Source: Candidatus Levyibacteriota bacterium (GTDB lineage Bacteria; Patescibacteriota; Microgenomatia; Levybacterales; UBA12049). Taken from it: a stretch of DNA of 64,000 nucleotides. The notes beneath the pieces are model-generated. The model searched no databases. It was not told where the DNA came from and saw only the letters and a list, made by a program, of their open reading frames with translations. A program made the translations under genes and the position numbers. Within the stretch, counting starts at the first letter, position 1; every line of letters begins with the position of its first letter. Of this stretch, positions 1-64,000 are shown in pieces. The stretch spans positions 12,104-76,103 of the forward strand of contig OY970292.1 of assembly GCA_963716145.1 (NCBI GenBank), in the 5' to 3' direction.

Positions 1-389
1 CAACAGGATTAATAGCTGCTGCTCTTTACGCGGTGTCTCCACTTGTTATTATTTATTCGCGTTCTTCCTGGAATCCCAATCCTATGCCCTTTATCACGCT
101 ACTTCTTCTGTACAGTCTCTATCGGGCAGTAAATAATAATTCCTGGAAATATTTTTTGGGAGTTGGGTTTTTATACGGGATTGCATTGCAGTTGCACTAT
201 ATTGAACTTTTTGTCGGGGTAATTATTTTTTGCTTTACTCTATTCGGCTTTTTTTATTTTAAAAGAAAAAATATTTTTATTTTAATAAAACAATATTTAG
301 CGCTGCTTAGCGGATTTATAATCGGGTTTTCTCCATTTTTGATGTTTGAGGGGGCGCCACGGTTTTCCCAATACCAGAACAATTGCTAA
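1..389 (+). CDS. GT-C fold membrane glycosyltransferase (ArnT/PMT-like), 5'-truncated by the window edge. It continues in another frame at 346-1197.
   Basis: The ORF is open from base 3 in frame 3 with no upstream stop. Multiple TM helices are typical of the GT39/GT83 family. Frame 3 ends at 389 just after a GGGGG run (353-357). The downstream frame-1 ORF continues the same membrane-protein hydropathy. Confidence 0.5.
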   Translation, partial: TGLIAAALYAVSPLVIIYSRSSWNPNPMPFITLLLLYSLYRAVNNNSWKYFLGVGFLYGIALQLHYIELFVGVIIFCFTLFGFFYFKRKNIFILIKQYLALLSGFIIGFSPFLMFEGAPRFSQYQNNC

Positions 390-1197
390 CTTTGTTCTAC
401 ACGGTGATCCCGGTGCTACTGACCTGACACATAAGTCTTTTGTTCAGATTATCCAGGATGTGTTTTTCCGCGTTTTTGCCCGGACTATGTGGCGTTTCCC
501 GTCTCCAGACTTAATTCCTTTATGGGATAAAAATATATTATTTGCTTTGCAAATATTGATTATTGTTGTTGCCTTTGTATCTATTTTTTATGTACTAAAA
601 ATAAAGAATAAGTTGATTGTCGCGTTCTTAACAATGTGGCTTGGATTTGGAGTAGTATTATTTGGTTTTTATAAAAAACCGATAAATGATTATAATTTTG
701 AATTTTTATTTCCTCTGCCATTTTTGATAACTGCTTATTTTTTGGACAGTCTTTTTAGACAGAAAAAAATTGGAGTTATGGGAAAAGGGATCGCAGTAGG
801 ACTATTCGTCTTTCTTTTTGGATATAACTTGTATTACTTACCTTTTCGTGATCAGCCCAACAGGCAATTAAATCAAATGAAAACTATTTCTGAATTTGTC
901 CTTTCCAAAACTGATGGCAAGCCATTTAATTTCGCGCTTCTGACCGCAGGTAATTCAGATCATGCATATAGATATTTTTTCAGAGTTAAGCACAGAGACC
1001 CTGTCACTTTGGAAAACATGATAAGCGATCCTAAGAGAAAATCGGTAACCGGCCAGCTGCTTATTGTTTGTGAAGATCTCCATTGCGCTCCTCTGGGCAA
1101 TCCGTTATTTGAAGTTGCCGGGTTTGGCAGAGCCGAAATCGCAGGAGAGTGGAATATATCAGTAGTAAGAGTTTACAAACTAGTCCCCTTTAAGTAG
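346..1197 (+). CDS. C-terminal part of the same ArnT/PMT-like glycosyltransferase. It is frame-shifted relative to 1-389.
   Basis: It has TM-rich N-terminal residues and then a soluble C-terminal domain, as in GT-C enzymes. The apparent TTG start at 346 is probably an artefact of a 1-nt indel in the G-run. Confidence 0.5.
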   Translation: MRGRHGFPNTRTIANFVLHGDPGATDLTHKSFVQIIQDVFFRVFARTMWRFPSPDLIPLWDKNILFALQILIIVVAFVSIFYVLKIKNKLIVAFLTMWLGFGVVLFGFYKKPINDYNFEFLFPLPFLITAYFLDSLFRQKKIGVMGKGIAVGLFVFLFGYNLYYLPFRDQPNRQLNQMKTISEFVLSKTDGKPFNFALLTAGNSDHAYRYFFRVKHRDPVTLENMISDPKRKSVTGQLLIVCEDLHCAPLGNPLFEVAGFGRAEIAGEWNISVVRVYKLVPFK

Positions 1198-1215
1198 GAT
1201 TCCCGTAGCTAAAAC

Positions 1216-1243
1216 AAAACCCCCACATAAAGCGGGGGTTTTG
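1216..1243. terminator. Putative bidirectional intrinsic terminator between convergent genes
   Basis: aaaaCCCCCacataaagcGGGGGtttt is a 5-bp GC stem flanked by A-run and T-run on both sides. It sits between the + gene end at 1197 and the - gene end at 1291. Confidence 0.35.
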
Positions 1244-1290
1244 AAAATTTGTTCCTTGAAGATTTTTGAGATTCTTCAAGGAGATTCCAG

Positions 1291-1434
1291 TTATTTTGAA
1301 CCGATTTTGTACATTCCTGTACCACAATCTGGACATTTGGATTTCAAAGCTGGTTTACCATTTTTCATGGTTACCTTTTCAGGATTATCAACTTCCTTTT
1401 TTGCTCTACATTTAACACAATACATGCTTGCCAT
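1291..1434 (-). CDS. Small Cys4 zinc-ribbon protein (DUF5679-like), 47 aa
   Basis: It is not in the ORF track because it is under 60 aa. The minus-strand ORF reads MASMYCVKCRAKKEVDNPEKVTMKNGKPALKSKCPDCGTGMYKIGSK with CxxC...CxxC motifs. A strong GGAGGTGA SD lies 7 nt upstream. Confidence 0.5.
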   Translation of the reverse strand: MASMYCVKCRAKKEVDNPEKVTMKNGKPALKSKCPDCGTGMYKIGSK

Positions 1435-1485
1435 ATATAATCACCTCCTTTCAAAATAAAATAAACAATGGACAGTTAGGTTTTA

Positions 1486-1773
1486 TTAAATGCCTTTGAC
1501 CGTGAATCTAATAACAATTTCTGCAATTATAATCGCGCTGGTAAGCAGTATTGTTCGCCTGAGATCACTTGAGAGATAACTGTAAGAATTAGTTGTAATT
1601 GTTGCTTGGTTGTTGGATTTTGACTTAGCCGCAACTGGATGGGAGATAGAAGAACTTTTCTGACTGGGAAGAGAATAGGTTGCGCTATCAACCTTCTTTA
1701 CTTCTACTGGAGCGACTTTACGCCTTAAATCTGCGAGTATTTTCTGTTTTCGTGTTTTTACCTTCTTAGGCAT
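1486..1773 (-). CDS. Hypothetical protein with a basic N-terminus and a C-terminal TM
   Basis: Six-frame ORF only. No recognisable domain. Confidence 0.3.
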   Translation of the reverse strand: MPKKVKTRKQKILADLRRKVAPVEVKKVDSATYSLPSQKSSSISHPVAAKSKSNNQATITTNSYSYLSSDLRRTILLTSAIIIAEIVIRFTVKGI

Positions 1774-1827
1774 GAGTGAGCCTAGATTACACTATTGACT
1801 TGAGGTATGTCAAGAGGCTAATATTAA

Positions 1828-2295
1828 TTGATGCAATCTCTCCCTGTTATCTTAGCACTCCTAGTTATTATCGTGTGGATGGGGATTCTTACTTTTTATC
1901 TACGGAGAATGGTCCGGAATTATAGCGTATTTACAGAAGGTGTACATAAAAAAACACTTGAGGATGTATTGACTAACATGGTCAAGGAACAGAAAATCAC
2001 AAAAAAGGATATTGCCTTTTTGTCCACACGTTGTGATAATATAGAAAAGGACGGATTATTGCATATCCAAAAAATAGGCCTACTCCGTTTTAATCCATTC
2101 AAAGATACAGGAGGGGATCAGAGTTTCATTCTGTCTTTGATCAATGCTGAAGACACGGGCGTTGTAATTACAGCATTGTACTCAAGATCAGGAACGCGCT
2201 GGTATGCAAAGAGAGTGAATCATGGAAAAGGAGTCGAGCATGAACTGTCTGAGGATGAAAAAAAATCCCTAAAGATGGCAAAGAGCAGTAATTAG
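1828..2295 (+). CDS. DUF4446 family protein
   Basis: N-terminal TM. The conserved LLRFNPFKDTGGDQSF...ALYSRSGTRWYAKRV block is typical of DUF4446. Confidence 0.6.
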   Translation: MMQSLPVILALLVIIVWMGILTFYLRRMVRNYSVFTEGVHKKTLEDVLTNMVKEQKITKKDIAFLSTRCDNIEKDGLLHIQKIGLLRFNPFKDTGGDQSFILSLINAEDTGVVITALYSRSGTRWYAKRVNHGKGVEHELSEDEKKSLKMAKSSN

Positions 2296-2301
2296 CAATC
2301 T

Positions 2302-3465
2302 ATGAATAATAAAATCAAAATTATCGGAGTCTTAGTTTATCTTATCTCAACAGGTATAGGCTATTTTGTTTTTTCAGGTTCTTCAATCGCTCAGAATTCA
2401 TCAGCCCCGGTCCCATCAACAGCAAAGGTAGACAATGATTACGAAGCCTTGACTTTTGATCCCAATGCTTCAAAGACGGAAGAATGCCCAGTTAACGGTG
2501 CGATGTATTCAAAAGATCAAAAAAACTGGTGGGAGAAGCATAGGCCTCTTGGGATTATGATTGAGAATCATTCTGATTCCAGGCCACAATCCGGTATCAA
2601 TGCTGCCGATGTCACCTACGAGGCGGTTGCTGAAGGGGGAATTACTAGGACTTTAAATATTTATTATTGCCAGGACGCTGGAATTGTAGGCCCGGTGCGC
2701 TCTGCAAGAACTTATTTTCTTGATTTTGTTTCAGAGTATGGCGACAATCCACTTTATGCGCACGTTGGAGGCGCGAACACTCCCGGACCTGCTGACGCAT
2801 TGGGACAGATCAATGATTATGGGTGGGGTGGTTATAATGATTTGAATCAGTTCTCAATAGGTTTTCCAACTTACCGACGTGATGAGAGTAGGCTTGGTCG
2901 GAGTGTCGCGACGGAGCATACAATGTACTCTGTTACAACTAAATTGTGGGAAATTGGGGCGAAAAGAAAGCTGACCAATGTTAATGAAGATGGGGAATCG
3001 TGGGACGAGAATTTTGTTAAATATACATTTAAAGATGATGAATCTGAGCCCAAAAGAGGAAATACAAAGTCTATAAATATCGAATTTTGGAATGATCCCA
3101 GTTACTACGTAGATTGGATGTACGATAAAAAGAGCAATACTTACCTTAGAAAAAATGGAGGTACGGAGCACATTGATCGTAATACCAAAAAGCAGCTTTC
3201 GGCTAAAAATCTCGTAATTTTGTATATGGCTGAGAGGCACGCGAATGACGGCTACGAAGGAAACGCGCATCTACTCTACGGCACAAAAGGTTCCGGCAAG
3301 GCCTCAGTATTTATAGATGGAAAGGAAATAAAAGGAAAGTGGAGCAAGAAAGATAGAGAGAGCAGAACAATTTTGACCGATAATAACGGGGATGAGATAG
3401 AATTCAACAGAGGCAAAATTTGGTTTGAGGTCCAAGCCACAGATGGAACAGTTACAGTCAAATAA
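2302..3465 (+). CDS. DUF3048 (YerB-like) domain lipoprotein/secreted protein
   Basis: N-terminal signal/TM. The motifs RPQSGINAADVTYEAVAEGGITRTL and VGPVRSARTYF are characteristic of DUF3048 N/C domains. Confidence 0.65.
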   Translation: MNNKIKIIGVLVYLISTGIGYFVFSGSSIAQNSSAPVPSTAKVDNDYEALTFDPNASKTEECPVNGAMYSKDQKNWWEKHRPLGIMIENHSDSRPQSGINAADVTYEAVAEGGITRTLNIYYCQDAGIVGPVRSARTYFLDFVSEYGDNPLYAHVGGANTPGPADALGQINDYGWGGYNDLNQFSIGFPTYRRDESRLGRSVATEHTMYSVTTKLWEIGAKRKLTNVNEDGESWDENFVKYTFKDDESEPKRGNTKSINIEFWNDPSYYVDWMYDKKSNTYLRKNGGTEHIDRNTKKQLSAKNLVILYMAERHANDGYEGNAHLLYGTKGSGKASVFIDGKEIKGKWSKKDRESRTILTDNNGDEIEFNRGKIWFEVQATDGTVTVK

Positions 3466-3517
3466 ATTCATTGACAAATCCCCATGCTTGCATTATTGTT
3501 ATAGTAGCTAACAATAT

Positions 3518-3763
3518 ATGGACAGAACAAATAAAACCTTTCGTATTAAAAGGAAGCATATAAATCTTTTTTATCTCTTCGCTTTCGCGGTGATGCTTCT
3601 TGTTACTCCCCTGATCATAGTTCAAAACCAACAGCAAACTCAAACTAAATCAAAGGCAGCACCTCCGGAGTGTCCTTATGCGGATGCTCTCCTTTCAGTG
3701 GTTTCGCTGGCCCAGCTGTATCTGATCTTCAGACACGTCTTGAGGCTAAGGGGTACAGCGTAG
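3518..3763 (+). CDS. N-terminal signal-anchor segment (frame 2) of a secreted PG-binding protein. It is frame-shifted into 3670-4350.
   Basis: MDRTNKTFRIKRKHINLFYLFAFAVMLLVTPLIIV is a classic type-II signal anchor. The downstream frame-1 ORF (GTG at 3670) lacks any signal peptide but encodes a secreted-type domain. Confidence 0.35.
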   Translation: MDRTNKTFRIKRKHINLFYLFAFAVMLLVTPLIIVQNQQQTQTKSKAAPPECPYADALLSVVSLAQLYLIFRHVLRLRGTA

Positions 3764-4350
3764 GTGCTCCTGGAGTAGACGGGCAATTCGGCCCGTTAAC
3801 TGAAGGAGCTGTAAGGAATTTCCAGACAGATCAGAATAAAAACGATCCAGCCTTTTTGATAGATGGTATTGTAGGTCCTCAGACTTGGGAAGCTCTTTGT
3901 GGTGTTAATCTTCCAGGTGGTGGAGGTGGAGGGACTGCACCCGGTCCTGGTGGAGGAGTGGACCCTGTAGGAAATGATAGTGCGTGCGTGAGTCCAAATA
4001 AAGGGGGATGGTGCGAAGACACCGGTGGAAAAGGACCGGGTGAGTCCTGCTCTGTCGGTGGTCAACCAGGTACTTATGAGTCAGGATTATGCAACAGTAA
4101 TCCGTCTTCCACATATCTTTGCTGTGCGCCCAATGGATCGGCTGGGGGTGGAGGAGGACAACCACCTCCTCAGCAGGCGCAAGCATGTAAAGATCTAAGC
4201 TTTGATGCTTGTGAAAGCTCCGGGCTAACCTGTCATACGGAATCCGATAATATGGGTGGATATTGCGTAGACGGTGCACCTTATGTTGCACCACCACCTA
4301 GCGACTTGGATGTAAAAGATTGTGCAGCAAGGGCTTCCAGAGTATTGTGA
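3670..4350 (+). CDS. Peptidoglycan-binding (PG_binding_1) domain protein with a Gly/Pro- and Cys-rich region
   Basis: LQTRLEAKGYSVGAPGVDGQFGPLTEGAVRNFQ...DGIVGPQTWEAL is a PG_binding_1 motif. It is followed by GGGGG/PGPGG low-complexity sequence and many Cys. The region is GC-richer than its surroundings. Confidence 0.55.
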   Translation: MSLCGCSPFSGFAGPAVSDLQTRLEAKGYSVGAPGVDGQFGPLTEGAVRNFQTDQNKNDPAFLIDGIVGPQTWEALCGVNLPGGGGGGTAPGPGGGVDPVGNDSACVSPNKGGWCEDTGGKGPGESCSVGGQPGTYESGLCNSNPSSTYLCCAPNGSAGGGGGQPPPQQAQACKDLSFDACESSGLTCHTESDNMGGYCVDGAPYVAPPPSDLDVKDCAARASRVL

Positions 4351-5059
4351 ATCACTAAATCCTGGTAAATGTAAGCTTTCAAATAATGCGTGTAGCATAG
4401 CAAGTGTTGGTCAGAGTGTGGGTATATCTGTTTCGCTTCAGGGTATTGGATTAGGTGCTGGAGAAAATCAAAGTCCGCAGGAACAAATAGTATCTGCGAT
4501 TGTAAAAATTCAGACTAATACAAATGGAGCCATCAAGACTGTTGCTTCGGCAACTGATACTTTAACCTATGATCGTACTACAGGTAAATATGCTAACCCA
4601 AAATTCAACCTCGGTAAAGTTGCCTCCGGCAATTACCAAATGGTTATGCAAGTCGAAACATATATGGATAAGCAGTTATCCACAAAAAATGGAACGAATA
4701 CCTTTGTACTTGGATCGGTAGCTAAAGTTGATGCTGCTCCTGTGCAAATGAGCGCCGGTGATGTGGCCCCATCTCCGCATGGAGACAACTTTGTAAATAT
4801 TATTGACTACAACGCTGTAATCGGTTGTATGCCCGGTTCGCCAGCTGGCGCATGTCTTAATAAGAAATTTGCTGATCTAAATGATGATGGGGCAGTTGAT
4901 CAGAAAGATCTTGACCTACTTCAGTCCAATTTTGGACAATCAGGATTTTCTTTCCAGACGTCTGAGTTTAGTTGTGAACCTGACCCGACCTGTAATGACG
5001 GTAAAGGGGCTCTTCAACTCTGCTCCCTCCTATGCTCCAAAAAAACGCAAAGAAGTTAG
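4322..5059 (+). CDS. Secreted Cys-rich protein with a C-terminal type-I dockerin-like repeat pair. It may be the C-terminal continuation of 3518-4350 after a second frameshift.
   Basis: Ca-binding dockerin loops are DNFVNIIDYNAV and DLNDDGAVDQKD. GTG start at 4322 overlaps the previous ORF end (4350) in another frame. No independent signal peptide. Confidence 0.5.
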   Translation: MQQGLPEYCESLNPGKCKLSNNACSIASVGQSVGISVSLQGIGLGAGENQSPQEQIVSAIVKIQTNTNGAIKTVASATDTLTYDRTTGKYANPKFNLGKVASGNYQMVMQVETYMDKQLSTKNGTNTFVLGSVAKVDAAPVQMSAGDVAPSPHGDNFVNIIDYNAVIGCMPGSPAGACLNKKFADLNDDGAVDQKDLDLLQSNFGQSGFSFQTSEFSCEPDPTCNDGKGALQLCSLLCSKKTQRS

Positions 5060-5062
5060 GAC

Positions 5063-5100
5063 AATTTGAAATTTTCAATTTAAAATTTGAAATGAAATAT
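5063..5100. repeat. Heptamer-periodic AT-rich palindromic repeat (TTTGAAA/TTTTCAA family)
   Basis: The sequence is aatttgaaattttcaatttaaaatttgaaatgaaatat, with 7-nt periodicity. TTTCAAATTTGAAA-type palindromes recur at 5491-5527, 13966-14001, 16418-16464, 16548-16570, 36865-36889 and 59976-60003. Confidence 0.5.
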
Positions 5101-5102
5101 AA

Positions 5103-5465
5103 ATGATTAAAACTTCAAACAAGAAGTATGACTTGGAAGAACGCACTGCTATATTTTCTGAAAAGATAATTGATTTATGCAAAAATGCTCCTAAAACTGT
5201 TATAACAACTCCTATTATTGGTCAGCTAATACGCTCAGGAACAAGTATTGGAGCTAACTACTGCGAAGCAAATGGAGCAAGTAGTAAAAAAGACTTTAAA
5301 AATAAGATATTTATCTGCAAAAAAGAATCAAAAGAAACAAAATACTGGTTAAGGCTACTCGCAAAAGCAGCAGAAGAGTTAAAAGAAGAATGTAGAGAGC
5401 TATGGCAGGAAGCTCAAGAATTTACTTTGATATTTTCTAAAATAGCTACGAATACAGTTACTTAA
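5103..5465 (+). CDS. Four-helix-bundle protein (23S rRNA intervening-sequence protein / Avd family, TIGR02436-like)
   Basis: ERT..FS..II.L......I.TTPIIGQLIRSGTSIGANYCEANGASSKKDF.NKI.IC.KE.KET.YWL.LL matches the family signature. It is 120 aa. Confidence 0.75.
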   Translation: MIKTSNKKYDLEERTAIFSEKIIDLCKNAPKTVITTPIIGQLIRSGTSIGANYCEANGASSKKDFKNKIFICKKESKETKYWLRLLAKAAEELKEECRELWQEAQEFTLIFSKIATNTVT

Positions 5466-5490
5466 TTGAAAATTAAAGCATTTAGTATTC

Positions 5491-5527
5491 ATTGAAAACT
5501 GAAAATTTCAAATTGAAAATTTTATTT
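5491..5527. repeat. Heptamer-periodic palindromic repeat copy
   Basis: The sequence is attgaaaactgaaaatttcaaattgaaaattttattt. With 5063-5100 it flanks the four-helix-bundle gene on both sides. Confidence 0.45.
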
Positions 5528-5543
5528 ACGTCTTTTTGATGGC

Positions 5544-5572
5544 TTGACTGCTAGACCAATTCGGGCTAAAAT
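5544..5572 (+). promoter_or_regulatory. Sigma70-like promoter for the HTH-secDF operon
   Basis: TTGACT-17-TAAAAT lies 17 nt upstream of the ATG at 5590. Confidence 0.35.
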
Positions 5573-5589
5573 GTATAAAAAATTGCTAT

Positions 5590-6165
5590 ATGTTTGAAGA
5601 TCTAATTACATCCAAGTCCCGAGTCAAGCTGTTAGAGCTTTTTCTAGCCTCGCCAGGCGACATGTATCATGTCCGTGAATGCGTAAGAAGAGTTAAAGAA
5701 GAGATTAATGCAGTCCGGCGAGAGCTAATACTTCTTGAAAAAAAAGGAGTTCTCAAAAAAGAACCCCGCGCCAACCGTGTTTATTATTCTCTTTCCAAGG
5801 ATTATCCATTTTATTTTGATCTTTTAAGAATTGGGGCAAAAACCATGGGCTTGGGGCAGGCGATCTTGGCAAACCGCGCAAAATTGGGGAAAATAAAATT
5901 TGCTATGTTGTCTGGTAAATTTGTAAGGCGTATAAAAGAGTCTCCCGAGGATGTTGATTTGTTGGTAGTTGGGACTATTGTGCTTCCTGAGCTGGCGATT
6001 TTGGTCCGCAGCGAAGAAGCTCGGCTTGGCGTTGAAATTAATTACACTGTTATGACTGAGGAGGAATTAAAATTCCGCAAAACACGAAACGATCCGTTTC
6101 TGGGTGCTATTTTATCAGGGTCAAGGATAATGCTTATGGGAGATGAGGAAGGAATGCTGACATGA
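5590..6165 (+). CDS. Winged-helix (ArsR/PadR-like) transcriptional regulator with an uncharacterised C-terminal domain
   Basis: The N-terminal wHTH is SRVKLLELFLASPGDMYHVRECVRRV...LILLEKKGVLKK. It overlaps the secD start and is likely co-transcribed. Confidence 0.45.
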   Translation: MFEDLITSKSRVKLLELFLASPGDMYHVRECVRRVKEEINAVRRELILLEKKGVLKKEPRANRVYYSLSKDYPFYFDLLRIGAKTMGLGQAILANRAKLGKIKFAMLSGKFVRRIKESPEDVDLLVVGTIVLPELAILVRSEEARLGVEINYTVMTEEELKFRKTRNDPFLGAILSGSRIMLMGDEEGMLT

Positions 6166-7523
6166 AGCATCCCCGGCTGCTCATTGTTATTGTATTTTTA
6201 GTTACCGCAATATCAATATTTCTTAATTTGACCCAAAGCTACTCGATAAATATTGGCCCCTACCACACTAAATTTCCAGGCATTAGTCCAAATTTTATTC
6301 CCGGTGTTAAGATTAACCGCAATTTTGATTTTCGAAAAGGACTGGATCTTGAAGGAGGGACAAGTATCACTCTTAAGGCAGACATGAAAGGGGTTCCTGA
6401 GGCACAGCAGAAGAATGCGCTGGATAGTGCAAAATCCGTAATTGAAAAAAGAATTAATCCATCAGGAGTTTCAGAGGCATTGGTGCAGACAGTAAAAGTA
6501 AATAAGGATTATCGGATAATTGTTGAAATCCCGGGTGTTACCGACGTCAAACAGGCCTTGGAGCTGGTTGGAAAAACAGCCAAACTATCTTTTTGGGAAG
6601 AGGATTCTTTAAATAAGAATTCGATAGCAACGGATTCGGCAAAACTGGCGTCAGAATCAGCTGTACCTTTTGGTATAATTCGGGGACTTGGCCCTTCCGC
6701 GAAGAAAACTGACCTTACGGGTGCGGATTTAAAACATGCAAGTGTTTCATTTAATCAAAATAGCGGAAAGCCACAAATAGATCTTGAATTTGATTCAAAA
6801 GGAGCTAAGAAATTTGCCGATATTACCAAGCGAAATGTAGGAAAAAGTGTAGCTATCGCGCTTGATGATCAGGTGATTACTGCTCCCAGTGTTAATGAGC
6901 CTATTTTTGGTGGGAGAGCTCAGATTAGTGGTAATTTTACAACTGCTGAAGCAAATACTCTGCAAAGTCAACTAAATGCGGGAGCGCTTCCCATATCCCT
7001 ATCGGTTTTAGAACAAAAAGCAACCGGCGCTACTCTGGGAGAGGCATCTTTGCAAAAAAGTTTACTCGCCGGAGCTATAGGATTTTTAGTAATTGTTATA
7101 TTTATGATAGTTCTCTACGGCAGGTTAGGGCTTATCGCCAGTCTTGCGTTGGTTGTTTATATGCTGCTTGTTTTATCATTATTCCGTCTTATTCCGGTTA
7201 CTTTGACGCTTGCCGGTATTGCCGGGTTTATACTGTCGATTGGGGTGGCAGTTGATGCTAACATTCTTATATTTGAGCGGATGAAAGAGGAGATGAGGCG
7301 GGGAATATCACATGAAACCGCGATTGATCTTGGTTTTTCAAGAGCATGGCCGTCTATCCGCGATTCAAATGTCTCAAGTCTTATTACCAGCTCAATACTT
7401 TATTATTTCGGAACGACAATTGTCAGGGGATTTGCTTTCACGCTCGCACTTGGTGTTATTGTTTCGATGTTCTCGGCAATTGTTGTGACAAGAACATTTT
7501 TGAGATTACTTTATAAAAATTAA
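6162..7523 (+). CDS. secD: Protein translocase subunit SecD
   Basis: N-terminal TM, a large periplasmic domain (LDLEGGTSITLKAD) and a C-terminal 6-TM bundle. Immediately followed by secF. Confidence 0.85.
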   Translation: MKHPRLLIVIVFLVTAISIFLNLTQSYSINIGPYHTKFPGISPNFIPGVKINRNFDFRKGLDLEGGTSITLKADMKGVPEAQQKNALDSAKSVIEKRINPSGVSEALVQTVKVNKDYRIIVEIPGVTDVKQALELVGKTAKLSFWEEDSLNKNSIATDSAKLASESAVPFGIIRGLGPSAKKTDLTGADLKHASVSFNQNSGKPQIDLEFDSKGAKKFADITKRNVGKSVAIALDDQVITAPSVNEPIFGGRAQISGNFTTAEANTLQSQLNAGALPISLSVLEQKATGATLGEASLQKSLLAGAIGFLVIVIFMIVLYGRLGLIASLALVVYMLLVLSLFRLIPVTLTLAGIAGFILSIGVAVDANILIFERMKEEMRRGISHETAIDLGFSRAWPSIRDSNVSSLITSSILYYFGTTIVRGFAFTLALGVIVSMFSAIVVTRTFLRLLYKN

Positions 7524-7526
7524 ATT

Positions 7527-8435
7527 ATGTTAAATATAATCGGACGGAAAAATATTTACTTTTTAATATCGATTCTGGTAATCATACCCGGAATAATATC
7601 CCTATTTTTATGGGGACTTAGGCTTTCAATTGACTTTACAGGCGGATCACGCACAACTTTTCTTTTTCCCAAAACTGTAAATCAAAAAACAGTTGAAAAA
7701 GTAGAGACTGTTTTTAAACAAGAGAAAACAGAAATTGTATCAGTTAGGCAATCGGATAAAAGATTAATTGTCCAAACAAAGCCATTAGATGAAAAGCAGA
7801 ATAGTACAATTCTAAAAGGTATTAAAAAAAGCGTAGGAACAGTTAAGCAGGAAGAATTTGAAACCATAGGGGCCACAATTGGAGCGGAGACGACACTGAA
7901 CGCCTTTAAAACAATTCTATTCGCGTCTATTTTGATTGTTATCTATATTGCCTATTCTTTCAGGAAAGTACCAAAGCCTGCCAGTAGTTGGAGATTTGGA
8001 GTTTGCGCGATAATCGCCTTGATTCACGATGTACTGGTGGTTGTTGGAATTTTTTCTCTGCTCGGTCACTTTTTGCATGTTGAGGTAGATAGTCTTTTTA
8101 TAACGGCAATTCTTACGGTAATCGGGTTTTCAGTACATGATACTATCGTAGTTTTTGATAGAATACGTGAAAATTTGCGCAAATCTATTGGGGTTTCCTT
8201 TCCTCAGGTTGTGAATGATTCTGTTTTACAGACTTTGGTCCGCTCCTTAAACACGTCTTTAACTGCAATTCTTATGCTTTTGACTCTACTTCTTTTTGGA
8301 GGAGAAAGCGTAAGGTGGTTTGTAGCAGCACTATTAATTGGGATAGTTAGCGGAACATATTCTTCAATCTTTAACGCTGCTCCGTTTTTAGTTGTGTGGC
8401 AGGAATGGGACGAAAAAAGAAGAATTAAGAAGTAA
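7527..8435 (+). CDS. secF: Protein translocase subunit SecF
   Basis: DFTGGSRTTF motif and a C-terminal TM bundle. Adjacent to secD. Confidence 0.85.
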   Translation: MLNIIGRKNIYFLISILVIIPGIISLFLWGLRLSIDFTGGSRTTFLFPKTVNQKTVEKVETVFKQEKTEIVSVRQSDKRLIVQTKPLDEKQNSTILKGIKKSVGTVKQEEFETIGATIGAETTLNAFKTILFASILIVIYIAYSFRKVPKPASSWRFGVCAIIALIHDVLVVVGIFSLLGHFLHVEVDSLFITAILTVIGFSVHDTIVVFDRIRENLRKSIGVSFPQVVNDSVLQTLVRSLNTSLTAILMLLTLLLFGGESVRWFVAALLIGIVSGTYSSIFNAAPFLVVWQEWDEKRRIKK

Positions 8436-8454
8436 GAATCAAGAATTAGGGAAG
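8420..8454. repeat. (AAGAATY)5 heptanucleotide tandem repeat spanning the secF stop codon
   Basis: aagaatt aagaagt aagaatc aagaatt agggaag. Similar arrays occur at 15434-15468 (spanning the aspS stop) and 14005-14029. Confidence 0.45.
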
Positions 8455-8455
8455 A

Positions 8456-8908
8456 TTATTTTACTAGCTCCTCATTAACAATCCTACTGACCGTTCCTCC
8501 GTCTGCTTTGCCTTTTGTCGCCGGCATAAGAGTGCCCATCACTTTTCCCATGTCAGCCGGAGATGAAGCTCCTGTTTGAGATATCGCATCTATAACAAGT
8601 TTCCTTATTTCATCTTCTCCCATTTGCGCCGGTAAATACGCTTCGAGGATTTGAAGTTCTTTTTTCTCTTTATCTACCAATTCTGTGCGTCCCGCTGATT
8701 GAAATTGCTCGACTGAGTCTCTGTGTTGTTTGGCCTCTTTTTGGATTACTGACAAGACATCTTCCTCATTTGCATTGTAGCCAGCGCCGCCTTTTTGTAT
8801 CTCATAGTATCCGATTGCGGAAATCACCATACGCAGAACCGACGTCTTAGCTGAGTCTTTCGCAAGCATCGCTTGTTTTAGTTCATCCTGCAGTTGCTGT
8901 TTGGTCAT
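8456..8908 (-). CDS. GatB/YqeY domain protein
   Basis: MTKQQLQDELKQAMLAKDSAKTSVLRMV...ILEAYLP is the typical YqeY signature. The start was moved to the internal Met at 8908 (150 aa) rather than the ORF-track 8989. Confidence 0.7.
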   Translation of the reverse strand: MTKQQLQDELKQAMLAKDSAKTSVLRMVISAIGYYEIQKGGAGYNANEEDVLSVIQKEAKQHRDSVEQFQSAGRTELVDKEKKELQILEAYLPAQMGEDEIRKLVIDAISQTGASSPADMGKVMGTLMPATKGKADGGTVSRIVNEELVK

Positions 8909-8995
8909 ATGTGTAATTATATCACAACCAAATTCTGCTTTGCAGAACTTGACAGGAAAAATTTCAATAGCTATCATTATTTGAAGCACAATATA

Positions 8996-9397
8996 ATGAA
9001 AAAAATCCTTATTGTAGAAGATGATTTTTTTATAAGAGATGTTTATAGTCGTATTTTTTCAATATCAGGATTTGACGTACAAGTGGCGATTGATGGATTG
9101 GATGGATTAGAAAAGATAAAGGGCTCTCAGGTCTATGACATAATACTTCTTGATGCTATGATGCCCAAGATGTCCGGCATAGAGGTGCTGGGTGCATTAC
9201 GCTCACTGAATACTTCTGTGAAAGATACTCCGGTTTTTATAATTACCAATTTGGGACAACAACAGCTTATTGATGATGCATTTAAATTGGGTATGGACGG
9301 GTATATTATTAAATCCCAAGTAACTCCTCAACAATTGGTAGATGAGATAAATACCTTTCTGAAAGGCAAAGAAACAGAAAAAGCTAACGCACTATAA
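8996..9397 (+). CDS. Stand-alone response-regulator receiver (CheY-like) domain protein
   Basis: MKKILIVEDDFFIRDVY...ILLDAMMPKMSGIEVL...DGYIIK shows the Asp pocket and phospho-acceptor D. The start was set to the ATG at 8996 rather than the TTG at 8894. Confidence 0.75.
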   Translation: MKKILIVEDDFFIRDVYSRIFSISGFDVQVAIDGLDGLEKIKGSQVYDIILLDAMMPKMSGIEVLGALRSLNTSVKDTPVFIITNLGQQQLIDDAFKLGMDGYIIKSQVTPQQLVDEINTFLKGKETEKANAL

Positions 9398-10655
9398 TTG
9401 CTTCCCGCTCAGGTCCTGTTGAAATGTATTTAATACGGACTCCAATTTGCTTTTCTATTTCGGTAACATAATTCTTGGCGTTTTTTGGGAGCTCACTGTA
9501 TTCCTTAAGACCTCTTATCGGACTAAGCCACCCCGGAAGAGTCTTGTAGACTGGTTTTATTTTTCCTAAAAATGCACTATCACCATCATAGTAGTGTACT
9601 TTTTTGCCATTTAATTCATAGCCTGTGCATATTTTAATTTCAGAAAATTTATCCAAAACATCAAGTTTAGTGAACGCGATTTCTGTAAATCCATTTATTT
9701 CTGAAGCAAATCGTAACAGTTCCGCGTCAAACCAGCCGCAGCGCCTGGGGCGCCCCGTTGTAGCACCAAATTCAGCTCCTTCGATCTGTAGTTTTTTACC
9801 GGTTTCATCGAGTAATTCCGTGGGAAAAGGCCCTGCCCCAACGCGTGTAGTGTACGCCTTGGCAATCCCAATTGACTGCTTTATTTTTTGCGCTGAGACA
9901 CCAGCTCCGGCATTTATTCCGCCAGGAAGGACAGTAGACGCGGTTACAAATGGATATGTACCCCAATCATTATCCAGAAAAGTACCCTGGACTCCGACAA
10001 ATAATACTTTTTTATCTTGATTTACTGCATTCTGCAGAATAGGATACAGTTCTTTTATGAAAGGTGCGATTTTTTCGCGCATCGCAAAAAAATCTTTTTC
10101 AATGTCTTTTTGCGAGAGAGCTTTCCCGCCAAAAGACTCAATAATTTTATTTTTGAGAGTAAGCTGAATAGCAAGTTTTTCTGAAAACTGGTTTTTTTCC
10201 AGAAGATCAAAAATCCTGATTCCTTGGTAGCTTACCTTGTCAGCATAAACAGGACCAATTCCCCGTCCGGTTGTGCCTGTTTTTGCTTTGCCTTTTGCGT
10301 CTTCATATAACTTTTCAAGAATTTTATGATAGGGAAGAATCAGATGGCATCTGGGGGAGACGTACAAACGATTTTCCAATGTTAATCCTGCTTTTGACAA
10401 ATCATCAATTTCTTTAAGAAGTACTTCTAAATCAATAACTACCCCGTTTGCGATACAAGCCTTTGAATTTTCTGCAAAAACACCAGAGGGGATTAGGTGA
10501 AGTGGAAATTTTCCGTATTTATTTATGACTGTATTTCCCGCGTTATTTCCTCCATTATAGCGTATGACAAAATCTGAGGATTCGGAAAGAGCATCAATAA
10601 TCTTTCCTTTTCCTTCATCTCCCCATTGCGCGCCATTGACAATAGATATGGGCAT
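9384..10655 (-). CDS. purA: Adenylosuccinate synthetase
   Basis: QWGDEGKGKIID P-loop, GIGPVYADK and TTGRPRRCGWFD motifs. 423 aa. Confidence 0.9.
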   Translation of the reverse strand: MPISIVNGAQWGDEGKGKIIDALSESSDFVIRYNGGNNAGNTVINKYGKFPLHLIPSGVFAENSKACIANGVVIDLEVLLKEIDDLSKAGLTLENRLYVSPRCHLILPYHKILEKLYEDAKGKAKTGTTGRGIGPVYADKVSYQGIRIFDLLEKNQFSEKLAIQLTLKNKIIESFGGKALSQKDIEKDFFAMREKIAPFIKELYPILQNAVNQDKKVLFVGVQGTFLDNDWGTYPFVTASTVLPGGINAGAGVSAQKIKQSIGIAKAYTTRVGAGPFPTELLDETGKKLQIEGAEFGATTGRPRRCGWFDAELLRFASEINGFTEIAFTKLDVLDKFSEIKICTGYELNGKKVHYYDGDSAFLGKIKPVYKTLPGWLSPIRGLKEYSELPKNAKNYVTEIEKQIGVRIKYISTGPEREAIIVR

Positions 10656-10758
10656 TTACAAAGAAAGTTTAACTCAGTTGAGCTTTATTTGCAAGAAGAA
10701 AGTTAAGTGATTATCCTTATTTTCAGGTTTATTATCAATCTGATATACTTAGTTTCAA

Positions 10759-11943
10759 ATGAAAACAAAACTTAAAGAACTAATGTTTTTGCATTTTCTA
10801 AACGATGGGCTTCGTACTACTGTTATTGTTTTGTTGCCTTTTATAGCCAGAGATTTATCATTGTCTCTTGGTCAAGTTGGCTTTCTTGGATCTTCTCAAC
10901 CGTTATTGGCGGCTCTGTTTGCTTTGCCTTCAGGATATATAACGGGAAAGTTTGGCGGATTTAAGATTATCTTTACACTTCTTTTTGTTTACTCGTTGGG
11001 TATTTTGGGCGCAGCTTTTTCCACAAATGAAATTATGCTTTTTGGAATGTATCTTTTTACCGCAATTGGATTCAGTATGTTCCATCCCGTCGGTTTTACC
11101 TTGACAGCAAAAGCATCGGAACAGGATAAGGTGGGACGCAATATGGGAGACTTTACGGCAATAGGAGAAATTGGGCGGGTGGCTCTTCCTCCAATGGCAC
11201 TATTTATTGCAGCTGCTGCGGGATGGAGAATTACTCTCATAATAGCAGCTGTTATAGGTTTTTCAGTTTTTTTTGTTTTTCTCATCAACCTGCTTAAAAA
11301 AAAGGTTAATGACTCGCAAGATCTCACAAGTAAATTACCGACTCGCAGGCAATTTATAAAAGACATTTATTATCTTTTCAAAAATAAAAAAGCATTCTGC
11401 ATTACACTATCTGCTATATTTGATACTGCTGCCAGTAGTCCCCAACAAGTTTTTTTACCCTTCTTGCTTTTAGCCAAAGGTATCAGTCCGGCAAATCTTG
11501 CTATAGCAATGGGATGTTTTTTTGTTGGCAGTTTGCTAGGTAAATCTATTTTAGGACGCGGAGCGGATAGATTTGGAAATATTAAAATTTTCATTTTTTC
11601 AGAGTTTTGCATGGCCGCTACTCTCGTTATGCTGACACAAAGTTTCCCATTCATTTTATTGCTGCTTCTTTGTGGATTCTTAGGCGGATTTACCAAGGGA
11701 ACATCACCCGTTGTCCAGACGATGTTTACGGAGCTATCAGATAAAATCCATTACCACAAAGTGTTTGCTTTTAGTGAATTGGTAATCGCAATCTCAGCGG
11801 TTTTTTCCGTAAATCTTCTTGGTTATTATGCTGACCACACAGGAATTTCGACAGTGTTTTTTGCCGGAGCAGTCCTCGCGATTTGCGCTAGTTTGCCAAT
11901 ATTTATTTTTTCAAAAATAAAAACGGCTCAACACGTTTACTAG
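10759..11943 (+). CDS. MFS transporter
   Basis: About 12 TM helices in a 6+6 arrangement with a central loop, typical of MFS. Confidence 0.65.
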   Translation: MKTKLKELMFLHFLNDGLRTTVIVLLPFIARDLSLSLGQVGFLGSSQPLLAALFALPSGYITGKFGGFKIIFTLLFVYSLGILGAAFSTNEIMLFGMYLFTAIGFSMFHPVGFTLTAKASEQDKVGRNMGDFTAIGEIGRVALPPMALFIAAAAGWRITLIIAAVIGFSVFFVFLINLLKKKVNDSQDLTSKLPTRRQFIKDIYYLFKNKKAFCITLSAIFDTAASSPQQVFLPFLLLAKGISPANLAIAMGCFFVGSLLGKSILGRGADRFGNIKIFIFSEFCMAATLVMLTQSFPFILLLLLCGFLGGFTKGTSPVVQTMFTELSDKIHYHKVFAFSELVIAISAVFSVNLLGYYADHTGISTVFFAGAVLAICASLPIFIFSKIKTAQHVY

Positions 11944-12095
11944 CTATGAGAAAATGGATCCCCCTTGGGGATTGCGTAGAAATAATGGTTAGAACCCCAA
12001 AACTTTTTCTTTTGCTTCTTCTTCATTTTCAACAACCAACGCATTAATGTTGTTGGCTTTAAGTGCCGCGATTGTCGAGTAAGAAGCGCGTAAGG

Positions 12096-13460
12096 TTATA
12101 TAAAAAATGAAATAATAGTCGCGATACCGGTAAAGATCATCACTCCGGTAATAAACCATCCAAGAGTCGCGGTAAGAGGAGAATTAACTCTGTCTTTTAC
12201 CACCTTTTTATTACTGGTCATATGTACTATCAAAAACAATATAACCGGCGCGACCAAACCATTGGCGATAGCAGAATAGATAAGGAGTTTAATAGGGTTG
12301 ATACCAAGAAAATTAATATCCATCGCGATGATCATTGAGAAAATCATTACCCCATAAAATGGCCGGGCCTGATGGAGTTTTCTATATAAACCTGATTTCC
12401 ATTTAAAACTTTCTGCCATTGTATAGGCAGCAGAAGCAGCAAGTACTGGAACAGCCAAAAGCCCCATGCCGATAATTCCGGCTGCAAATAATAGAAATGC
12501 ATATTTTCCGGCAAGCGGTTTTAGTGCCGCCGCCGCATCAGCCGCTGATTCTATGTTGTGCACGCCATTTGAAAAAAGCACCGCGGCGCAAGTCGCAATT
12601 ATAGAATACATTACGAGATTTGACACAAACATTCCTGTCCAAACATCAACTCTCATTTTTTTCACCTCTTTATCAGTGGTTCCTTGTCTCAACCTTATCG
12701 AAGTTTTGCCATGAAGTACTTCTTCCTCAACCTCGTGAGAAGTTTGCCAGAAGAAAAGGTAAGGTGAAATAGTGGTACCCAAAATAGCAGTTATTAGGAA
12801 GAGTTGATCTTTTGAAAATGTGATTGAAGGAACAAAAGTGTGAAAAATCAACTGACCAGCGTTTAATTTTACGATGAAAGCGGTTACTACATAAGAAGCA
12901 AGTACCAACACGAGGTATTTTAAGTATTTTACATATCTTTCATAGGGGGTGAAGATCTGTAAGAATAAGCAAAAGAATGTAAATCCGGCAACAAGGACGG
13001 CAAAATTTAGATCAGGGGACAAAAGTTGAGCAGCTTTACTCATAGCTCCTATATCGGCTGCTATGTTAAGTGTATTGGCTGTGAAAAGCAGAATCGCGCA
13101 GGAGTAGAGAACCCATCTCGGATAATTGATACGTATATTTCCTGCTAGGCCCCGACCTGTTGTCAGTCCAATTCTTGCACACATTTCCTGAACTACTGCC
13201 ATAAGAGGTAGTGTAAAAATAGATAGCCATAGAAGCTGATAGCCGTATTTCGCGCCGACTTGTGAGTATGTGGCAATTCCGGAAGGGTCATCATCAGCGG
13301 CTCCTGTTATGAGTCCCGGGCCCAGATTGGCCCAGAAACCTCGTGCTTTTTTCATACGGGTGATAGAAACGGTTTCTTTCCCGAACTTTCTTGTAGCTTC
13401 TATACCTTTTTCCAGTGCAATTGATGGGGCAGCAGCGAGTTCTTCAAATTTCTTGTCCAT
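12096..13460 (-). CDS. mntH: NRAMP-family divalent metal (Mn2+/Fe2+) transporter
   Basis: GPGLITGAADDDPSGIATYSQ is the Nramp signature. 11-12 TM helices. Confidence 0.8.
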   Translation of the reverse strand: MDKKFEELAAAPSIALEKGIEATRKFGKETVSITRMKKARGFWANLGPGLITGAADDDPSGIATYSQVGAKYGYQLLWLSIFTLPLMAVVQEMCARIGLTTGRGLAGNIRINYPRWVLYSCAILLFTANTLNIAADIGAMSKAAQLLSPDLNFAVLVAGFTFFCLFLQIFTPYERYVKYLKYLVLVLASYVVTAFIVKLNAGQLIFHTFVPSITFSKDQLFLITAILGTTISPYLFFWQTSHEVEEEVLHGKTSIRLRQGTTDKEVKKMRVDVWTGMFVSNLVMYSIIATCAAVLFSNGVHNIESAADAAAALKPLAGKYAFLLFAAGIIGMGLLAVPVLAASAAYTMAESFKWKSGLYRKLHQARPFYGVMIFSMIIAMDINFLGINPIKLLIYSAIANGLVAPVILFLIVHMTSNKKVVKDRVNSPLTATLGWFITGVMIFTGIATIISFFI

Positions 13461-13617
13461 ATAATAATTAAGACGAATTTTGAAGAATTTAGCAAGAGTT
13501 TTGTTGTTTTAATTTTGAGGCGGAAGCAGTAAAAATAATGTTGATAAACTGGACGGATCAGATCACGATGGACAAGTCTGCGAAACATTGCCGTGAGTTT
13601 TAAATATGGGCGAAAAA

Positions 13618-13866
13618 TTAGGCTTTTCTAATAAGGGCCTCGTCTTGTCTGTTTTGAGCAGCCCGAATTATTCCCCTAGCCTGCCCTGGTGTTTTGATAG
13701 TTTCAATCAACCTCTCTGCATGGGCTGCTGCTTCCTCGGGAGAAGTGCCAGATGAAACATTGTCGCTGGCTATTGATCGTACCGCATTAACCACTCTGGG
13801 ATGAGTTCTAAGCCAAGTGGGGTTTACACGAACACGTATTGATTCGAATTCAGCTCTTTCTACCAT
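13618..13866 (-). CDS. Hypothetical GC-rich small protein
   Basis: ORF only. Its composition differs from the neighbours. It lies upstream of mntH on the same strand. Confidence 0.25.
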   Translation of the reverse strand: MVERAEFESIRVRVNPTWLRTHPRVVNAVRSIASDNVSSGTSPEEAAAHAERLIETIKTPGQARGIIRAAQNRQDEALIRKA

Positions 13867-13965
13867 AAATATAAATAAACTTCCGAAAATAAGAAGTCTT
13901 ATAGTACTTTACCATAATTTAATCTTCTTGTCAAGTTATGTGGGTAAATGGTATGATACAGACGT

Positions 13966-14001
13966 AATTTTCAATTTGAAATTTGAAATTTTCAATGAAT
14001 C
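13966..14001. repeat. Heptamer-periodic palindromic repeat in the aspS 5' leader
   Basis: The sequence is aattttcaatttgaaatttgaaattttcaatgaatc. It is preceded by TTGTCA-N18-TATGAT promoter-like boxes at about 13928-13957. Confidence 0.45.
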
Positions 14002-14029
14002 TTAAAGTTAAATCAAGAATTAAAATATT

Positions 14030-15448
14030 ATGAAAGATAAGAAAAGAACTCTAGCAAAAGATACCCCAAAAGAAGTCGGTAAAGAAATTAAGATTCAGGG
14101 TTTTGTTCAGGCACGCCGTGACCACGGAAAACTAATCTTCATAGATCTTCGGGACTGTTCCGGTTTGGTTCAAGTTGTGTTTAATCCCCGGGTTTCTGAA
14201 AAAGCACATAAAGCGGCAAGTACCCTCAGTACTGAGTCGGCAGTTTCAATTACAGGTTTGGTCAAGCCCCGCCCTGAAAAATTGATTAATCCCAAGCTGG
14301 CAAGCGGAACTGTCGAGATAGAAGCAACAGATGTTGAGATTTTGGCAATAGCTGATACTCTACCATTTGATATGGGGACAGATGTACTGAATCTGGAACT
14401 CCCGACTCTTTTGGATCATAGATCTTTGACGCTGAGACACGAAAGCGTCCAAAAAATATTTATAGTGCAAGCAGCATTGATTGAAGAATTCCGAAAAGCC
14501 GCTCAGGAGTTGGAGTGCATTGAGGTAGTTGTTCCTACAATCGCGGCTGGAGCGACTGAAGGCGGATCTGAAGTTTTCAAGATTGACTATTTTGATCATA
14601 AAGCATTTCTTACTCAAAGTCCTCAACTCTATAAGCAAATTATGGTAAGTGTTTTTGAGCGTGTTTTTGTAATTACCAAAGCTTATAGAGCCGAGCCTTC
14701 AGTTACCACCCGCCACTTGACCGAAGCAACGCAAATGGATGTTGAAATGGCTTTTATAGAGAGTTTTGATGAACTGCTTGACGCATTGGAGTTTGTAGGA
14801 ACCGCAATGATCAAAAACGTTGCCGGAAAATATGAAAGTATTTTGAAGGATTTTAAAATTGATCAACCATTAGTTCCAACTAAAGTACCGCGCCTCACAC
14901 TTAAAGAAGCGCAAAAAATAATAACAGACCGGACGGGGCGTGATCTTTCAAAAGAGCTTGATCTAAATCCTGAAGATGAACGGGAGATATGTGCTTGGGC
15001 CATAGAAAAACATCAGTCTGATTTTGTCACAATCACTCATTTTCCGACAAAAAAGCGTGCTTTTTACAGCATGCCGGATCCCAAAAATCCCGAATACAGT
15101 CTGACTTATGATTTATTGTTTAGGGGGCTTGAGATGATGAGTGGGGCTCAGCGCATTAACGACTATGAACAACTGATAAAAGCAATGAAAGCAAAAGACG
15201 TAGATCCTGCGAATTTTGGGATGTACATGCAGGCATTTAAATACGGTATGCCTCCTGAAGGAGGGTTTTCATTTGGGCTGGAAAGACTTACAATGAAATT
15301 ACTGGGCTTGGAAAACGTACGGGAAGCATCACTTTTTCCAAGAGATATGGAGCGCATTGATGAAAGATTCTCAAAATCAACAGAAAAAGACCCTTCGATT
15401 GGCTCAGGGCAAGAGAAGGTTCTTCAAAAGGGCAAGAATAAAGAATAA
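14030..15448 (+). CDS. aspS: Aspartate--tRNA ligase, archaeal/eukaryal type (class IIb)
   Basis: N-terminal OB fold (IKIQGFVQARRDHGKLIFIDLRD). Motif 2 is AYRAEPSVTTRHLTEATQMDVEMAF. Motif 3 is GGFSFGLERL. 472 aa with a short Lys-rich C-terminal tail. Confidence 0.75.
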   Translation: MKDKKRTLAKDTPKEVGKEIKIQGFVQARRDHGKLIFIDLRDCSGLVQVVFNPRVSEKAHKAASTLSTESAVSITGLVKPRPEKLINPKLASGTVEIEATDVEILAIADTLPFDMGTDVLNLELPTLLDHRSLTLRHESVQKIFIVQAALIEEFRKAAQELECIEVVVPTIAAGATEGGSEVFKIDYFDHKAFLTQSPQLYKQIMVSVFERVFVITKAYRAEPSVTTRHLTEATQMDVEMAFIESFDELLDALEFVGTAMIKNVAGKYESILKDFKIDQPLVPTKVPRLTLKEAQKIITDRTGRDLSKELDLNPEDEREICAWAIEKHQSDFVTITHFPTKKRAFYSMPDPKNPEYSLTYDLLFRGLEMMSGAQRINDYEQLIKAMKAKDVDPANFGMYMQAFKYGMPPEGGFSFGLERLTMKLLGLENVREASLFPRDMERIDERFSKSTEKDPSIGSGQEKVLQKGKNKE

Positions 15449-16430
15449 AGAATTAAGAATTAAGGAGAAAAAAACCTTACCTCTTAATTCTAACGTCTTG
15501 CTTCTAAGAAAACACGAATCAAATTTAATATTTATCCTTATTCCTCTAATTCTGCTGATTATACTTTATGCAGTATATTTATTTAATTCGAGTGTTTCCC
15601 TGAGTATTCAAAAAAACAAACTTATTGCATCAACTGATACGGCTTTTACGCCTTATCCTATTGTCCTGAATTCATATCAACCGATTTTGTCTTCAAAAGC
15701 TGCAATTGTAACCGACGCTGACTCCCAGACAATTCTTTTTTCCAAGAATCCTGCTTTGCGGTTTTCAATGGCATCAACCGCCAAGATCATGACCGCATTA
15801 ACGGCACTTGATTATTATCAACCTGATTCGATTATTACTATAAAATCAGGTTTTGTGGAGGGATCAGGTCTCAATTTGCAAGTCGGGGATAGATTTTATT
15901 TTCCGGATCTTCTTTACGCCATGCTTCTTCCCTCAGCCAATGATGCAGCAGCAGCAATTGCGGACAATTATCCGGGAGGGAAAGAAGAATTTGTCGCAAA
16001 AATGAATGAAAAGGCGCAAGTCTTACATCTTACAGATACGCATTTCTCAGATCCTGTGGGAATTGATGACGATGGAAACTACTCAACAGTTGTTGATTTG
16101 GCGAGACTTTCGTCCTCCGCAATGAAAAATAAGATATTCGCACAGATTGTCGCGACCAAGCAAAAAACTATAAATAATGTTGACAGCGCTCATCCTTATA
16201 TTCTTTTTAATCTTAATAAGCTTTTGGGTATTCAGGGAGTAAATGGTATAAAAACAGGAACTACAGAAGGCGCCGGAGAGGTTCTTGTCACCTCAGCAAT
16301 TGTGAATAATCATACTTTTATAATTGTGGTGATGAATAGTCAGGATAGGTTTGGAGATACTAGTCTGCTTCTTGATTTCATTGCTAACAATATAGAGTTT
16401 GTTAATCCCCCATCGCTTGAAAATTTTTAA
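15357..16430 (+). CDS. dacA: D-alanyl-D-alanine carboxypeptidase (S11, PBP5-like serine hydrolase). The true start is probably downstream of 15357.
   Basis: SxxK (ASTAK), SxN (PSANDAA) and KTG (IKTGTT) motifs. N-terminal TM anchor. The ORF-track start overlaps aspS by 92 nt, so the start is uncertain. Confidence 0.65.
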   Translation: MMKDSQNQQKKTLRLAQGKRRFFKRARIKNKELRIKEKKTLPLNSNVLLLRKHESNLIFILIPLILLIILYAVYLFNSSVSLSIQKNKLIASTDTAFTPYPIVLNSYQPILSSKAAIVTDADSQTILFSKNPALRFSMASTAKIMTALTALDYYQPDSIITIKSGFVEGSGLNLQVGDRFYFPDLLYAMLLPSANDAAAAIADNYPGGKEEFVAKMNEKAQVLHLTDTHFSDPVGIDDDGNYSTVVDLARLSSSAMKNKIFAQIVATKQKTINNVDSAHPYILFNLNKLLGIQGVNGIKTGTTEGAGEVLVTSAIVNNHTFIIVVMNSQDRFGDTSLLLDFIANNIEFVNPPSLENF

Positions 16431-16464
16431 TTTTCAGTTCTCAATTTTCATTGAATTTTCAATG
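16418..16464. repeat. Heptamer-periodic AT-rich repeat array at a convergent gene junction
   Basis: The sequence is gaaaatttttaattttcagttctcaattttcattgaattttcaatg. It overlaps the dacA stop. Confidence 0.4.
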
Positions 16465-16510
16465 ACTAAATGTTTAAAAATTAAAACATTGTGATTTGAT
16501 TGAAAATTGT

Positions 16511-16547
16511 CCATTCGACAAGCTCAGGATCCTGAGTGTATCGAAGG
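16511..16547. repeat. Nested-hairpin repeat element (TTCGA-CTCAG-loop-CTGAG-TCGAA family), intergenic copy
   Basis: In ccaTTCGAcaagCTCAGgatcCTGAGtgtaTCGAAgg the inner and outer stems are perfect inverted repeats. It is homologous to the purU and DUF1801 leader elements. Its first 19 nt recur at 61185-61203. Confidence 0.5.
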
Positions 16548-16569
16548 AAAAATTTCAAATTGAAAATTA

Positions 16570-17697
16570 CTATCTTTTTATTGCGGATACATAAGCTATG
16601 AAGTTATTTTGTCCCTCGAAAACAATAATTGGCATGAGGTAATCTTGGTTTTCGCCCCCTAAATAATAAGCAAGATATACATTGTTGATAAGTATTTCCT
16701 TATCAGTCCCGACATAGGATGGAATATAAGCGTCCCCATTTTTTAATTCATCAAACGCAGCTTGCACTGTTTTTATCGGATAAGTTCCGGGAGAATCAGT
16801 TGAAATGTATCTGTGCACAAAGCTTGAAGCATCGACTTCAGCGTTATTTTGACCGGAAGCAATCCAAAAACTCATACTTGAGTAGGGCGGATGAGGATAA
16901 AGAACCGGAAGTTTCAACTTTACCTTGGCAGCTCCCTTTTTGCCGGTATCCAGATTATATTCAAGATCTTTTTGGTATAAATCAACTCTTATTACTTTAG
17001 CTGAGGAAAGACTTGTTGTCGGAATCAACGTGCCACTCCTAATAGCAAATAATTGCGGGTATGTATTGTAAGTGATATCTTTTGATGGGTTTTGGGTTTT
17101 GGTCAGATCAATATCAGTGGGAAGTAGTTCTATTGAAGATAGGAAATCTTGAACGGTTTGTATAGCATTATTTTCATCAGATAAATTTTCAGCACCCAAC
17201 ACGGTAAGAGATGACAAGTAGCTAGAGGATATTATGAAATCGAATGTAACGATATCAAATTGCAGCTTGCGGTTAATTCCGATTGGTTCATTCCATTCAT
17301 ATTTCCCGTTTCCAAGTGAAATTTCCGGAACTACTTTTCCCTGTTGATCGGCAAATCTTAGAGTTTCAGCTTTGGCCTTGGCTTTGTCAAGATTAAGAAG
17401 GTTAGGTGAATCCTTCACAAGAGGATAGATATTTAAACGGTCGGGAAATTGAGGAAGAGTACCCGAGATAGTATTGATGCTATAAGTAAAATTGTCGTTA
17501 ATTTCGCTTTGGGGAAACTGTAAAGAAGACAGTACGCCATATTTTTGATTTGGCGGAGTTATTTTAGGGGGCGCCACTATATTTTTAAACATAACGCTAA
17601 TTCGGAAAATCAGCACCACTACTATAATTAGCCCGATTCCAATACCGGCTCCAATGCCTAGTTTTTTAATCATCTCGGTTGCTTTATGTAAGGACAT
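16570..17697 (-). CDS. Hypothetical membrane-anchored (N-terminal TM) extracytoplasmic protein
   Basis: ORF with N-terminal GIGAGIGIGLIIVVVLIF TM. No recognised domain. Confidence 0.4.
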   Translation of the reverse strand: MSLHKATEMIKKLGIGAGIGIGLIIVVVLIFRISVMFKNIVAPPKITPPNQKYGVLSSLQFPQSEINDNFTYSINTISGTLPQFPDRLNIYPLVKDSPNLLNLDKAKAKAETLRFADQQGKVVPEISLGNGKYEWNEPIGINRKLQFDIVTFDFIISSSYLSSLTVLGAENLSDENNAIQTVQDFLSSIELLPTDIDLTKTQNPSKDITYNTYPQLFAIRSGTLIPTTSLSSAKVIRVDLYQKDLEYNLDTGKKGAAKVKLKLPVLYPHPPYSSMSFWIASGQNNAEVDASSFVHRYISTDSPGTYPIKTVQAAFDELKNGDAYIPSYVGTDKEILINNVYLAYYLGGENQDYLMPIIVFEGQNNFIAYVSAIKR

Positions 17698-17735
17698 ATA
17701 TTGAGTATAGGTAAATTATCAAGTACAATCAAGAC

Positions 17736-19127
17736 ATGGTCAGAACACGTATCCCCCCAAGCCCTACCGGAGAAGATATTCACATAGGAAATTTATACAC
17801 GGCTCTGATGAATTATTCATTCGCCAAAAAAAATGAGGGAAAATTCATAATTCGGATTGAAGACACCGATAGAGAGCGTTTCATTGAAGGATCAGAAGAA
17901 AAAATTCTTGCTTCTTTAAAATCATACGGCTTGCAGTATGATGAAGGACCAGACAATGGCGGTCCTTACGAGCCTTACAGGCAGTCAGAACGTCTTCCGA
18001 TTTATAAAAAGTATGCTGATGAATTGATAGAAAAAAAAGTTGCATATTATTGTTTTTGTTCAAAAGAGCGTTTGGAAGAGCTCCGTAATTCTCAGTTGAA
18101 AGATGGTAAAAAGACCAGGTATGATAAATTCTGTTTACAAAACGTTAAAGACGGGCCTGAAAGGGTAAAAAAAGGAGAAGCGCATGTTGTACGCTTAAAC
18201 GTTTTGCCAAATAAAAAGATCTGGTTTGAAGACCTCATCCGGGGGCAGATCACAATTGATTCTTCAGAGATTGATGACCAGGTTCTTTTAAAATCGGATG
18301 GGTATCCGACATATCATTTGGCGGTTGTTGTTGATGATCATCTGATGGAAATAACCCATGTTATCCGCGCCGAAGAATGGATTTCCTCAACCCCAAAGCA
18401 CGTTTTACTTTATGAGTCTTTTGGTTGGGAGCAGCCAATTTTTGCCCATATGCCGATTCTTAGAAATCCGGATAAGTCCAAACTTTCAAAACGTAAGAAT
18501 CCGGTTTGGGCATCTTGGTACCTGAAAGAAGGAATTCTTCCTGAAGCAATGCTTAATTACCTTGCGCTTCTTGGCTGGAGCCATCCTGAGGAGAAGGAAA
18601 TTTTCCCCCTTTCTGAATTTATAGATTTATTTAAGCTGGAAGACGTAAAACCGGTTGGGCCGATTTTTGATTTTGTAAAATTAAAATGGATGAATCAGCA
18701 GTATGTCCTCAAGATGACAGATGCTGAGCTTAAAGATAAAATTAAAGAATTTTCTTCAAAAGCCAAGAGCTTAGAACCTGAAGTATTGGACGCTCTGATT
18801 CCTCTTATTAAGTCCCGCATGGAAACACTGGCGGACTTTGAGAAATTGACCGGAGTTTTTTTTGATGAAATAAAGGAAATAAGTTTTGATCAAAAAGAAA
18901 AACAGATTGCAGTAAGCTTGAGTGATGAGTTGTCAAAAATTAAAGACTGGAAACATGATGATATTTTTAATACTATTAAAGAGACGATGGTTACCAATAA
19001 ATTAAGAATGCCCGTATTTTATAGATTATTTATAGGAGAGGAGCGGGGATTGCCGCTCCCGGAAACACTTGAGATCCTGGGTCAGGAAAAATCGGTTGAA
19101 AGACTTAAGGAGGTAGCAGCTAAATGA
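17736..19127 (+). CDS. gltX: Glutamate--tRNA ligase
   Basis: PSPTGEDIHIGN (HIGH) and KLSKR (KMSKS) class I motifs. 463 aa. Confidence 0.85.
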   Translation: MVRTRIPPSPTGEDIHIGNLYTALMNYSFAKKNEGKFIIRIEDTDRERFIEGSEEKILASLKSYGLQYDEGPDNGGPYEPYRQSERLPIYKKYADELIEKKVAYYCFCSKERLEELRNSQLKDGKKTRYDKFCLQNVKDGPERVKKGEAHVVRLNVLPNKKIWFEDLIRGQITIDSSEIDDQVLLKSDGYPTYHLAVVVDDHLMEITHVIRAEEWISSTPKHVLLYESFGWEQPIFAHMPILRNPDKSKLSKRKNPVWASWYLKEGILPEAMLNYLALLGWSHPEEKEIFPLSEFIDLFKLEDVKPVGPIFDFVKLKWMNQQYVLKMTDAELKDKIKEFSSKAKSLEPEVLDALIPLIKSRMETLADFEKLTGVFFDEIKEISFDQKEKQIAVSLSDELSKIKDWKHDDIFNTIKETMVTNKLRMPVFYRLFIGEERGLPLPETLEILGQEKSVERLKEVAAK

Positions 19128-19714
19128 ACTTTTCATTGGCTCGATTTGTTTCCTTTATTTTTAATCCTCTATTAATCTTGACCGTCTTACCGTACTTTCT
19201 TGTCTACAAATCAACAAATAATGTCAACTCCGCTCTACTTTGGACTGTTTATACTGCTGTTTTTCTATTCGCAATTGCAGTATTTATATTTGTAGGAGTA
19301 CGGCGTAAAATATTTACCGACTGGGATGTTTCAGTTCGTAAGCAGCGCCCGGTTCTTTTTTCCTTTTTTCTTATTTTGGGAGTTATTTATTTGTTGGGGC
19401 TGTTCTTATTTCAGGCTCCGCGCATCCTATTTATAGTAACTACGAGTTTGCTGGTTGGAGTTTTGGTAGTGAGTGCTATAAATATTAAGATTAAGGCAAG
19501 TCTTCATGTAGCAACGGTGGCGGCACTTATTTTAGGCATTGTTCTGGGTTTGGGCGGATATTATATATTTTTACTTCTTGTTGTGCCTCTTGTCGGCTGG
19601 TCCAGAGTAAAGCTGAAGAGACATTCTGTCTCAGAAACTGTAGTTGGCGGAGTTGTCGGTAGTCTGTTATTATTGGGAATATACGCCTTTTTTGAAGTGT
19701 TTTTACAGAAATAG
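19124..19714 (+). CDS. PAP2-family lipid phosphatase (PgpB-like)
   Basis: Polytopic protein. KQRP, SLH and SRVKLKRHSVSE match the KxxxxxxRP / SGH / SRxxxxxHxxxD/E PAP2 motifs. It overlaps the gltX stop. Confidence 0.55.
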   Translation: MNFSLARFVSFIFNPLLILTVLPYFLVYKSTNNVNSALLWTVYTAVFLFAIAVFIFVGVRRKIFTDWDVSVRKQRPVLFSFFLILGVIYLLGLFLFQAPRILFIVTTSLLVGVLVVSAINIKIKASLHVATVAALILGIVLGLGGYYIFLLLVVPLVGWSRVKLKRHSVSETVVGGVVGSLLLLGIYAFFEVFLQK

Positions 19715-19717
19715 ATT

Positions 19718-20086
19718 ATGGATTTTAAGAAATTTAAAAAATCTTTCGGCTTCGCCTTATCAGGTATAGATTATGCTCTTAACAGCGATCAGAATCTGGT
19801 TGTGCATTTTATTGTCTCGTTTCTGGTGATAATAGCTAGTATTATTTTGAAAATAACCACATTTGAAATGGCAATTCTGGGTCTTACAATCCTTATTGTT
19901 ATTACAACTGAAATGCTGAATACTTCAATTGAGAAAGTAACTGATTTGGTCACCAAAGAACATAGAATGGATGCAAAAATCGCAAAAGATGTAGCATCGG
20001 GAATGGTTTTGATAACAGCTATGGGTTCAATAATAATCGGTATACTTATTTTTCTCCCCCACATCCTCCATTTATTTCGCATATAA
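19718..20086 (+). CDS. dgkA: Diacylglycerol/undecaprenol kinase (DgkA family)
   Basis: 122 aa, 3 TM. The EMLNTSIEKVTDLV and AKDVASGMVLI motifs are typical of prokaryotic DAGK. Confidence 0.7.
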   Translation: MDFKKFKKSFGFALSGIDYALNSDQNLVVHFIVSFLVIIASIILKITTFEMAILGLTILIVITTEMLNTSIEKVTDLVTKEHRMDAKIAKDVASGMVLITAMGSIIIGILIFLPHILHLFRI

Positions 20087-20130
20087 ATAGCTTTTTGGGT
20101 TGGAGTTTAGTAAAATGAAGCTTGTTTAAA

Positions 20131-20201
20131 TAATATTACCGAGTCGCCCGCCTCGACTCGCAGTCGCTTGTCGACGCGAGGCGGGTCTAATGGTAGGACA
20201 A
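20131..20201 (+). repeat. Duplicated 5' half of tRNA-Gln (pseudo-tRNA fragment with 6 nt of 5' flank). It is interrupted in the D-arm by a 39-nt perfect palindrome.
   Basis: taatatTACCGAGTCG[cccgcctcgactcgcagtcgcttgtcgacgcgaggcggg]TCTAATGGTAGGACAA matches positions -6..27 of the intact tRNA-Gln at 20453, except for the inserted hairpin (CCCGCCTCG...CGAGGCGGG). Confidence 0.5.
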
Positions 20202-20203
20202 AA

Positions 20204-20449
20204 ATGAAATATACAGTCTATGTTCTTTCTAGCTTAAGCACCCCTAAAAGTTATGTTGGATATACTGATAATCTAGATCGAAGACTTGGGGAACACAATT
20301 CGGGGAAAAACAATTATACACAAAAATATAAGCCTTGGAAGGTTGTGCATACAGAATCATTTAAGTCTATGGAGGAAGCAGTAGGAAGAGAAAAATATCT
20401 TAAATCAGCAAGTGGAAGAAAGTTAGTGCTAAAAAAATTATTTACTTAA
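20204..20449 (+). CDS. GIY-YIG nuclease-domain protein (small free-standing, about 81 aa)
   Basis: MKYTVYVLSS...KSYVGYTDNLDRRLGEHNSG...W contains the GIY..YIG..R..EH core. The start was set to the Met at 20204, since the ORF-track start at 20168 lies inside the pseudo-tRNA. The ORF ends 3 nt before tRNA-Gln. Confidence 0.7.
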   Translation: MKYTVYVLSSLSTPKSYVGYTDNLDRRLGEHNSGKNNYTQKYKPWKVVHTESFKSMEEAVGREKYLKSASGRKLVLKKLFT

Positions 20450-20452
20450 TAT

Positions 20453-20526
20453 TACCGAGTCGTCTAATGGTAGGACAACAGATTCTGGATCTGTTTATTG
20501 GGGTTCGAGTCCCTGCTCGGTAGCCA
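20453..20526 (+). tRNA. tRNA-Gln (anticodon CTG), with encoded CCA
   Basis: Manual fold. Acceptor TACCGAG/CTCGGTA. D-stem GTCT/GGAC. Anticodon stem ACAGA/TCTGT with loop TTCTGGA. T-arm TGGGG-TTCGAGT-CCCTG. Discriminator G, then CCA. Confidence 0.8.
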
Positions 20527-20574
20527 TACCTTTGAGTGCCACTGACCGAGGTCTCTATTTATCTTGGTAAAGAT

Positions 20575-21192
20575 ATGAAAAATCCAACAAGTACAATTAA
20601 CCACGTTGATAGAAACACGCCTCCTGGACAACATGTCATAAAAATCGCCAAACCTGGATACGATGTCACAGATCTTAATAAAGAACGAGCAGTTAATTAC
20701 TCAAAGAAAAAAATATTACCCCATTTATTATCTGCTCTTGCCTTGCCTTATCTTATAGGGGCAAGACGTCAAGTAATCAGGTATCTAGAGGTAGCTTCAA
20801 CACTTGAGAATAATTCTATTGTGGGAACCCAGGGGTGCATACACGAAGTGTCAACTCTTTTTGAAGATCTCAATACAGTAGGTAAATATATGAAAAAATG
20901 TGGAAAAGAAAATGAATTACATAAATTGTGGCTTGATGTCCGTAATCACATAAGACACGACATCAGAGAAGAACTGGACAATGAAAGTCGTGAAGAAAAA
21001 ATTTCGAGAGCAAAGAATCTCAAACTGCATCCTAAACTTCAAATGAGTATGGGTTTTACAGTTGATCATATAACAGTCGGGGGTACAAATATAGAAATTA
21101 AACAAATTACTAATTATCTAAATTGGGCAGATGATATTATAACTTCTATTTTAGAAGAGGCCAAGAAAAAAGGATTCTATAAAAGTAATTAA
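20575..21192 (+). CDS. Hypothetical protein immediately downstream of tRNA-Gln
   Basis: ORF. The start was set to the ATG at 20575. No recognisable domain. Its tRNA-adjacent position suggests island cargo. Confidence 0.35.
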   Translation: MKNPTSTINHVDRNTPPGQHVIKIAKPGYDVTDLNKERAVNYSKKKILPHLLSALALPYLIGARRQVIRYLEVASTLENNSIVGTQGCIHEVSTLFEDLNTVGKYMKKCGKENELHKLWLDVRNHIRHDIREELDNESREEKISRAKNLKLHPKLQMSMGFTVDHITVGGTNIEIKQITNYLNWADDIITSILEEAKKKGFYKSN

Positions 21193-21361
21193 TATGTAAA
21201 ATCATCTCATCATTTGATACACTCCTTTTAATTATCACGCTAGCCTCAAATGCTAGCACCGCTATAATGATAAAATGGTTATTGACCGATATGCTTAGCC
21301 ATGTGGTTCGTAAACCCACCGTGATCCTATATTGATCTATAAAGTCTGATATACTGCTTTT

Positions 21362-21622
21362 GTGAAACGCTTTTGGTTTAAAAGAAAAATTTATGGTTGG
21401 GGATGGTATCCTGCGACATGGCCGGGGTGGTTAATAACCTTTGGATATCTAGCAATAGTATTTTTGTTTTCCGCGACAGTTGATGAAAGTTCACCGCCCC
21501 AAGAGATAGCGTTTACATTTTATATTCCAGTGTTTTTATTAACAGTAGCATTTATCCGAATTGCCTATAATACCGGTGAGACACCAAAATGGCAGTGGGG
21601 CAAAAAGAATAGCAAGTCCTGA
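21362..21622 (+). CDS. Small Trp-rich membrane protein
   Basis: 86 aa with two predicted TM helices. It lies upstream of the amidase. Confidence 0.3.
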   Translation: MKRFWFKRKIYGWGWYPATWPGWLITFGYLAIVFLFSATVDESSPPQEIAFTFYIPVFLLTVAFIRIAYNTGETPKWQWGKKNSKS

Positions 21623-21676
21623 ATTTGTCACCGTTGTTGCTTAATCAGCACAGTCCTGTTAGACTGGTTTTATACT

Positions 21677-23212
21677 TTGGAAAATTTAATTGTTAGGGGT
21701 CAAGAGAATATTCGTCACAAAAGAAGATCCGCAGATATAACTAGACAGCTGTTTTTGATAATAGCTGCAGCCAGCATAGCGCTATTTAGTCCTCTATCAG
21801 CAATTGCCGCTACACCAACATCAACTATACCCGTTCAATACCGCAGTAGCGGTAAAACCGCACCCGATGGCAACTTGCCTGTGAGTTCCTCATTTGCGGC
21901 TAAGAGCGCATCGCCAAGCCCTGCGATTCAAGCAAATTTTCCAACTCCTCCGCCTAATCAGCAACCTGAATGCCCAGCGGTTCTTATGACTAAGTGTCAC
22001 TTCGTGCCCGCTGCATACATTCAAAATGATCCGAATAACAAGGTTGATTATGGTAATTACGATTTTGCCAACCGGCCCAACGGCGGTCTTGTTTCACAGC
22101 CTGGGAAGAAGCTGGAGATCACCAGTGTTGTAATACATGATACGGAAGGACCACTTGAGAGCGCGATCGCGACATTTAAAGATCCCACCTCATATGTCAG
22201 CGCGCACTACATTATTGATAAAGACGGTCAAATTTATCAGATGGTGCGGACCAAAGACGTAGCTTGGCATGCAGGTAATTGGTACACCAATATTCACTCA
22301 ATTGGTATTGAGCACGTTGGTCACGCAGTGAATGGACGAGTTGAATACACACCCGCCATGTATGCCTCAAGCGCTTTGCTTACCAAATATCTGGCACAGC
22401 GCTACAATTTCCCAATGGACCATGCGCACATTCTCGGCCATGACAATGTACAAGGTCCCACCCAGGCTTTTGTTGCTGGCATGCACTATGATCCGGGTCC
22501 ATTCTGGAATTGGCAGATGGAATTCTCTATTATGGGTGTTCCGCTTCCGACAATTGATCTAACCAGCCCATTGGTTACCATAACTAAGCCTTTTACCATG
22601 GATAATAATTCACCGGTCCAGGATTGCTCAAGCGGCACATGTGTGGCTTTGCCCAATCAGCCCACTAATTTTGTTTACTTACGTACTTCACCCAGCAGCA
22701 CAGCGCCGCTTTTATCGGACGCGGCAATTCATCCTGATGGTAGTCCTGGTACTACGCGCATTGAAGACTGGTCGGCAACGGCTGTCTATGGTCAGCAATT
22801 TGCAGTTGCTAAAAAGCAGGGGGATTGGACTGCAATTTGGTTTGGCGGAAAAATGGGTTGGTTTCAAAACCAAGGCCAAGTCCGCAACGCTCTTCCAAGC
22901 CGTGGTCAGTATGTAACGCCAAAATTAGGAGTAAGCAGTATTCCGGTATATGGCCGTGCTTATCCTGAGAGCAGTGCATATAATGGTACTCAGGTGCCTG
23001 TTCAGTCGGTAGTTCCGCTTGACTATACTATTCCGGCAGGCCAGCGCTACAGTACCAGTGGGCCCGTGAGTGCTGATTATTACTATGCTTGGGCTATTGA
23101 CGCAAGCCTGCCTGATGATCATACTGTGGTTGTAGGCAATAAAGTTTACTTGCAGATCCAGTACAATCACCGCATCGCCTACGTCGACCGCGACGACATA
23201 ATTCTGAAATAG
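21677..23212 (+). CDS. N-acetylmuramoyl-L-alanine amidase (Amidase_2/PGRP domain) with a signal peptide and a large C-terminal domain
   Basis: Amidase_2 core: VVIHDTEGPLESAI...SAHYIIDKDGQIYQMV...AWHAGNWYTNIHSIGIEHVGH...ILGHDNV...HYDPGPFWNW. Confidence 0.75.
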   Translation: MENLIVRGQENIRHKRRSADITRQLFLIIAAASIALFSPLSAIAATPTSTIPVQYRSSGKTAPDGNLPVSSSFAAKSASPSPAIQANFPTPPPNQQPECPAVLMTKCHFVPAAYIQNDPNNKVDYGNYDFANRPNGGLVSQPGKKLEITSVVIHDTEGPLESAIATFKDPTSYVSAHYIIDKDGQIYQMVRTKDVAWHAGNWYTNIHSIGIEHVGHAVNGRVEYTPAMYASSALLTKYLAQRYNFPMDHAHILGHDNVQGPTQAFVAGMHYDPGPFWNWQMEFSIMGVPLPTIDLTSPLVTITKPFTMDNNSPVQDCSSGTCVALPNQPTNFVYLRTSPSSTAPLLSDAAIHPDGSPGTTRIEDWSATAVYGQQFAVAKKQGDWTAIWFGGKMGWFQNQGQVRNALPSRGQYVTPKLGVSSIPVYGRAYPESSAYNGTQVPVQSVVPLDYTIPAGQRYSTSGPVSADYYYAWAIDASLPDDHTVVVGNKVYLQIQYNHRIAYVDRDDIILK

Positions 23213-23220
23213 TTTATTTT

Positions 23221-23808
23221 ATGAAAAAAGTTTTAATTATAGTTGCTTTTCTAGTTTTGTTGTCTGTGATAGCTTATTTAGTCTTGAGTAAAAAATCTCA
23301 ACCAGTTGCAACCCAACCCGCTGCGCAAAATGCCCTCCAGCCAACAGCTACAAATCAGCCGGCAGTTGTCACAGAGAGTCCTTCAGTAGCAGGGCCTGCT
23401 GAATTTAACATACCACAGTTTGGTGTGAAAATTGTCTTACCGGATAATATAAAAGACTTGAAGTATTCCTCATCAAATAGTGGAAATCCTACGGTTAGCT
23501 TCTCTACAGTTTCGCTTGAAGCAGCTGGAAATAAATTTAATACCGGTGCTTACAAGCCAACCGACTGCAATGCTGGAAAAGCTCCTCTTGGATTTCTAAT
23601 CCAGTTTAATCCAGGTGACCAGGCTCCTATGAATCCTCCAGGGACAACAATTGAACAGGTATCGATCGCCAAGAAAGTAGGGAACCATTATTACATTTAT
23701 CAACCCCCCCAAGCTCCTTGCTCTAGCAATTCTGAGGTTGAAAGCCTTCACGCAAGCCAAAAAACTTCTTTACAACAAGCAATAAACTCCAGCCTGGCAG
23801 TTAATTAA
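23221..23808 (+). CDS. Secreted/anchored hypothetical protein
   Basis: N-terminal TM/signal. Gln/Pro-rich linker. No known domain. Confidence 0.35.
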   Translation: MKKVLIIVAFLVLLSVIAYLVLSKKSQPVATQPAAQNALQPTATNQPAVVTESPSVAGPAEFNIPQFGVKIVLPDNIKDLKYSSSNSGNPTVSFSTVSLEAAGNKFNTGAYKPTDCNAGKAPLGFLIQFNPGDQAPMNPPGTTIEQVSIAKKVGNHYYIYQPPQAPCSSNSEVESLHASQKTSLQQAINSSLAVN

Positions 23809-24114
23809 TTTATCCAACTTCTCCTTGAACTCAAGCCCAGCTTCTGCTACATTAGGCTTAATTGTTTTTTGCTCAAATGAATCCCCTTGAAGAATTAATA
23901 ATTGAGATGATGCCCTTTCCTAGGGAATTAAAAGAATTTTGTAAGACCCATCCAAGTTTCGGTAAGGCCTTAAAAATTATTTATCACGATAGGTTTATAG
24001 CGCTTCAAGCAGTAGGAACTTCTGGCTTCCCCTAACTATCCAGATGATGAGGTAATTGGATTTTATGTTTATGACTATGGAACGAAAAATCCTCAATTCA
24101 AACAAGATTTTATA

Positions 24115-24417
24115 GTGAATAAAGGAGGGAAAAAGAAGGAGTTTGTCCTATATACGGGTTTTAGCGATGTAATTGACAATAAATTAGTAAAACACGTAAA
24201 CGAGTTTCTATCAACTTATGGAAAGGGAGGATACTATAAAAATGCACACCGGCCAAAATTTGAAGAATTCACCGATGAGCTCAAGGAAAGAGCTCTTAAA
24301 GCAATTGATTTAGGAAACAAGCGCAAAAAGTACGGATATACGCAACCAACAATGGAACATATTAAGGAAATTGGGGATAAGGTACAGATGTTACGCAATA
24401 AAGGTGAGTTAGATTAG
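24115..24417 (+). CDS. Hypothetical protein (start uncertain)
   Basis: The ORF frame is open back to 24016 without an ATG. GTG at 24115. An upstream 53-aa ORF (23877-24038) lies in another frame, so there may be another frameshift. Confidence 0.25.
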   Translation: MNKGGKKKEFVLYTGFSDVIDNKLVKHVNEFLSTYGKGGYYKNAHRPKFEEFTDELKERALKAIDLGNKRKKYGYTQPTMEHIKEIGDKVQMLRNKGELD

Positions 24418-24475
24418 CGGCAATTTATTCCCATAAGGAAAGTTGTTATCCAGCAGTAATTTCTTTAGAAGATCT

Positions 24476-24943
24476 TCATATTGTTAAATTGTGGCCGTGG
24501 CGTTTGAGCCAGAGCCGATATTCACGATACAGCGGGTGCATTTTTCTGACATTTTCCCAAAAAGCTCTTGAGTGATTCAGCTCTGTCAGGTGCGCCAGTT
24601 CATGAGCTACGACATAGTCAATTACAGGGAGAGGCGCCATGATGAGTTTCCAGTTAAAATTAAGATTTTTCTGACTGCTGCATGAGCCCCAGCGGGTAGT
24701 TGCCGCGACATTTCCCACACTTATAGAATTGAAATGCAACCCTGCGCGCCTCGAATAATGATAAACTTGCTCAGTAATTATTTTGCGCGCCTGCTCTCGA
24801 TACCAGCTCAATAAATAAGTCTCTGCATTTTTTGAGTTTGATATTCCCAGATATATTTTGTCTTCTACCTCAACAATGTTTTTCTGCCCAGAGCGTTCAG
24901 CAAGCTCATATTCTTTTCCCAAATATAAATATGCTTTCTTCAT
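24476..24943 (-). CDS. YgjP-like metal-dependent hydrolase (DUF45 / M48-family HExxH)
   Basis: VAHELAHLTELNHSRAFW is the DUF45 zinc-binding motif. It overlaps truB by 4 nt, suggesting an operon. Confidence 0.6.
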   Translation of the reverse strand: MKKAYLYLGKEYELAERSGQKNIVEVEDKIYLGISNSKNAETYLLSWYREQARKIITEQVYHYSRRAGLHFNSISVGNVAATTRWGSCSSQKNLNFNWKLIMAPLPVIDYVVAHELAHLTELNHSRAFWENVRKMHPLYREYRLWLKRHGHNLTI

Positions 24944-25710
24944 AATCGAATAGAATCTTGCAAAACATATTCGCCAACTTTTGTTCTGAGAATTGAAAGT
25001 GCAATTGCACCGGTGCTGACAAGTTCTCCCAATTCATTTGCTAGACTTCTGACATAGCTTCCTCTCGAGCAATTTATTTTAAATTTCGCGACAGTGAATT
25101 GTTGATTATGGTTTAATTCAAAAAAGTTGTGCCATTTTTTTAGTATTTCTTTTTGGCGGAAATCGCCATCAACGCTATTAATATTTTCTATAATTCTTTT
25201 TCTGATTTTATCTGCAGGAATTTGGTTTAAAATAAGCAATTCAAAATCGTGAATCTCAATTTCCCGCTCCGGGATTTTTATTTCCGATAATTTATTTTCC
25301 CGCGCCCATTGAAAAAGTGGCTTTCCTTTAACTTCCTTTGATGAATATGGGGGATAAGCTTGTTTTTGTTTACCAATTTTAGAATTAATAAATTTTTTTA
25401 TTTTTTCATCAAGATCAACAGGTATGGGTTTAGTAACTTTATTCTGTAAATATCCCAGTGCGTCATAGGTGTCAGTCGCGCAGCCAAACAAGACTTCAAA
25501 CTCATACTCTTTATCCAAATTTAAATATTTATCTCTGTTTTTTGTTTCCTCCCCAATCATAAGAACCATAACACCATGAGCCAGCGGATCAAGCCTGCCC
25601 GCGAATCCGATTTTTATATCCTTATACTCTTCATGTTCTTTTCTAAGTTTGGTTATTAACTGTAAGGGAGTTAAGCCAATTGGTTTATAAATATTTAGTA
25701 GTTTATTCAT
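24940..25710 (-). CDS. truB: tRNA pseudouridine(55) synthase
   Basis: GFAGRLDPLAHGVMVLMIGE contains the catalytic Asp motif. C-terminal PUA-like region. Confidence 0.8.
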   Translation of the reverse strand: MNKLLNIYKPIGLTPLQLITKLRKEHEEYKDIKIGFAGRLDPLAHGVMVLMIGEETKNRDKYLNLDKEYEFEVLFGCATDTYDALGYLQNKVTKPIPVDLDEKIKKFINSKIGKQKQAYPPYSSKEVKGKPLFQWARENKLSEIKIPEREIEIHDFELLILNQIPADKIRKRIIENINSVDGDFRQKEILKKWHNFFELNHNQQFTVAKFKINCSRGSYVRSLANELGELVSTGAIALSILRTKVGEYVLQDSIRL

Positions 25711-25746
25711 GTGTCTATTTTAGCATCAAGTGGTATAATTATTCTT

Positions 25747-26307
25747 ATGAAGATTGTTAAAAAGTTGATGCTTTTTGCTCTGGCATTTACATTTTACTTC
25801 ACAATTACCTCGTCTGTATTTGCGCATGGAGGAGTTGAAGAAAGTGATGGTCCGGTAACTGTCTACATATCGCAAGAGCCTATCTCCCCATTGGTTGGTG
25901 AAAAAGTAAAACTTCACTTTACTCTGAAAGATAAATCTATTGAGATTGAGAACGGAGACTTAAGTATGCAAAATTTGAAAAATATACCCGTAACTATTTC
26001 CGTAATCGATACATATTTTGGGGATGAGTCAAAAGATAAGGTAATCCTAAAAAAGGAATTGAAAACTGATGAAAACGGAGGATTTTCTTTTGAATATACT
26101 TTTGATAGAGAAAACTACTTTGATATTGATTTGGATTTTGTTGACTCAAGTGGAAAAAATAGGGAAGTCGGGCTTCTTATCCAGCCAAGAAAAGCAAAAA
26201 ACCAAAGTAATTTTTCTAAAGATTCGGCGGTTAAATTTTTTCTTTTGGGAGTCGGGACTTGCGCCTTAGTATTTATTGGTCTGAAGAAATCTAAAAACTC
26301 TAAATAG
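25747..26307 (+). CDS. Secreted hypothetical protein with an N-terminal signal and a C-terminal TM anchor
   Basis: MKIVKKLMLFALAFTFYFTITSSVFAHG signal peptide. C-terminal FFLLGVGTCALVFIGLKK anchor. The start was chosen at 25747 to leave a divergent promoter region. Confidence 0.4.
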   Translation: MKIVKKLMLFALAFTFYFTITSSVFAHGGVEESDGPVTVYISQEPISPLVGEKVKLHFTLKDKSIEIENGDLSMQNLKNIPVTISVIDTYFGDESKDKVILKKELKTDENGGFSFEYTFDRENYFDIDLDFVDSSGKNREVGLLIQPRKAKNQSNFSKDSAVKFFLLGVGTCALVFIGLKKSKNSK

Positions 26308-26318
26308 AAAAGAAGCAG

Positions 26319-26648
26319 CTATTTGGATTCTCCTTTATACTTTTTCTCAATTCCTGCTTTTTTATTATTAATTTCGGGATGTTTTTTGATAAGCTCATCC
26401 ATTTTTTCCTGAAGAGCTTTCATTTCTGCTTTTTGTGTAACCTCAATTATGAAAACCAGAATTAGAGTAACAAGAATTTCAAATGTATGAAGGCATTTAT
26501 ACCAGATATCATTGTAATGCATGGGAATTCCGATCAAAAACCATATAGCAATAATCGCAATTGTAATTATTATGGCCCAGGGATTACTTATAGCGTTATA
26601 AATCTTATTAGCCCATTTTAAGACATACATATTATTACCCTTTTTCAT
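26319..26648 (-). CDS. Small membrane protein, low-affinity iron permease-like (Fet4/PF04120-like)
   Basis: 2 TM followed by a charged coiled tail. FIIEVTQKAEMKALQEKMDELIKK resembles the family's LIQNSQNRD...KLDELI block. Weak assignment. Confidence 0.3.
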   Translation of the reverse strand: MKKGNNMYVLKWANKIYNAISNPWAIIITIAIIAIWFLIGIPMHYNDIWYKCLHTFEILVTLILVFIIEVTQKAEMKALQEKMDELIKKHPEINNKKAGIEKKYKGESK

Positions 26649-26721
26649 ATTATGGCTACATTATAACTTTTTTAACTGCAAATTTCTAATGCAAATTAAG
26701 TATTCATAATATGCCTTAATT

Positions 26722-26730
26722 TGGTATAAT
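26722..26730 (+). promoter_or_regulatory. Extended -10 box (TGgTATAAT) for purU
   Basis: It lies about 80 nt upstream of the purU ATG and precedes the structured leader. Confidence 0.3.
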
Positions 26731-26740
26731 AGCCACATGA

Positions 26741-26811
26741 TTCTTCGGCTCTGCTCAGGCCATCGGCTCTAGGGCTCAGGCTCGAAGAGATCATATTGAG
26801 TTTATCGAAAT
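26741..26811 (+). promoter_or_regulatory. Structured 5' leader / nested-hairpin repeat element upstream of purU
   Basis: The sequence is ttcttCGGCTCTgCTCAGGCcatCGGCTCTagGGCTCAGGCtcgaagagatcatatTGAGTTTATCGAAatATG. It has an internal direct repeat CGGCTCT..GCTCAGGC x2. Its 3' part, cata(c/t)TGAGTTTATCGAA(g/a)tATGaa, is shared with the leader at 45240-45281. Confidence 0.4.
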
Positions 26812-27663
26812 ATGAAAAATACAGCGACTCTTCTTATCAGTTGCCCTGATGCTAAAGGGATTGTGGCAAATGTCGCGAACTTTTTGTATGAACACAACGC
26901 GAATATTCTCCATGCTGATGAACATCAGGATAATGAAAAAAAGTTGTTTTTTCTTCGTACCGAGTGGGACCTGACAGATTTTTCAATAAGCAGAAAAGAT
27001 TTTGAAAAATTATTTGGTCCGGTTGCAAAGAAATTTAAAATGGAATGGAAAGTAAAATACTCAGCTGATAAATTAAATACAGCGATATTTCTTTCAAAGG
27101 AGGATCATTGTCTTGCGGATTTATTATACAGATATAAAAATAATGAAATTCAAAGCGACATTAAATTGATTGTAAGTAATTATCCAAACGCCAAAGAAAT
27201 TTCAAAGTTTTATAATATCCCATTTTACGAAATCTCAAGTACGAAAAATAAAGTAGATGATGAGCAAAAAATACTTTCGCTCCTCAGTAAAAATAATATC
27301 GAATTGGTAATACTAGCAAGATACATGAAAATTCTTTCCTCTGAATTTATTCAGGAATTTGGAAATCCGATTATAAATATCCATCACTCTTTCTTGCCCT
27401 CATTTGTCGGCACCAAGCCTTATCATCAAGCATATGACAGGGGAGTCAAGATTATCGGCGCCACTGCTCACTACGTTACGGCAGAGCTGGACCAAGGTCC
27501 GATAATTGACCAGGATATTCTGCGTATTTCTCACAGGGACAGTATTGATGATTTGGTGCAAAAAGGAAAAGATATTGAAAAGATTGTTCTCTGCCGAGCA
27601 GTTAAATCACACACCGAAAATCGTATATTAACTTACGCAAATAAAACGGTTGTGTTTGATTGA
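26812..27663 (+). CDS. purU: Formyltetrahydrofolate deformylase
   Basis: N-terminal ACT domain, then a formyl-transferase core: IINIHHSFLPSFVGTKPYHQAYDRGVKIIGATAHYVT. Confidence 0.85.
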   Translation: MKNTATLLISCPDAKGIVANVANFLYEHNANILHADEHQDNEKKLFFLRTEWDLTDFSISRKDFEKLFGPVAKKFKMEWKVKYSADKLNTAIFLSKEDHCLADLLYRYKNNEIQSDIKLIVSNYPNAKEISKFYNIPFYEISSTKNKVDDEQKILSLLSKNNIELVILARYMKILSSEFIQEFGNPIINIHHSFLPSFVGTKPYHQAYDRGVKIIGATAHYVTAELDQGPIIDQDILRISHRDSIDDLVQKGKDIEKIVLCRAVKSHTENRILTYANKTVVFD

Positions 27664-27675
27664 TGCTTCACATTT

Positions 27676-28728
27676 ATGGAAATTTGGACCACTTTTACAC
27701 CTAGAAAAGTTTCATGGGAACTCACTTATGTTAAGACAAACGGAGAGAGTTCGAGCAGTAATTGGCAGGAAAATATCGGTTTGATAGATAATTCGCTTGA
27801 AAAATTAAAAGATTCAGGGATTGTTGGAATCAGACTTGTAATCTTTCCCTCAGAAATAACAAATGATGGTGAGTTATTTGATTGGAAACTTATTGAAAAT
27901 ATGCTGGATCTTTGCAGTAAGCATAAACTCAGGGTTGATTTATGTATCGGTCCTTTCCAGTACCCACATTATCCCGGAATTTATTTACCTTCGGAATTGT
28001 TAAAAATATTTTCGCCACGAGGTAAGCATATTGATAGTGATTTCGTATTTAAAGAATTCGGCACAAGATTTTTAAAAGCGCAAATACGGAAATTTGGAAA
28101 TGATAAAAGAATACATGGGTTTCATTTTGCCAACGAATGGCCTGATGAGCAGAATATTGAAGGTAAAAGAGGTTTGAGAATTGGAGTTTCCGAAAAATTT
28201 ATGCAAGACTCTGCACGTTTGTTAAAATCTCTGACAAAAAAACCGATACTGCTCAATACCAATATTGATGCACTCGACCACAGAAGAGTTATAAAAGTTT
28301 TCGGGGAAATATTGGAAATTTTAGCAAAACAGGTGAAATTGGGATTTGATATTTACCCTTCACAAAGCAAGTGGAAGAAAGTACCGTTACAAAAATTACG
28401 GAACAAAGTTTATGGTTATTCTAAATCTTTCAAATCCATGCAGAATAAATTCCCGGAATCTGAAATGTATTTTGCAGAAGTTGAAGCCCAACCATGGGGC
28501 GGTGGTCAATCCTGGTATCAGTTGATTAACGAAGAAACTAATCCAAAAGAAAAAATTCTGACTTATACCAAAAGCTCACTTAACGAAACATGGAGTAAAT
28601 ATATTGCAGGGACAAATTGCCAGGCATTAAGTCTTTGGGGGTCTGATTTCTGGCTATCTGCTGACATGATGGGAATTAAATGGCCTCTTGAGCAGGTCAG
28701 TTGCCTTCTGGATTCTTTACCGGACTGA
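27676..28728 (+). CDS. Putative TIM-barrel glycoside hydrolase (GH5/clan GH-A-like)
   Basis: FANEWP is an NEP-like acid/base motif. A later FAEVEAQPWG is the nucleophile region. No signal peptide. Confidence 0.35.
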   Translation: MEIWTTFTPRKVSWELTYVKTNGESSSSNWQENIGLIDNSLEKLKDSGIVGIRLVIFPSEITNDGELFDWKLIENMLDLCSKHKLRVDLCIGPFQYPHYPGIYLPSELLKIFSPRGKHIDSDFVFKEFGTRFLKAQIRKFGNDKRIHGFHFANEWPDEQNIEGKRGLRIGVSEKFMQDSARLLKSLTKKPILLNTNIDALDHRRVIKVFGEILEILAKQVKLGFDIYPSQSKWKKVPLQKLRNKVYGYSKSFKSMQNKFPESEMYFAEVEAQPWGGGQSWYQLINEETNPKEKILTYTKSSLNETWSKYIAGTNCQALSLWGSDFWLSADMMGIKWPLEQVSCLLDSLPD

Positions 28729-30363
28729 ATTTTGAGAATACCATTCGTTTTCTTTCAAGCTAATTGATTCTAGAATGGGTTTCATTTTCGCAAATATAGG
28801 ATGGTTTTGTTGAATAAGTAGATAAGCATTATGCTCGCTGAGATTATATGCTTGCCATGTTTGTTGTGACTTATGATATCTGTCATCAGTAGGTCGTAGA
28901 TTTGTGGCCAGAGCAAGATATTTGTTTTTATCGTTACCATATTTTCTCTCAATCCAGTATATTTTGTCGTTGAGCGCAAATAGGGCATACTTCAAATAAC
29001 TTGTTTTTCGGAAATCTTCCTCAGTCGGATTGGTTTTTTGGGACAGGTCTTTCCATGAATCTTCTGCTTTCTTTATAAACGGTATCCATGCAGGCGCAGC
29101 CTCAGGAGACAATCTCATTATATAGCCGTAATCAATCTCCTTATTTATAGTTGGTGGATAGCTGGCCGCAATATATGCGTCAATATGAAAGATATTGGTT
29201 GATAAAAACGCTACGATGGTAATCGTCAGCATTGCCCTGAAAAAATTATTTGTTTTCACCTTTTTAATTATTGATACAAAAAGAATAACCAAAACAAACG
29301 CCAACCAAAGCAGGAATATAATCCCAAAAATTCTGGATCTTGTTAATCCGTGGGCATCCGCATAAAGATACAAACGTTTACCAGCCGATAAAAGAAGCAG
29401 TTCTGTTTCAAAAGTTAAGGCAATCATGCCCCACTTTAAATACTGTTTATATTTTGTCCCCATCCCGTGAAAAAAGCGGAGAATATATGCCAGAATAATC
29501 CCCACGAATGAGGCGGCAAAGAGTAATTGAAAAAATCCTTGCCTCACGTATTCCGAATAAGTTTTTATATTTATTCCCAGTTGGTGTAATTCAGTCTCAG
29601 GAACTTGCAGAAAGAGAAAACGTGCCTGAATGAATAGAAAGACAGCAAATAAAACAGCGCTACTCAATGTAACAATAAGCGATTCAACGACCAGTGTGCG
29701 TTCAGAAATAGACGAGGGTGGCTTATCATCTTTTTCTCTATCCCTAACTATAGTATTTCCCCAAATAAGACAAACAACAAAAATTACTGTTGACACAAAA
29801 ACCTGATCACTAATCGAGAAGGATACTTTATTAAAAATGCTGCGGAAAATGGGATCAGCCCCCGAAAGCAGCAGAAACAAAATTGCAACAATAGGAAGGG
29901 AAATTAGTATACCTCTTAAAATAGCATTGTAAGTTACAGAATGATCACTCTTGCTTTGCTTTTGTTTGTAAATTGTGAAAAAATTTCCAATACTATTAAG
30001 GCTTTCGCCTAATGCTGCGAATGGTATAAAAATAAAAGAAAAAGCAGATGATGAAAATTCTTTCTCTCTCTTATACAAATATCCTGCTGCAATTGATAAG
30101 AAAATTGCCAATAGTAAATCAAAAAATTGGACAACTCCGTTTGTTCTCCAGCCGACACATGAGGCAAAAATTACGCTTAAGGTAGAGAGTAGAATAGCAA
30201 AATAAAGGTTCTTGGTTTTGGTATTTCTTACGGTAAAAAGATATAAATGGAAAATAAGAAAAAGAAGGCCAATGCTTATGCCGATAACTGTCGGGAAAAA
30301 TAGCAGATTGTAGATTCCTACGAAAATAAGAGAACCTAAAAGAGTTTTCTTCATGACTGGCAT
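28717..30363 (-). CDS. Large polytopic membrane protein with a C-terminal soluble domain (putative GT-C-like / DUF)
   Basis: More than 12 TM helices. No clear motif. Confidence 0.35.
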   Translation of the reverse strand: MPVMKKTLLGSLIFVGIYNLLFFPTVIGISIGLLFLIFHLYLFTVRNTKTKNLYFAILLSTLSVIFASCVGWRTNGVVQFFDLLLAIFLSIAAGYLYKREKEFSSSAFSFIFIPFAALGESLNSIGNFFTIYKQKQSKSDHSVTYNAILRGILISLPIVAILFLLLSGADPIFRSIFNKVSFSISDQVFVSTVIFVVCLIWGNTIVRDREKDDKPPSSISERTLVVESLIVTLSSAVLFAVFLFIQARFLFLQVPETELHQLGINIKTYSEYVRQGFFQLLFAASFVGIILAYILRFFHGMGTKYKQYLKWGMIALTFETELLLLSAGKRLYLYADAHGLTRSRIFGIIFLLWLAFVLVILFVSIIKKVKTNNFFRAMLTITIVAFLSTNIFHIDAYIAASYPPTINKEIDYGYIMRLSPEAAPAWIPFIKKAEDSWKDLSQKTNPTEEDFRKTSYLKYALFALNDKIYWIERKYGNDKNKYLALATNLRPTDDRYHKSQQTWQAYNLSEHNAYLLIQQNHPIFAKMKPILESISLKENEWYSQNSVR

Positions 30364-30402
30364 TAGAAACTATAACACATTAAGAATTTTCAATCAAACA
30401 TT

Positions 30403-31383
30403 CTATTTCGTAAAATAATCGTAAACTGATTTTGAGATAACTGCAATTTTTTCATTTGTTTCAGCAGGGCGGGAAGTATCGGTTAAGATAACAATTACGT
30501 AATCCCCTTTGGGGGTATAGATAATGCCGACATCATGAGAGAGCCTACCTAGCTCACCGGTTTTATGGGAAATTACAGCATTTATGGGTAAGTATTTAGG
30601 AATTTTACCGTTAAGTTTTTGGTTTTTAAGCAAAGTCAGCATGTCCTGAGTTAATGACTTGTCTGCAAATTCTCCAAGGTACAATTTTTCCAAAAATAAA
30701 GTTAAATCATGGGCACTGCTTGCCGGAGTTTCTCCTTTGGTGCCAACGCGGGATTCTGTTAGTCCGCTTTGTGATAAGAATAGAGCAACTTGAGACAATC
30801 TTATTTTTTCAGCAAGAAGAAGTGCTGAATAGTTATCGGAAATTGTTATCATACGAGTTAAAGCGCTTTGTACAGGAAGTGTAATATTGCCTTCGGTTAA
30901 CTCAGCTGATTCACTGGAGATTCCAAATTTATCATTTAGCACTTCAATTTTTTGACTTAGAATATCCCCTTTATTCAAATCTCCGGCCTGAATTTTTTGA
31001 AAAGCTGTTACCATCACAAAGAGTTTATAAAGACTCGCAGTGTCAAAAATCTTATGCTCATTAAAATAATAACGCTCTTTTGTTTTCAAGTTTTTTATCG
31101 ATACTGCGTAATCTCCCTGAGTATTTGTCAGTTCTTTTTGGACTATACGCTCAAGATTTTCGCTGTTTTTATCAGGATTGAAAAGCGCTGTTCCTGTATC
31201 AATAATCTCTTTTGCGATCGGGCTAATAACCTCGACTACTTCTTTTTTATCCACAAAAAATGTTTTTGCAATTATAAATAGAAACAAGGAGAGCAACAAT
31301 AAAAAAAACAAAACAGGCCAAAGCTCTCTTTTTTTAGGAGTATTGTATTCCTGAAATTTGGAGTAGTCGGTTAATCCTGCCAT
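30403..31383 (-). CDS. Class A beta-lactamase-related serine hydrolase (membrane-anchored)
   Basis: SxxK (ASLYK), SDN (ISDNYS) and KTG (HKTGELG) motifs. N-terminal TM. Confidence 0.6.
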   Translation of the reverse strand: MAGLTDYSKFQEYNTPKKRELWPVLFFLLLLSLFLFIIAKTFFVDKKEVVEVISPIAKEIIDTGTALFNPDKNSENLERIVQKELTNTQGDYAVSIKNLKTKERYYFNEHKIFDTASLYKLFVMVTAFQKIQAGDLNKGDILSQKIEVLNDKFGISSESAELTEGNITLPVQSALTRMITISDNYSALLLAEKIRLSQVALFLSQSGLTESRVGTKGETPASSAHDLTLFLEKLYLGEFADKSLTQDMLTLLKNQKLNGKIPKYLPINAVISHKTGELGRLSHDVGIIYTPKGDYVIVILTDTSRPAETNEKIAVISKSVYDYFTK

Positions 31384-31389
31384 CAGATA

Positions 31390-32436
<1,047 letters not shown>

Positions 32437-32441
32437 AATTC

Positions 32442-33578
32442 TTATTTTAATTTAGCAGGATTAATTCTAATTATTTTATCATCTCCATTTTGAGGAGAGC
32501 CCCGCCCATCCTTGTTGCTGGTAGTGACGTAAAGCATTCCATCAGGTCCAGAGATTACTTCGCGGATTCTTCCAAATTCGTTTGAAAAATGCTCTTTAAA
32601 ATTAGTAACATTGTTGTTTTCAATTATAGCTTCATACAAAGTTTGGCCCTTAAGTCCGGCAAATAATAGTGAATTACCAACAAGAGCTGCTCCGGCCGGA
32701 GCCCAGGTAGTTGCCGGGCCGGAATTTATTTTTGGGGTTTCCATCCCAGCTTTTTTTTCACCGCCTTGAATAGTTGGCCAGCCATAATTTTTACCTTTTT
32801 CAATAAGGTTTATTTCATCCAGTCCGGTTGGAGCAGATCGCCCATGCTCTGTTGACCACAAGTTGCCGTTATTATCCCAGGCAATTCCTTGGGGATTGCG
32901 GTGACCATATGAATAAGTTAAGTTATTAAACGGATTATCGGCAACTGTTTTCCCTTCATCCGTGACTCTCAATATTTTACCCGCTAGGGAATTTCGGTCC
33001 TGAGCTCGGGACGGTTCTTGTGCGTCTCCTGTTGTAATGTATAGATTTCTATCCGGACCAAATTTAATCCGCCCGCCATTATGATTTGAAGCCCCGGGAA
33101 TCTTATCGACCATGATTTGTTCATCAATTAATGATTTATTAGAGTAAGTCATTCGCACAACCCGGTTAAGCGTATTGTCATTGTTACTGCTGTATGTATA
33201 GTAAAGATAAACATAGTTGTTAGATGAAAAGTCAGGATGAAGAGTAATTCCCAACAGTCCTCCTTCACCTATTTCTGTGACGTTTTCAATATTTGTGAGC
33301 TCTGTTATATTGCCATTCGCTCCTACTAGTTTCACGCTGCCCTGCCGTTCGGTAACAAGCATACTTTTGTCAGGCAGAAATGCGATCGCCCAAGGGGTAT
33401 CAAGATTTTCTGCAACGATAGAGACTTCCGGAATATCTGTTTGATTTTGTTGGGTACTGATATCACCTGCCAACGGTGTAGAAACGCGGGTTTTATTTTG
33501 AGTTTTCGTTTGGTTATTTCCAAAAATGAATATACCGGAAAGCAAAAGGATGATAAAAATTAATATTATCTTTTTCAT
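32442..33578 (-). CDS. PQQ-dependent soluble sugar (glucose/sorbosone) dehydrogenase beta-propeller, secreted
   Basis: LDTPWAIAFLPD, GGLLGITLHPDF and HNGGRIKFGPD blocks of the GSDH family (PF07995). Signal peptide present. Confidence 0.7.
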   Translation of the reverse strand: MKKIILIFIILLLSGIFIFGNNQTKTQNKTRVSTPLAGDISTQQNQTDIPEVSIVAENLDTPWAIAFLPDKSMLVTERQGSVKLVGANGNITELTNIENVTEIGEGGLLGITLHPDFSSNNYVYLYYTYSSNNDNTLNRVVRMTYSNKSLIDEQIMVDKIPGASNHNGGRIKFGPDRNLYITTGDAQEPSRAQDRNSLAGKILRVTDEGKTVADNPFNNLTYSYGHRNPQGIAWDNNGNLWSTEHGRSAPTGLDEINLIEKGKNYGWPTIQGGEKKAGMETPKINSGPATTWAPAGAALVGNSLLFAGLKGQTLYEAIIENNNVTNFKEHFSNEFGRIREVISGPDGMLYVTTSNKDGRGSPQNGDDKIIRINPAKLK

Positions 33579-33621
33579 GCGTTTTGTCCTATTCTATCAC
33601 ATTAAAGCAATCTATTTGAGG

Positions 33622-34107
33622 CTAGGAGATTTTGGTGATTGTGTATTTAAATTCTCCTGTGGGAGTTGAGATCGCCACCTCTGAGTTTAAGGATTTTCCC
33701 ATTATTGCTTTTCCAACAGGCGAGAGTAAGGATAATTTTCCTTCAGAAGGTTGAGCCTCTAAGTCTCCGACTATCTGATAAGTTTTTTCTTTTTTCCCAT
33801 CAGATAAGGTTACTTTACTTCCTATATAAACAGTATCAATTGGTAATTTCGTTCCGTCCGCGTCAATAATATCCGCTCTTTTTAAGTAATCTGAAAACCT
33901 CCTAAGTCTCCCGTCAATAAAATTCAGTTTAAATTTGGATTCTTTATAATACCCATTCTCTGAAAGATCTCCCATCTCACGAGCTTTTTTCAGATCCGCA
34001 ACCGCAAGCGGACGCTGTCTAAGAAGATCTTTATATTCTTCTTTCAACTTTTCATAACCTTCTTTGGTAAAACGGATTTTATTAATAGTTATATTTCTGC
34101 TTTGCAT
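33622..34107 (-). CDS. greA: Transcription elongation factor GreA
   Basis: N-terminal coiled-coil (FTKEGYEKLKEEYKDL...DLSENGYY) and C-terminal FKBP-like domain. 161 aa. Confidence 0.85.
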   Translation of the reverse strand: MQSRNITINKIRFTKEGYEKLKEEYKDLLRQRPLAVADLKKAREMGDLSENGYYKESKFKLNFIDGRLRRFSDYLKRADIIDADGTKLPIDTVYIGSKVTLSDGKKEKTYQIVGDLEAQPSEGKLSLLSPVGKAIMGKSLNSEVAISTPTGEFKYTITKIS

Positions 34108-34146
34108 CTGATTATTGGTTGATTATAGCATGGTATAATTATATTT

Positions 34147-34752
34147 ATGATTAAAGCTGGTATTTTTGATGTAGGAGGGGTTTTGCTAACAAATGAAACT
34201 GCATTTATTTATGAGGATATTATTAAAACTCTAGCCATCACTCCTCAATTGCTAAAGAATGGCTTAAATCAGGTACTCGGATCATTTATGAAGGGTGAAG
34301 TGACGGAGGAGGAGTTCTGGAGAAATTTTATTGATTACACTAAGGCGTCAGGAAAAATTCCCGTAAAATCACTCTATGGAAGAGAATACGAAAGAAGATT
34401 CAAAAAGAATGAAAATGTTCTTTCGTTAATCAATAAAATAAAAACAGCCGGATACAAACTCGCTGTACTCTCAGATACAATAACACCGCACGTTGAATTT
34501 AATAGGAAAAATGTAATTTATGATAATTTTGATGTTGAAGTTCTTTCAAACAAAGTGGGAATGATAAAACCAGATCCGAAAATTTTTATTTACACACTGG
34601 AAAAATTAAAAGTAGAACCTGGAGAAGCTTTTTTTGTCGATGACGTGGAAATAAATGTGAATGCAGCAAATTCTCTGGGAATTCATGGGATTAAATATGG
34701 GAATTATGATAAATTGGAGAAAGATTTAAATAATCTGAGAATTAAATTTTAA
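34147..34752 (+). CDS. HAD-superfamily hydrolase (subfamily IA)
   Basis: Motif I FDVGGVL, motif II SDT and a C-terminal FVDD motif IV. Confidence 0.7.
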   Translation: MIKAGIFDVGGVLLTNETAFIYEDIIKTLAITPQLLKNGLNQVLGSFMKGEVTEEEFWRNFIDYTKASGKIPVKSLYGREYERRFKKNENVLSLINKIKTAGYKLAVLSDTITPHVEFNRKNVIYDNFDVEVLSNKVGMIKPDPKIFIYTLEKLKVEPGEAFFVDDVEINVNAANSLGIHGIKYGNYDKLEKDLNNLRIKF

Positions 34753-36436
34753 TATCCTTTATCTTCAGCTGCAGTTTGGTGTTGCCGTTCCAGGTGTTGT
34801 TATCAATAGTATAAGCAATAGATATTTTATCACCCGTTTTAAGTTTGATAGCATGTTCTGAAAGTCCAAAACCGATAGCGTCAATTGTTTGGGAATCTGA
34901 TTGTTCGAGCACAAGTTTTAAATGACTTTTATCTTTTCCAAGAAGTTTGAAATCCTTAACTTCAACATCGTGACTTACAAATGTGGGCTCGGGATTTCCC
35001 ATGCCAAAAGGCGACAGCGCTTGTAGGTCATTATACAATTCTGGATTGATTGTAGAAATAGGCAGCTCGCAATCTACTTTCAATTTCCTTTCCAACATTT
35101 CAGTTGTCAAAAGCTGCGCAGCTGAATCTTCAAGTAATTTTTGAAGTTTGGCAAGATTTTCTGTGGCGACACTAAAGCCTGCTGCCATAGGATGACCGCC
35201 AACGTTTATAAATTCACTAGTATGAAGCCTTAGAAATTCGATTAGATTAAATCCACTTACTGATCTTGCTGATGCTTTACTCATTCCCCCCCCAATTGAA
35301 ATAACAATTGCCGGTTTATAATACTCTTCAACCAGTTTTCCGGCAACAAGGCCTATCACTCCCTGCTGATAGGATTCGTGAGCAACAAACAACAAACTTT
35401 GAACTTTGAACTTCGCGTCCTGAGCTTGCCGAATGGATGAACTTTGAACTGTTTGGATTGCGTGTTCGGTTGCTTCACGCAAAACCAACTGCCGTTCTTT
35501 ATTGATCAATTCCAGTTTTTCAGCTAAGGCTTTTGCTCTTTTCGGATCTGTTGTACACAAAAGTCTGAGGCTATCCATTCCGGATTCTATCCTGCCTGCT
35601 GCGTTTAGGCGCGGGGCAATAATATATCCAACCTCATAGGGCGTAAATTCTTCTTTTTCCAATCCTGCTTGTTTGAATAATTCCTGAAGTCCAAGCCTTT
35701 TTGTTTTGCAAATTTTTGACAGTCCGTGTTTGACAATAGTTCTGTTGGCATTCGTTAGCGGTACCATATCGGCGATTGTACCCAGAGCTGCCAGCTCCAG
35801 ATGACTATCGTCATCAACTTTGAACTTTGAACTTTGAACTTTGAACTCCTTCGCAAGAAGATAGGCAACCCCTGCCCCGCAGAGTTTGGTTGTGTGAACT
35901 ATAGCGTGAGCCTTGGGTAAAGTATCTGAGGGGACATGGTGGTCTGTGATGATCACATCAATCCCCTGCGCGTTTGCAAAGTCTATTGCTTCATTCGCGA
36001 CGATTCCATTATCATCAGTAATTATTAGCTTTGTATTTGGAATTTGTAATTGGATATTTGAAATTCCTTTCACAGAAAGGCCGTAGCCTTCTTCAATTCT
36101 ATGGGGAATATGAGGAAGTATTTTTGCACCTAGCGTATGGAGTGTCTCCCAAATAATTGCTGCTCCAGTTATTCCATCTACATCATAATCACCAAAAACC
36201 ACTATTTGCTCCTGGTTTTTGATTGCTTTCTGAATTCTTTTGACTGCTTTTGCAAGCTGTTTTTTGTCAATCCCGACACTTTCAACAGTTACAGTATCAA
36301 GCTTGGGATTAAGAAAACTTTCCTTCTCTTTTTTGTTTTTAATTCCGCGGTTATCAAGAAGTAAATCAATAAGCTGTTCGTTTTTGATTTTTGATTTTTG
36401 ATTTTTGATTTTATTTACGATATTCCATGTTTTCAT
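34742..36436 (-). CDS. recJ: Single-stranded-DNA-specific exonuclease RecJ
   Basis: DHH (FGDYDVDGITG ... ITDHH) and DHHA1 motifs. 564 aa. It contains in-frame heptamer tandem repeats; see findings. Confidence 0.85.
   Translation of the reverse strand: MKTWNIVNKIKNQKSKIKNEQLIDLLLDNRGIKNKKEKESFLNPKLDTVTVESVGIDKKQLAKAVKRIQKAIKNQEQIVVFGDYDVDGITGAAIIWETLHTLGAKILPHIPHRIEEGYGLSVKGISNIQLQIPNTKLIITDDNGIVANEAIDFANAQGIDVIITDHHVPSDTLPKAHAIVHTTKLCGAGVAYLLAKEFKVQSSKFKVDDDSHLELAALGTIADMVPLTNANRTIVKHGLSKICKTKRLGLQELFKQAGLEKEEFTPYEVGYIIAPRLNAAGRIESGMDSLRLLCTTDPKRAKALAEKLELINKERQLVLREATEHAIQTVQSSSIRQAQDAKFKVQSLLFVAHESYQQGVIGLVAGKLVEEYYKPAIVISIGGGMSKASARSVSGFNLIEFLRLHTSEFINVGGHPMAAGFSVATENLAKLQKLLEDSAAQLLTTEMLERKLKVDCELPISTINPELYNDLQALSPFGMGNPEPTFVSHDVEVKDFKLLGKDKSHLKLVLEQSDSQTIDAIGFGLSEHAIKLKTGDKISIAYTIDNNTWNGNTKLQLKIKDIKI
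35816..35849. repeat. (TGAACTT)4 heptanucleotide tandem repeat inside recJ
   Basis: aactt tgaactt x4 encodes EFKVQSSKFKV on the minus strand. A related (ACTTTGA)2.5 with (AACAAAC)2 lies at 35383-35413. (TTTTTGA)4 lies at 36381-36412 in the recJ N-terminus. Confidence 0.6.
36381..36412. repeat. (TTTTTGA)4 heptanucleotide tandem repeat at recJ codons 9-18
   Basis: tttttga x4 tttta encodes KIKNQKSKIKN on the minus strand. The repeat is 28 nt long, not a multiple of 3. Confidence 0.6.
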
Positions 36437-36482
36437 ATTTTGTTGCTATACTATAGCAGACCCGCCAAAGGCGAGGCAAGGA

Positions 36483-37856
36483 ATGATTGATAAAATACCA
36501 CCTCACATTCTGGAGATTGTTAAAAAGTTTGAAAAAGCCGAATTTGAAATTTATCTAGTCGGTGGATCAGTGCGGGATTTACTTAGTAAGCGGGTTGTCA
36601 CTGATTGGGATTTGACTACCAATGCACAGCCTTCGGAAATGCTCAAGCTTTTTCCTGATTCTGTTTATGAAAATACCTTTGGAACTGTTGGGATTAAAGT
36701 TGAAGAGCTTGCGGAAACGGAACACAAAGGAATAGTTGAGGTAACAACATATAGAACAGAGAAAGGTTACTCAGACCGCAGGCATCCGGAAAAAGTAGAA
36801 TGGGGAAAAACAGTTGAAGAGGATCTTGGAAGACGCGATTTTACGGTGAATGCAATGGCATTGAAAATTTCAAATTTCAAATTTCAAATTTCAAATGACT
36901 TGATAGATCCCTTTGATGGGCAGACTGATTTGAAGAATAAAATCATACGGGCTGTGGGGGATCCGGCTAAGAGGTTTAAGGAAGATGCTCTCCGGCTTAT
37001 GCGGGCGATCCGGTTTGCTTCGCAGCTTGGTTTTTCGATTGAAGAAAATACGTTAAAAGAAATTGCAGCTGATGCGTCTCTGCTTTCGGAAATTGCCAAA
37101 GAGCGTGTGCGGGATGAGCTGCTAAAAATTCTCGCAAGCGATTTTCCATATGAGGGAATAATACTTTTGAAGAACACAGGTTTGATGCAGCAAATTATTC
37201 CTGAACTAATTGAAGGAATTGGGATTTCGCAGTCCCGTCCGGGCAGGCATCATACAGAGGATGTATTTACTCACAATGTTTTGTCGCTCAAATTCACTCC
37301 GTCTACTGACCCGATTGTGCGCTTCGCGACTCTGATTCACGATATTGGTAAGCCGCGCGTTGAAAGTACGGACGATGCTGATTTGGTGATATTTCACAAT
37401 CATGAAATTGCTGGAGCCAGGATTGCCCGGGATTTGGCAGACCGTTTGCGCTTTTCAAAAAAAGAGCAGGAAAAGATAGTAAAACTCGTCAGATGGCACA
37501 TGTTCACAGTGGACGAACGCATTACTGATAGCGCGGTCAGGCGGTTTATCCGGAGAGTTGGCGTTGAGAATGTCAAAGACATGATGGATTTGAGAGTTGG
37601 TGATCGGCTTGGCGGTGGAACTCAGACTGCTGAGTCATGGAGGTTAAAACTTTTTAAAAATAGGCTTGAAGAGCAGCTCGCCCCGGCCCTTTTCTCGATA
37701 AATGATCTGGCAATTGATGGGAATGATATTATGAAAGAGCTGAAAATGAAGCCCGGCCCGGAGATTGGGAAGATTTTGCAAAAGTTGTTTGAAGAAGTGG
37801 ATGAGGATTTGGAGAAGAATAATAGGGAGTATTTGTTGAAGAGAATTAAGTCTTGA
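36483..37856 (+). CDS. cca: CCA-adding tRNA nucleotidyltransferase (PolyA_pol head + HD domain)
   Basis: YLVGGSVRDLL...DWDL nucleotidyltransferase motif. A C-terminal HD domain (HD..K..H..E). Start at the ATG at 36483. Confidence 0.8.
   Translation: MIDKIPPHILEIVKKFEKAEFEIYLVGGSVRDLLSKRVVTDWDLTTNAQPSEMLKLFPDSVYENTFGTVGIKVEELAETEHKGIVEVTTYRTEKGYSDRRHPEKVEWGKTVEEDLGRRDFTVNAMALKISNFKFQISNDLIDPFDGQTDLKNKIIRAVGDPAKRFKEDALRLMRAIRFASQLGFSIEENTLKEIAADASLLSEIAKERVRDELLKILASDFPYEGIILLKNTGLMQQIIPELIEGIGISQSRPGRHHTEDVFTHNVLSLKFTPSTDPIVRFATLIHDIGKPRVESTDDADLVIFHNHEIAGARIARDLADRLRFSKKEQEKIVKLVRWHMFTVDERITDSAVRRFIRRVGVENVKDMMDLRVGDRLGGGTQTAESWRLKLFKNRLEEQLAPALFSINDLAIDGNDIMKELKMKPGPEIGKILQKLFEEVDEDLEKNNREYLLKRIKS
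36865..36889. repeat. (AAATTTC)3 heptanucleotide tandem repeat inside cca
   Basis: aaatttc x3 aaatg encodes KISNFKFQISN. It has the same core as the intergenic palindromic repeats and the 60006 gene start. Confidence 0.6.
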
Positions 37857-37869
37857 GGAGCATTGCGGT

Positions 37870-38397
37870 TTATTCTTTATGGCCGGGATTACGACCAGCT
37901 GCGGCAAGGGGATGTTTATCTACGATTTTCCCCGCCTTAGTATCTACATGTTTTAATCTAGCTGCCGCTATGTGTTCACCAAAAAGTGCTGCGCCTTTGA
38001 CCAGGTGTGTTTTAACTCCTCTATACAAAGGTTTGGCTGCGACCGAAGTCGCCAGCGTTGCTGCTTCAGCATAAGCAACACTGCGATTACCATTAGACCA
38101 TTCAGTAGCTGCTTTTTCTACAGCCCAATATCCTGATCTACCGGTTGCGACTACACCTGTTGCAAGCGCAGCTGATTTGATTGCATATATTATGTTCATG
38201 TCTTTTAGCGTTTTTGTTGAGTGAGTTCTTACTCTCTTAGCTCTTCTGAGGGCCTTACTAGCTTTTCTCTCATGGTTCAGAGGTGGAGTAACAGTCATAC
38301 TGACTCCATCGTCAGTTGGCGCAATATCTACGCTCGGCCACCTTGCTTTTATTCTATTTCCTACCTGAGTTCCCAGTGTTTCACGATCTCCACTCAT
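37870..38397 (-). CDS. Hypothetical Ala-rich protein in a GC-rich (about 50%) patch; a possible foreign remnant
   Basis: Longest ORF in a compositionally deviant 550-bp segment. No domain recognised. The coding strand is uncertain. Confidence 0.2.
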   Translation of the reverse strand: MSGDRETLGTQVGNRIKARWPSVDIAPTDDGVSMTVTPPLNHERKASKALRRAKRVRTHSTKTLKDMNIIYAIKSAALATGVVATGRSGYWAVEKAATEWSNGNRSVAYAEAATLATSVAAKPLYRGVKTHLVKGAALFGEHIAAARLKHVDTKAGKIVDKHPLAAAGRNPGHKE

Positions 38398-38521
38398 ATC
38401 TGGATATTACTATATCTGGATATATAAATCAAGAGGGGTTGGGCATGAGCGGGGTTTGGTAAATAATAGTGGACTTGCTTGATGCTATCAAAAAATGAAA
38501 TAATAAAGCTAACTGAAAATT

Positions 38522-40819
38522 ATGCGGATGTCTAAGCCCAAATTACTTTTCTTAGGACTTGTTGGTATAGTTTCTTTGATTTTAATCTGGCTGTACATAA
38601 ATAATTATCTCTACAAAACAAAAGCAGCCAATGTTCCTACAAATAACTCAGCCAATAGACAGATTTGGTGGATTGCTGCTTCGCGCTCAGCCAGTGAGCT
38701 GACTTGTGCAACCATGACAGATGCCGAACTGGATAAGTTCAAAAGCTGGGGGATTGGAGGCTTTGTTTGTCAAAACGCTTACCTCGGTCGCGGTATGGGC
38801 GGCGGTGAGTGGACAGGGCAGGCGAACGCTGATGCTTTAAATAATCCGACCAACTCCAATTATTCCCGTTACGATGTACAGCGTAAATTGCGCGATTCCA
38901 ATATCGTGGCCCGTGCCCATGCCCGGGGCATGAAAATGTATCTAGGGTTTTGGGCAGCCAACTATTACAATGGCAAGACATTTTACAGGGAATGGTTTGA
39001 TGATAATGGTTGGAATGGTGTGGTTATTCCCAATATCCGTGATATTTCCGGTGCCGCTAAATTAATGAGTTTTGACGGCTTAAATATTGACCAGGAAAAT
39101 TACGGTAACCCGAGCGGCACTCCAAGCTGGACCCATCCAGGTACAAGCCCAGGCGGTACAACTGATGCTCAGGTACGAGCTAAGGTTAAGCAGCGTGGAC
39201 AGGAAGTGATGAAAGCTATGCTTCAGAGCTATACCGGCGAGTCGCTGGAGGTGATGTTTTATTACAACTTATTTCCAGGTGGGTGGGAAGCTTTGGTGCA
39301 GTGCGAAGTTAATGGATACTGCGGATTGGATGATAGCTTGGGAGCCTACTTTATCGATTTTTGGGATGGTATGAGTAGTGTAAATGGGTATAAGGCTCTT
39401 AGGTTTCAGGATGCTATTTTTTACAAAGGAACACAGCGTAGCGCAAGTTTGGATACTGCGCTTCAATATAATGCCAACAAAATTTACGCTTATATCTCCC
39501 GCCGTTTTAGTAATTGGGATTATGCAGCGAGCCGTTTCGCCGTTTCGCCTTTCATCTGGATTGATGATGATTGTGCACTCGAGGGTGGATTTGCTGCTAA
39601 CCGTTCTACGGGAGTTGTGGCTGAGCAATTAGTAACTTATCGAAAGTGGGGGGTGGATGGTCAGTTCTCTAATTTTGTCTACAGTGGCAATCTGAAAACT
39701 AAAAATTACGCTGATTACTATTCAGCAGATTGTCCTCCCAAGGTGCCTGGATACGATTCCCAGCGGCCATACAATTATTTGCCTGCTATCAAAAATACTG
39801 CAGTATCGGGGGTTGTTGATTCAGAATTCCCCACACTTAATCTAACTGCTCCAACAACAGGTTCAACTTTCTCAACACCAGGCGGCACTGTTAATATTTC
39901 GGGAAATGCTCATGATAATCTTGCAATCCGATTTGTGAAGTGGAAAAATGACCGTGGTGGAGAAGGGACCGCGCAAATGAGGTGGAAGGTTTTGTCAGGT
40001 GACTATCATACTAGTTACAATTGGCAGATGGACTGGGTAGCAAGCAATGTTTCTCTTCAACAAGGAACAAACGTAATAACGATTACAACAGAGGATATCA
40101 AAGGCTTAGTAACAGCAAAAACATTGATAGTAACAGCAGGAAGCTCTAGTCCTATTACATCAACTCCAGCTCCTCATATCCCAACTCCTACTCAAATCAG
40201 GACGACCATAACTCCCACTCTAGCCCCAACACAAACACCAACAAGAGCTCCTACTAATTCTCCTACAATTCCTCCGGCCAACACAGCATTATCCTTAAAC
40301 CTTTTCCTGCATGGAATAGGCAGAGGTGGGGATAGTGCCAATTTCGGAAGTGTTGGGAATGTTAATCCATTGAGAATGCAGCGAACTGTACAGGTCGAAA
40401 TATTTAACAGTCAAAATCAGCTGAGTCTATCCAAAATAGGACAAGTCAACTTTGATACCGCCTCAGGTTCTTTTAAAGGAACAGTTGATTTGGGCACAAC
40501 TCTTTCAACAGGAGTTTACACTGTAAAGGTAAAATCAGATCAGTTCCTGAAAGTGCTTATTCCGGGAATACAGACCATTACTCGTGGGCAAACAAATCAA
40601 TTACCTCAAGTCACATTGATAGCAGGAGATATTAATGGAGATAATAAGACAGATATCCTTGATTACAGCATATTGATGGGTTGTTACTCAGATATTCTTC
40701 CAGCCGCGTCTTGCACTCAGCTAAATAAATCCCTTGCGGATTTGACAGATGATGGGAATGTAAATCAGTTTGACTATAATCTCTTCCTGAGAGAGTTGAT
40801 CAATAGAGGGGGAGAATAG
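38522..40819 (+). CDS. Large secreted/cell-surface protein with a Thr/Pro-rich linker and a C-terminal type-I dockerin-like domain
   Basis: N-terminal TM/signal. A TPAPHIPTPTQIRTTITPTLAPTQTPTRAPT linker. Dockerin Ca-loops DINGDNKTDILD and DLTDDGNVNQFD lie in the last 60 residues. Confidence 0.5.
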   Translation: MRMSKPKLLFLGLVGIVSLILIWLYINNYLYKTKAANVPTNNSANRQIWWIAASRSASELTCATMTDAELDKFKSWGIGGFVCQNAYLGRGMGGGEWTGQANADALNNPTNSNYSRYDVQRKLRDSNIVARAHARGMKMYLGFWAANYYNGKTFYREWFDDNGWNGVVIPNIRDISGAAKLMSFDGLNIDQENYGNPSGTPSWTHPGTSPGGTTDAQVRAKVKQRGQEVMKAMLQSYTGESLEVMFYYNLFPGGWEALVQCEVNGYCGLDDSLGAYFIDFWDGMSSVNGYKALRFQDAIFYKGTQRSASLDTALQYNANKIYAYISRRFSNWDYAASRFAVSPFIWIDDDCALEGGFAANRSTGVVAEQLVTYRKWGVDGQFSNFVYSGNLKTKNYADYYSADCPPKVPGYDSQRPYNYLPAIKNTAVSGVVDSEFPTLNLTAPTTGSTFSTPGGTVNISGNAHDNLAIRFVKWKNDRGGEGTAQMRWKVLSGDYHTSYNWQMDWVASNVSLQQGTNVITITTEDIKGLVTAKTLIVTAGSSSPITSTPAPHIPTPTQIRTTITPTLAPTQTPTRAPTNSPTIPPANTALSLNLFLHGIGRGGDSANFGSVGNVNPLRMQRTVQVEIFNSQNQLSLSKIGQVNFDTASGSFKGTVDLGTTLSTGVYTVKVKSDQFLKVLIPGIQTITRGQTNQLPQVTLIAGDINGDNKTDILDYSILMGCYSDILPAASCTQLNKSLADLTDDGNVNQFDYNLFLRELINRGGE

Positions 40820-40913
40820 TAATGATGGTAGATAATATTGGGTTTCGGACAAATCAGGACGTGGGTTGACAGATTGCATGGAGAAGTGGTTTAATGAAGG
40901 AGAATTTTAGATA

Positions 40914-40947
40914 TTGACAATTAGCAGATAGTGTGATAGATTGCTAA
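40914..40947 (+). promoter_or_regulatory. Putative promoter (TTGACA-17-TAGATT) overlapping a CIRCE-like inverted repeat upstream of lon
   Basis: TTAGCAGAT-N9-GATTGCTAA has a 9-N9-9 architecture with perfect TTAGCA/TGCTAA outer arms. Compare the HrcA operator TTAGCACTC-N9-GAGTGCTAA. Confidence 0.35.
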
Positions 40948-40985
40948 TAGTTCGATAAACTCACTACAAGTTTACACAAAATAAT

Positions 40986-41738
40986 ATGGAAAAAATAGTT
41001 CCCATAATACCAATCAGAGACGGCATAATATTCCCCAGTACAGATTCAGTCCTTACATTTGGGCGTCCCAAGAGTTTGGCAGCGCTGGAATCCGCCTTTC
41101 AAAAAGAAAGAATAGTCTGCTTTGTGCTCCAAAAAAATGCAAGATTAAATGATCCAACTCCAGAGGATCTGCATACAGTGGGCACACTTTCCCGGATTGA
41201 GAGAATGATAAAGACAGATGGAGAAATTAACGCTCAGGTCAAAGGATTGGCGCGGGTTGAGATACTTTCCTATGAAAGACATGATTCATATTTCATGGCC
41301 AAGGTGCGTGAGATTCCGGAAATTTTTGAAGAAACAGAAGAAATAAAAGCACTTTGTAACCACTTAACCAATGAATTCAGAAAAGCTATGAATTTCGGCA
41401 AATCGGCTGACTTTTTGCTTTTTATGAATATCATGTCTGAGAATACTCCTTCAGAGTTGGCGGATCTTGTGGCTTCGGCACTTACCATTAAACCTCAGGA
41501 GAAGCAGGAGCTGCTTGAGATAATCGACGTCAAGATAAGGCTTGTGAAAATTACCGAGCTTCTTGCAAAAGAAATTAAAATTTTGGAACTGGAACGCAGA
41601 ATAGCCTCAAAAACTCAGGAAAGATTCGAAAAAGGCGCGCGAGAGGCAATGCTTCGGGAAAGACTCAGAACAATTGAAGAAGAACTTGGCGAAAAAGAAG
41701 AAAATTCAGAAACCCGAACAGCTTTTGAACAAAATTAA
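40986..41738 (+). CDS. lon: Lon protease, N-terminal LON substrate-binding domain (frame-shifted from the rest)
   Basis: [17 protein letters not shown]... N-domain. The ORF ends at ...EELGEKEE in an A-rich tract. The true protein continues in frame 1. Confidence 0.8.
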
Positions 41739-43356
41739 AGAAGCCAAAATGCCTGAGGATGTTGAGGAAAAAGCAAAGAAAGAGCTTGGAAAGCTTCAGA
41801 ACATGAATCAGTTCAATCCTGAAGCCGGCTATATCCGCAACTATCTGGATTTGATGGTTGCTCTTCCTTGGAATGTTGAGAGCAACGATGTTGCCAATAT
41901 TAAATCCGCTGAAAAAATTCTTGATGAAGATCATTATGGATTGCAAAAAGCCAAAGAAAGAATTGTTGAGTATCTGGCAGTGCACAAATTGTCAGGGAAA
42001 ATGAAAGGGCCTATTCTTTGTTTTGCAGGCCCTCCCGGAGTTGGTAAGACTTCAATCGGGAAATCAATTGCCCATGCGCTTGGACGTAAATTTGTCCGTG
42101 TTTCATTGGGAGGAATTAGAGATGAGGCAGAAATCAGAGGGCACAGAAGAACTTATGTCGGAGCATTGCCCGGAAGAATTCTGCAAGGAATAAAGGATGC
42201 AGGAACCAAAAATCCAGTATTCATGCTGGATGAGATTGATAAAGTCGGATCGGATTTCAGAGGCGACCCATCCTCAGCACTTCTGGAAGCACTTGATCCC
42301 GAACAAAACGGTCAATTCTCCGATCATTATCTTGAGGTACCCTTTGATCTTTCAAATGTGATGTTTATCACAACTGCAAATGTATTGGACACAATTCCAC
42401 CGGCCCTCAGGGACCGCTTGGAGATTATAAATTTTGCAGGATACACTCATGATGAGAAATTCAAGATAGCTCATGATTTTCTTCTCAAAAAACAGCTTGA
42501 AAATCACGGATTGAGTGCTGGTAAAGTTGAAATTACGGATGACGCTCTTAAATTTATAATTCACCATTATACCCGTGAAGCAGGGGTAAGAAATCTGGAG
42601 CGGACAATTGCGACAGTTTACCGAAAAGTTGCCAAAAAGGTCGCGGAAGGCGAAAAAGCAAAGATTACCGTAAAGTCGACCGATATTCAAAAATATCTTG
42701 GCCCGATTAAATTTACGAGCACGATGATTGAGAAGAAAGACGAAGTCGGTATGTCAACAGGTCTTGCCTGGACTGAGGCAGGAGGGGACATTTTGTTCAT
42801 TGAAGTAGCTTTAATGCCTGGAAAAGGAGTCTTGACTCTGACCGGACAGCTGGGAGATGTGATGAAAGAATCCGCTCAAGCAGCACTTTCATATATCCGC
42901 TCAAAGGCACATCTTATGGGCATTTCCGATAAAACTTTTCAAAAAACAGATATTCACGTTCATGTTCCTGAGGGTGCTGTTCCCAAAGACGGACCATCAG
43001 CAGGAGCTGCCATAACTACGGCAATTGTCTCAGCGCTTACCAAAACTCCTGTTCACCGCAAGGTCGGGATGACGGGGGAAGTTACACTTAGAGGCCGTGT
43101 TTTGGAAATTGGCGGTTTGAAGGAAAAAGTAATTGCAGCTCACCGTGCAGGACTTAAAACAATAATTGTTCCAAAGGAAAATAAGAAAGACCTTGAAGAT
43201 GTGCCAAAAGAGGTATTAAATGATTTGAGCTTTAAATTTGTTACAAATATTGATGAAGTGCTTGAAATTGCTCTTACCAAACCTTTGCCCAAACCAAGAT
43301 CCGCGGATGGAGCTATTTCCGAGCAGCCGGTTCTTCACGCACCAATGGCCTCATAA
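41674..43356 (+). CDS. lon: Lon protease, AAA+ ATPase and S16 protease domains (continuation of 40986)
   Basis: Walker [10 protein letters not shown]. Catalytic [14 protein letters not shown]...(K). The Met at 41674 is not a real start. The junction [19 protein letters not shown] matches the Lon linker. Confidence 0.85.
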
Positions 43357-43394
43357 ATCTTTTAATTTTCAATGCTATATTGTGGTAAAATAAT

Positions 43395-43667
43395 TTGATG
43401 ATGAAGGCGTTTATTTTTGATGTTGACGGTGTTCTGATTGATACAGAGCAAATGTGGGATGAGATAAAAGAAGAAATGTACACAAAGCTTTTCGGGAAAG
43501 AGATTTACCTCAAATTGGGACCAACCATCGGTTTGAGCATAGACATTATAGCTGAAAAAGCGGTTCAACTCGGAAGCACTACGACAAAAGAAGAATTGCA
43601 AACTGGTGATGATGTATACGCCCAGAATTTGGAAGAAGTCGCAAAGATTGTAATGGAAAGAGCATGA
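43395..43667 (+). CDS. HAD-like hydrolase N-terminal fragment (90 aa; truncated)
   Basis: Motif I FIFDVDGVLIDTE. The protein is far shorter than a HAD fold, so it is probably a gene remnant. Confidence 0.35.
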   Translation: MMMKAFIFDVDGVLIDTEQMWDEIKEEMYTKLFGKEIYLKLGPTIGLSIDIIAEKAVQLGSTTTKEELQTGDDVYAQNLEEVAKIVMERA

Positions 43668-44674
43668 AAAAATTACTTTTTATACCTTTATTATTTTTAC
43701 TTCTCTCGGTTGCATTTATTTTTCATAAGACTGCAAATAAAAAGAGCTTGGTAATACCAGTTCCAGTTGAAAAAAACCAGAGTACTTCAAGGACAGTTGA
43801 GAAACCAATAACTCTGATCTCAACAGGAGATATTGGGCTGGTACGGGATATAAATTATCGTATTCAGCAAAAACGAGACGTAAATTATCCGTTCCTCAAA
43901 ATTGTAGACTATTTGAAAAATGCTGATCTGACAGTAACAAATCTGGAAGGACCGCTTATTAAGGATTGCCCCATTATAATAACCGGCTTTAAGTTTTGCG
44001 GAGACGATGCAAACGCAAAAGGTTTAACGTATGCAGGAATTGACGCGGCCAATCTTGCCAATAACCACACAACCAATTACGGACTGGAAGGTCTTGCGGA
44101 AACAGTAAGTATTCTGGAGGCAGAGGGAATCAAGCCTTATGGAATAAAGGATCAGTTGCAATATATAGATGTTAAAGGCAAAAGAATTGCTTTAGCTGGA
44201 TTTGTAGAACTGGAGAATAATTGGGAGGGATTAAATAACGCGACACCGGAGAATATTTCAAAAATAGTCTCCCTAGCCGCTAAAAATTCAGATATAGTTA
44301 TCGCGTCTTTTCATTGGGGCGTTGAATATACCCATGCTCCAACTGAGAACCAAATTTCACTCGCTCATAAAGCTATTGATAGCGGAGCCGATATTGTTCT
44401 CGGTAATCATCCTCATTGGATCCAGAGCAGCGAAAACTACAAAGGTAAATTCATTACTTACGCTCAGGGAAATACGATTTTTGATCAGGATTGGTCACAG
44501 GAAACAAAAGATGGAGTAATCTATAAATTTGTATATAAAAATGGAAGTTTTGAAAAGATTGAGGAAAAGTACACGATTATAGAAGATAATTCCCAACCAA
44601 GATTTGCAACCCCTGGAGAAGAAACTAAAATTAAAGCTTGTTTGAGTAAGGACTGCGAATTGAAAAGTTTATGA
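43664..44674 (+). CDS. CapA/PGA_cap family metallophosphatase-like protein (membrane-anchored)
   Basis: LISTGDIGL, DLTVTNLEGPL, ANNHTTNYG and ASFHWGVEY...LGNHPHWIQ blocks of PF09587. Confidence 0.7.
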   Translation: MKKLLFIPLLFLLLSVAFIFHKTANKKSLVIPVPVEKNQSTSRTVEKPITLISTGDIGLVRDINYRIQQKRDVNYPFLKIVDYLKNADLTVTNLEGPLIKDCPIIITGFKFCGDDANAKGLTYAGIDAANLANNHTTNYGLEGLAETVSILEAEGIKPYGIKDQLQYIDVKGKRIALAGFVELENNWEGLNNATPENISKIVSLAAKNSDIVIASFHWGVEYTHAPTENQISLAHKAIDSGADIVLGNHPHWIQSSENYKGKFITYAQGNTIFDQDWSQETKDGVIYKFVYKNGSFEKIEEKYTIIEDNSQPRFATPGEETKIKACLSKDCELKSL

Positions 44675-45060
44675 GATGGACATTGGGAGAAATACGAAAA
44701 GCCTTGGGTGATAAATTAATTGGAAAAGTTTTTATGCGGGAGCAGGTGTGTAAAGCCATATCGTATTTGCCTGATGATTTAATTGAAAAAATCTGTGCGT
44801 CTGTTTGGTTTATATCTTCCCCTGATGACGCTTGGGCGTTTACTTTTAAGGGTGCCGATATCAAAAATAGGCATTTGATTTTTCTCTCGGAGGATCTTTT
44901 TACAGAGGAGGAAAGTCAGATAATCTATACAATTCTTCATGAAATAGGACACGCCGCCTTGGATCACAGTAATTCAGTAGGATTTGTGCAGACGGAGTCA
45001 GAAATTAAGCAGCAAGAAGCAGAAGCGGACAGGTTTGCGCACAAATATTTGGATGGTTAA
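44671..45060 (+). CDS. ImmA/IrrE-like (DUF955) zinc-metallopeptidase domain protein
   Basis: HEIGHAALDH followed by EAEADRFA, the HExxH...E.EAN.FA pattern. Confidence 0.4.
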   Translation: MRWTLGEIRKALGDKLIGKVFMREQVCKAISYLPDDLIEKICASVWFISSPDDAWAFTFKGADIKNRHLIFLSEDLFTEEESQIIYTILHEIGHAALDHSNSVGFVQTESEIKQQEAEADRFAHKYLDG

Positions 45061-45113
45061 TAAGGCTATCCAGCCTCAATTTAATACTCTTGACCGGAGG
45101 ACTAAAAAGTGAT

Positions 45114-45212
45114 ATGTTTAGATTTATAATGAGTTTAAAGAAAATCTTTAAGTCATTTTTGGTTCTTCTACTACTCTTCTTTATATTCCCTACGCCAGCT
45201 CATGCTCATTGA
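45114..45212 (+). CDS. Signal-peptide-only mini-ORF (32 aa); a possible remnant
   Basis: MFRFIMSLKKIFKSFLVLLLLFFIFPTPAHAH* is a complete Sec signal peptide with an AHA cleavage site and nothing after it. Confidence 0.15.
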   Translation: MFRFIMSLKKIFKSFLVLLLLFFIFPTPAHAH

Positions 45213-45239
45213 AACATCTGATATAATTTGGCTATGACC

Positions 45240-45277
45240 CTTCGATTGCACTCAGGGTCATACTGAGTTTATCGAAG
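45240..45277 (+). promoter_or_regulatory. Nested-hairpin leader element immediately upstream of the DUF1801 gene
   Basis: CTTCGATtgcaCTCAGggtcataCTGAGtttATCGAAGtATG has a 7-bp outer stem and a 5-bp inner stem. It is preceded by the extended -10 TGaTATAAT at 45219-45227. Confidence 0.45.
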
Positions 45278-45278
45278 T

Positions 45279-45635
45279 ATGAAGAAAGCAAAAGACGTTG
45301 ATGAGTATATTTTAAGTGCACCTAAAGAAATGCGGGCAAAGCTTAATGAATTGCGCGCTGCTATAAAGTCTGCTGCTCCAAAGGCTGAGGAAAAACTTAG
45401 CTATGGTATGCCATACTACAGTTATAAAGGGCGATTGGTTTATTTCGGATTCGCAAAAAAACATATCGGTCTTTATCCGATGCCTCCGATAACTCAAGAG
45501 TATGCAAAAGAACTTAAGAAGTACCAAACAGGCAAGGCGACAATCCGCTTGCCAATGGACGAAAAACTGCCACTAGGTCTTATAAAAAAAATGGTTAAAG
45601 CTAGGGTTAGATATAATGAAGAGGCGAAGAAATGA
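45279..45635 (+). CDS. DUF1801 (YdhG-like) domain protein
   Basis: 118 aa. The MPYYSYKGRLVYFGFAKKHIGLYP block is typical of DUF1801. Confidence 0.6.
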   Translation: MKKAKDVDEYILSAPKEMRAKLNELRAAIKSAAPKAEEKLSYGMPYYSYKGRLVYFGFAKKHIGLYPMPPITQEYAKELKKYQTGKATIRLPMDEKLPLGLIKKMVKARVRYNEEAKK

Positions 45636-45841
45636 ATAATCAACACATTTTATATCATAAAGATGGCAGTATTTGGGCCAAGGGTGCCATGATTGATGGA
45701 AAATGTGATGGTTATTGGGAGTGGTTCAGAAAAGACGGCAGCAAAATGCGCTCAGGTTATTTTAAAATGGGTAAACAAATTGGTGAGTGGATAACATATG
45801 ATAAAAAAGGTAAAGTTTATAAAAAGACTCAAATGAAATAA
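45632..45841 (+). CDS. MORN-variant repeat protein (YwqK-like)
   Basis: DGSIWAKGAMIDGKCDGYWEWFRKDGSKMRSGYFKMGKQIGEWITYDKKGK shows repeated G.W..Y..G MORN-like units. Confidence 0.5.
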   Translation: MNNQHILYHKDGSIWAKGAMIDGKCDGYWEWFRKDGSKMRSGYFKMGKQIGEWITYDKKGKVYKKTQMK

Positions 45842-45971
45842 ATTGAGGTTTGGAAATTTGATAAGTCGGAGGAGGAATTAAAACAACAATAGTTACTGAT
45901 CCATTCAGTAATCTCCTCGGCATCATCCACGAACCCCACAAAAAGCACAAAAGCTCCCAAGTAGCTAATAA

Positions 45972-45996
45972 TATTGTGATATAGACAGCATTTGCT
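45972..45996 (+). promoter_or_regulatory. Sigma70 promoter (TTGTGA-16-TGcTATAAT) driving a leaderless metF-like transcript
   Basis: The -10 ends 11 nt before the ATG at 46008. Confidence 0.4.
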
Positions 45997-46007
45997 ATAA
46001 TCCGCTA

Positions 46008-46832
46008 ATGGTAGAAAGATTGAGAACTAGGCGGACAGAGGGCGATCGCGGAGAGAGCCCGTTGCCCAGTATTGAGATAGCCCCTTATGGAATCATCGGC
46101 GAAGATGTTATAAAAATGTTCGGAGAAAAAAGACCAAAAGTAAACGTTATGTCTCATCACTCTTTAGGAATGGGTCCGACCATAGAGCTTTCACAAAAGC
46201 TGGTTGATAATGGATTTACCGTAGTTCCGCATTTGGCAGCTCGGCATATAAAAGATCAAGAGCAACTCGAAAGGATTGCTGGACAATTAGAAGCGGCTGG
46301 TATTGATGAAATATTTATTGTAAAAGGAGAGGGTGCATCACAAGGAGATTATAGTACCGCAATAAAATTAATGCAGGGTCTGGCCAAAACGCACTTCAGG
46401 CCTAAGGTTATAGGAATTGCAGGTTATCCGGAAAAAGTCGGGGAAATAGAAAGGGAACAATTATTAAGATCTATTAAGGAAAGAAAGGTTTTAGCAGAAG
46501 ACATGGGAGCAGGACTCACGATTGCTACGCAAATGTGCTTTTATGCCGATAAGATTCTGCGATATGCAGAACTTCTAAGAGAGAATGAGATTGATGTTCC
46601 CGTAACTGTTGGCTTGGCAGTTCATGGGAGTAGAAGAAAACTCCACGGAATGGTGGAAGGATTTGGGGTTGGGGATTCTAGGGCTGTTCTTTTGTCGGAA
46701 GGCCCAGACAGTCCGTATTCACCCCGCCCACTAATGGATGAAATTTTGGCGGTAGATGAGCATGGGCGTATTTCAGGATTTCATATTTATACATTTAACC
46801 AACTCGATAGATTACAAGATCTTTTATCCTAA
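46008..46832 (+). CDS. metF: Methylenetetrahydrofolate reductase-like protein
   Basis: TIM-barrel pattern. PHLAARH resembles the HLTC region, and a C-terminal GFHIYTFN resembles the MTHFR GFHFYTLN motif. The region is GC-richer than the genome background. Confidence 0.5.
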   Translation: MVERLRTRRTEGDRGESPLPSIEIAPYGIIGEDVIKMFGEKRPKVNVMSHHSLGMGPTIELSQKLVDNGFTVVPHLAARHIKDQEQLERIAGQLEAAGIDEIFIVKGEGASQGDYSTAIKLMQGLAKTHFRPKVIGIAGYPEKVGEIEREQLLRSIKERKVLAEDMGAGLTIATQMCFYADKILRYAELLRENEIDVPVTVGLAVHGSRRKLHGMVEGFGVGDSRAVLLSEGPDSPYSPRPLMDEILAVDEHGRISGFHIYTFNQLDRLQDLLS

Positions 46833-46911
46833 GAATCCACTGATTTAAATGTCTCAGGAATGGAAGAATTAATTCAGTCCCGGAAGTTGGCCGAGTGGTA
46901 CAATAAGAAAA

Positions 46912-47172
46912 ATGCAAAGACTTGAGGAACGCGGTCCAAACAGAATAGAGAGGCTTAATGCTGGCATTCGCGGAGCAAGAAGCCTAGCTCATGATGTTAG
47001 GATAAATCGTCGACTAAACCGAGATCCAAAGTATCATTTGGGCAATAAGCGGACAGAGACAGCTATGAATAGACATGCTGAGGAGTGGCACCCTCTGAAA
47101 TTTTCTGAGGATCTATATCATTCATTTCAAGACAGGCCCTTGACCCGGACGCGCTTAAGGCTTTTATTGTAA
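46912..47172 (+). CDS. Possible frame-shifted N-terminal part of the ferritin-like gene (frame 1)
   Basis: It contains an ExxH candidate (AEEWH). The downstream ferritin-like ORF is open in frame 3 back to 47109 with no ATG. Confidence 0.2.
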   Translation: MQRLEERGPNRIERLNAGIRGARSLAHDVRINRRLNRDPKYHLGNKRTETAMNRHAEEWHPLKFSEDLYHSFQDRPLTRTRLRLLL

Positions 47173-47246
47173 TCGGAATTGTCGAAGCAAATAGCCGTAT
47201 TCAGGGAGGAAATGCAATTGCGGGTGGGATAGATACTCATCCTTAT

Positions 47247-47885
47247 TTGCGTTATTTCTTAGCGACATGGAAAGGAGAGGAAGCAGAACATGGCTATATA
47301 TTTAAGCGTATAGCCGCAGAATCAATGGGCCACACTACAAAAGCAAATGAGTTAATTGATCCGTCATTCTTTAGCCAATATCAACCAGAACCAACATTTG
47401 CTCAACGCAATAGCCAGGAGCTTGTCGCCCTGAGTTCGGAAGTTACAAATTCTTTCCCGGCAATATATGCAACATTTGGCGCTGTTCAGGAACAAAGCGT
47501 AATCAGGGCTTATGAATTACTTAAAAGAAGGATTAATGATGAGCGCGTAGATCTTGTATTGGATGAAATTATTTCACAAGAAAAGAGACACTTCCGTACT
47601 TATTTTGAGTGGGCGAAATATTATCTTAAAACTGATCCTCTTGCTCAACGAGTAGTGCGAAAAGGGCTTGAAAAAATATGGAAACCGGTTGGGTTTGATG
47701 CAATGGGCGGAGAAAATTGGGAAGAATTGTATGATTATCTATGTCCTACGCAAGAGGATCGAGATTATTTTACGGATGTAGATAGGGTTGTCCAGTTATT
47801 GCCCGGAATGGAAGGACTAACAATCATGGGCGATGCAGTTGCAAAAATAGATGAACGTAAAAAGAAACAATTGGTCGCCGCCTGA
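47247..47885 (+). CDS. Ferritin-like di-iron carboxylate protein. The 5' end is uncertain or frame-shifted.
   Basis: EEAEHG and QEKRHF ExxH motifs in a helical protein. The TTG at 47247 is the only start candidate. The reading frame continues 46 codons upstream. Confidence 0.45.
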   Translation: MRYFLATWKGEEAEHGYIFKRIAAESMGHTTKANELIDPSFFSQYQPEPTFAQRNSQELVALSSEVTNSFPAIYATFGAVQEQSVIRAYELLKRRINDERVDLVLDEIISQEKRHFRTYFEWAKYYLKTDPLAQRVVRKGLEKIWKPVGFDAMGGENWEELYDYLCPTQEDRDYFTDVDRVVQLLPGMEGLTIMGDAVAKIDERKKKQLVAA

Positions 47886-48022
47886 AGATGAAACAGCTTT
47901 GGTGACCCATACGGGTCTGGAACCGTTTAGACCTTATAACTCACGAACTTAGTCATTATAACTTCTGATGGAAAGAACTGCTTCTTCAAGATAGGTTTTC
48001 TTAAACCACAGCTACCCCTGCT

Positions 48023-49036
48023 TTATTTTGAATGCTTTGCCAGATGCGCTAAGTGTCTCTGCTTTTCCTCTTCGAATTTACTGAAATCGGTTTCATGTTT
48101 CTTAATCAACGTCGCAGCATACTCCGCACCTAGGTAATGGGGCATTACAACATATGAAGCCCCTGCATCATACAACTGCTTGGTCTCTTTTACAAAATGC
48201 GAAAGCACAATTACGACTGCTTTTTTATTAACCTGCCTAATTGTATTTACCAAAATCATACTGGTTTTAAATCCTTGAATTGTAGAAACACATATCTCGA
48301 TTTGGGAAAGATTGATATCCTGAAGGAACTCTATGTCCTGCGCATCACCATATTTATATGGAATCTCCAGTTTTTTCAGTCTTTGTATAGAATCAGGGTT
48401 AAAATCAACAACTAAAAAACTTTTTTCCAATTTTTGGAAAGCTTTAAGAAAATTCTCACCGACTCTACCATAACCAAATAATATAGCATTGTATTTATCC
48501 TCTTTTCCCAAAAGTTGTCTGGGATTATCGAGTTCCAGTAATTTCAATAATTTCTCAACCCTTTTATAAATATTATCCGCGTAATTTAAAAAGTATGTTG
48601 AACCAGCAATAGTAATTAAGCCAACTATGGTAATTATCGATAAAACTTCTTTAGAAATATGTCCAACACTATATCCAAGAGATGCGAGAATAAGTGAAAA
48701 TTCGCTAATCTGAGCAATCGCAAGTCCGGTCATAAATCCCGTTCTTCGTCTGTGTCCGAGAATACTCATAAGGATAATTACAATTACCGGATTACCGATC
48801 AATACAAAGACTGATAGGATTAACGATGGAATAATAATCCGTGAAATATTATCCATAGCCACTTGCGATCCCAAAAGAATGAAAAACAAAACTATGAAAA
48901 AGTCCCGTAGAGGCTTTAAGCGGGAGCCAATTTCGTAAGAAAATGGAGTGAGCGAAAGAGTAACTCCTGCAACTAGCGCACCTATTTCCATAGAGAGACC
49001 AAGTGAATAAAATATAGATGCTAGTCCGAGGCCCAA
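48023..49036 (-). CDS. kefB: Kef-type K+/H+ antiporter, C-terminal membrane segments plus the RCK/TrkA-N domain (frame-shifted from the N-terminal part)
   Basis: ILFGYGRVGENFLKAF...VVDFNP is the Rossmann GxGxxG of TrkA-N. It continues the TM topology of 49021-49716. Confidence 0.7.
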   Translation of the reverse strand: MGLGLASIFYSLGLSMEIGALVAGVTLSLTPFSYEIGSRLKPLRDFFIVLFFILLGSQVAMDNISRIIIPSLILSVFVLIGNPVIVIILMSILGHRRRTGFMTGLAIAQISEFSLILASLGYSVGHISKEVLSIITIVGLITIAGSTYFLNYADNIYKRVEKLLKLLELDNPRQLLGKEDKYNAILFGYGRVGENFLKAFQKLEKSFLVVDFNPDSIQRLKKLEIPYKYGDAQDIEFLQDINLSQIEICVSTIQGFKTSMILVNTIRQVNKKAVVIVLSHFVKETKQLYDAGASYVVMPHYLGAEYAATLIKKHETDFSKFEEEKQRHLAHLAKHSK

Positions 49037-49716
49037 GTGAGCGAGAAGAGCATAAGTACTTCCTGAGATGAGGCTATAAATCGGGTCGCACGAGGGATGA
49101 TATAAATTCCAACAATAAATAGAATAAGGAGGATCACAACTGCCTTTATAAGAAGTAGTCCAATTACCGTTAGCATATCAGCTGAAGGTGACTTTGAAAA
49201 AGACGAAACCAAGAGCAGAATGATGGTTGCGACCACATCTTGTACGATCAAGAACCCTATTGCTATTTTCCCATATAGCTTATTTAGATCTCCCCTGTCT
49301 GAGAGCAACTTCAAGACAATTATGGTGCTACTAAAAGTGAGAGCAATCGCGACATACATCGCGGCAATCCGGTCTATGCCTAAAAATATCGCGATTGAAA
49401 AACCAATAATAGTCGTGAAGATAATCTGACCCAGCCCGCCGAAAAGCGAAACCTTGCCGACTTCCTTAACAACTCTTGGACTGAGATTCAAACCTACTAT
49501 AAATAGTAGGATTGTAATTCCAATTTTTGAAAAGAGCTCAATCTGCTCGCTCGAGTGAAGAATATTAAAAAAGCCAGGGCCTGCTACAATTCCAGCTAAA
49601 ATATAACCGACAACTAGTGGTTGTTTCAACGTACGCATTACAACCGCTGAAGCTGTTGCGATAAATAGCAAGAAGGATATCTCTAAAAATATTTCCATAT
49701 ATTTAGTGTACAACAC
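49021..49716 (-). CDS. kefB: Kef-type monovalent cation:proton antiporter (CPA2), N-terminal membrane domain
   Basis: Na_H_Exchanger family TM pattern (GYILAGIVAGP). It overlaps the next ORF by 16 nt in another frame. Confidence 0.7.
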   Translation of the reverse strand: MLYTKYMEIFLEISFLLFIATASAVVMRTLKQPLVVGYILAGIVAGPGFFNILHSSEQIELFSKIGITILLFIVGLNLSPRVVKEVGKVSLFGGLGQIIFTTIIGFSIAIFLGIDRIAAMYVAIALTFSSTIIVLKLLSDRGDLNKLYGKIAIGFLIVQDVVATIILLLVSSFSKSPSADMLTVIGLLLIKAVVILLILFIVGIYIIPRATRFIASSQEVLMLFSLTWASD

Positions 49717-49749
49717 TTCTGAATTATTTATAAAGACCTCTACTAGAAT

Positions 49750-50214
49750 TTATTCAGTTGGAGAAATATTTTCTTCTGGAGTAGGCTCTGGAGTGGAAGT
49801 AGGCTTCAGTGATGGAGTAGGTGTAGGGGTGGGATCAGGATTATTGGTTGATGTATCGGGTTGCGGAGTTGGCGTAGGAGTCGGAGTCGGTTCAGTAGTA
49901 GGTGTGGCAGTAACAGGAGTCGGGCTAGGACGCCCAGGTGGCCCATAAGTCGCTTCCCCAGCAACTTGTTTTTGTTCGGATGGTGTAGAAGAACTGGAGT
50001 TTTTTGAAAAGTCAAAATCTTTAAGATATGATGTTTTCGCTGATGAGCTTAATGAAAAAAGCGCAATGATAAATACTCCCACTACAATACCGACAATTGC
50101 GAATGCTTTTTTAGAGGATAAAAATTGATCGGCAAAGATAATCTCCTCAACATCCAGAACAGGCAAATCATTGGGCATACCAGTATTTTCTCTATTTTCA
50201 TCCTGCATTTCCAT
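49750..50214 (-). CDS. Membrane-anchored protein with a Pro/Thr-rich extracytoplasmic tail
   Basis: Single TM (AFAIVGIVVGVFIIALFSL) followed by a (TP)n-rich low-complexity tail. The start was set at an internal Met (50214), leaving an intergenic gap. Confidence 0.4.
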   Translation of the reverse strand: MEMQDENRENTGMPNDLPVLDVEEIIFADQFLSSKKAFAIVGIVVGVFIIALFSLSSSAKTSYLKDFDFSKNSSSSTPSEQKQVAGEATYGPPGRPSPTPVTATPTTEPTPTPTPTPQPDTSTNNPDPTPTPTPSLKPTSTPEPTPEENISPTE

Positions 50215-50274
50215 AACTTCATTATATACAAGAATTGCGCATGCAGACAATTGTATTCATAGTATAATAAGCTT

Positions 50275-51216
50275 ATGCTTGCATTCTTCCTCTTTATTAT
50301 TGGCTTAACTTTGTTGCTTCTTGGAAGTACAGGGGTTGTTAAAAACGCTCTTATTATTGCGCGCCTTGCAAAAATTTCACCCCTAGTAGTTGGCGTTACT
50401 CTGGTTGCTATCGGCACGTCGCTTCCTGAGATTACAGTTTCCTTTTTTGGAGGACTTGAAAAAACACACGGACTGGCTTTGGGAAACATAATCGGCTCAA
50501 ATATCGCCAACGTAGGCCTCATCATGGGTGTTTCGCTCTTGATAAAAAGAATCTATATCGGTACCAAAAAAACGCAAAAAAATATGCATTTTACACTTCT
50601 TATTAGTCTCATATTTTTTATTACTTTAATGGTTGGCGGGCTAACAATAATTCATGGGATATTATTTGTGATTTTGGGATTTGCCTTCATAGGATGGCTT
50701 ATCAGGCAAGGACGCAAAGATGAATTGCCTGAAGAATTATTAATTAAGCATCGTAAGGTTAATCCATTGGTTGTGATTATGGTTTTTACTTTATCAATTG
50801 CTGCGATGGTTTTAGGAGGAAAACTGCTTGTAGATGCAGGAATTGCTATCGCAAATATGTTTAAGGTGCCGGAGGCAATTATTGGAATAACAGCATTAGC
50901 TATCGGAACTTCACTTCCAGAACTTGCGATTTCGGTCATTGGCTTAACTAGAGCTTCTAGTCAGCATGAAGATAAATTGATCATCGGAAACATATTGGGC
51001 AGTAATATTTTTAACATTCTTTTCGGAGCAGGAACTTTGGGTCTGTTCGGAACTAAACATTTTAATAGTCAAGCGTCTCTTTTCGCTTTTCTTTTTTTTA
51101 CTCTGATTCTCTGCTTCTTTATTTATCAATTTAGGGGCAAAACAATTCCAAGATATTATGGTGGCTTACTAATTCTTTTTTACGTGATCTATCTCATCAT
51201 TATTTTAAAAATTTAA
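50275..51216 (+). CDS. Ca2+/Na+ (or Ca2+/H+) antiporter, CaCA family (YrbG-like)
   Basis: Two alpha-repeats, each with GTSLPE(I/L). Confidence 0.75.
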   Translation: MLAFFLFIIGLTLLLLGSTGVVKNALIIARLAKISPLVVGVTLVAIGTSLPEITVSFFGGLEKTHGLALGNIIGSNIANVGLIMGVSLLIKRIYIGTKKTQKNMHFTLLISLIFFITLMVGGLTIIHGILFVILGFAFIGWLIRQGRKDELPEELLIKHRKVNPLVVIMVFTLSIAAMVLGGKLLVDAGIAIANMFKVPEAIIGITALAIGTSLPELAISVIGLTRASSQHEDKLIIGNILGSNIFNILFGAGTLGLFGTKHFNSQASLFAFLFFTLILCFFIYQFRGKTIPRYYGGLLILFYVIYLIIILKI

Positions 51217-51247
51217 TGTCCGGAGTGTTATAATCACATAAGTATTT

Positions 51248-52294
51248 ATGTATATTTTAAGGTTCTGGGAAAATTTTAAAAAGTTTGCTGTCCGGATTAC
51301 TAAACCGGATCAGAGGGGAAAACTTGAGCGGTATGCTTTTCCTTTGCTGCTCATTGCCACAGCATTTTTTATAAAAACCGTGCTCCGCTCTTACCTTAAC
51401 TTGGGCACACCATATCTCATGTCAACTTTTATTGTGGTTTTAAGCTCCTGGTATGGAGGACTAGGTGCGGGAATTTCCGCGACAATCCTTGCAGGATTTT
51501 TAAATAACTATCTCTTTTTGGAGCCGCAATTCTCATTTATAGGAACGGGTAATGCAATAGCAACTGTTATTTTTCTCATACAGGGATTTATCATAAGCAT
51601 GATTAGTGAGGCAAAACGATCATCTGATAAGAAAAAAGACGAGTTTATCGCCTTTGCAAGCCATGAACTGAAAAACCCCTTAACAGTTATGAAGATGTCA
51701 AACACTCTTCTTCAAAAAATGGCAAAAGACATAAAAAACAAAAAATTTACTGAATATCTTGTAAAAACCGATAGTTACATTGATAAAACAACAAGCCTCA
51801 TAAACGAGCTTCTGGATTTAACCAAAATAGAGTCCGGCAAATTGAGTCTTCATAAAACAACAGTGGACATAGATAGCCTTGTCAGGGAAATTGTCAAAGA
51901 TCAGCAACTTATTACAAGCACTCATAAAATAACTGTAAAAGGAAAAACCAACAAAGTTATTTTCGCGGATAAAATAAGAATTGAACAAGTTTTGTCCAAT
52001 ATGATAACAAATGCCATAAAGTATTCACCGGGCGAGAAAAAAGTAATTGTGACGATTGAAAATAAAAAAACTTCAGTAACTATTTCTGTACAGGATTTTG
52101 GGATAGGTTTGACCGAGGAAGAACAGAAAAAAGTTTTTGAAAGGTTTTATAGAGCAACAGATACGGGAGCGCAGGGGCTTGGATTGGGTATGTACATCTC
52201 TCAACAGGTTGCGAGTTTGCACGGTGGGAAAATATGGGTCAAAAGCTTATCGGGCAAAGGATCCACTTTTTATTTACAAATGAAAACTGGATAA
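51248..52294 (+). CDS. Sensor histidine kinase (DUF4118 membrane domain + HisKA + HATPase_c)
   Basis: H-box FASHELKNPLT. N-box NAIKYS. G-boxes DFGIGL and GLGLGM. Confidence 0.75.
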   Translation: MYILRFWENFKKFAVRITKPDQRGKLERYAFPLLLIATAFFIKTVLRSYLNLGTPYLMSTFIVVLSSWYGGLGAGISATILAGFLNNYLFLEPQFSFIGTGNAIATVIFLIQGFIISMISEAKRSSDKKKDEFIAFASHELKNPLTVMKMSNTLLQKMAKDIKNKKFTEYLVKTDSYIDKTTSLINELLDLTKIESGKLSLHKTTVDIDSLVREIVKDQQLITSTHKITVKGKTNKVIFADKIRIEQVLSNMITNAIKYSPGEKKVIVTIENKKTSVTISVQDFGIGLTEEEQKKVFERFYRATDTGAQGLGLGMYISQQVASLHGGKIWVKSLSGKGSTFYLQMKTG

Positions 52295-52332
52295 ATTAGA
52301 CTTGATGAAAATTTGTGATAGAATGATAATTC

Positions 52333-54570
52333 ATGAAACAGATCTTGGCGGGAATTTTCGCGATAGCCATAATAGTAAGCCTCATAGCAATCTCCTTTAC
52401 GTTTAATCAGGTAAGCAATGAGCAGGAAAGGCTTGAGAATGATATTCAATACCGCTCATATTTACTTACAAATGGTCTGAAAGAGTCGGTTGAGCCGAAT
52501 TTTATTAATAAGTCAAACTCTTATTTGCAAGATATTGTAAATAGATTTGCAGACAACAAAAGAATTGCAGGTCTTGCTGTAGTTGATAATAATGGATCAA
52601 TTGTGGCTGTTTCATCTAATTTACCAAAACAAATTCCTCAAGTAAAAAAATTGGCAACCGAAGCTCTGGATTCGGATAAGGATAGTAGTGATTTCGCTAG
52701 CTTTGGAAACAACAAAGTATACATATACGTATCCCCTTTGCATGATAAAAAAAGTGTAGTTGGGGCTCTTGCAATTGTACAAAGCGCCGATTACTTAGAC
52801 GCAAGGTTGCTGGAAATCTGGAAAAATAATTTACTCAGACTTTTCATTCAGATATTTCTTATCTCGGTCTCTGTTATTCTAATAATTAGATGGATTATAT
52901 TAGCTCCTATCCGAAATCTAGTTGAGTCCTTAAAGCTTAGCAGAAAAGGAATAGGAGATTATAGTAATAATAAAATACTCAATAATCCTATTTTCAAGCC
53001 ACTCATGCAGGAAGTCGGCAGCATACAAAACAGCCTAATTGAGGCAAGAATAGCAGCGAGTGAGGAAGCAAGGATTCAGCTTGAAAAGCTAGATTCTCCA
53101 TGGACTGCTGAAAGACTAAAGGTTTTTGTTAAAGATATTTTAGGAGATAAAAAAATCTTTGTTGTCTCCAACCGTGAACCTTATATTCATACAAAAAATG
53201 GTAATAAAATAGAGCATCATTTTCCGGCAAGCGGAATGGTCACAGCGCTTGAACCGATAATGCAGGCAACCGGCGGGATGTGGATTGCTCATGGAAGCGG
53301 AAGCGCTGACAAACTGGTTGTTGATAAAAATGACAAGCTCCGTGTTCCGCCAGATGAACCAAAATACACCCTGAAAAGGGTCTGGCTTACAGCTGATGAA
53401 GAAAAGGGATATTATGAGGGATTTTCCAATGAGGGAATTTGGCCGCTTTGCCATATGACCCACACCCGGCCAATATTCAGAAAAGAAAATTGGGATGAGT
53501 ATGTAAAAGTGAATGAGAAATTTGCAGAGAGCTTGCTTAAAGAAATTAAAAATGAGAAAGATCCAATTATATTTATTCAGGATTTTCATTTCATGCTTTT
53601 GCCGCGTTTGATCAAGGACAAAAGACCTGACGCTACAATCGGGATGTTCTGGCATATTCCCTGGCCAAATGCTGAAAATTTCAGTATTTGCCCATGGAGG
53701 AAGGAAATGCTTGATGGGATGATGGGCGCTGATATATTGGGATTTCACACGCAGCTTCACTGCAATAATTTTATTACAACAGTCAGCCGCGAACTTGAAG
53801 CACTGGTTGATATGGAGCAATTTACGGTTACCAAGAATAATCACGCGACTTATGTCAAGCCATTTCCTATCAGTATTGCATTTACAAAAAGCTCTGTTTC
53901 GAAAGGACGGGTAGAGGAAGAAGCGGAAAAAAGTAAAAAAATATTAAAGAATCTGGGAATAAAAACAAAATACTTGGGAGTCGGAGTTGACAGGCTTGAT
54001 TACACAAAAGGAATACTTGAGAGGCTTAAAGCGGTCGAGTTATTTTTGATAAAATACCCGTCTTTCATTGGAGAATTTACATTTCTACAGATCTCTGCCC
54101 CCAGTAGAACAACAGTCAAGGAATATCAGGATTTTTATATAAAGGTGCAGGCTGAAACTGAAAGGATAAACAATCTTTATAAGAAAAATGGTTGGAAACC
54201 AATCATATTTCTTAACCAATATCATGCTCATAACTATATTTATTCTATTTACCGCGCCTCTGATTTCTGTCTGGTTACATCACTTCATGACGGGATGAAT
54301 CTGGTTGCAAAAGAATTTGTGGCCTCAAGAGATGATGAAAAAGGAGTTCTTATCCTTAGTCAATTCGCCGGAGCGTCACGCGAGTTGCATGATGCTTTGA
54401 TAATTAATCCTTATAATGGTGAACAAACAGCGGATGCAATCTATACTGCCCTGACTATGAAGCCAACCGAGCAAAAAAGGCGTATGCAGAGAATGCGGGA
54501 CATTGTAAAAAGCCACAATGTCTACCGCTGGTCCGCAGAATTTATAAAAACAATGGTTGATTTGGGATAA
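52333..54570 (+). CDS. otsA: Alpha,alpha-trehalose-phosphate synthase (GT20, OtsA-like) fused to an N-terminal 2-TM sensor/HAMP-like module
   Basis: GT20 blocks FVVSNREPY, GGMW, FIQDFHFMLLP and MFWHIPWP. Residues 1-250 carry TM1, a periplasmic domain of about 140 aa, TM2 and a linker. Confidence 0.75.
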   Translation: MKQILAGIFAIAIIVSLIAISFTFNQVSNEQERLENDIQYRSYLLTNGLKESVEPNFINKSNSYLQDIVNRFADNKRIAGLAVVDNNGSIVAVSSNLPKQIPQVKKLATEALDSDKDSSDFASFGNNKVYIYVSPLHDKKSVVGALAIVQSADYLDARLLEIWKNNLLRLFIQIFLISVSVILIIRWIILAPIRNLVESLKLSRKGIGDYSNNKILNNPIFKPLMQEVGSIQNSLIEARIAASEEARIQLEKLDSPWTAERLKVFVKDILGDKKIFVVSNREPYIHTKNGNKIEHHFPASGMVTALEPIMQATGGMWIAHGSGSADKLVVDKNDKLRVPPDEPKYTLKRVWLTADEEKGYYEGFSNEGIWPLCHMTHTRPIFRKENWDEYVKVNEKFAESLLKEIKNEKDPIIFIQDFHFMLLPRLIKDKRPDATIGMFWHIPWPNAENFSICPWRKEMLDGMMGADILGFHTQLHCNNFITTVSRELEALVDMEQFTVTKNNHATYVKPFPISIAFTKSSVSKGRVEEEAEKSKKILKNLGIKTKYLGVGVDRLDYTKGILERLKAVELFLIKYPSFIGEFTFLQISAPSRTTVKEYQDFYIKVQAETERINNLYKKNGWKPIIFLNQYHAHNYIYSIYRASDFCLVTSLHDGMNLVAKEFVASRDDEKGVLILSQFAGASRELHDALIINPYNGEQTADAIYTALTMKPTEQKRRMQRMRDIVKSHNVYRWSAEFIKTMVDLG

Positions 54571-55726
54571 TATATTTATGAAAATTGCAATAATCACATC
54601 AAACACTCAAAGTATAACGCCTTCTGCCAAAAAGGGGACTGAGATTTTTTCTAATATCCTGATCAATGAACTGTCAAAAAATGCTGTGAGGCATAATTTG
54701 GATATTACTGCTTTCGCGTCCGGTGACTCAAAGCTTCCTGTTAAAATTGAAAGTATTACCCAAAAATCCACATCTCAAAACACGGATATTCCGGATGAGA
54801 AAAAGATTATTTTTGAATTGGCGCTTTTGTCGGAGGCTTTTTCCAGACAAAATGAGTTTGATCTGTACCATGTCAATATCGGCGATGGTGATATAGCTTT
54901 GCCTTTTGCAAAATTTGTCAAAAAACCTATTATTATTACGATTCACAATACAAAAACTGAAAATTACGTCAAAAAATATTTTTCACATTTCAGCAATCTT
55001 CCAAATGTTTTTTTCGTCTCAATCAGCGATGCCCAGAGAAAGTATTTCCCAAAGTTGAATTATCTTGACACAATTTATCATGGTGTGGATATAAATAATA
55101 ACTTTAAGTTTAGTTCTATAGGAGGAAATGCGATCATGTGGGCAGGACGCGCGATTCCCCAAAAGGGAATGGATGCGGCAATTGATATCGCGAGCAGCTG
55201 CAAAAAACAATTGAAAATGTTTGGGATATCAAATGATGAATATAATAAATGGCTTTCAGAGTTTGTTATTGAGAAAATAAAACTTCTAGATGGTATCACT
55301 ATCACTTTTAATAAAGACAGACTTGAGTTGGCAAAAGAATACGGTACGAGTAAGCTATTTCTTTTTCCACTTCAATGGGAGGAGCCGTTTGGACTTACAG
55401 TGATTGAATCAATGGCCTGCGGAACGCCTGTAATTGCATATGGCAGAGGTTCAATGCCTGAGATTATAGAAGACGGTAAGACTGGTTTTATCGTTAATCC
55501 TTCAGCAGATGATATCCGCGGAAATTGGGTAGTTAAAAAAACAGGAATTGAAGGAATGATTGAAGCAGTTGAGAAATTATATGCAATGTCTGAAAGTGAA
55601 TATATGCAAATGCGAAGAAATTGTAGACAGCTGGTAGAGAAAAAATTTGCAGTACGTCTTATGTCTGAAAACTATGTAAAAATATATAATAAAACTATTA
55701 ATGCAATGAACAGTGTTCTTAAATAA
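54557..55726 (+). CDS. Glycosyltransferase family 4 (GT-B, Glycos_transf_1)
   Basis: The EEPFGLTVIESMACGTPVIA...GKTGF motif (E-x7-E) is typical of GT4. Confidence 0.7.
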   Translation: MIWDNIFMKIAIITSNTQSITPSAKKGTEIFSNILINELSKNAVRHNLDITAFASGDSKLPVKIESITQKSTSQNTDIPDEKKIIFELALLSEAFSRQNEFDLYHVNIGDGDIALPFAKFVKKPIIITIHNTKTENYVKKYFSHFSNLPNVFFVSISDAQRKYFPKLNYLDTIYHGVDINNNFKFSSIGGNAIMWAGRAIPQKGMDAAIDIASSCKKQLKMFGISNDEYNKWLSEFVIEKIKLLDGITITFNKDRLELAKEYGTSKLFLFPLQWEEPFGLTVIESMACGTPVIAYGRGSMPEIIEDGKTGFIVNPSADDIRGNWVVKKTGIEGMIEAVEKLYAMSESEYMQMRRNCRQLVEKKFAVRLMSENYVKIYNKTINAMNSVLK

Positions 55727-55729
55727 GCT

Positions 55730-56338
55730 ATGGCAAAAGATCATTTCAAAACCCATTTTCATCTTCCTGGTGAAGTTGACTGGAATTTCAATATTCTTTT
55801 TGATGACCAGCCGCAAGTTGGGGAAATGGTCCGCAAGTATGATGAATTAATAAGTCACAAAGGTCTTTATCCCCCGATTCCTTCAAAATGGCTGCATATC
55901 ACGTTATTACGTGTTGGATTGACTACGCAGTATTCAGAAAAAGAAATGCTTGATGTTGTTGAAAAACTTGTTCCTATTCTTGCAAATTTTGAAATGCCTG
56001 ATTTGATTCTCGGACCATGGTGGGTGTGGAGAGGAAATCCGGTACTTCACGTAACGCCTGATGATCAGCTCGAAGAGCTATATGACATTATTACCGCGAC
56101 TATTAAATCCATTGTTGGTGATAGGATTGCCCCGCTTCCAAGACTCATTCCGCATCTAACTCTTGCCTATAACCGTGACTACAACCAAGAAAAAGAGGTC
56201 CATCAACAATTATCCAAAAAATGGATTGCTCCTGTTTTATTTAGAGCTAACAATTTATCTCTAGTCAGACAAGAGCAAAAAGCTCCCTTTTATAGCTGGG
56301 AGCTAGTTAAAAGTATTGGAATAGGGAAAAACTCATAA
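55730..56338 (+). CDS. 2H phosphoesterase superfamily protein (LigT-like)
   Basis: Two H-x-T-x motifs (HITL and HLTL) at the expected spacing. Confidence 0.5.
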   Translation: MAKDHFKTHFHLPGEVDWNFNILFDDQPQVGEMVRKYDELISHKGLYPPIPSKWLHITLLRVGLTTQYSEKEMLDVVEKLVPILANFEMPDLILGPWWVWRGNPVLHVTPDDQLEELYDIITATIKSIVGDRIAPLPRLIPHLTLAYNRDYNQEKEVHQQLSKKWIAPVLFRANNLSLVRQEQKAPFYSWELVKSIGIGKNS

Positions 56339-56359
56339 CATTTGTGGTAGAACATTATT

Positions 56360-57826
56360 ATGCTGTATGTAAAGACGTTATTTAAAAACAACGGCATATT
56401 GTCTTTATTATTAGTATTTTTTATTTGCCTGTGTTTTTTTACAGCTTATTCACTTCTCTCAATCGTTCGTCATGATAATTACCAATCATATGGATATGAC
56501 CTGGGTATAAATGACCAAACTGTGTGGAGATACTCTCATTTTCAGGCACCGGTTACAACAATTGATCCTTTTCCTGACAAAACAAAATTAGTAGAACATG
56601 TAGAAGTGATATACGCCCTAATCTCACCGTTCTATTGGATTTGGGAAAGCCGTAAGATGCTCCTTGTTCTGGAGCCTGCTTTTTTCTGTACATCCGGAAT
56701 TTTTGTTTATTTACTTGCCCGAAAAAAGAAGCTGTCATTTATAATTGGCATAGCTTTACTTATTGGCTATCTGGGATTTTACGGAGCGCAAAATGCTATC
56801 TGGACAGATGTGCATAGTGCCAGTTTTGCAGCAGCCTTTCTGATGGGATTTATTTACTTTCTTGAAACCAAAAAGAAAGTACCCTCCGTTATATTTTTCC
56901 TCTTGGCAATAACCGCAAAAGAAAATATCGGGCTTCTGGCATTTCTTATCGCTTTTCTTTTTTTCCTGAGGGAGCGCACAAAATTTCTTGCATATTTAAT
57001 GGGAATATCCATCGCTTACGTCTGCTTTATTTTCTTTATTTATTTTCCGCATATTATTCACTTTAAATATCTCTACCAAAATAGTGGTGGCTTGTTCTCC
57101 AACCTCAATCCATTGAGCTTTGCTGATACGGCTGAGAAAAGACAGGTAATCTGGTATTCATTATTATCGTATGGCTTCCTGCCATTATTTTCACCGCTAT
57201 ACCTTATCCCCTCAATCGGAGATCTGGCAACATATAATGTATTAGCCAATCAACTCCCCGGAGCGCAGGGACTTTTTGGACAATACAGAATTACTCTAAC
57301 ACCACTTCTTACCTGGGCGACAATGACCACTCTGGTGCGTTATAAATGGCTTAATAAGTGGCAGATTGGAGCCTATCTTATACTTTGTACGCTTCTTGTT
57401 CAGTATCTTTTGCACCTGCCTCTCAGCTATTTGACAAAGCTTTCATTTTGGCAGGAGCCCTCAGGCGTAAAAAATATTACAAAAGTAATCAGAAATTATC
57501 TACCGAGAAATGCATCAGTTGTCGCGCAAAATAATATAGTTCCGCACATTAGCCATAGGGATAAAATTTACTCTCTTTATCCTGAAATGAAGCATTTTAC
57601 AATTAATTCTCCCTGTGGAAAGGCTGATTGCGACTGGTTCCGCTGGTATGGTAACCCTGAATATCTCTTTGTTGATACTTCAGCTGAGTGGGATGCGAGG
57701 CACTTGCTGATAGACCGGGATAAATTTATAAAGGGGATTGAGAATATAGAAAAAGCAGGAGTTGTTAAAAAGTACAAGCAGGAGGGTAGTGCGGTTCTAT
57801 ATAAAGTTCTGAACAAAACGTTGTAA
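56360..57826 (+). CDS. DUF2079-family polytopic membrane protein (putative GT-C-like glycosyltransferase)
   Basis: RHDNYQSYGYDLGINDQTVW is the N-terminal signature of DUF2079. About 12 TM plus a C-terminal soluble domain. Confidence 0.55.
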   Translation: MLYVKTLFKNNGILSLLLVFFICLCFFTAYSLLSIVRHDNYQSYGYDLGINDQTVWRYSHFQAPVTTIDPFPDKTKLVEHVEVIYALISPFYWIWESRKMLLVLEPAFFCTSGIFVYLLARKKKLSFIIGIALLIGYLGFYGAQNAIWTDVHSASFAAAFLMGFIYFLETKKKVPSVIFFLLAITAKENIGLLAFLIAFLFFLRERTKFLAYLMGISIAYVCFIFFIYFPHIIHFKYLYQNSGGLFSNLNPLSFADTAEKRQVIWYSLLSYGFLPLFSPLYLIPSIGDLATYNVLANQLPGAQGLFGQYRITLTPLLTWATMTTLVRYKWLNKWQIGAYLILCTLLVQYLLHLPLSYLTKLSFWQEPSGVKNITKVIRNYLPRNASVVAQNNIVPHISHRDKIYSLYPEMKHFTINSPCGKADCDWFRWYGNPEYLFVDTSAEWDARHLLIDRDKFIKGIENIEKAGVVKKYKQEGSAVLYKVLNKTL

Positions 57827-57881
57827 TCTATATCAGCAAAATTAACTGAACCAATGGTCAATTTAAATACCATGAGAATTG

Positions 57882-57953
57882 TGACCCATGAGAGAATCGA
57901 ACTCTCCTTAGCAGAATGAGAATCTGCTGTCCTAGCCGATAGACGAATGGGCC
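57882..57953 (-). tRNA. tRNA-Glu (anticodon CTC). CCA is not encoded.
   Basis: Manual fold on the minus strand: GGCCCAT-TC-GTCT-ATCGGCTA-GGAC-A-GCAGA-TTCTCAT-TCTGC-TAAG-GAGAG-TTCGATT-CTCTC-ATGGGTC-A. Confidence 0.75.
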
Positions 57954-58007
57954 GTTAAGAGTTTTATTTTACCTCATTATATCCTCCAAGGCAATCGAAA
58001 TTCGTGC

Positions 58008-58036
58008 TTGAATGACTATGAGATATTGCTTATAAT
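58008..58036 (+). promoter_or_regulatory. Consensus sigma70 promoter (TTGAAT-17-TATAAT) with a leaderless start
   Basis: The -10 ends 6 nt before the ATG at 58043. Confidence 0.4.
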
Positions 58037-58042
58037 CATTTT

Positions 58043-59173
58043 ATGTCAATAGAACAAGGTTCACCCACAAGCGTAGACATCCCTAGAGCTCCGGAGAGGC
58101 CTGATGGCGGAATATTTGGCAATCTTTTTGTAACCGATCATCCGGATAATCCGGCCGAAAGCAAGGATAAATTGGTAGAGCTGTATAGCGGTCTTAGGGA
58201 TACGCGGATCAAATCTGTCCGTTATGATTGGCGCTGGAATAAGATTCAGCCGGGAAATGTGAGATGGAATGAGCCCCAGCTGAAGCATTATCAAACAGCA
58301 AGAGAAGCAATGAATGAGGCAGGACTGGATGCTCCCACAATTATTCTTTCAAGTCCGCCGGAATGGGCAGTTGAGATGTATAAAAGGGGAGATAAGGAAG
58401 GATTCAATGCTGCATATAGAGCTTATGTTACAGCAGTTAAGGACACCCTTGATAAAGGAGGTGGAAAGCCTATTGAGAGAGTGCAGGTATTAAACGAATT
58501 AAATAACAAAGTCTATAATCCTATCGCTACGGAAGACATTCCTGAGTTATGCGATATAACACGGGATGTCTTCGGAGCTGACGTAAAGCTGGTCGCGACA
58601 GTGCTCGCGACAAACCTGCATGACAATAAGGCGGGAAGACAAATTGGCCAGCCAATCGGAGATTACCTGGATCAGCATGGAGAAGTGCTCAGGAATAATT
58701 TTGATGTAATTGGGGTTGACTACTATCCTGCTACATGGCATCTGCCCATCGGAGAGGCAGTAAAAGAAACATGGACCAGAAGAAGAGAGCAAATGCCGGA
58801 AACAAATAAATTCTTTCGTTCAATGGCGGGTAATATGACTTTACTAAGAAGTGTATATGACAAAATTTCAGAATGGGGGGTTGATTACGAACTTGGAGAA
58901 GTGGGCCGTCCGTCCAAGGCAATTTTGGGTGGGGAAAAATATCAAGCACTGTTTTTTGAGGCGTTTTTTGATGGATATGAGGAAATGCATGCGGATATGG
59001 AAAGGAACGGGAAGAAGCTTCCCTCGGGAGTTGATCTATATATGCTCAGGGATGAGCCGGCCCGTACTGCTTTGAGGCATGTTCCGGGCTTGAGGGAGCA
59101 AAAATGGGGACTATTTACCAGTGCGGGAGAGCCAAAAGATTCTGTGGCTTTATTTCAAAGAGATAGTCAATAA
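58043..59173 (+). CDS. Putative clan GH-A (GH5-like) glycoside hydrolase, cytoplasmic, GC-richer than its surroundings
   Basis: QVLNELN (NEx acid/base) and DYELGEVG (nucleophile Glu) in a TIM-barrel-like pattern. No signal peptide. Confidence 0.35.
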   Translation: MSIEQGSPTSVDIPRAPERPDGGIFGNLFVTDHPDNPAESKDKLVELYSGLRDTRIKSVRYDWRWNKIQPGNVRWNEPQLKHYQTAREAMNEAGLDAPTIILSSPPEWAVEMYKRGDKEGFNAAYRAYVTAVKDTLDKGGGKPIERVQVLNELNNKVYNPIATEDIPELCDITRDVFGADVKLVATVLATNLHDNKAGRQIGQPIGDYLDQHGEVLRNNFDVIGVDYYPATWHLPIGEAVKETWTRRREQMPETNKFFRSMAGNMTLLRSVYDKISEWGVDYELGEVGRPSKAILGGEKYQALFFEAFFDGYEEMHADMERNGKKLPSGVDLYMLRDEPARTALRHVPGLREQKWGLFTSAGEPKDSVALFQRDSQ

Positions 59174-59217
59174 TCCTACTGTTTGTCCGGCATTTTGTTA
59201 TCTAGTATAATAATCAT

Positions 59218-59976
59218 GTGAGCAATGTTTTTCTCTCCGTTGTTATCCCTTGCTTTGACGAAATGGCAAATCTGCAAAAGGGTGTTCTGGATCACGTCTC
59301 GCGTTTTTTGGATGAAAAAGATTTTTCCTACGAAGTAATCATAGTTGATGACGGATCGACTGACGGAAGCATGGAATTTATCGAAAAGTATATAAAAAGA
59401 AACGTCAAAATTTCTCTTACCAAAAATCCCCATTATGGAAAAGCCGGAGCCGTAACAACCGGTATGCTTGAATCTCATGGACGCTACCGCCTTTTTACCG
59501 ACATGGATCAGGCGACCCCGATTGAGGAGCTAGATAAATTACTACCATTTCTTCAAACTGGAGAATATGATATCGCAATCGGTTCCAGAAAAGACAAAAG
59601 AAAAGGTGCGCCCGCAATCAGGTTATTTGTCTCAAGAAGCGCAATAGTTCTACGAAAGTACGCGATCGGTATTAAGGAAATCTCAGATACTCAGTGCGGC
59701 TTCAAACTTTTTACAAATGAAGCAGCAGACACACTTTTTACTAAATACAAAAAGTTTAATAATAATTTTACTGAAATAACCGGTGCAGCAGTGACATTCG
59801 GTTCTGATATAGAAATATTGTATATGGCGCAAAAAATGGGCTATAAGATAAAAGAAGTTCCGGTTAACTGGCTTTTTGTTGAGTCGCGAAGAGTGAGCCC
59901 GATTAAAGATTCGATACAAGGCGTAATAGATCTGGTCAAAATTAAAAAGAACGCAATGGCGGGAAAGTACGATTAA
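59218..59976 (+). CDS. GT2 polyprenyl-phosphate glycosyltransferase (Dpm1/ArnC/GtrB-like)
   Basis: VVIPCFDE...IIVDDGSTDGS...DMD...GSR are the GT2 DXD and catalytic motifs. 252 aa with no TM, typical of soluble CPR Dpm1-like enzymes. Confidence 0.75.
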   Translation: MSNVFLSVVIPCFDEMANLQKGVLDHVSRFLDEKDFSYEVIIVDDGSTDGSMEFIEKYIKRNVKISLTKNPHYGKAGAVTTGMLESHGRYRLFTDMDQATPIEELDKLLPFLQTGEYDIAIGSRKDKRKGAPAIRLFVSRSAIVLRKYAIGIKEISDTQCGFKLFTNEAADTLFTKYKKFNNNFTEITGAAVTFGSDIEILYMAQKMGYKIKEVPVNWLFVESRRVSPIKDSIQGVIDLVKIKKNAMAGKYD

Positions 59977-60003
59977 AATTTCAAATATCCAATATCAAAT
60001 TTC
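59976..60003. repeat. Heptamer-periodic repeat (AAATTTC/AAATATC) immediately 5' of and overlapping the 60006 start codon
   Basis: aaatttc aaatatc caatatc aaatttc aaATGac. The cca internal repeat ends in the identical tttcaaatgac. Confidence 0.45.
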
Positions 60004-60005
60004 AA

Positions 60006-61220
60006 ATGACAAAAAGTTTTAAATTGAACATTTCAATAGGGATATATTTTGTTGTTATTTTTTTCCTATTTCTATATTCTTTTACGCAAATAGATTTAAG
60101 TCTTACATTTTCAAGGATCACGGTTTTGCGAAATCTAGTAACCTCTTTTCAGCAAATAGGTTACTTCAATCGTCCGCTTTCAATGTATATTTACATAGGT
60201 CTTCTTATTTTGCTATATGGTTTTTATTTTTATTTCCTCAAACTATCGCTTGAGAAAAAGATTAGCAAAAAAACTGTTTGGAAAATATTGATAGCTTCTT
60301 CTGCGATTTTGGTCTTTTCCTATAATGCTTTTTCTTACGATTTATTCAATTATATTTTTGACGCCAAGATATTTACTCACTATCATTTAAATCCTTATGT
60401 TCATAAAGCGCTGGATTTTCCCGGAGATCCAATGCTTTCTTTTATGCGCTGGACTCATAGAGTCTATCCTTATGGTCCTATTTGGCTTCTTCTGACAGTC
60501 CCATTATCTTTTATTGGTTTTAATTTTTTTCTTCCCACCTTTTTTATGTTTAAAATTTTGATGGCAGCCAGTTTTCTTGGAAGCTTGTGTTTTATCGGGA
60601 AAATTCTGCAAAAAACAACGCCCAATAAAGAAATTTTTGGTTTAGTCTTTTTCGGATTAAATCCATTGGTAATTATCGAATCTTTGGTCAGCGGGCATCT
60701 GGATATCGTGATGGTTTTCTTTGCCCTCTGGGCAACTCATAAATTAGTAGAAAAAAAATACGCGTTACCATTTTTGTTATTAGCTCTTTCAACTGGGATT
60801 AAGTTCGGGACAATTTTTCTGCTTCCTATTTTCATCTATATTTTATTTTTGCAAAAGAAGAAAAAATCAGTTGATTGGGATTTGATTTTCAAGACTTGCA
60901 CCATAGCAATGGTTATTACTGTTTTTCTATCATCAACTTACAGCGGTAATTTTCAACCTTGGTATCTTGTTTTACCTTTAGCTTTTGCAGTGTTTATATC
61001 CAGACGATATTACATTTTCATTCCTTGCATTATTATTTCATTTTTTGCTTTGCTCATGTATCTACCTTTCTTATATCTCGGAAATTGGGATAAGCCTGTG
61101 CCGCAGATTCTGTGGAATTTACAGATTAGTTCAATGATATTATCATTTATTGCAGTTTTGGTTTATTATTTAAACCTAAGCCATCCATTCGACAAGCTCA
61201 GGACGCGAAAGCACAAATAA
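60006..61220 (+). CDS. Polytopic membrane protein, putative GT-C glycosyltransferase (DUF2029/GT87-like)
   Basis: About 11 TM. Its 3' end (codons for HPFDKLRTRKHK) is formed by a copy of the 16511 repeat element. Confidence 0.4.
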   Translation: MTKSFKLNISIGIYFVVIFFLFLYSFTQIDLSLTFSRITVLRNLVTSFQQIGYFNRPLSMYIYIGLLILLYGFYFYFLKLSLEKKISKKTVWKILIASSAILVFSYNAFSYDLFNYIFDAKIFTHYHLNPYVHKALDFPGDPMLSFMRWTHRVYPYGPIWLLLTVPLSFIGFNFFLPTFFMFKILMAASFLGSLCFIGKILQKTTPNKEIFGLVFFGLNPLVIIESLVSGHLDIVMVFFALWATHKLVEKKYALPFLLLALSTGIKFGTIFLLPIFIYILFLQKKKKSVDWDLIFKTCTIAMVITVFLSSTYSGNFQPWYLVLPLAFAVFISRRYYIFIPCIIISFFALLMYLPFLYLGNWDKPVPQILWNLQISSMILSFIAVLVYYLNLSHPFDKLRTRKHK

Positions 61221-61250
61221 AACGCATATATTATTGTATAATACAGCTGC

Positions 61251-61631
61251 ATGAATTTTATTAAAAAGTATTCATTTTTCATTTTCTTGATTGGAATTAT
61301 TGTACTCTACCTTTTCACGCGTCTTTCTAGTATTTTGTCTCTTCCGATCTTTACAGATGAAGCTATCTATGTCCGCTGGTCGCAAATAGCAAGCAATGAT
61401 GCTAACTGGCGCTTTATCTCACTAACTGATGGCAAGCAGCCTATGTTTGTCTGGATTGCGATGATACTTCTAAAATTTATTAAAGAGCCTCTGCTTGCGG
61501 GAAGACTGGTATCAGTTGGAGCAGGATTTGCATCATTAGTTGGCATATTTTTTCTGACGAGTGAGATCTTTAACCCTTCGGCCCACTCAGGGCAAGAAAG
61601 CTCGGTATTCTGGCGAGTTCGCTCTACGTAA
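61251..61631 (+). CDS. ArnT/PMT-like (GT39/GT83) glycosyltransferase, N-terminal part (frame-shifted)
   Basis: IFTDEAIYVRW...DGKQPMFVW is the canonical GT-C N-terminal DE motif region. The frame breaks at a CCC run near 61571. Confidence 0.6.
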   Translation: MNFIKKYSFFIFLIGIIVLYLFTRLSSILSLPIFTDEAIYVRWSQIASNDANWRFISLTDGKQPMFVWIAMILLKFIKEPLLAGRLVSVGAGFASLVGIFFLTSEIFNPSAHSGQESSVFWRVRST

Positions 61632-61687
61632 TTTTTCCTTTCGCGCTGGTTTATGACAGGCTCGCGTTATATGATTCACTTGTTGCG

Positions 61688-62782
61688 ATGTTTATGATAT
61701 GGGCATTGTACTTTGAAATCCGTTTGGCCAGAAAACCACACCTGGATCTTGCCATGATTCTTGGGATGATCATGGGCGCCGGGATGTTAACAAAGACCAG
61801 TAACAATTTTGCGTTCATACTGCTGCCTTTCTCGTTACTATTATTTAATTTCAAAGATAAGAAATGGAAGCATAACCTAAAGAGTTGGATAATTTTCGCA
61901 GCAGTGTCCATAATTATTTCCCAAGTGATGTATGCAATACTGAGACTCTCGCCGTTTTTTCATATAATTGGTGAAAAAAATCTGACTTTTATATATTCAT
62001 TCAAGGAAATATTACAAGACCCCTTTAGTCATCTGCTGGGAAACTTAAAAGGTCTATTGACCTGGCTCGTTGAGTATGTAACAGCGCCATTTATTATTCT
62101 GGTTATTTCTTCATTTTTGATTGGTAAAAAATATTTCAATGAAAAACTTCTGCTTCTGATCTGGTTTCTGGCTCCATTTACGGCTCTTGCGCTTTTTGGG
62201 AAAGTAATCTATCCGCGATTTATTTTTTTTATGACAATGCCTCTTCTCGTAATGGGATCATACGCGCTCTACAACATGTATAATCTATCAAAAAAAACTT
62301 ATCTAAAAGCATTGGTTATTTTAGTTTTTCTTGGGACATTCATATTGAATGATTTTTTAATACTTACCAATTTTGCAAAAGCTCCGATTCCTCAATCTGA
62401 CAAAAGTCAGTTGTTAGAAAGTTGGCCTTCCGGGGTTGGCGTAAAAGAAACGGTTAATTTTTTGCAGCAAAAGTCGAAAGAAGGGAAAATTTATGTAGGG
62501 ACTGAGGGAACCTTTGGGCTGATGCCTTATTCCCTGGAGATTTATTTAAAAGATAATAAAAATATCACCACAAAAGGTTTTTGGCCGATTAACGATACTC
62601 CACCAAAAGAAGCTGTGGAATCAGCGAAGGAAATACCAACATATTTTGTATTTTATCAACCATGTCCATCTTGCCCTACAACAGGTATTGCACCAAAACC
62701 ATGGCCGGTAAAGCAAATTTTTCAGATCCCAAAACCTGAAAAAGACAGTTATTACACACTGTATCAACTAAATCCACAATGA
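61688..62782 (+). CDS. ArnT/PMT-like glycosyltransferase, continuation of 61251 in frame 2
   Basis: Frame 2 is open from 61574 (PFGPLRARKLGILASSLYVIF...) and continues the TM topology. The C-terminal soluble domain follows. Confidence 0.6.
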   Translation: MFMIWALYFEIRLARKPHLDLAMILGMIMGAGMLTKTSNNFAFILLPFSLLLFNFKDKKWKHNLKSWIIFAAVSIIISQVMYAILRLSPFFHIIGEKNLTFIYSFKEILQDPFSHLLGNLKGLLTWLVEYVTAPFIILVISSFLIGKKYFNEKLLLLIWFLAPFTALALFGKVIYPRFIFFMTMPLLVMGSYALYNMYNLSKKTYLKALVILVFLGTFILNDFLILTNFAKAPIPQSDKSQLLESWPSGVGVKETVNFLQQKSKEGKIYVGTEGTFGLMPYSLEIYLKDNKNITTKGFWPINDTPPKEAVESAKEIPTYFVFYQPCPSCPTTGIAPKPWPVKQIFQIPKPEKDSYYTLYQLNPQ

Positions 62783-64000
62783 TTAAAAAATTATTTGTAA
62801 CCCAAAAAATTTATATATTACTTTTAGTATTAATTTTTTTCCTGGCACTTTTTTTAAGATTTTATAAACTGTCGGAATTTCCAGTTGGTTTTCATATCGA
62901 CGAGGCAAGTCTTGGATATAACGCCTATTCCTTGCTATTGACTGGTAAAGACGATAATGGACAGACGCTGCCTTTGTATATTGATATGTTCGGCGATTAT
63001 CGTCCATCCGGGTATCATTTCCTTACTATACTTCCGGTCGCATTTTTTGGCCTTACTGTATTTGCAACAAGATTTACGGGTGCGCTTTTTGGAGCTCTTA
63101 CTATCTTCCCGATTTATTTTTTTGCTTACTTAATATTTAAAGATAAGAGGGTTGCGGTGTTGACAGCTTTTATACTGAGCATTGCTCCGTGGCATGTCGG
63201 GCTCTCAAGGGCCAGCGATGAGGCGATTGTGGCTTTATTCCTTATCCTTTCCGGCTTTCCATTGATAGTAAAAGGGATTATGGAGAAGAAAATAAAACAT
63301 GTTATCATTGGATCGGTAATTTCAGTTGTTAGTTTCTTTTTTTACCATACACCGCGTGTGTTTGTGCCACTGCTATTTTTATCATTCATTTTAGCACTAT
63401 GGAATTTTTGGTTTAAAAAGACAGCTTATAAATTTAAAACCGCGGTAATGCTCTGTTTTGTACTCGTCTCAATAATTGCGTTATCACTTGTTTATGTAAT
63501 TAAAGGAGGTACCGGCAGATTCAATCAAGTAAACATATTTTCGCATCCGGAAACTAAATTAGTAATGGAAGAGCAAATCAGGGAAGATGGATCAAGCGGA
63601 AATCGTCCTCTAATTACTCGTTTTTTTCATAACAAGCCTGTTAATTTTGGATTGACGTTCATAAGTAACTACGCAACTTACTTTGACGGTAGCTTTCTTT
63701 TTATAAAAGGAGGTTTACCAATTTGGTATAAGGTCCCCGGTATTGGACTTATTTATTTGGTGGAACTGCCTTTTATCTTGGTTGGATTATTTTATATATT
63801 AAAAGAAAAGAACCAAATTTATAAATTGCCGGTGGTTTGGCTTTTTGTGGCACCAATAGTTGCATCTTTAACAGTTGATGATGTTCCAAATGTAAATCGG
63901 GCAATTGTAATGTTTCCAATGCTTGATTTGATCGCGGCTTTTGGATTTATCTGTTTTTTAAATCATATTAGCAAAAAATATAAATATATAGCAGTTACGA
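62779..64000 (+). CDS. ArnT/PMT-like (GT39/GT83) glycosyltransferase, 3'-truncated by the window edge
   Basis: The ATG at 62779 overlaps the previous stop (ATGA). FHIDEASLGYNAYS...GYHFLT...APWHVGLSRASDEA is the family N-terminus. No stop before the window end. Confidence 0.6.
   Translation, partial: MIKKLFVTQKIYILLLVLIFFLALFLRFYKLSEFPVGFHIDEASLGYNAYSLLLTGKDDNGQTLPLYIDMFGDYRPSGYHFLTILPVAFFGLTVFATRFTGALFGALTIFPIYFFAYLIFKDKRVAVLTAFILSIAPWHVGLSRASDEAIVALFLILSGFPLIVKGIMEKKIKHVIIGSVISVVSFFFYHTPRVFVPLLFLSFILALWNFWFKKTAYKFKTAVMLCFVLVSIIALSLVYVIKGGTGRFNQVNIFSHPETKLVMEEQIREDGSSGNRPLITRFFHNKPVNFGLTFISNYATYFDGSFLFIKGGLPIWYKVPGIGLIYLVELPFILVGLFYILKEKNQIYKLPVVWLFVAPIVASLTVDDVPNVNRAIVMFPMLDLIAAFGFICFLNHISKKYKYIAVT

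Follow-up and report, generated by a model that had tools for sequence, protein, structure and literature searches.

The surface-protein gene and the gene for a four-helix-bundle protein that follows it in the 64-kb window (the whole stretch of DNA that was analysed) are two unrelated neighbours. Our best explanation, held at a probability of roughly 70%, is that the second gene is carried by a cassette of the intervening-sequence (IVS) type, which would be processed like an IVS of rRNA. [quoted passage not shown] Two alternatives that it had also listed, an IVS-type element outside rRNA with palindromic flanks and a coincidental adjacency, are together supported by the synteny and by the arms of the cassette. 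The features of the locus are collected in Table 1.

Table 1. Features of the surface-protein gene, the cassette and the following host gene, in window coordinates
Feature	Position	Strand	Basis or remark
Promoter-like site preceding the surface-protein gene, TTGACA-17-TATTGT	3471..3499	+	Consensus scan only; putative
Surface-protein gene, outside the cassette	3518..5059	+	ORFs, Pfam matches, reconstruction against P0151
First frame break of the window: G2 against G3 in L001, plus a T/C difference	3699..3704	+	Pairwise alignment of window and L001
Second frame break of the window: T2 against T1 in L001	4335..4335	+	Pairwise alignment of window and L001
Frame break of L001 (C3); the window has C4 and is in frame	4767..4767	+	Alignment of window and L001
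Whole cassette (left arm, ORF, right arm), ~462 bp	about 5063..5524	+	Empty-site comparison; ends good to a few bases
Left arm: AATTTGA AATTTTC AATTTAA AATTTGA, then AATGAAAT	5063..5099	+	Sequence, inverted repeats I1/I2, regex array at 5063
Four-helix-bundle ORF, 120 aa	5103..5465	+	TIGR02436 / PF05635; S23p / 'IVS protein' family
Right arm: ATTCATTGAAAAC TGAAAAT TTCAAAT TGAAAATT	5484..5524	+	Reverse complement of the left-arm array
Promoter-like site TTGACT-17-TAAAAT of the HTH gene	5544..5572	+	Host sequence; conserved in aligned empty-site spacers
Winged-helix protein, 191 aa, conserved first gene of HTH-secD-secF; host gene, outside the cassette	5590..6165	+	

Insertion of the cassette behind a surface-protein gene

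The window was compared with 86 orthologous loci in which the gene order is DUF4446-DUF3048-(dockerin gene)-HTH-secDF. The four-helix-bundle gene is present in none of the 86, including eight that carry the dockerin gene, and it is likewise missing from all 80 loci with an orthologous HTH gene; in about 70 of these DUF3048 adjoins HTH. All relatives with the dockerin gene (L082, L083, L164-L169) have that gene, then a spacer of 61-64 nt and then HTH. Since the four-helix-bundle gene occurs in 0/86 loci, and this short spacer takes its place behind the dockerin gene, the cassette is an insertion and its adjacency to the dockerin gene is not conserved. The comparison shows that the window copy, as judged from these aligned loci, went into a spacer of ~62 nt behind the surface-protein gene. 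The cassette ends were placed with five empty sites (L082, L083, L164, L165 and L167), in which the 61-64-nt spacer after the stop codon contains the promoter of the next gene. No target-site duplication is visible at the cassette junctions, the empty sites being too diverged for base-level precision. Of 80 metagenome loci, all that extend far enough have the winged-helix gene immediately before secD.

The upstream gene had been described as encoding a secreted PG-binding/dockerin Cys-rich protein. The domains (PG_binding_1, E 8e-14; Dockerin_1, E 3.4e-7) bear this out, as do the N-terminal hydrophobic anchor or signal and the 22 Cys of the reconstructed protein, but the window does not encode this protein as a single gene: 3518-5059 comprises ORF 3518-3763 in frame 2, ORF 3670-4350 in frame 1 and ORF 4322-5059 in frame 2. 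The layout of the protein is an N-terminal membrane anchor or signal, PG_binding_1, a Gly/Cys-rich linker, a conserved C-terminal module bearing the dockerin domain, and a terminal Cys motif. A second, near-identical assembly (L001) differs from the window at four places in 13,316 nt (3699, 3704, 4335 and 4767), all within this gene, which is frame-broken in L001 too, at another site. A chimera of both assemblies restores an intact ORF of 513 aa that is colinear with the single-ORF homologue P0151 (E 4e-76), and the gene is likewise unbroken in its orthologues, whose products have 315-337 aa, 669 aa and at least 589 aa. The surface-protein gene is lineage-specific and is interrupted by two 1-nt indels in this assembly. 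Judging by gene order, it fills a variable slot between the DUF3048 gene and HTH-secDF in a subclade of Microgenomates-type Patescibacteria.

The four-helix-bundle protein and its distance from Avd

Assignment of the 120-aa protein to the TIGR02436 family, as originally predicted, is confirmed by scores above the curated cutoffs of both TIGR02436 (E 6.7e-21, 74.6 bits, cutoff 24) and PF05635, 23S_rRNA_IVP (E 1.1e-15, 58.2 bits, cutoff 33.8). The structure was predicted by AF2 with homologues, giving a pLDDT of 91.6 and helices at residues 11-28, 35-57, 62-89 and 91-117. The model and the Foldseek searches made with it agree on an up-down four-helix-bundle fold like that of 2RLD (best match, E 2.3e-5, TM 0.77/0.85) and 2GSC (second, E 8e-3), followed by the Avd structures 8UB7 and 4DWL at E about 0.2 and 12-13% identity. 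A profile search of the PDB returned 2RLD as its sole match (7.9e-21). This structure, the TIGR02436 'four helix bundle protein' BT_0352 of Bacteroides thetaiotaomicron, is the nearest solved relative (33% identity; phmmer E 8.9e-14).

The protein is well maintained. An alignment of 37 Patescibacteria sequences contains 23 invariant residues, homologues have identities of 0.73/0.79/0.45 at codon positions 1/2/3, and the 16 homologue pairs with computable dS give a dN/dS of about 0.11, a substitution pattern which shows that the protein is evidently under strong purifying selection. Its predicted pI is basic (9.0). Searches of PHROGs and PADLOC gave no match, and close relatives were not found among IMG/VR viral contigs, so that there is no sign of a phage vector for the cassette. 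The likeliest guess is that the protein is a nucleic-acid-binding oligomer for the element's own maintenance or spread.

The proposed identity with Avd did not survive comparison of the protein with Avd models. The Avd equivalog NF033474 (DivGenRetAVD) gives no match to the 120-aa protein even at E<=1, whereas it matches the Avd of the Bordetella phage at 5.7e-31, as a positive control, and that of a real Patescibacteria DGR in L048 at 4.2e-13 (49.5 bits, under the 80-bit cutoff). Conversely, TIGR02436 matches neither of these two Avds. With hhalign, the clade profile of the four-helix-bundle protein reaches probabilities of 2.4% and 0.1% with the Avds of Bordetella phage and of L048, respectively. 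By these profiles the 120-aa protein is to be classed as a TIGR02436/S23p-type member and not as an Avd. The likeness that exists is one of fold (TM 0.62-0.71 to Avd of Bordetella phage BPP-1, Bbp7; PDB 4DWL, 8UB7), similar size and basic character, and the two appear to be distant members of one superfamily. Unlike Avd, to which its protein is 12-13% identical, the cassette has no RT, TR, VR or conserved neighbours. L048 carries both a genuine Avd gene and, separate from it, a copy of the four-helix-bundle cassette.

Two negative observations of the original prediction hold within the window. No RT was found: the RT motif pair is absent from all six frames of the 64-kb sequence, ten unassigned window ORFs of 274-765 aa have no RT (RVT) Pfam match, and tblastn with the Brt of Bordetella phage BPP-1 gave a best E of only 2.9, while the same query found the RTs of L048 (4.9e-33) and L110 (1.4e-25) as positive controls. 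Nor is there a template-repeat copy, as no part of 3518-5100 occurs twice. In blastn at word size 7 against the window and itself, this segment matched only the A/T heptamer repeat, and a window-wide repeat search likewise yielded no TR/VR-like pair; the positive control, the pair of L048 (VR 496-675, TR 2165-2344), is 180 nt long and 89% identical. The role of DGR target suggested for the upstream surface protein is not supported, the protein having no DGR-target features. DGR targets end in a hypervariable VR, which usually adopts a C-type-lectin or Ig-like fold; the C-terminal part of this protein consists of the dockerin domain and the Cys motif, and the motif is conserved in the window, L082, L083 and P0151.

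These results make it very improbable that the locus is a degenerate or split DGR, with the dockerin protein as past or present target, the four-helix-bundle protein as its Avd, and RT and TR lost or located elsewhere. Such a reading could draw on the common fold and distant homology of PF05635 and Avd (PMC10053308), on the complete DGR of L048, by which Patescibacteria do carry such elements, and on the DGR-type RT of L110 (IGNLTSQ...YADDF), which is encoded in this variable slot too, 740 nt before the orthologous HTH gene. Against it stand the lack of both RT and TR/VR in the window and the rejection of the 120-aa protein by an equivalog model that true Avds match. Among 80 loci with close homologues a DGR-type RT is nearby in one only (L048), where the DGR has its own separate Avd, and the four-helix-bundle gene accompanies neither the dockerin gene nor the slot in any of the 86 orthologous loci. 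Moreover, orthologues of the dockerin protein have a conserved and not a hypervariable C-terminus, and the two assemblies differ by homopolymer indels and not by A-to-N substitutions.

Complementary arms and their recurrence across Patescibacteria

The palindromic repeats originally noted around the gene are real, as measured in two complementary arm pairs, one of 25 nt (5062-5086/5491-5515, 88% complementary) and one of 20 nt (5069-5088/5503-5522, 95% complementary). The arms are low-complexity A/T sequence built on a heptamer unit (regex), and the left arm stops 3 nt short of the ATG. The minimum-free-energy fold of 5055-5530 is predicted to pair 5062-5077 with 5500-5515 and thereby to enclose the whole ORF. 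The flank-complementarity score of the cassette, 17, is the top value of 73 window ORFs, the next being 10, although it corresponds to only about the 99th percentile of the scores of other ORFs. Similar arrays without a four-helix-bundle gene occur elsewhere in the window (13966, 16420-16570, 36035, 36863 and 59975), and the heptamer repeat is therefore not exclusive to the cassette. The array at 13966 stands upstream of aspS, and at 16419-16568 there is an ORF-less arm pair that retains the ATG and two cassette codons.

Close homologues of the 120-aa protein (62-85% identical) are found in 80 Patescibacteria genomes, and their neighbours are not conserved. In 79 genome loci no neighbour gene family was seen in more than eight, and no transposase- or integrase-like family recurs near the cassettes. 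The left-arm layout is repeated in most of the 79 loci. Forward-pattern heptamer arrays number 46 in the 100 nt upstream of the gene and reverse-pattern arrays 58 in the 100 nt downstream, with at most five of either per 100-nt bin farther off. The median flank-complementarity score is 17 for the 79 four-helix-bundle ORFs against 7 for 1,220 other ORFs (99th percentile 17.8).

Since the arms are of low complexity, vary in unit number and are not reliably alignable for covariation, pairing was assessed by scoring arms with their own and with foreign partners and by comparison across lineages. Arms score higher with their own partner (mean 16.7) than with a foreign one (mean 13.1; p 9e-10), but the foreign-partner scores are also high, which counts against the case for pairing. 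In divergent paralogues and around GxxExxY-type ORFs the heptamers are unrelated (CATGAAN, AAATCAC, GTTAACG, TACGAAT), and the downstream arm is again the reverse complement. These lineages show that arm complementarity persists even where the arm sequence is completely different, and the set as a whole shows the layout of an ORF within inverted heptamer arms recurring in unrelated genomic contexts across Patescibacteria.

The cassettes are oriented with their surroundings. Of 73 loci, 71 have the upstream neighbour and 64 both neighbours in the same orientation as the cassette gene, the base rate being 0.82 (p 8e-5 and 6e-5, respectively), and the median gaps between the cassette gene and its neighbours are 57 and 70 nt. 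Some genomes have several copies (L068/L071/L072; L016/L019) and tandem cassette pairs are found in L043, L051, L067 and L081. Synonymous sites are saturated between homologues and there is no sign of recent transfer; mobility of the cassette may be inferred, the whole basis being the varying contexts and the empty sites.

A probable IVS-type cassette between protein-coding genes

The 23S rRNA IVSs of Coxiella burnetii (helix 45) and Leptospira encode S23p, the '23S rRNA IVS protein'. The Coxiella IVS is 428 nt long, with an S23p ORF in the loop of an inverted-repeat stem that is excised by RNase III, and has tandem heptamers (GACAGAT) just upstream of the ATG; its ORF is reported as decaying and probably untranslated (PMC4990558). 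RNase III excision without re-ligation is known for the IVSs of Coxiella, Salmonella and Leptospira (PMC4990558), and rRNA insertions of CPR (Patescibacteria) contain 23S_rRNA_IVP ORFs (10.1101/2024.02.27.582315). The cassette resembles these IVSs in size (about 462 bp), in a single PF05635 ORF of ~120 aa placed in the loop and sense to the host transcript, in the predicted inverted-repeat stem with tandem heptamers directly before the start codon, and in a sporadic distribution with empty sites in relatives. Flanking inverted repeats that enclose the ORF in a predicted stem are likewise present in most of the 79 loci and in the paralogues. The differences are that the window cassette sits between protein-coding genes, outside any rRNA helix, and that ORFs of its type are under strong purifying selection while that of Coxiella is decaying. 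In Rfam searches the window gave two tRNAs and no rRNA; 13 homologous loci whose flanks are poor in ORFs likewise gave no rRNA, so none of the copies examined is a classical IVS. With limited literature coverage, no publication was found that describes TIGR02436 cassettes located outside rRNA and bearing inverted heptamer arms.

By analogy with the rRNA IVSs of Coxiella and Leptospira, the cassette would be transcribed within the host operon, pairing of its two arms would produce a long double-stranded stem that encloses the ORF, and RNase III would cut this stem, so that the cassette RNA would be freed and detached from the host message. Insertion between co-transcribed genes would be tolerable as a consequence of such release. 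One prediction of structure in the sense-strand RNA, namely G:U-tolerant mismatches on that strand, went the other way: the antisense duplex is more stable than the sense duplex in 51 of 78 loci, so the RNA model is not supported by the G:U test and the arms could act as DNA.

Acting as DNA, the cassette could be a passenger-carrying MITE or small transposon whose arrays are terminal inverted repeats (TIRs) or ssDNA hairpins, moved by a recombinase in trans and without RNA processing. We regard this as unlikely, although the absent G:U bias on the sense strand agrees with it, as do the varying contexts, the existing empty sites, the multiple and tandem copies in some genomes, the ORF-less arm pair at 16419-16568 and the fact that arms differ between cassette lineages as TIRs do between transposon families. 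A purely DNA-level element is not expected to be so strongly co-oriented with flanking genes. Target-site duplications and recurrent transposases or integrases beside the cassettes were not seen, arms composed of tandem heptamers in varying number do not resemble known TIRs, and the saturated synonymous sites speak against recent transposition bursts. Integron attC sites, REP/BIME elements and MITEs are similar in that imperfect inverted complementarity and not a fixed sequence defines the element, and in having ORF-less versions, but the cassette arms consist of tandem heptamers and bracket an ORF rather than adjoin each other, and the cassette has no associated integrase or RAYT-type transposase.

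It is more doubtful still that the arrays serve an ordinary autoregulated host gene as signals for protein binding or expression, namely as an upstream operator or promoter with a matching downstream site, in which case the four-helix-bundle protein might itself bind them. A promoter-like AGGACA-17-TAAAAT lies within the left arm, Microgenomates-type copies share TTTAAAAT at 20-25 nt before the ATG, the protein is basic and strongly conserved, and arrays stand upstream of other genes too, such as aspS. The heptamers of paralogues, however, are wholly different while the reverse complementarity of the arms is always kept, which argues for pairing rather than for a common binding motif. The 7-nt periodicity is out of step with the helical repeat of DNA, and the window copy is clearly inserted relative to the 86 orthologous loci.

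An IVS-type cassette lying beside an unrelated surface-protein gene thus has consequences for annotation: the locus should not be counted among DGRs, and in Patescibacteria a PF05635 match unaccompanied by an RT is a poor marker of a DGR. A broader proposal, possible but with the odds against it, is that IVS elements are not specific to rRNA but are widespread, structure-defined cassettes of Patescibacteria transcripts, excised from mRNA by RNase III, whose protein is a maintenance or mobility factor. Each member of such a class would have a single small ORF (TIGR02436 or GxxExxY PD-(D/E)XK-like) enclosed by inverted arrays of tandem heptamers, whatever their sequence, and would lie co-oriented between the genes of ordinary operons, and the four-helix-bundle protein would be the element's nucleic-acid-binding factor, as its distant relative Avd serves the RT of DGRs. 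From the present results, rRNA IVSs would be one niche within a broader element family. S23p, or '23S rRNA IVS protein', is among the commoner hypothetical-protein annotations in Patescibacteria genomes, and to our knowledge no function has been assigned to the family since the 1990s. An ORF within a stem, with heptamers, placed between ordinary genes in operon orientation and under purifying selection, provides an experimental handle on it.

Identity of the 120-aa protein and the retroelement reading

The 120-aa protein encoded at 5103-5465 is a member of the S23p/IVS-protein family. The original prediction had assigned it to the four-helix-bundle family, which the profiles confirm (PF05635 23S_rRNA_IVP, E 1.1e-15; TIGR02436, 6.7e-21), and had called it Avd-type, which they do not: the Avd equivalog model NF033474 was unmatched even at E<=1. 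As controls, the Avd of Bordetella phage BPP-1 matched NF033474 at 5.7e-31 and that of L048, a Patescibacteria locus with a complete diversity-generating retroelement (DGR), at 4.2e-13 (49.5 bits, below the 80-bit cutoff); TIGR02436 matched neither. Comparison by hhalign, using a clade profile built from 37 sequences, gave probabilities of 2.4% against BPP-1 Avd and 0.1% against L048 Avd. A profile search of the PDB returned 2RLD alone (7.9e-21), and the AF2 model (pLDDT 91.6, four helices) ranked 2RLD first (E 2.3e-5), followed by 2GSC (8e-3) and Avd 8UB7/4DWL (E ~0.2, 12-13% identity). Avd has its fold in common with the protein, as throughout the superfamily.

The protein was predicted to form a DGR-like pair with the preceding surface-protein gene, lacking a reverse transcriptase (RT). 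No LGxxxSQ/YxDD motif pair was present in six frames of the window, none of ten unassigned ORFs (274-765 aa) contained an RVT domain, and the best tblastn match of BPP-1 Brt to the window had E 2.9; the same query detected RTs in two fetched loci. By blastn, 3518-5100 was unmatched elsewhere in the 64-kb window, apart from matches involving the A/T-rich repeat on its 3' margin. Without RT or repeat copy, with the Avd model unmatched and the adjacency not conserved, the DGR reading and the DGR-like pair are rejected for this window. What stands of the original prediction is the domains, the protein family and the absence of RT and template repeat (TR); the single surface-protein gene and the Avd type do not.

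Relatives of the protein occur by thousands in Patescibacteria, with 8,000 scored matches at E<=1e-5 and 8,091 representatives at E<=1e-3 in a 50%-identity library. The best 120 of the 8,000 matches were 74-90% identical, the named ones being Levy-, Curtiss-, Davies- and Woesebacteria, and a search of the viral contigs in IMG/VR gave no close relative. Purifying selection on the ORF is strong (codon-position identity 0.73/0.79/0.45; dN/dS ~0.11 where computable), and 23 residues are invariant in the 37-sequence clade alignment. Homologues with 62-85% identity were examined in their genomic context at 80 loci, in lineages ranging from Microgenomates to Parcubacteria. When all flanking ORFs were clustered, no neighbour family was shared by more than 8 of the 79 loci compared, and none of 13 loci tested lay in an rRNA gene. 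A DGR-type RT was found near the homologue in L048 only, and this locus has its own variable repeat (VR)/TR pair (180 nt), its own Avd and a separate armed cassette copy. The L048 arm at 4545-4601 is 95% identical to the one that follows the inserted 299-aa ORF, at 1586-1642.

The surface-protein gene and other split genes

The Pfam matches (PG_binding_1, Dockerin_1 and PF05635) indicate that the predicted domains are real; the surface gene is nonetheless frame-broken, lying in three overlapping ORFs. Pairwise alignment to L001, a 14.9-kb contig of another assembly retrieved by exact-protein look-up, showed window 1-13316 to be identical except at four positions, every one within this gene. 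The chance of three independent events all falling in the 1.5-kb gene is ~1.6e-3. In L001 the first three pieces are fused into a 425-aa ORF and the frame breaks at 4767 instead, so that each assembly is broken at a different site. A chimera of the two yields an intact 513-aa protein (22 Cys, 65 Gly), colinear over residues 56-513 (E 4e-76) with the homologue P0151, a single ORF carrying both PG_binding_1 and dockerin. The differences are homopolymer indels, unlike the adenine-specific substitutions that are the signature of DGRs. Genes for Lon protease and a Na/H exchanger come in pieces here too, so that the four differences may represent either real population heterogeneity in the surface protein or consensus error through assembly indels.

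A PMT_2-type glycosyltransferase gene is split both here and in L001, while its orthologue in L167, a relative's locus, is an undivided 512-aa ORF. The split genes suggest that this genome has many indel errors or pseudogenes. The presence of a second dockerin-bearing secreted protein in the window indicates that dockerin-tagged surface proteins recur in this genome.

Features of the window and of related loci
Feature	Position	Remarks
PMT_2-type glycosyltransferase	33-1197	two ORFs
Surface-protein ORF 1	3518-3763	frame 2; N-terminal hydrophobic segment
Surface-protein ORF 2	3670-4350	frame 1; PG_binding_1, E 8e-14
Surface-protein ORF 3	4322-5059	frame 2; Dockerin_1, E 3.4e-7
Window/L001 difference	3699	G2/G3
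Window/L001 difference	3704	T/C
Window/L001 difference	4335	T2/T1
Window/L001 difference	4767	C4/C3
Winged-helix (HTH) gene	5590-6165	191 aa; overlaps secD start
AATTTNN arrays without four-helix-bundle gene	13964-14006, 36035-36065, 36859-36899, 59975-60036	
ORF-less arm pair	16419-16568	forward array 16420-16465, ATG and 10-codon remnant, reverse array
Second repeat family	15390-15414, 16510-16534, 35412-35439, 61182-61209, 61573-61597	
Second dockerin protein	38522-40819	765 aa; Big_7 Ig domain, C-terminal Dockerin_1
Lon protease	40986-43356	two ORFs: substrate-binding domain, then AAA+ and protease domains
Na/H exchanger	48023-49716	two ORFs; split at profile position ~217
L048 DGR	71-4601	complete
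L048 target, C-terminal VR	496-675	
L048 arm	1586-1642	after inserted 299-aa ORF
L048 Avd	from 1653	
L048 TR	2165-2344	89% identical to VR; RT in same long ORF
L048 cassette with arms	4179-4535	after DGR, with RhuM-like ORF
L110 slot	1-1365	DGR-type RT (IGNLTSQ…YADDF), XRE-type HTH gene, 110-aa ORF

Heptamer arms and the site of insertion

The recurring feature of the homologous loci is a non-coding frame, not the neighbours. Three to five tandem heptamers (AATTTNN), ending in CAAT(G/C)AAT, directly precede the ATG, and the arm past the stop codon is their reverse complement. Forward-pattern arrays numbered 46 in the 100 nt upstream of the gene and reverse-pattern arrays 58 in the 100 nt downstream, versus no more than five in any other 100-nt bin over 728 kb. 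The median flank-complementarity score was 17 for 79 four-helix-bundle ORFs versus 7 for 1,220 other ORFs, the gene ranked first of 73 ORFs in the window, and arms matched their own partner better than foreign ones (p 9e-10). The most telling evidence is that arm pairing is conserved and arm sequence is not: divergent TIGR02436 paralogues and GxxExxY-type small ORFs of the same loci carry unrelated heptamers (CATGAAN, AAATCAC, GTTAACG, TACGAAT), in each case with the reverse complement downstream. Cassette and upstream gene were on the same strand at 71 of 73 loci, and at 64 the downstream gene was too (base rate 0.82, p ~1e-4), at median gaps of 57 and 70 nt.

Eighty metagenome loci fetched with the HTH protein as query conserve the order DUF4446-DUF3048-HTH-secD-secF; DUF3048 directly adjoins HTH in ~70, and the four-helix-bundle gene is present in none. 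Homologues of the dockerin module formed 31 clusters only. In all contexts examined (L082, L083, L164-L169) the dockerin gene lies between DUF3048 and HTH as one undivided ORF, separated from HTH by a spacer of 61-64 nt; the aligned spacer comprises stop codon, ~15 nt, a conserved TTG...TAAAAT promoter-like element and ATG. In the window an insertion of ~462 bp (~5063-5524) lies between the dockerin-gene stop and this element, making the gene pair a lineage-specific juxtaposition, in agreement with the coincidental adjacency that the original prediction had offered as one alternative.

Among relatives (L082-L161) the space between DUF3048 and HTH is a hot spot for insertions, which include a HAD-type hydrolase (L091, L102), antisense ORFs (L085, L143), the dockerin gene (L082, L083) and, in L110, a DGR-type RT. 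The HTH protein matches the PADLOC candidate-defence model PDC-M05A (E 1.4e-32); its fixed place beside secDF in the 80 relatives, wherever the contig is long enough, speaks for a housekeeping function and against one in defence.

Related repeats occur elsewhere in the window. An ORF-less arm pair, its reverse array split by the G+C-rich palindrome TCCATTCGACAAGCTCAGGATCCTGAGTGTATCGAAGGA, is similar to the two ends of the cassette, of which it seems to be a deletion derivative. Among the AATTTNN arrays, one immediately precedes aspS, another fills the 30-nt spacer before an ORF at 60006, and two lie within coding sequence, in RecJ ('ISNIQLQIPN') and in the CCA-adding enzyme ('KISNFKFQISN'), the latter array seemingly inserted in frame within the PolyA_pol head domain. 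A second dispersed family of ~25-28 nt (CCATTCGACAAGCTCAGGAC and complement) is in some copies read as protein tails (…TLRLAQGK…, …HPFDKLRTRKHK, …PSAHSGQES…).

An intervening-sequence-like architecture outside rRNA

The cassette matches the architecture of ORF-bearing 23S rRNA intervening sequences (IVS). That of Coxiella is 428 nt long; its stem of inverted repeats has an S23p ORF in the loop, tandem GACAGAT heptamers directly precede the ATG, and RNase III excises the element (PMC4990558). 23S_rRNA_IVP ORFs have also been reported from insertions within the rRNA of CPR (Patescibacteria) (10.1101/2024.02.27.582315). In the minimum-free-energy fold of 5055-5530, 5062-5077 pairs with 5500-5515, enclosing the whole ORF, and no intrinsic terminator was found between the dockerin gene and the cassette. 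Most likely, judging from these features, the cassette would be co-transcribed with the host operon, its arms would form a double-stranded RNA stem, and RNase III would cut it out of the message, as in rRNA IVS. Alternatively the arms may act at the DNA level, in a transposon-like element or by hairpin recombination. G:U tolerance, tested as an RNA-specific signature, did not favour the sense strand, and the DNA-level reading therefore stays a serious rival to RNase III removal. The suggestion of an IVS-type element outside rRNA is itself supported. No description of this patescibacterial cassette architecture was found in the literature searched; across Patescibacteria it looks like a variation on the known IVS kind.

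Follow-up and report, generated by a model that had tools for sequence, protein, structure and literature searches.

A nested hairpin lies between the convergent 3' ends of a PBP5-like gene (ending at 16430) and a 375-aa gene (ending at 16570), in surroundings of AT-rich heptamer-like repeats. It belongs to a repeat family that recurs in the window, i.e., the whole 64,000-nt stretch of DNA that was analyzed. The window has a G+C content of 38.8% and abundant 7-nt tandem arrays, and the named relatives of its RecJ protein in a protein homologue search were Levybacteria, Roizmanbacteria and Patescibacteria. A TATAAT-like -10 hexamer stands 5-8 nt 5' of the start codon in about 20 of the 60 window genes and Shine-Dalgarno-like motifs are rare. 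Leaderless mRNAs are therefore apparently common in the window. The RecJ relatives place the source in the candidate phyla radiation (CPR), most likely in Microgenomates. A cyanobacterial (Nostocales) origin, which the heptamer arrays had brought to mind, was rejected on account of these relatives and of the mere 3 occurrences of HIP1.

A search of the window with R1, a covariance model of the single box unit with its closing stem, found 10 units at 8 loci in 64 kb (Table 1). They form one repeat family of 2 inverted doublets, one 75-nt complex form and five 24-nt singles. R1 units were far fewer in approximately 77 kb from four relatives than in the window. The first-pass annotation had listed four members; the sequences that it placed in the window are indeed there, and the four are real, but the list was incomplete. 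It missed a second copy of its 19-mer, which lies on the minus strand of recJ (35418-35436) and is read in another frame, as well as the 24-nt singles of aspS/asnS, the lon leader and ORF 61251-61631. Its half-copy at 61185-61203 proved exact and belongs to the final codons of the gene that ends at 61220.

Table 1. Coordinates of the repeat elements in the window and of the predicted upstream ORFs (uORFs) created by two of them.
Feature	Position	Strand	Layout and context	R1 score (bits)
24-nt single, aspS/asnS	15391-15414	+	CCC-[TTCGATTGGCTCA]-GGG-CAAGA	23.7
Inverted doublet 1	16510-16548	+	TCC-A-[TTCGACAAGCTCA]-GGA, then TCC-[TGAGTGTATCGAA]-GGA	26.9 and 27.3, two strands
Complex element, 75 nt, purU	26741-26815	+	Directly after ATGA (26737-26740) of the original purU start; box L 26744-26757, duplicated box segment, TCGAAGAG, centre ATCATAT, box L' 26797-26809; right end is a second ATGA (26812-26815), the present purU start	
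Predicted uORF from purU insertion	26737-26772	+	Old start plus 10 codons (MILRLCSGHRL), TAG stop; in frame with purU	
24-nt single, recJ	35414-35437	-	TCC-A-[TTCGGCAAGCTCA]-GGA-CGCG; adds SSIRQAQD in frame	
24-nt single, lon 5' leader	40948-40971	+	TAG-[TTCGATAAACTCA]-CTA-CAAGT	14.4
Inverted doublet 3, 45 nt, DUF1801	45238-45282	+	After TATGA (45233-45237); CCC-[L 45241-45254]-GGGTCATAC-[L' 45264-45276]-G-TATGA (45278-45282)	32.3 and 26.8
Predicted uORF from DUF1801 insertion	45234-45266	+	MTLRLHSGSY, TGA stop inside box L'; in frame with DUF1801	
24-nt single, GT87-like gene tail	61184-61207	+	TCC-A-[TTCGACAAGCTCA]-GGA-CGCG	22.2
24-nt single	61574-61597	+	CCC-[TTCGGCCCACTCA]-GGG-CAAGA; near 3' end of ORF 61251-61631	15.4

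The pattern CTCAG-N3-12-CTGAG occurred 3 times in the window versus 0.25 expected (0 of 100 shuffles reached 3), and the core TGAGTTTATCGAA, with up to 2 mismatches, 12 times versus 2.9 expected (0 of 100 shuffles reached 12). The 19-mer with up to 3 mismatches was found 3 times versus 0.02 expected, and no shuffle reached 3. RNA folding predicted the nested hairpin as the minimum-energy structure (-16 to -17 kcal/mol, z from -2.4 to -3.8), with values of -17.1 kcal/mol and z = -3.8 for doublet 1. Copies are found in either orientation, between convergent genes and, in differing frames, within coding sequence, and several of them adjoin heptamer arrays. Copies were also observed inside (GAAATTT)n and (ACTTTTG)n arrays at the locus L023, and nested copies at L031 and in the purU element.

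The singles in aspS/asnS, recJ and the GT87-like gene are part of coding sequence. The one in aspS/asnS adds DPSIGSGQ in frame to the C-terminal tail, 20 nt upstream of an (AAGAATA)n heptamer array; its stem and tail type is shared by the single at 61574. The recJ single sits in a (GTTCAAA)n heptamer array, and its copy of the 19-mer has one mismatch and a frame that differs from that of the copy at 61185. The latter single makes up most of the last 12 codons (..PFDKLRTRKHK*) of a GT87-like membrane protein (60006-61220). The lon single, whose boundaries were set by manual realignment, lies between TGTGATAGAT and the ATG at 40986.

Anatomy of the box unit and the inverted doublet

At the core of the unit is a conserved box of 13-15 nt, L (TTCGAYnnn(n)RCTCA). 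A stem of 3-8 bp, free in sequence and always complementary, closes it. Modules are found singly at 24 nt (stem3-L13-stem3-tail4/5), paired as inverted doublets of 39-45 nt, and in longer nested forms. In a doublet, L is followed by its complement L' in the opposite orientation, according to the plan target-s-L-s'-rc(target)-s2-L'-s2'-target, so that the 4-5-nt target is carried three times, i.e., in the left flank, inverted in the centre and at the right end. The start of the centre is the complement of the sequence 5' of L, and its end that of the sequence 3' of L'.

Statistics on this anatomy were obtained from 123 doublets collected by a pattern scan and from a stem alignment of 148 single units. 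The upstream flank matched the end of the reverse-complemented centre over at least 5 contiguous nt in 44% of the 123 doublets, versus 3.4% with shuffled partners, and the downstream flank matched the centre over the same length in 37% versus 3.9%. These two flank matches overlapped, by 1-8 nt, in 45 of the 123 doublets. The centres were nearly all different from one another, yet each matched its own flanks. In the 148 units, the closing stem was paired in 63.9% of cells, versus 50.0% in shuffled and 30-46% in slid controls, and its covariation score was 0.407 versus 0.182 in shuffles, a value that none of 500 shuffles reached. C-G, U-A, G-C and A-U pairs alternate at the same stem columns, and G-T pairs are also present.

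The two arms of the doublet behaved differently from the stems. In a test confined to positions that the search pattern had not fixed, L and L' were independent of each other (e.g., C/G 57 versus 59 expected), and a selected L:L' helix was rejected because these free positions do not covary. Since the stems covary and the arms are independent, each unit presents a conserved box on a variable stem, and the "nested hairpin" is two such box units back to back. The first-pass annotation had stressed the nested stems, an emphasis that is not supported, as their arms are two opposite copies of one box. Compensatory changes among copies, which it had proposed as a check, are present in the closing flank/centre stems and absent from the box arms. 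Its architecture TTCGA-N-CTCAG-loop-CTGAG-N4-TCGAA, assigned to three copies with perfect inverted-repeat stems, is exact at 16514-16545 and 45241-45276. The sequence at 26741-26811 departs from it, with the left arm TTCGG and the right inner arm TTGAG. The internal duplication noted in this supposedly longer version is real, but the element is a distinct 75-nt variant that has a homologue in a relative.

Empty sites, start-codon copies and distribution

Clean pairs of empty and filled orthologous sites were found at six loci, namely recJ (two sites), aspS, the lon leader, purU and DUF1801, and the element is therefore mobile. The earlier suggestion of a mobile structured repeat is thus borne out by precise empty sites in relatives with approximately 72-77% protein identity, and by the reverse situation, although the "empty" sites could be precise excisions. 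Both doublets and 24-nt singles were polymorphic between relatives. In aspS, the insert CCCTTCGATTGGCTCAGGGCAAGA (24 nt, 8 residues) is missing from the orthologues in the relatives L208 and L209, with a 2-nt ambiguity at the boundary, and an insert of approximately 24 nt is missing from the otherwise alignable lon leader of L121. In array 2 of recJ, L121 is filled with exactly TCCATTCGGCAAGCTCAGGACGCG (24 nt) and the window array is uninterrupted; the ends of this insert are unambiguous, and it was inserted without duplication. The opposite holds for array 3, where the window is filled and L121 is empty, and the 24-mer in array 2 of L121 is identical to the window copy. In a protein alignment, the 8-aa recJ insert was lacking in 25 of the 29 closest RecJ homologues. 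Three other homologues carry short inserts at this position that differ from it and are read in other frames, and one of these, LHSASSGR, looks like a translation of the same box in another frame. At doublet 1, the flanking genes of L208 and L209 are approximately 6 nt apart or overlapping, so the whole spacer is lineage-specific and the empty-site comparison was uninformative there.

At both purU and DUF1801, the copy separates an extended -10 box from the ATG, as the first-pass annotation had stated. At purU, a promoter-like site (TTCATA-16 nt-TATAAT) ends at 26730, 6 nt 5' of the old ATG, and empty sites were found in two relatives (L209, TTTGGTATAATGCGTTTATGAAAAATACAGC; L126, TGCTATAATAGGGGGATGAAAAACACAGCC). 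In these relatives, the -10 box is followed by 6 nt and then ATGAAAAA, and in the window the same -10 box is followed by 6 nt, ATGA, 75 nt ending in ATGA, and then AAAATACAG. At DUF1801, the empty site in the relatives L123/L124 reads TTGATATAATTTAATTATGAAACTT. The relative has TGATATAAT-TTAATT-ATGAAAC and the window has TGATATAAT-TTGGCT-ATGA, then 45 nt ending in TATGA, inside which lies the DUF1801 start (45279). Because the independent Logan assembly L122 is identical base for base at this locus, the DUF1801 insertion is not an assembly artefact.

The old start codon now appears to open a uORF of 10-11 codons at each of these two genes; its translation is inferred from the sequence. Both uORFs share the reading frame of the gene, with a stop codon that precedes box L' or lies within it, and that of DUF1801 stops 12 nt 5' of the DUF1801 ATG. 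The extended -10 box TGATATAAT (45219-45227) is 6 nt 5' of the DUF1801 uORF, a -10-to-ATG geometry like that of about 20 other window genes.

A further copy, an 88-nt homologue of the window purU element, is located directly after the start-codon ATGA of eno in L208, and the L209 site is empty. Five elements align with one another (purU, DUF1801, L208-eno, L040 and L072); all five follow a -10-like box and ATGA, and their RTATGA end opens an ORF of 118-300 codons. The nested copy of L031 is the sixth member of this ATGA subfamily, whose centre is TCATA and which always lies just after (T)ATGA at gene starts. TCAA-type centres recur in other Patescibacteria, with TTGA on both flanks, inside heptamer arrays. 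The conserved 3' end that had been seen to run into the start codons of unrelated genes does so in the sequence, but is explained by insertion right after the original ATGA. It is a second (T)ATGA at the right end of the element, not a shared leader that evolved upstream.

The distribution of the family was assessed by a scan for the exact doublet pattern in one genome per species. Further copies beyond the four originally listed came not only from the window and its relatives but also from other phyla, with at least 120 loci and more than 15 phyla among the matches listed. Among these matches, every record is a MAG or SAG, and G+C content ranges from 31 to 71%. The taxa among the matches listed include many lineages of Patescibacteria, Omnitrophota, Acidobacteriota, Binatia, Chloroflexota, Planctomycetota, Verrucomicrobiota, Nitrospira, Zixibacteria, Dadabacteria, Desulfobacterota and others. 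Only 2 matches were found in 2.9 million viral contigs, which is about chance level by a rough size estimate, and a phage origin was therefore rejected. That MAGs of more than 15 phyla share one 13-15-nt box implies a mobilising activity or host factor that is widespread and has gone unrecognised. The peptides FDKLR, RQAQG, PELVEG and LSLSKG, which we take to be recurrent spurious peptides in predicted proteins of metagenome assemblies, recur because they are direct translations of the box; it should be masked in gene calling and alignments for these phyla. Patescibacteria have genomes of approximately 1 Mb that are regarded as streamlined. Within 64 kb of such a supposedly streamlined genome there are 8 recent insertions of 24-75 nt each, including in-frame ones in recJ and aspS and two at start codons.

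Proposed mechanism and rival explanations

Altogether, the hairpins are probably mobile DNA elements of one family, very small and non-coding, which we propose to be mobilised in trans. As a tentative mechanism, possible rather than probable, a putative enzyme with specificity for the conserved box would move the elements as folded single strands. The centre would serve as a guide by pairing both with the target and with the right end of the element itself, much like cleavage-site recognition in IS200/IS605 and REP elements. Insertion would take place 3' of a matching tetramer or pentamer without true duplication, and an element with a new centre would be retargeted. Such a guide would explain the constant match of flank, centre and right end. 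At purU and DUF1801, a leaderless gene would have become a gene behind a short 5'-terminal uORF, and would then probably be expressed via termination-reinitiation or unfolding of the hairpin. This effect on the gene would be a by-product of insertion and not the reason for the element's existence. No transposase, HUH, reverse-transcriptase or integrase domains were found in approximately 50 window proteins, and no IS200/RAYT-like proteins in a crude signature scan of 1.28 Mb of DNA. Conceivable candidates for the enzyme include Y1 HUH proteins (PF01797), reverse transcriptases, PD-(D/E)XK nucleases and small GIY-YIG proteins, the last of which are abundant here. The 24-nt singles have nothing complementary to their own flanks, yet are polymorphic, and are therefore left unexplained by the guide model.

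The triple occurrence of the target has another reading, in which the additional (T)ATGA may be a genuine target-site duplication and the centre may be produced at insertion. A staggered cut would duplicate the 4-5-nt target, and the inverted centre would arise, e.g., if a box hairpin were joined to each 3' end, folded back and copied the overhang, after which the complementary tails would re-anneal the two ends. Filled sites do contain one extra (T)ATGA relative to empty sites, the near-complete diversity of centres that each match their own flanks would follow directly, and the first half of a doublet (s-L-s'-5 nt) is like the 24-nt singles in size and layout. We nevertheless consider this account unlikely, because the singles were inserted without duplication, and because the purU and DUF1801 centres match the right-end copy over 6 nt and the older left flank over only 4-5 nt. 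In addition, the centre types TCATA and TCAA recur across genomes and genes, which inherited guides would predict better than random targets would. The position of the ATGA subfamily, with 6 of 6 members exactly at the predicted 5' end of leaderless mRNAs, is also what spread via an RNA intermediate would produce if template switching occurred at the AUGA 5' end of leaderless transcripts, and the G-T pairs in the stems are compatible with an RNA stage. However, no reverse transcriptase was found in the window, copies lie in both gene orientations and between convergent genes, and integration would require promoter-side homology, which is absent; this route is very improbable.

Equally improbable, in our assessment, is that the hairpins are primarily a cis-regulatory RNA, i.e., a riboregulator or translational leader of purU, DUF1801 and other genes, as the first-pass annotation had envisaged. 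The start codon does lie in the 3' strand of the hairpin, the centre can pair upstream or downstream as in a bistable design, and one subfamily is always at gene starts. Against this, Rfam at the gathering threshold returned only tRNAs for the window and 18 loci, and matches with E up to 10 in 45180-45320 were at chance level, so no described riboswitch accounts for the hairpins. Orthologous leaders in relatives lack the element, the downstream genes are unrelated, the same box occurs inside coding sequences (in differing frames), in gene tails, in both orientations and between convergent genes, and covariation is absent between the box arms. Heptamer arrays might also produce such polymorphism without transposition, through recombination or gene conversion with one another combined with slippage. 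The two recJ sites have identical (GTTCAAA)n flanks in arrays 380 nt apart, so that gene conversion could move the recJ copy, and several other copies adjoin heptamer arrays. The copies of aspS, the lon leader, purU, DUF1801, eno and the GT87 tail, however, have no shared flanking homology; array recombination accounts for the recJ pair at most, and is barely credible as a general explanation.

Returning to trans-mobilised elements, a more far-reaching version would see them as cross-phylum, protein-less modules of 24-45 nt with a programmable-guide centre and a box that serves the putative enzyme as its handle. Their (T)ATGA lineage would home to the first four bases of leaderless genes in Microgenomates, where it would duplicate the start codon and install a 5'-terminal uORF. 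We regard this version as rather doubtful. If it is true, few known guide-directed mobile elements would be as small, and leaderless translation would have been rewired in nature. Should the centre indeed work as a guide, the modules would offer a minimal model for sequence-programmed insertion. The start-codon subfamily is a direct test of the tolerance of leaderless mRNA to a 5' uORF.

Comparison with known families

No description of the box family was found in the literature searched; an earlier description may exist elsewhere. Small ribozymes such as the hammerhead, tRNA-like T-loop/D-loop structures and similarity to the 23S peptidyl-transferase region were rejected, since the core motifs of the box fit none of them.

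The closest kind are the SDR elements of Nostoc, reportedly described by Elhai et al. in 2008 as 21-27-nt modules in a hairpin context with compensatory changes. They are said to occur often in tandem heptameric repeats and as nested insertions, to have no coding capacity, and to be essentially confined to one cyanobacterial subgroup (heterocystous cyanobacteria); an RNA intermediate has reportedly been proposed for their spread. To our knowledge, neither a triple-target doublet nor start-codon targeting has been described for SDRs. The window family shares with them the module size of 21-27 nt (here five singles of exactly 24 nt), the heptamer-array setting with nested copies (here recJ, (AAGAATA)n, L023, L031 and purU), the hairpin with compensatory changes and the lack of associated coding capacity. 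It differs in that the box is found in Patescibacteria and more than 15 other phyla among the matches listed, whereas SDRs are reportedly limited to the one subgroup. Precise insertion at a short target is also common to both, as SDR5 inserts between nucleotides 3 and 4 of HIP1 (PMC4390886). HIP1 is rare in the window, with only 3 occurrences, and the likeness drawn here is one of description. At most, the window family would be a new family of that kind with a far wider range.

REP and REPIN elements are likewise short palindromic repeats, found either singly or as inverted doublets that fold into a long hairpin, and are non-autonomous and abundant (PMC3116915, PMC3733652). In a REP, the stem is conserved, the loop is short and a GTAG or CGTC tag is present (PMC3733652), whereas in the window family the 13-15-nt loop is conserved, the stems vary and covary, and no tag is present in the flanks. 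With a conserved loop, a free stem and no tag, the family falls outside the REP/REPIN definition. In addition, REPs are extragenic, whereas the window elements also lie in frame inside genes, and no RAYT (Y1 HUH) gene was found in the 64-kb window or by the crude signature scan of 1.28 Mb.

In IS200/IS605 (peel-and-paste) elements and their miniature derivatives, according to what Barabas (2008) and Guynet (2009) are said to have reported, cleavage sites are read by pairing with an internal guide and targets can be reprogrammed; a Y1 transposase acts there on single-stranded hairpins. Insertion 3' of a specific 4-5-nt target without duplication, a feature of these elements, may be shared by the window family, whose singles have no duplication. 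In the doublets, the target recurs at the right end, either element-borne or duplicated (DUF1801, purU, eno). Single-strand hairpins would be another common trait, and the guide likeness consists here of centre/flank complementarity. They differ in that no TnpA was found in the window and the element is 10-20 times smaller, and in that one central guide would here serve both ends by Watson-Crick pairing.

Rickettsia palindromic elements (RPEs) are 100-150 bp long, and yeast mitochondrial GC clusters have different sequences and target duplication. Together with byp elements, they share with the window family a small palindromic form, AT-rich reduced genomes and tolerated in-frame insertions, but none has the box. 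MITEs such as Correia/NEMIS, RUP and Nezha are similarly non-autonomous, lie next to genes and alter leaders. They are 70-300 bp long, with terminal inverted repeats from a parent IS and defined duplications (PMC3733652), whereas the window family consists of 24-45-nt modules, its singles lack a duplication and no parent IS was seen, which places it outside the MITE definition. The family is therefore filed among very small non-autonomous mobile repeats, a known kind. Its cross-phylum conserved loop box with a triple-target doublet, and the start-codon homing in leaderless genes, appear to be undescribed.

Insertion sites and forms of the box repeat

Insertions also distinguish homologues of the window's RecJ (P0078, P0089, P0013, P0014 and P0017). 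In some of them the protein includes a complete GIY-YIG domain (PF01541); others have differing short inserts (LHSASSGR, LPADRQG and SFKTSDLA) at the linker that in the window's protein holds an insert of its own. The RecJ linker is an insertion hotspot. The 24-nt modules have preferred insertion sites in perfect 7-nt tandem arrays of 4.4-4.6 copies each, which are frequent in the window; several lie within coding sequence, e.g. in recJ, and encode peptides of the KIKNQKS- and KFKVQSS-type.

In six loci from Binatia and Chloroflexota (L002, L007, L069, L071, L078 and L092), the doublet, i.e., two boxes in opposite orientation, has a conserved centre, GGACAGGCYC, and up to 15 nt of one outer flank pair with the other. 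The result is a single long palindrome instead of two hairpins, which is a second architecture within the same box family. Other short conserved box repeats, e.g. gccacgcttcgctcgcaatgaca, and degenerate fragments of the L box (TTCGAYnnn(n)RCTCA) are grouped near doublets at L037, L126 and L010, suggesting that these genomes hold a larger set of small repeats.

Positions of the features discussed
Feature	Position	Remark
7-nt tandem arrays (examples)	35816-35847, 36381-36412, 36865-36896, 15434-15464, 59976-60007	window
Other box repeats, L-box fragments	about 200-260	L037
Other box repeats, L-box fragments	1310-1410	L126
Other box repeats, L-box fragments	480-640	L010
Gene starts with near -10 hexamer (examples)	34147, 46008, 50275, 58043, 61251	window
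23S rRNA intervening-sequence protein gene	5103-5465	PF05635; window
14-nt tandem repeats	5062-5088, 5496-5522	
lon region	40986-43356	
lon ORF 1	40986-41738	N domain
lon ORF 2	41674-43356	remainder of lon, assigned by synteny with L121
Na+/H+ exchanger region	48023-49716	
Na+/H+ exchanger ORFs	49021-49716, 48023-49036	
126-aa ORF	61251-61631	24-nt module close to its end; window
ORF without Pfam match	61688-62782	begins 56 nt after the 126-aa ORF; window
tRNA-Gln region	20131-20526	
Second copy of tRNA-Gln 5' part	20132-20201	
Small ORF with GIY-YIG-like motif	about 20205-20449	between the two tRNA-Gln copies
True tRNA-Gln gene	20453-20526	window

Gene starts and divided genes

About 20 of 60 gene starts in the window are preceded by a TATAAT-like -10 hexamer, whose end lies 5-8 nt upstream of the start codon. 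Motifs of the Shine-Dalgarno type are rare. Together, these sequence features suggest that leaderless mRNAs are widespread in this Patescibacteria genome.

Two genes of the window are each divided between two overlapping ORFs, lon, which is also fragmented in the relative L121, and the gene for a Na+/H+ exchanger; frameshifts, pseudogenes or programmed events are possible explanations. The 126-aa ORF and the ORF that follows it may constitute a single, interrupted membrane-protein gene.

Possible mobile nuclease gene at tRNA-Gln and flanked rRNA-associated gene

AT-rich tandem repeats flank the PF05635 gene on both sides. The 5' part of tRNA-Gln is present in a second copy, which is split by a 39-nt GC-rich palindrome (CCCGCCTCG...GCTTGTCGACG...CGAGGCGGG) containing the box-like GCTTGTCGA. 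With the small ORF between the two copies, this region looks like the insertion of a mobile nuclease gene at a tRNA.

Follow-up and report, generated by a model that had tools for sequence, protein, structure and literature searches.

Organization of the tRNA-Gln locus

The window, the whole 64-kb stretch of DNA that was analysed, carries a small GIY-YIG nuclease gene directly upstream of tRNA-Gln(CTG) and downstream of a split copy of the 5' part of this tRNA (Table 1).

Table 1 Features of the tRNA-Gln locus, with coordinates in the 64-kb window
Feature	Position	Strand	Evidence or remark
Promoter-like box ATAGCTTTTT-N9-TTTAGTAAAAT-GAAGCT, with -10-like TAAAAT	20087..20122	+	Conservation across loci
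Left arm of the tRNA 5' copy (mimic): 6 nt taatat and tRNA-Gln nt 1-10 (TACCGAGTCG)	20131..20146	+	Exactly repeats 20447-20462
Fragment of tRNA-Gln nt 1-10	20137-20146	+	Exact repeat
Palindrome P, 39 nt: 9-bp G+C arms CCCGCCTCG/CGAGGCGGG, conserved 21-nt centre	20147..20185	.	Only such hairpin in the window
Right arm of the mimic: tRNA-Gln nt 11-26 (TCTAATGGTAGGACAA)	20186..20201	+	Exactly repeats 20463-20478
Stand-alone GIY-YIG nuclease gene, 81 aa, UPF0213/SLX1-like clade	20204..20449	+	PF01541, E=5e-17
Intact tRNA-Gln(CTG), encoded CCA included	20453..20526	+	ARAGORN; Rfam RF00005, 56.7 bits

The 32-mer TAATATTACCGAGTCGTCTAATGGTAGGACAA is intact at 20447-20478, and its upstream copy consists of 20131-20146 and 20186-20201, split by the palindrome P, CCCGCCTCG-N21-CGAGGCGGG. 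This confirms two observations of the first-pass annotation, a 32-nt repeat that is intact in tRNA-Gln(CTG) and split upstream, and a perfect 39-nt hairpin as the interruption of the D-arm in the upstream copy. The copied part had been described as 5' flank plus tRNA positions 1-27, which is correct in canonical numbering; in the linear tRNA it spans positions 1-26. As annotated, the ATG of the ORF lies 2 nt past the tRNA fragment and the TAA stop, itself a part of the repeated taatat, 3 nt ahead of tRNA nt 1. Measured against an empty tRNA-Gln gene, the locus is longer by 316 bp, placed between tRNA nt 10 and 11 in the order P (39 nt), copy of tRNA nt 11-26, 2 nt, 81-aa ORF, 3 nt and copy of tRNA nt 1-10. 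Because the insert ends with this last copy, an intact tRNA is regenerated downstream. The P-interrupted 5' fragment stays beside the original promoter, which the cassette separates from the tRNA gene body. The proposed tie between a GIY-YIG cassette and a partial duplication of its tRNA target was supported.

ARAGORN called tRNA-Gln(CTG) at the downstream position only and left the upstream copy uncalled. The Rfam tRNA match covered 20453-20523, and no other match was obtained at E<=1 within 19900-20800. A second intact tRNA in the upstream copy was rejected, in agreement with the first-pass annotation, since both programs detect the downstream tRNA alone. An independent Logan assembly (L001) was 100% identical over window positions 16540-20480, thus the locus is no assembly artefact; the layout is also shared by homologous loci from many samples. 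Downstream in the window, att-like repeats of the tRNA 3' end of at least 11 nt were absent. The 205-aa gene following the tRNA, initially regarded as an orphan, has 89 homologues and represents a conserved family.

Putative expression signals

The promoter-like box is invariant or nearly so when five filled loci are aligned with the empty locus L030. It is placed 9 nt before tRNA nt 1 in L030 and precedes the tRNA 5' copy in the window. A simple sigma-70 scan did not flag it; from conservation and position we infer that it is the promoter of the tRNA-Gln unit. The right arm of the mimic contains an AGGA 7 nt ahead of the ATG, which is likely the Shine-Dalgarno sequence of the GIY-YIG ORF. A terminator scan of the + strand revealed none between ORF and tRNA and none between P and ORF. 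P as intrinsic terminator of the upstream DAGK gene was dismissed, as the + strand scan was empty and P is not followed by a T-run. The ORF, probably without a promoter of its own, would be transcribed from the tRNA promoter within the pre-tRNA leader and translated from the AGGA that the D-arm copy supplies, and RNase P would separate the ORF transcript from the tRNA.

The GIY-YIG protein

The match of the 81-aa protein to PF01541 covers residues 2-72 with 62.4 bits (gathering score 22.6). Among 26 homologues, Y6, Y17, G19, H31, N32 and E63 are invariant and R27 is nearly so; the catalytic residues of the GIY-YIG superfamily, two tyrosines, arginine, histidine and the metal-binding glutamate, are all present. 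The best solved relatives are the UPF0213 protein BH0048 (1zg2, E=7.9e-12), 1ywl (E=1.7e-9) and SLX1 (7cq2, E=3.9e-7), and this kinship together with the single-domain size places the protein in the UPF0213/SLX1 clade. The family members found have mostly 78-130 aa. With dN/dS values of 0.06-0.18, the sequences demonstrate an ORF under purifying selection with an intact catalytic domain. The stand-alone UPF0213/YhbQ/SLX1-like type is abundant: 3,767 clusters at 50% identity match it with E<=1e-10.

The first-pass annotation had likened the cassette to one of the homing-endonuclease type. This was not upheld: the 81 aa are all catalytic domain, closest to UPF0213/SLX1 and without the C-terminal DNA-binding domain of an I-TevI-type enzyme, and the group I intron endonuclease model TIGR01453 scored 16.7 bits against a cutoff of 56.05, the match to phrog_314 reaching only E=4.6e-4. 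Phage origin was rejected, as viral contigs contained no relatives of the protein and phage records gave only weak matches of 36-48% identity. A known defence system was likewise rejected, PADLOC yielding only partial matches with E>=0.001 (best E=0.001) and no convincing toxin-antitoxin model.

The palindrome and the tRNA fragment

The 64-kb window has no G+C-rich perfect 9-bp hairpin other than P, and no palindrome like it arose in 100 shuffles. Folded as DNA, it has -13.9 kcal/mol (z=-3.4). The P elements of L004, L010, L011, L013 and L014 are 90-100% identical to that of the window, while the ORFs of the same loci share 60-74% of their nucleotides and merely 38-56% of their third positions. 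P is thus the best-conserved part of the cassette, above the ORF. The reverse complement of the window P matches the P of L011 at 38/39 positions, hence P exists in both orientations; its orientation is flipped between loci while the 21-nt centre keeps its sequence. Pairing of the stems is maintained by compensatory changes (CCTCGAC/GTCGAGG, CCTTGA/TCAAGG, CCTAGAC/GTCTAGG). P was always located at D-arm or T-arm positions. In 805 kb of related DNA it is essentially restricted to cassettes, matches elsewhere looking like chance; about 0.73 Mb of related loci gave cassette copies and six non-hairpin chance matches. The P junctions show no target-site duplication. A dispersed MITE or REP was rejected: inverted arms are present, but there is no duplication, one copy in the window, and only cassette copies in the loci sampled.

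SLX1 cuts branched and cruciform-like DNA, an activity that suits a palindromic cis site. P may be the double-stranded or cruciform DNA site that the SLX1/UPF0213-like nuclease would bind or cut; this role is suggested by its palindromic form, its independence of orientation and a conservation above that of the coding sequence.

The tRNA fragment was always copied from the neighbouring tRNA in the loci compared. In ten CPR loci, the left arm had 4 mismatches in a total of 100 nt to the local tRNA versus a mean of 3.4 per 10 nt to the tRNAs of the other loci (permutation p about 1e-5). The P-proximal TCTAATGGTA of the right arm is kept in the seven loci with P between nt 10 and 11, with one change in L013; the distal part has decayed in L004, L013 and L014. 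The outer boundary of the fragment is the mature 5' or 3' end of the tRNA.

Distribution of the cassette

The cassette layout was found at tRNA-Gln in 11 other CPR loci. In ten CPR loci, P follows nt 10 or nt 7 of the tRNA-Gln 5' copy, the ORF starts 14-20 nt further on, and tRNA-Gln comes next; two further CPR loci are degenerate or decayed (L021 and L028, the latter a decayed cassette copy). Upstream, the gene order GluRS-PAP2-DAGK is shared by the window, L004, L010 and L011. A GluRS-based search for orthologous metagenome loci gave no synteny in 78 of 80 cases, which were therefore uninformative, and DAGK was kept in L030 and L031 only. By its flanking genes L030 is the closest relative found (GluRS 71%, DAGK 79% identical to the window), and its site is empty: the same promoter abuts an intact tRNA-Gln, and the locus is colinear with the filled ones except for the cassette. 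The comparison of orthologous loci proposed with the first-pass annotation produced an empty site as evidence of gain or loss, but not of a recent one-off insertion, as the synteny in L004, L010 and L011 makes the arrangement old. The CPR cassette looks largely vertically inherited at this locus over deep divergence (GluRS 51-71%).

A same-strand tRNA was within 150 nt of 24 out of 30 homologous ORFs. In relatives from the Bacteroidota, the cassettes are at tRNA-Ala, Arg, Leu(GAG), Leu(CAA), Glu and Trp, and the design therefore spans two bacterial phyla. Two forms occur. In the 5' type, the copied fragment comes from the 5' side of the tRNA and holds P in its D-arm; the 3' type is its mirror image, with a 3' fragment and P in the T-arm. 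Some loci hold tandem cassettes. P itself is in tandem in L024 alone, as runs of 3 and 4 units. L112 corresponds to the L110 locus with a different copy number, both from Cytophagales populations, and L133 carries an ORF-less fragment with P upstream of tRNA-Val. The recurrence next to many tRNA genes in two phyla points to an apparently undescribed family of tRNA-gene-colonising cassettes rather than a one-off accident; the openly searchable full-text literature held no description of the architecture.

The GIY-YIG identities are star-like (69-74%) and the GluRS tree is structured (49-71%), and the orientation of P is incongruent with the GluRS tree. This mismatch of ORF and host trees can be taken as weak evidence, an 81-aa tree having little resolution. 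Identical or near-identical ORFs at two loci were not observed, P0005, P0069 and P0071 each being present in one genomic context; there is hence no direct sign of recent transposition.

Comparison with known systems

SegB of phage T4 is a free-standing GIY-YIG homing endonuclease whose gene resides in a tRNA gene cluster (PMC2330249). Systems of this type resemble the cassette in having an intron-free GIY-YIG gene among or beside tRNA genes, with a presence that varies between relatives, and they are thought to spread by DNA breaks and repair with co-conversion of flanking markers. However, their proteins are longer, and SegB is reported to cleave the allele without the gene (PMC2330249), whereas the cassette combines a bare 81-aa SLX1/UPF0213 domain with a conserved palindrome, a partial tRNA copy and an intact tRNA target alongside. 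The bacterial members of the UPF0213/YhbQ/SLX1 clade (PDB 1zg2, 1ywl, 7cq2; PMC1564403) are likewise single-domain proteins, of 96-107 aa, with the same catalytic Tyr, Tyr, Arg, His and Glu, while SLX1 requires SLX4 and has a C-terminal zinc-finger domain. In the literature searched, no tRNA linkage or associated palindrome was found for bacterial UPF0213 proteins.

Genomic islands and prophages with integration sites in tRNA genes share with the cassette the landing site, the regeneration of a functional tRNA, a partial copy as direct repeat and precise loss by recombination between the repeats. They typically comprise kilobases, carry an integrase gene and in most cases duplicate the tRNA's 3' part; the cassette has about 0.3 kb and no recombinase, duplicates the 5' part here, is positioned between promoter and tRNA, and one of its repeats is always split by the palindrome. 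An integrase-mediated island was rejected for the window, as the 316 bp hold a single 81-aa GIY-YIG ORF and no tyrosine or serine recombinase gene. REP/RAYT and IS200/IS605 elements also pair one small gene with a conserved imperfect palindrome as candidate cis site, but their enzymes are HUH/Y1 transposases and REPs are scattered in numerous copies, in contrast to a GIY-YIG protein and a confined P. In type III toxin-antitoxin systems (ToxIN), a short structured repeat and a small nuclease gene form one transcription unit, and the tandem P in L024 is reminiscent of this. The differences are that ToxN, an endoribonuclease, has another fold, that no tRNA fragments make up the ToxI repeats, that repeats and toxin are set apart by a terminator, and that P tolerates inversion. 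A type III system was therefore rejected: P is single in the window, there is no terminator between P and ORF, the fold is not ToxN-like and PADLOC was unconvincing.

Origin and maintenance of the cassette

We prefer to see the window cassette as belonging to a widespread family of minimal and probably selfish cassettes that reside within tRNA transcription units of bacteria, a reading to which we give an even chance. Breaks at P or at the equivalent unoccupied D- or T-arm site would make the short tRNA repeats recombine, and this would lead to copying of the cassette into empty alleles by homology-directed repair, to tandem arrays, and to precise loss that restores the intact tRNA. Against a selfish nature stands the persistence over such divergence, during which decay of a purely selfish homing gene would be expected, and cutting at its own P would tend to eliminate an element unless a sister copy repairs the break. 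Classical homing fits the spread poorly: a relative has the empty allele, but the intact tRNA retained beside the gene leaves any target site within the tRNA undisrupted, so the usual immunity logic of homing endonucleases does not apply well. A position of P within one of the repeats is not what a simple staggered-cut target duplication gives. If a circle bearing a P-split tRNA fragment integrated in the Campbell manner, the layout and the arrays would follow, yet the switch of the fragment to a new tRNA species would not, and the first colonisation of a new tRNA species with a target-copied fragment was fitted by no model constructed. We consider only tentatively, as somewhat improbable, that the cassettes form a previously unrecognised class of mobile elements of about 0.3 kb, in which an SLX1-like nuclease and its cognate palindrome would colonise the D-/T-arm region across phyla, duplicatively regenerating the tRNA and leaving a target-copied split fragment.

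A host-serving or addictive RNA module is a rather unlikely alternative to the selfish cassette. The GIY-YIG protein would then act on tRNA or pre-tRNA, the fragment and hairpin P would be its cis-encoded RNA partner (a decoy, a type III-style antitoxin, a leader tuning tRNA-Gln maturation or an mRNA-stabilising end structure), and the domesticated module would persist by use or addiction, not by movement. Lasting vertical persistence at one locus under strong purifying selection is consistent with this, as are the coincidence of the fragment's outer boundary with a mature tRNA end, the invariable location of P in the D- or T-arm, the resemblance of the tandem P in L024 to ToxI repeats, and the compensatory changes in the P stem. 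A fusion of a prokaryotic SLX1-like domain to a TrmH tRNA methyltransferase has been reported and hints at a role on RNA (PMC1564403). However, P is found in both orientations with its centre kept; one RNA strand would swap the loop for its complement, thus a double-stranded DNA site fits better than an RNA motif. A decoy has no need to adjoin the tRNA it copies, while the empty site, tandem arrays, decayed copies and varied tRNA targets resemble the dynamics of mobile DNA. To our knowledge, the characterised GIY-YIG enzymes are DNA nucleases, and the lack of a convincing PADLOC match to defence or toxin-antitoxin systems also speaks against an RNA module.

Two histories suggested by the first-pass annotation are far less probable. 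It had proposed a single insertion of a homing endonuclease at tRNA-Gln with target-site duplication, the old copy being inactivated later by an unrelated MITE-like palindrome. The direct repeats flanking the ORF, the inverted arms of the palindrome and the relative with an empty site would agree with this scenario, but comparison of the loci already contradicts it and we regard it as very improbable: P recurs at a fixed position in homologous cassettes, across many genomes and phyla, as their best-conserved part, it is confined to a single copy in the 64-kb window and to cassettes in the sampled loci instead of being dispersed, it lacks a target-site duplication of its own, and the protein lacks a DNA-binding domain of the I-TevI type. 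An independent arrival of the palindrome was for these reasons abandoned. GIY-YIG genes are often carried in group I introns, which favours the other proposal, a tRNA-Gln intron, of group I or another kind, that was retired by decay of its ribozyme and of which the endonuclease ORF is left. Group I introns are moreover frequent in tRNA genes of Patescibacteria (PMC13011429); that study describes HNH and LAGLIDADG enzymes in anticodon-loop introns and no occurrence of Gln or GIY-YIG. At the locus, Rfam detected no intron or ribozyme at E<=1, the ORF fills the interval with spacers of 2 and 3 nt and leaves no space for a ribozyme, the tRNA is duplicated rather than interrupted and stays intact and colinear, and none of 30 ORF contexts had the ORF within a recognisable tRNA ribozyme. 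An intron relic is, in our judgement, hardly credible.

Implications

The tRNA link, the cognate palindrome and the target-derived fragment together provide a concrete and testable hypothesis for the abundant UPF0213/YhbQ/SLX1-like family. Should the reading as a mobile class be true, it would give this large family its first biological role, and the chemistry of DNA insertion would be unlike known transposase, integrase, intron or intein systems. Mobile cassettes would hide between the promoter and the body of an essential tRNA gene, regenerate that gene and employ a structure-specific nuclease instead of a recombinase. In the very small genomes of CPR bacteria, transcription of the only tRNA-Gln gene would pass through a nuclease gene. 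In genome annotation, tRNA fragments of this split kind give rise to pseudo-tRNA calls beside the genuine tRNAs, and assemblies from short reads could be broken at the palindromes. Experiments are feasible with a named strain, as the 3'-type locus L027 belongs to Carboxylicivirga sediminis strain JR1.

Anatomy of the locus

The tRNA-Gln(CTG) locus of the window is one of a conserved cross-phylum family of cassettes, in which a nuclease gene and a palindrome lie within tRNA transcription units. Repeat finder, pattern searches and shuffles verified both the tRNA repeats and the 39-nt palindrome (P) of the window. The 64 kb hold no other perfect 9-bp hairpin rich in G+C. No paralogue of the GIY-YIG ORF was present elsewhere in the window. 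ARAGORN and Rfam recognised the downstream tRNA only, not the upstream fragment, and an independent assembly from another run was identical to the locus over 3.9 kb. The sequence checks, the tRNA calls, the GIY-YIG domain and the identical assembly thus confirm the cassette described in the first-pass annotation.

The independent short-read Logan contig L001 corresponds to window positions 16540-20480 and breaks off within the tRNA, 31 nt past the stop codon of the ORF. Such an end is consistent with a branch of the k=31 assembly graph at tRNA sequence common to other organisms; such cassettes may often come out truncated in short-read assemblies. A purine-rich 17-nt exact match, AGCAAGTGGAAGAAAGT, between the 3' part of the GIY-YIG ORF and a second ORF is probably due to chance (BLAST E=0.001 within the window).

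Positions of features in the window and in loci fetched for comparison (L numbers)
Locus	Position	Feature	Remark
Window	ends 20086	DAGK gene	read from the window sequence
Window	20087-20122	conserved box ATAGCTTTTT...TTTAGTAAAATGAAGCT	read from the window sequence
Window	20131-20146	taatat + TACCGAGTCG (tRNA-Gln nt 1-10)	read from the window sequence
Window	20147-20185	palindrome P, CCCGCCTCG-N21-CGAGGCGGG	read from the window sequence
Window	20186-20201	TCTAATGGTAGGACAA (tRNA nt 11-26), followed by 'aa'	read from the window sequence
Window	20204-20449	81-aa ORF	clear GIY-YIG domain
Window	20453-20526	tRNA-Gln(CTG)	begins after three bases past the ORF; ARAGORN and Rfam
Window	20407-20423; 28366-28382	17-nt exact match	second copy in ORF 27676-28728
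Window	20575-21189 (+)	205-aa gene	
Window	21677-23212	511-aa ORF	
L030	5379-6681	209-aa ORF (minus strand), then 102-aa and 109-aa ORFs	ends of the latter two overlap
L010	3332-3669	second GIY-YIG subfamily	
L017	2820-3125	second GIY-YIG subfamily	
L021	2825-3180	second GIY-YIG subfamily	
L020, L022, L023	2737-2746	nuclease ORF runs into tRNA	
L110	1737-1746	nuclease ORF runs into tRNA	
L133	2150-2300, 1325-1500, 2463-2640	features of the 'FYTGF(T/S)EN' clade	more distant GIY-YIG clade
L134	1-450	features of the 'FYTGF(T/S)EN' clade	more distant GIY-YIG clade

Conservation at tRNA-Gln and the origin of the fragment

Homologues of the GIY-YIG ORF (56 proteins) were traced back to their contigs, and a scan with one genome per species yielded 17 further loci. 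For all such ORFs of CPR/Patescibacteria, the next gene downstream was a same-strand tRNA-Gln (CTG or TTG), and the GluRS-PAP2-DAGK neighbourhood of the window was kept in L004, L010 and L011. Ten CPR loci had the anatomy of the window: nt 1-10 of the local tRNA-Gln (nt 1-7 in L002, L016 and L017), then P, the next 8-16 tRNA nt, an ATG 14-20 nt past P, and the real tRNA 2-20 nt past the ORF stop. L028 is a decayed copy that kept the tRNA arm and P and lost codons 1-61; in L021, P is degenerate. To judge by these sequences, the arrangement is conserved rather than a one-off.

The acceptor stems of the host tRNAs vary (TACCGAG, TCCGGGA, TGCCGGA, TGTCGAG, TGGGAGA and others), and the fragment varies along. 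Fragments differed from the tRNA of their own locus by 4 mismatches in 100 nt, from those of other loci by a mean of 3.4 per 10 nt; permutation gave p ~1e-5 overall and, when confined to the seven loci that have P between tRNA nt 10 and 11, 8e-4, values inflated by the relatedness of the loci. The rare mismatches (L013, L014, L015, L002) were single drifted bases. About 10 nt on either side of P were kept, while the P-distal part decays in L004, L013 and L014. Since relatives at six other tRNA species each carry a fragment of that particular tRNA, the fragment must stem from the adjacent tRNA gene or be homogenised with it.

In L010, L017 and L021, three CPR genomes, a gene of a second, more distant GIY-YIG subfamily adjoins the 3' end of tRNA-Gln, so that the tRNA is flanked by a nuclease gene on each side. 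The L010 copy has 36 % identity to the protein of the window and is enclosed by inverted repeats (GTCTTTCGCCAAGGCTA ... TAGCCTTG ... GCGAAAGAC); 13 nt of the tRNA 3' end (CTAGTCCGGCAGC), repeated directly, enclose it too. The L017 copy is separated from the tRNA by a 14-bp hairpin (ACTTCGGCTCGCTT/AAGCGAGCCGAAGT).

The empty site

Most loci from a metagenome scan with the GluRS of the window as query lacked synteny. The closest relative, L030 (GluRS 71 %, DAGK 79 % identity), has the same promoter-like box, 9 nt after which an intact tRNA-Gln(CTG) begins, and fragment, P and ORF are all absent from this site. Promoter and tRNA of L030 aligned colinearly with promoter and fragment of five filled loci, the gap being P. 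This alignment marks the box as the native promoter region of the tRNA and places the cassette between box and tRNA body. The GluRS comparison puts L030 with two filled loci, the window and L011, and L004 and L010 in a second group, hence the cassette was either lost in L030 or gained more than once. The GIY identities were flat (69-74 %) and did not mirror the GluRS structure, weak evidence given only 81 residues.

L030 carries three extra ORFs between DAGK and the tRNA-Gln promoter, which shows this interval to be an insertion hotspot. Judged by eye, the 209-aa product resembles an SGNH hydrolase and the 102-aa/109-aa pair a nucleotidyltransferase/HEPN (MNT/HepT-like) toxin-antitoxin pair.

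Other tRNA targets

Same-strand tRNAs occurred within 150 nt of 24 of 30 homologous ORFs; three of the six others were cut by contig ends or lay within arrays containing tRNA fragments. The window-like 5' type was found at tRNA-Ala(GGC) of Flavobacteriaceae, with P again after nt 10 (L020, L022, L023), and with P in the D-loop at tRNA-Arg(ACG) of a Cytophagales population (L110-L119) and at tRNA-Leu(GAG) (L120-L127), the latter two having one and the same P, the perfect 20-nt palindrome CCTGCCTGCCGGCAGGCAGG. The nuclease ORF overlaps the tRNA in several 5'-type cassettes of Bacteroidota, where its stop codon is the TAG of tRNA positions 8-10 (U8-A9-G10), so that the acceptor stem encodes the last residues of the protein.

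The 3' type has the order tRNA, terminator, ORF and copied 3' part of the tRNA, which P splits in the T-arm. It was found at tRNA-Leu(CAA) (L019, L026), tRNA-Glu (L025) and tRNA-Trp (L027, Carboxylicivirga sediminis strain JR1); the outer boundary of the copy is the tRNA 3' end in L025 and L027. Further cassette copies follow on in L019, L024 and L026, in L024 with the 27-nt P itself repeated 3 and 4 times at exact unit boundaries. The L110 locus, single-copy otherwise, occurs in L112 with a different number of tandem copies.

In the 'FYTGF(T/S)EN' clade, other repeat families (GAATGGCACGCC, GAAGAATGTCCTGCGTAGC) surround tRNAs and GIY genes. In L133 a 56-nt P-like palindrome interrupts a 5' fragment of tRNA-Val, which is separated from the tRNA-Val gene downstream by ~60 nt that hold no ORF; two GIY-YIG genes are close by. 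At least three tandem units of ~100 nt precede the GIY gene of L134, which lacks a tRNA.

The nuclease

The GIY-YIG protein is a bare catalytic domain with invariant Y6, Y17, G19, H31, N32 and E63 and nearly invariant R27. Among solved structures, the family profile matched the UPF0213 proteins BH0048 and EF2693 best and SLX1 next; the I-TevI-type model TIGR01453 scored far below threshold for the protein of the window. At E<=1e-10 the family is large, with 3,767 clusters; certain of these have ORFs of two domains, as expected from tandem arrays. The dN/dS ratio was 0.15-0.18 among Flavobacteriaceae copies (dS 0.41) and lower for CPR pairs, but there dS was saturated. Viral contigs yielded no relatives and phage records weak ones only, and no defence-system model gave a convincing match to the protein.

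The palindrome and a possible mechanism

P forms the core of the cassette. With all copies turned the same way, it is 90-100 % identical among the window, L004, L010, L011, L013 and L014 (identical 39-mers in L011 and L014), the ORFs of which share 60-74 % of their nucleotides and 38-56 % at third codon positions. P points one way in the window and L010 and the other way in L004, L011, L013, L014 and L015, a split at odds with the GluRS grouping; window and L011 match at 38/39 positions as reverse complement and at 25/39 in the same orientation. More distant variants retain the ends CCYGCC...GGCRGG and a GACTG/GACTC core, and compensatory changes keep the pairing (CCTTGA/TCAAGG in L016, CCTAGAC/GTCTAGG in L028). 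As single-stranded DNA, P folds well. A relaxed motif matched only at cassettes in ~0.73 Mb of fetched loci, save six matches without hairpin character. Since the constraint on the whole sequence tolerates inversion, P would fit better as a double-stranded DNA site for a protein than as an RNA motif.

We propose that transcription of the cassette relies on the tRNA promoter. At the window locus, no terminator was found between ORF and tRNA, and an AGGA of the D-arm copy lies 7 nt ahead of the ATG. P would be the best candidate site of action for the SLX1-like nuclease, and recombination between the split tRNA repeats would give arrays, a precise empty site and a homogenised fragment. None of the mechanisms that we could derive explains how a newly occupied tRNA species gives rise to its own fragment. 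A serious rival is a host-serving or addictive module acting at the RNA level, as hinted by a report of a TrmH tRNA methyltransferase fused to a prokaryotic SLX1-like domain, the sole context in which the 2006 superfamily classification mentions tRNA (PMC1564403).

The first-pass annotation had proposed a homing-endonuclease-type cassette or retired group I intron HEG that duplicated its tRNA target, with a MITE-like palindrome. This is supported in part. Selfish nuclease-gene cassettes at tRNA genes are rated the known kind to which the locus relates. The intact tRNA retained beside the gene argues against textbook homing with immunity. Identical proteins occurred in a single context every time, therefore recent jumping among the loci traced is not supported. 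A search of literature with few subscription journals found no description of the architecture, and a recent survey of Patescibacteria tRNA introns mentions neither Gln nor GIY-YIG, and neither palindromes nor duplications. The chance that the locus stands for a new class of element is a real one.

The region downstream of tRNA-Gln

The 205-aa gene after the tRNA, previously taken for an orphan, has 89 homologues with 45-85 % identity, a conserved family without Pfam domain. Its closest relatives (81-85 %) have quite different neighbourhoods. One adjoins genes for a ResIII helicase, an RNase_H_2 protein and a protein of OLD-like AAA/TOPRIM type; the gene ahead of another codes for 362 aa and gave no Pfam hit, and farther upstream lie FtsK_gamma and trypsin-like genes. 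The stretch 3' of tRNA-Gln looks variable, and the 205-aa gene like a mobile accessory gene within it. Between 21700 and 23000, across the 511-aa ORF, the G+C content rises to 0.45-0.51 (window, 0.39); this part of the variable region may be acquired DNA, and by eye the ORF product looks like an N-acetylmuramoyl-L-alanine amidase domain.
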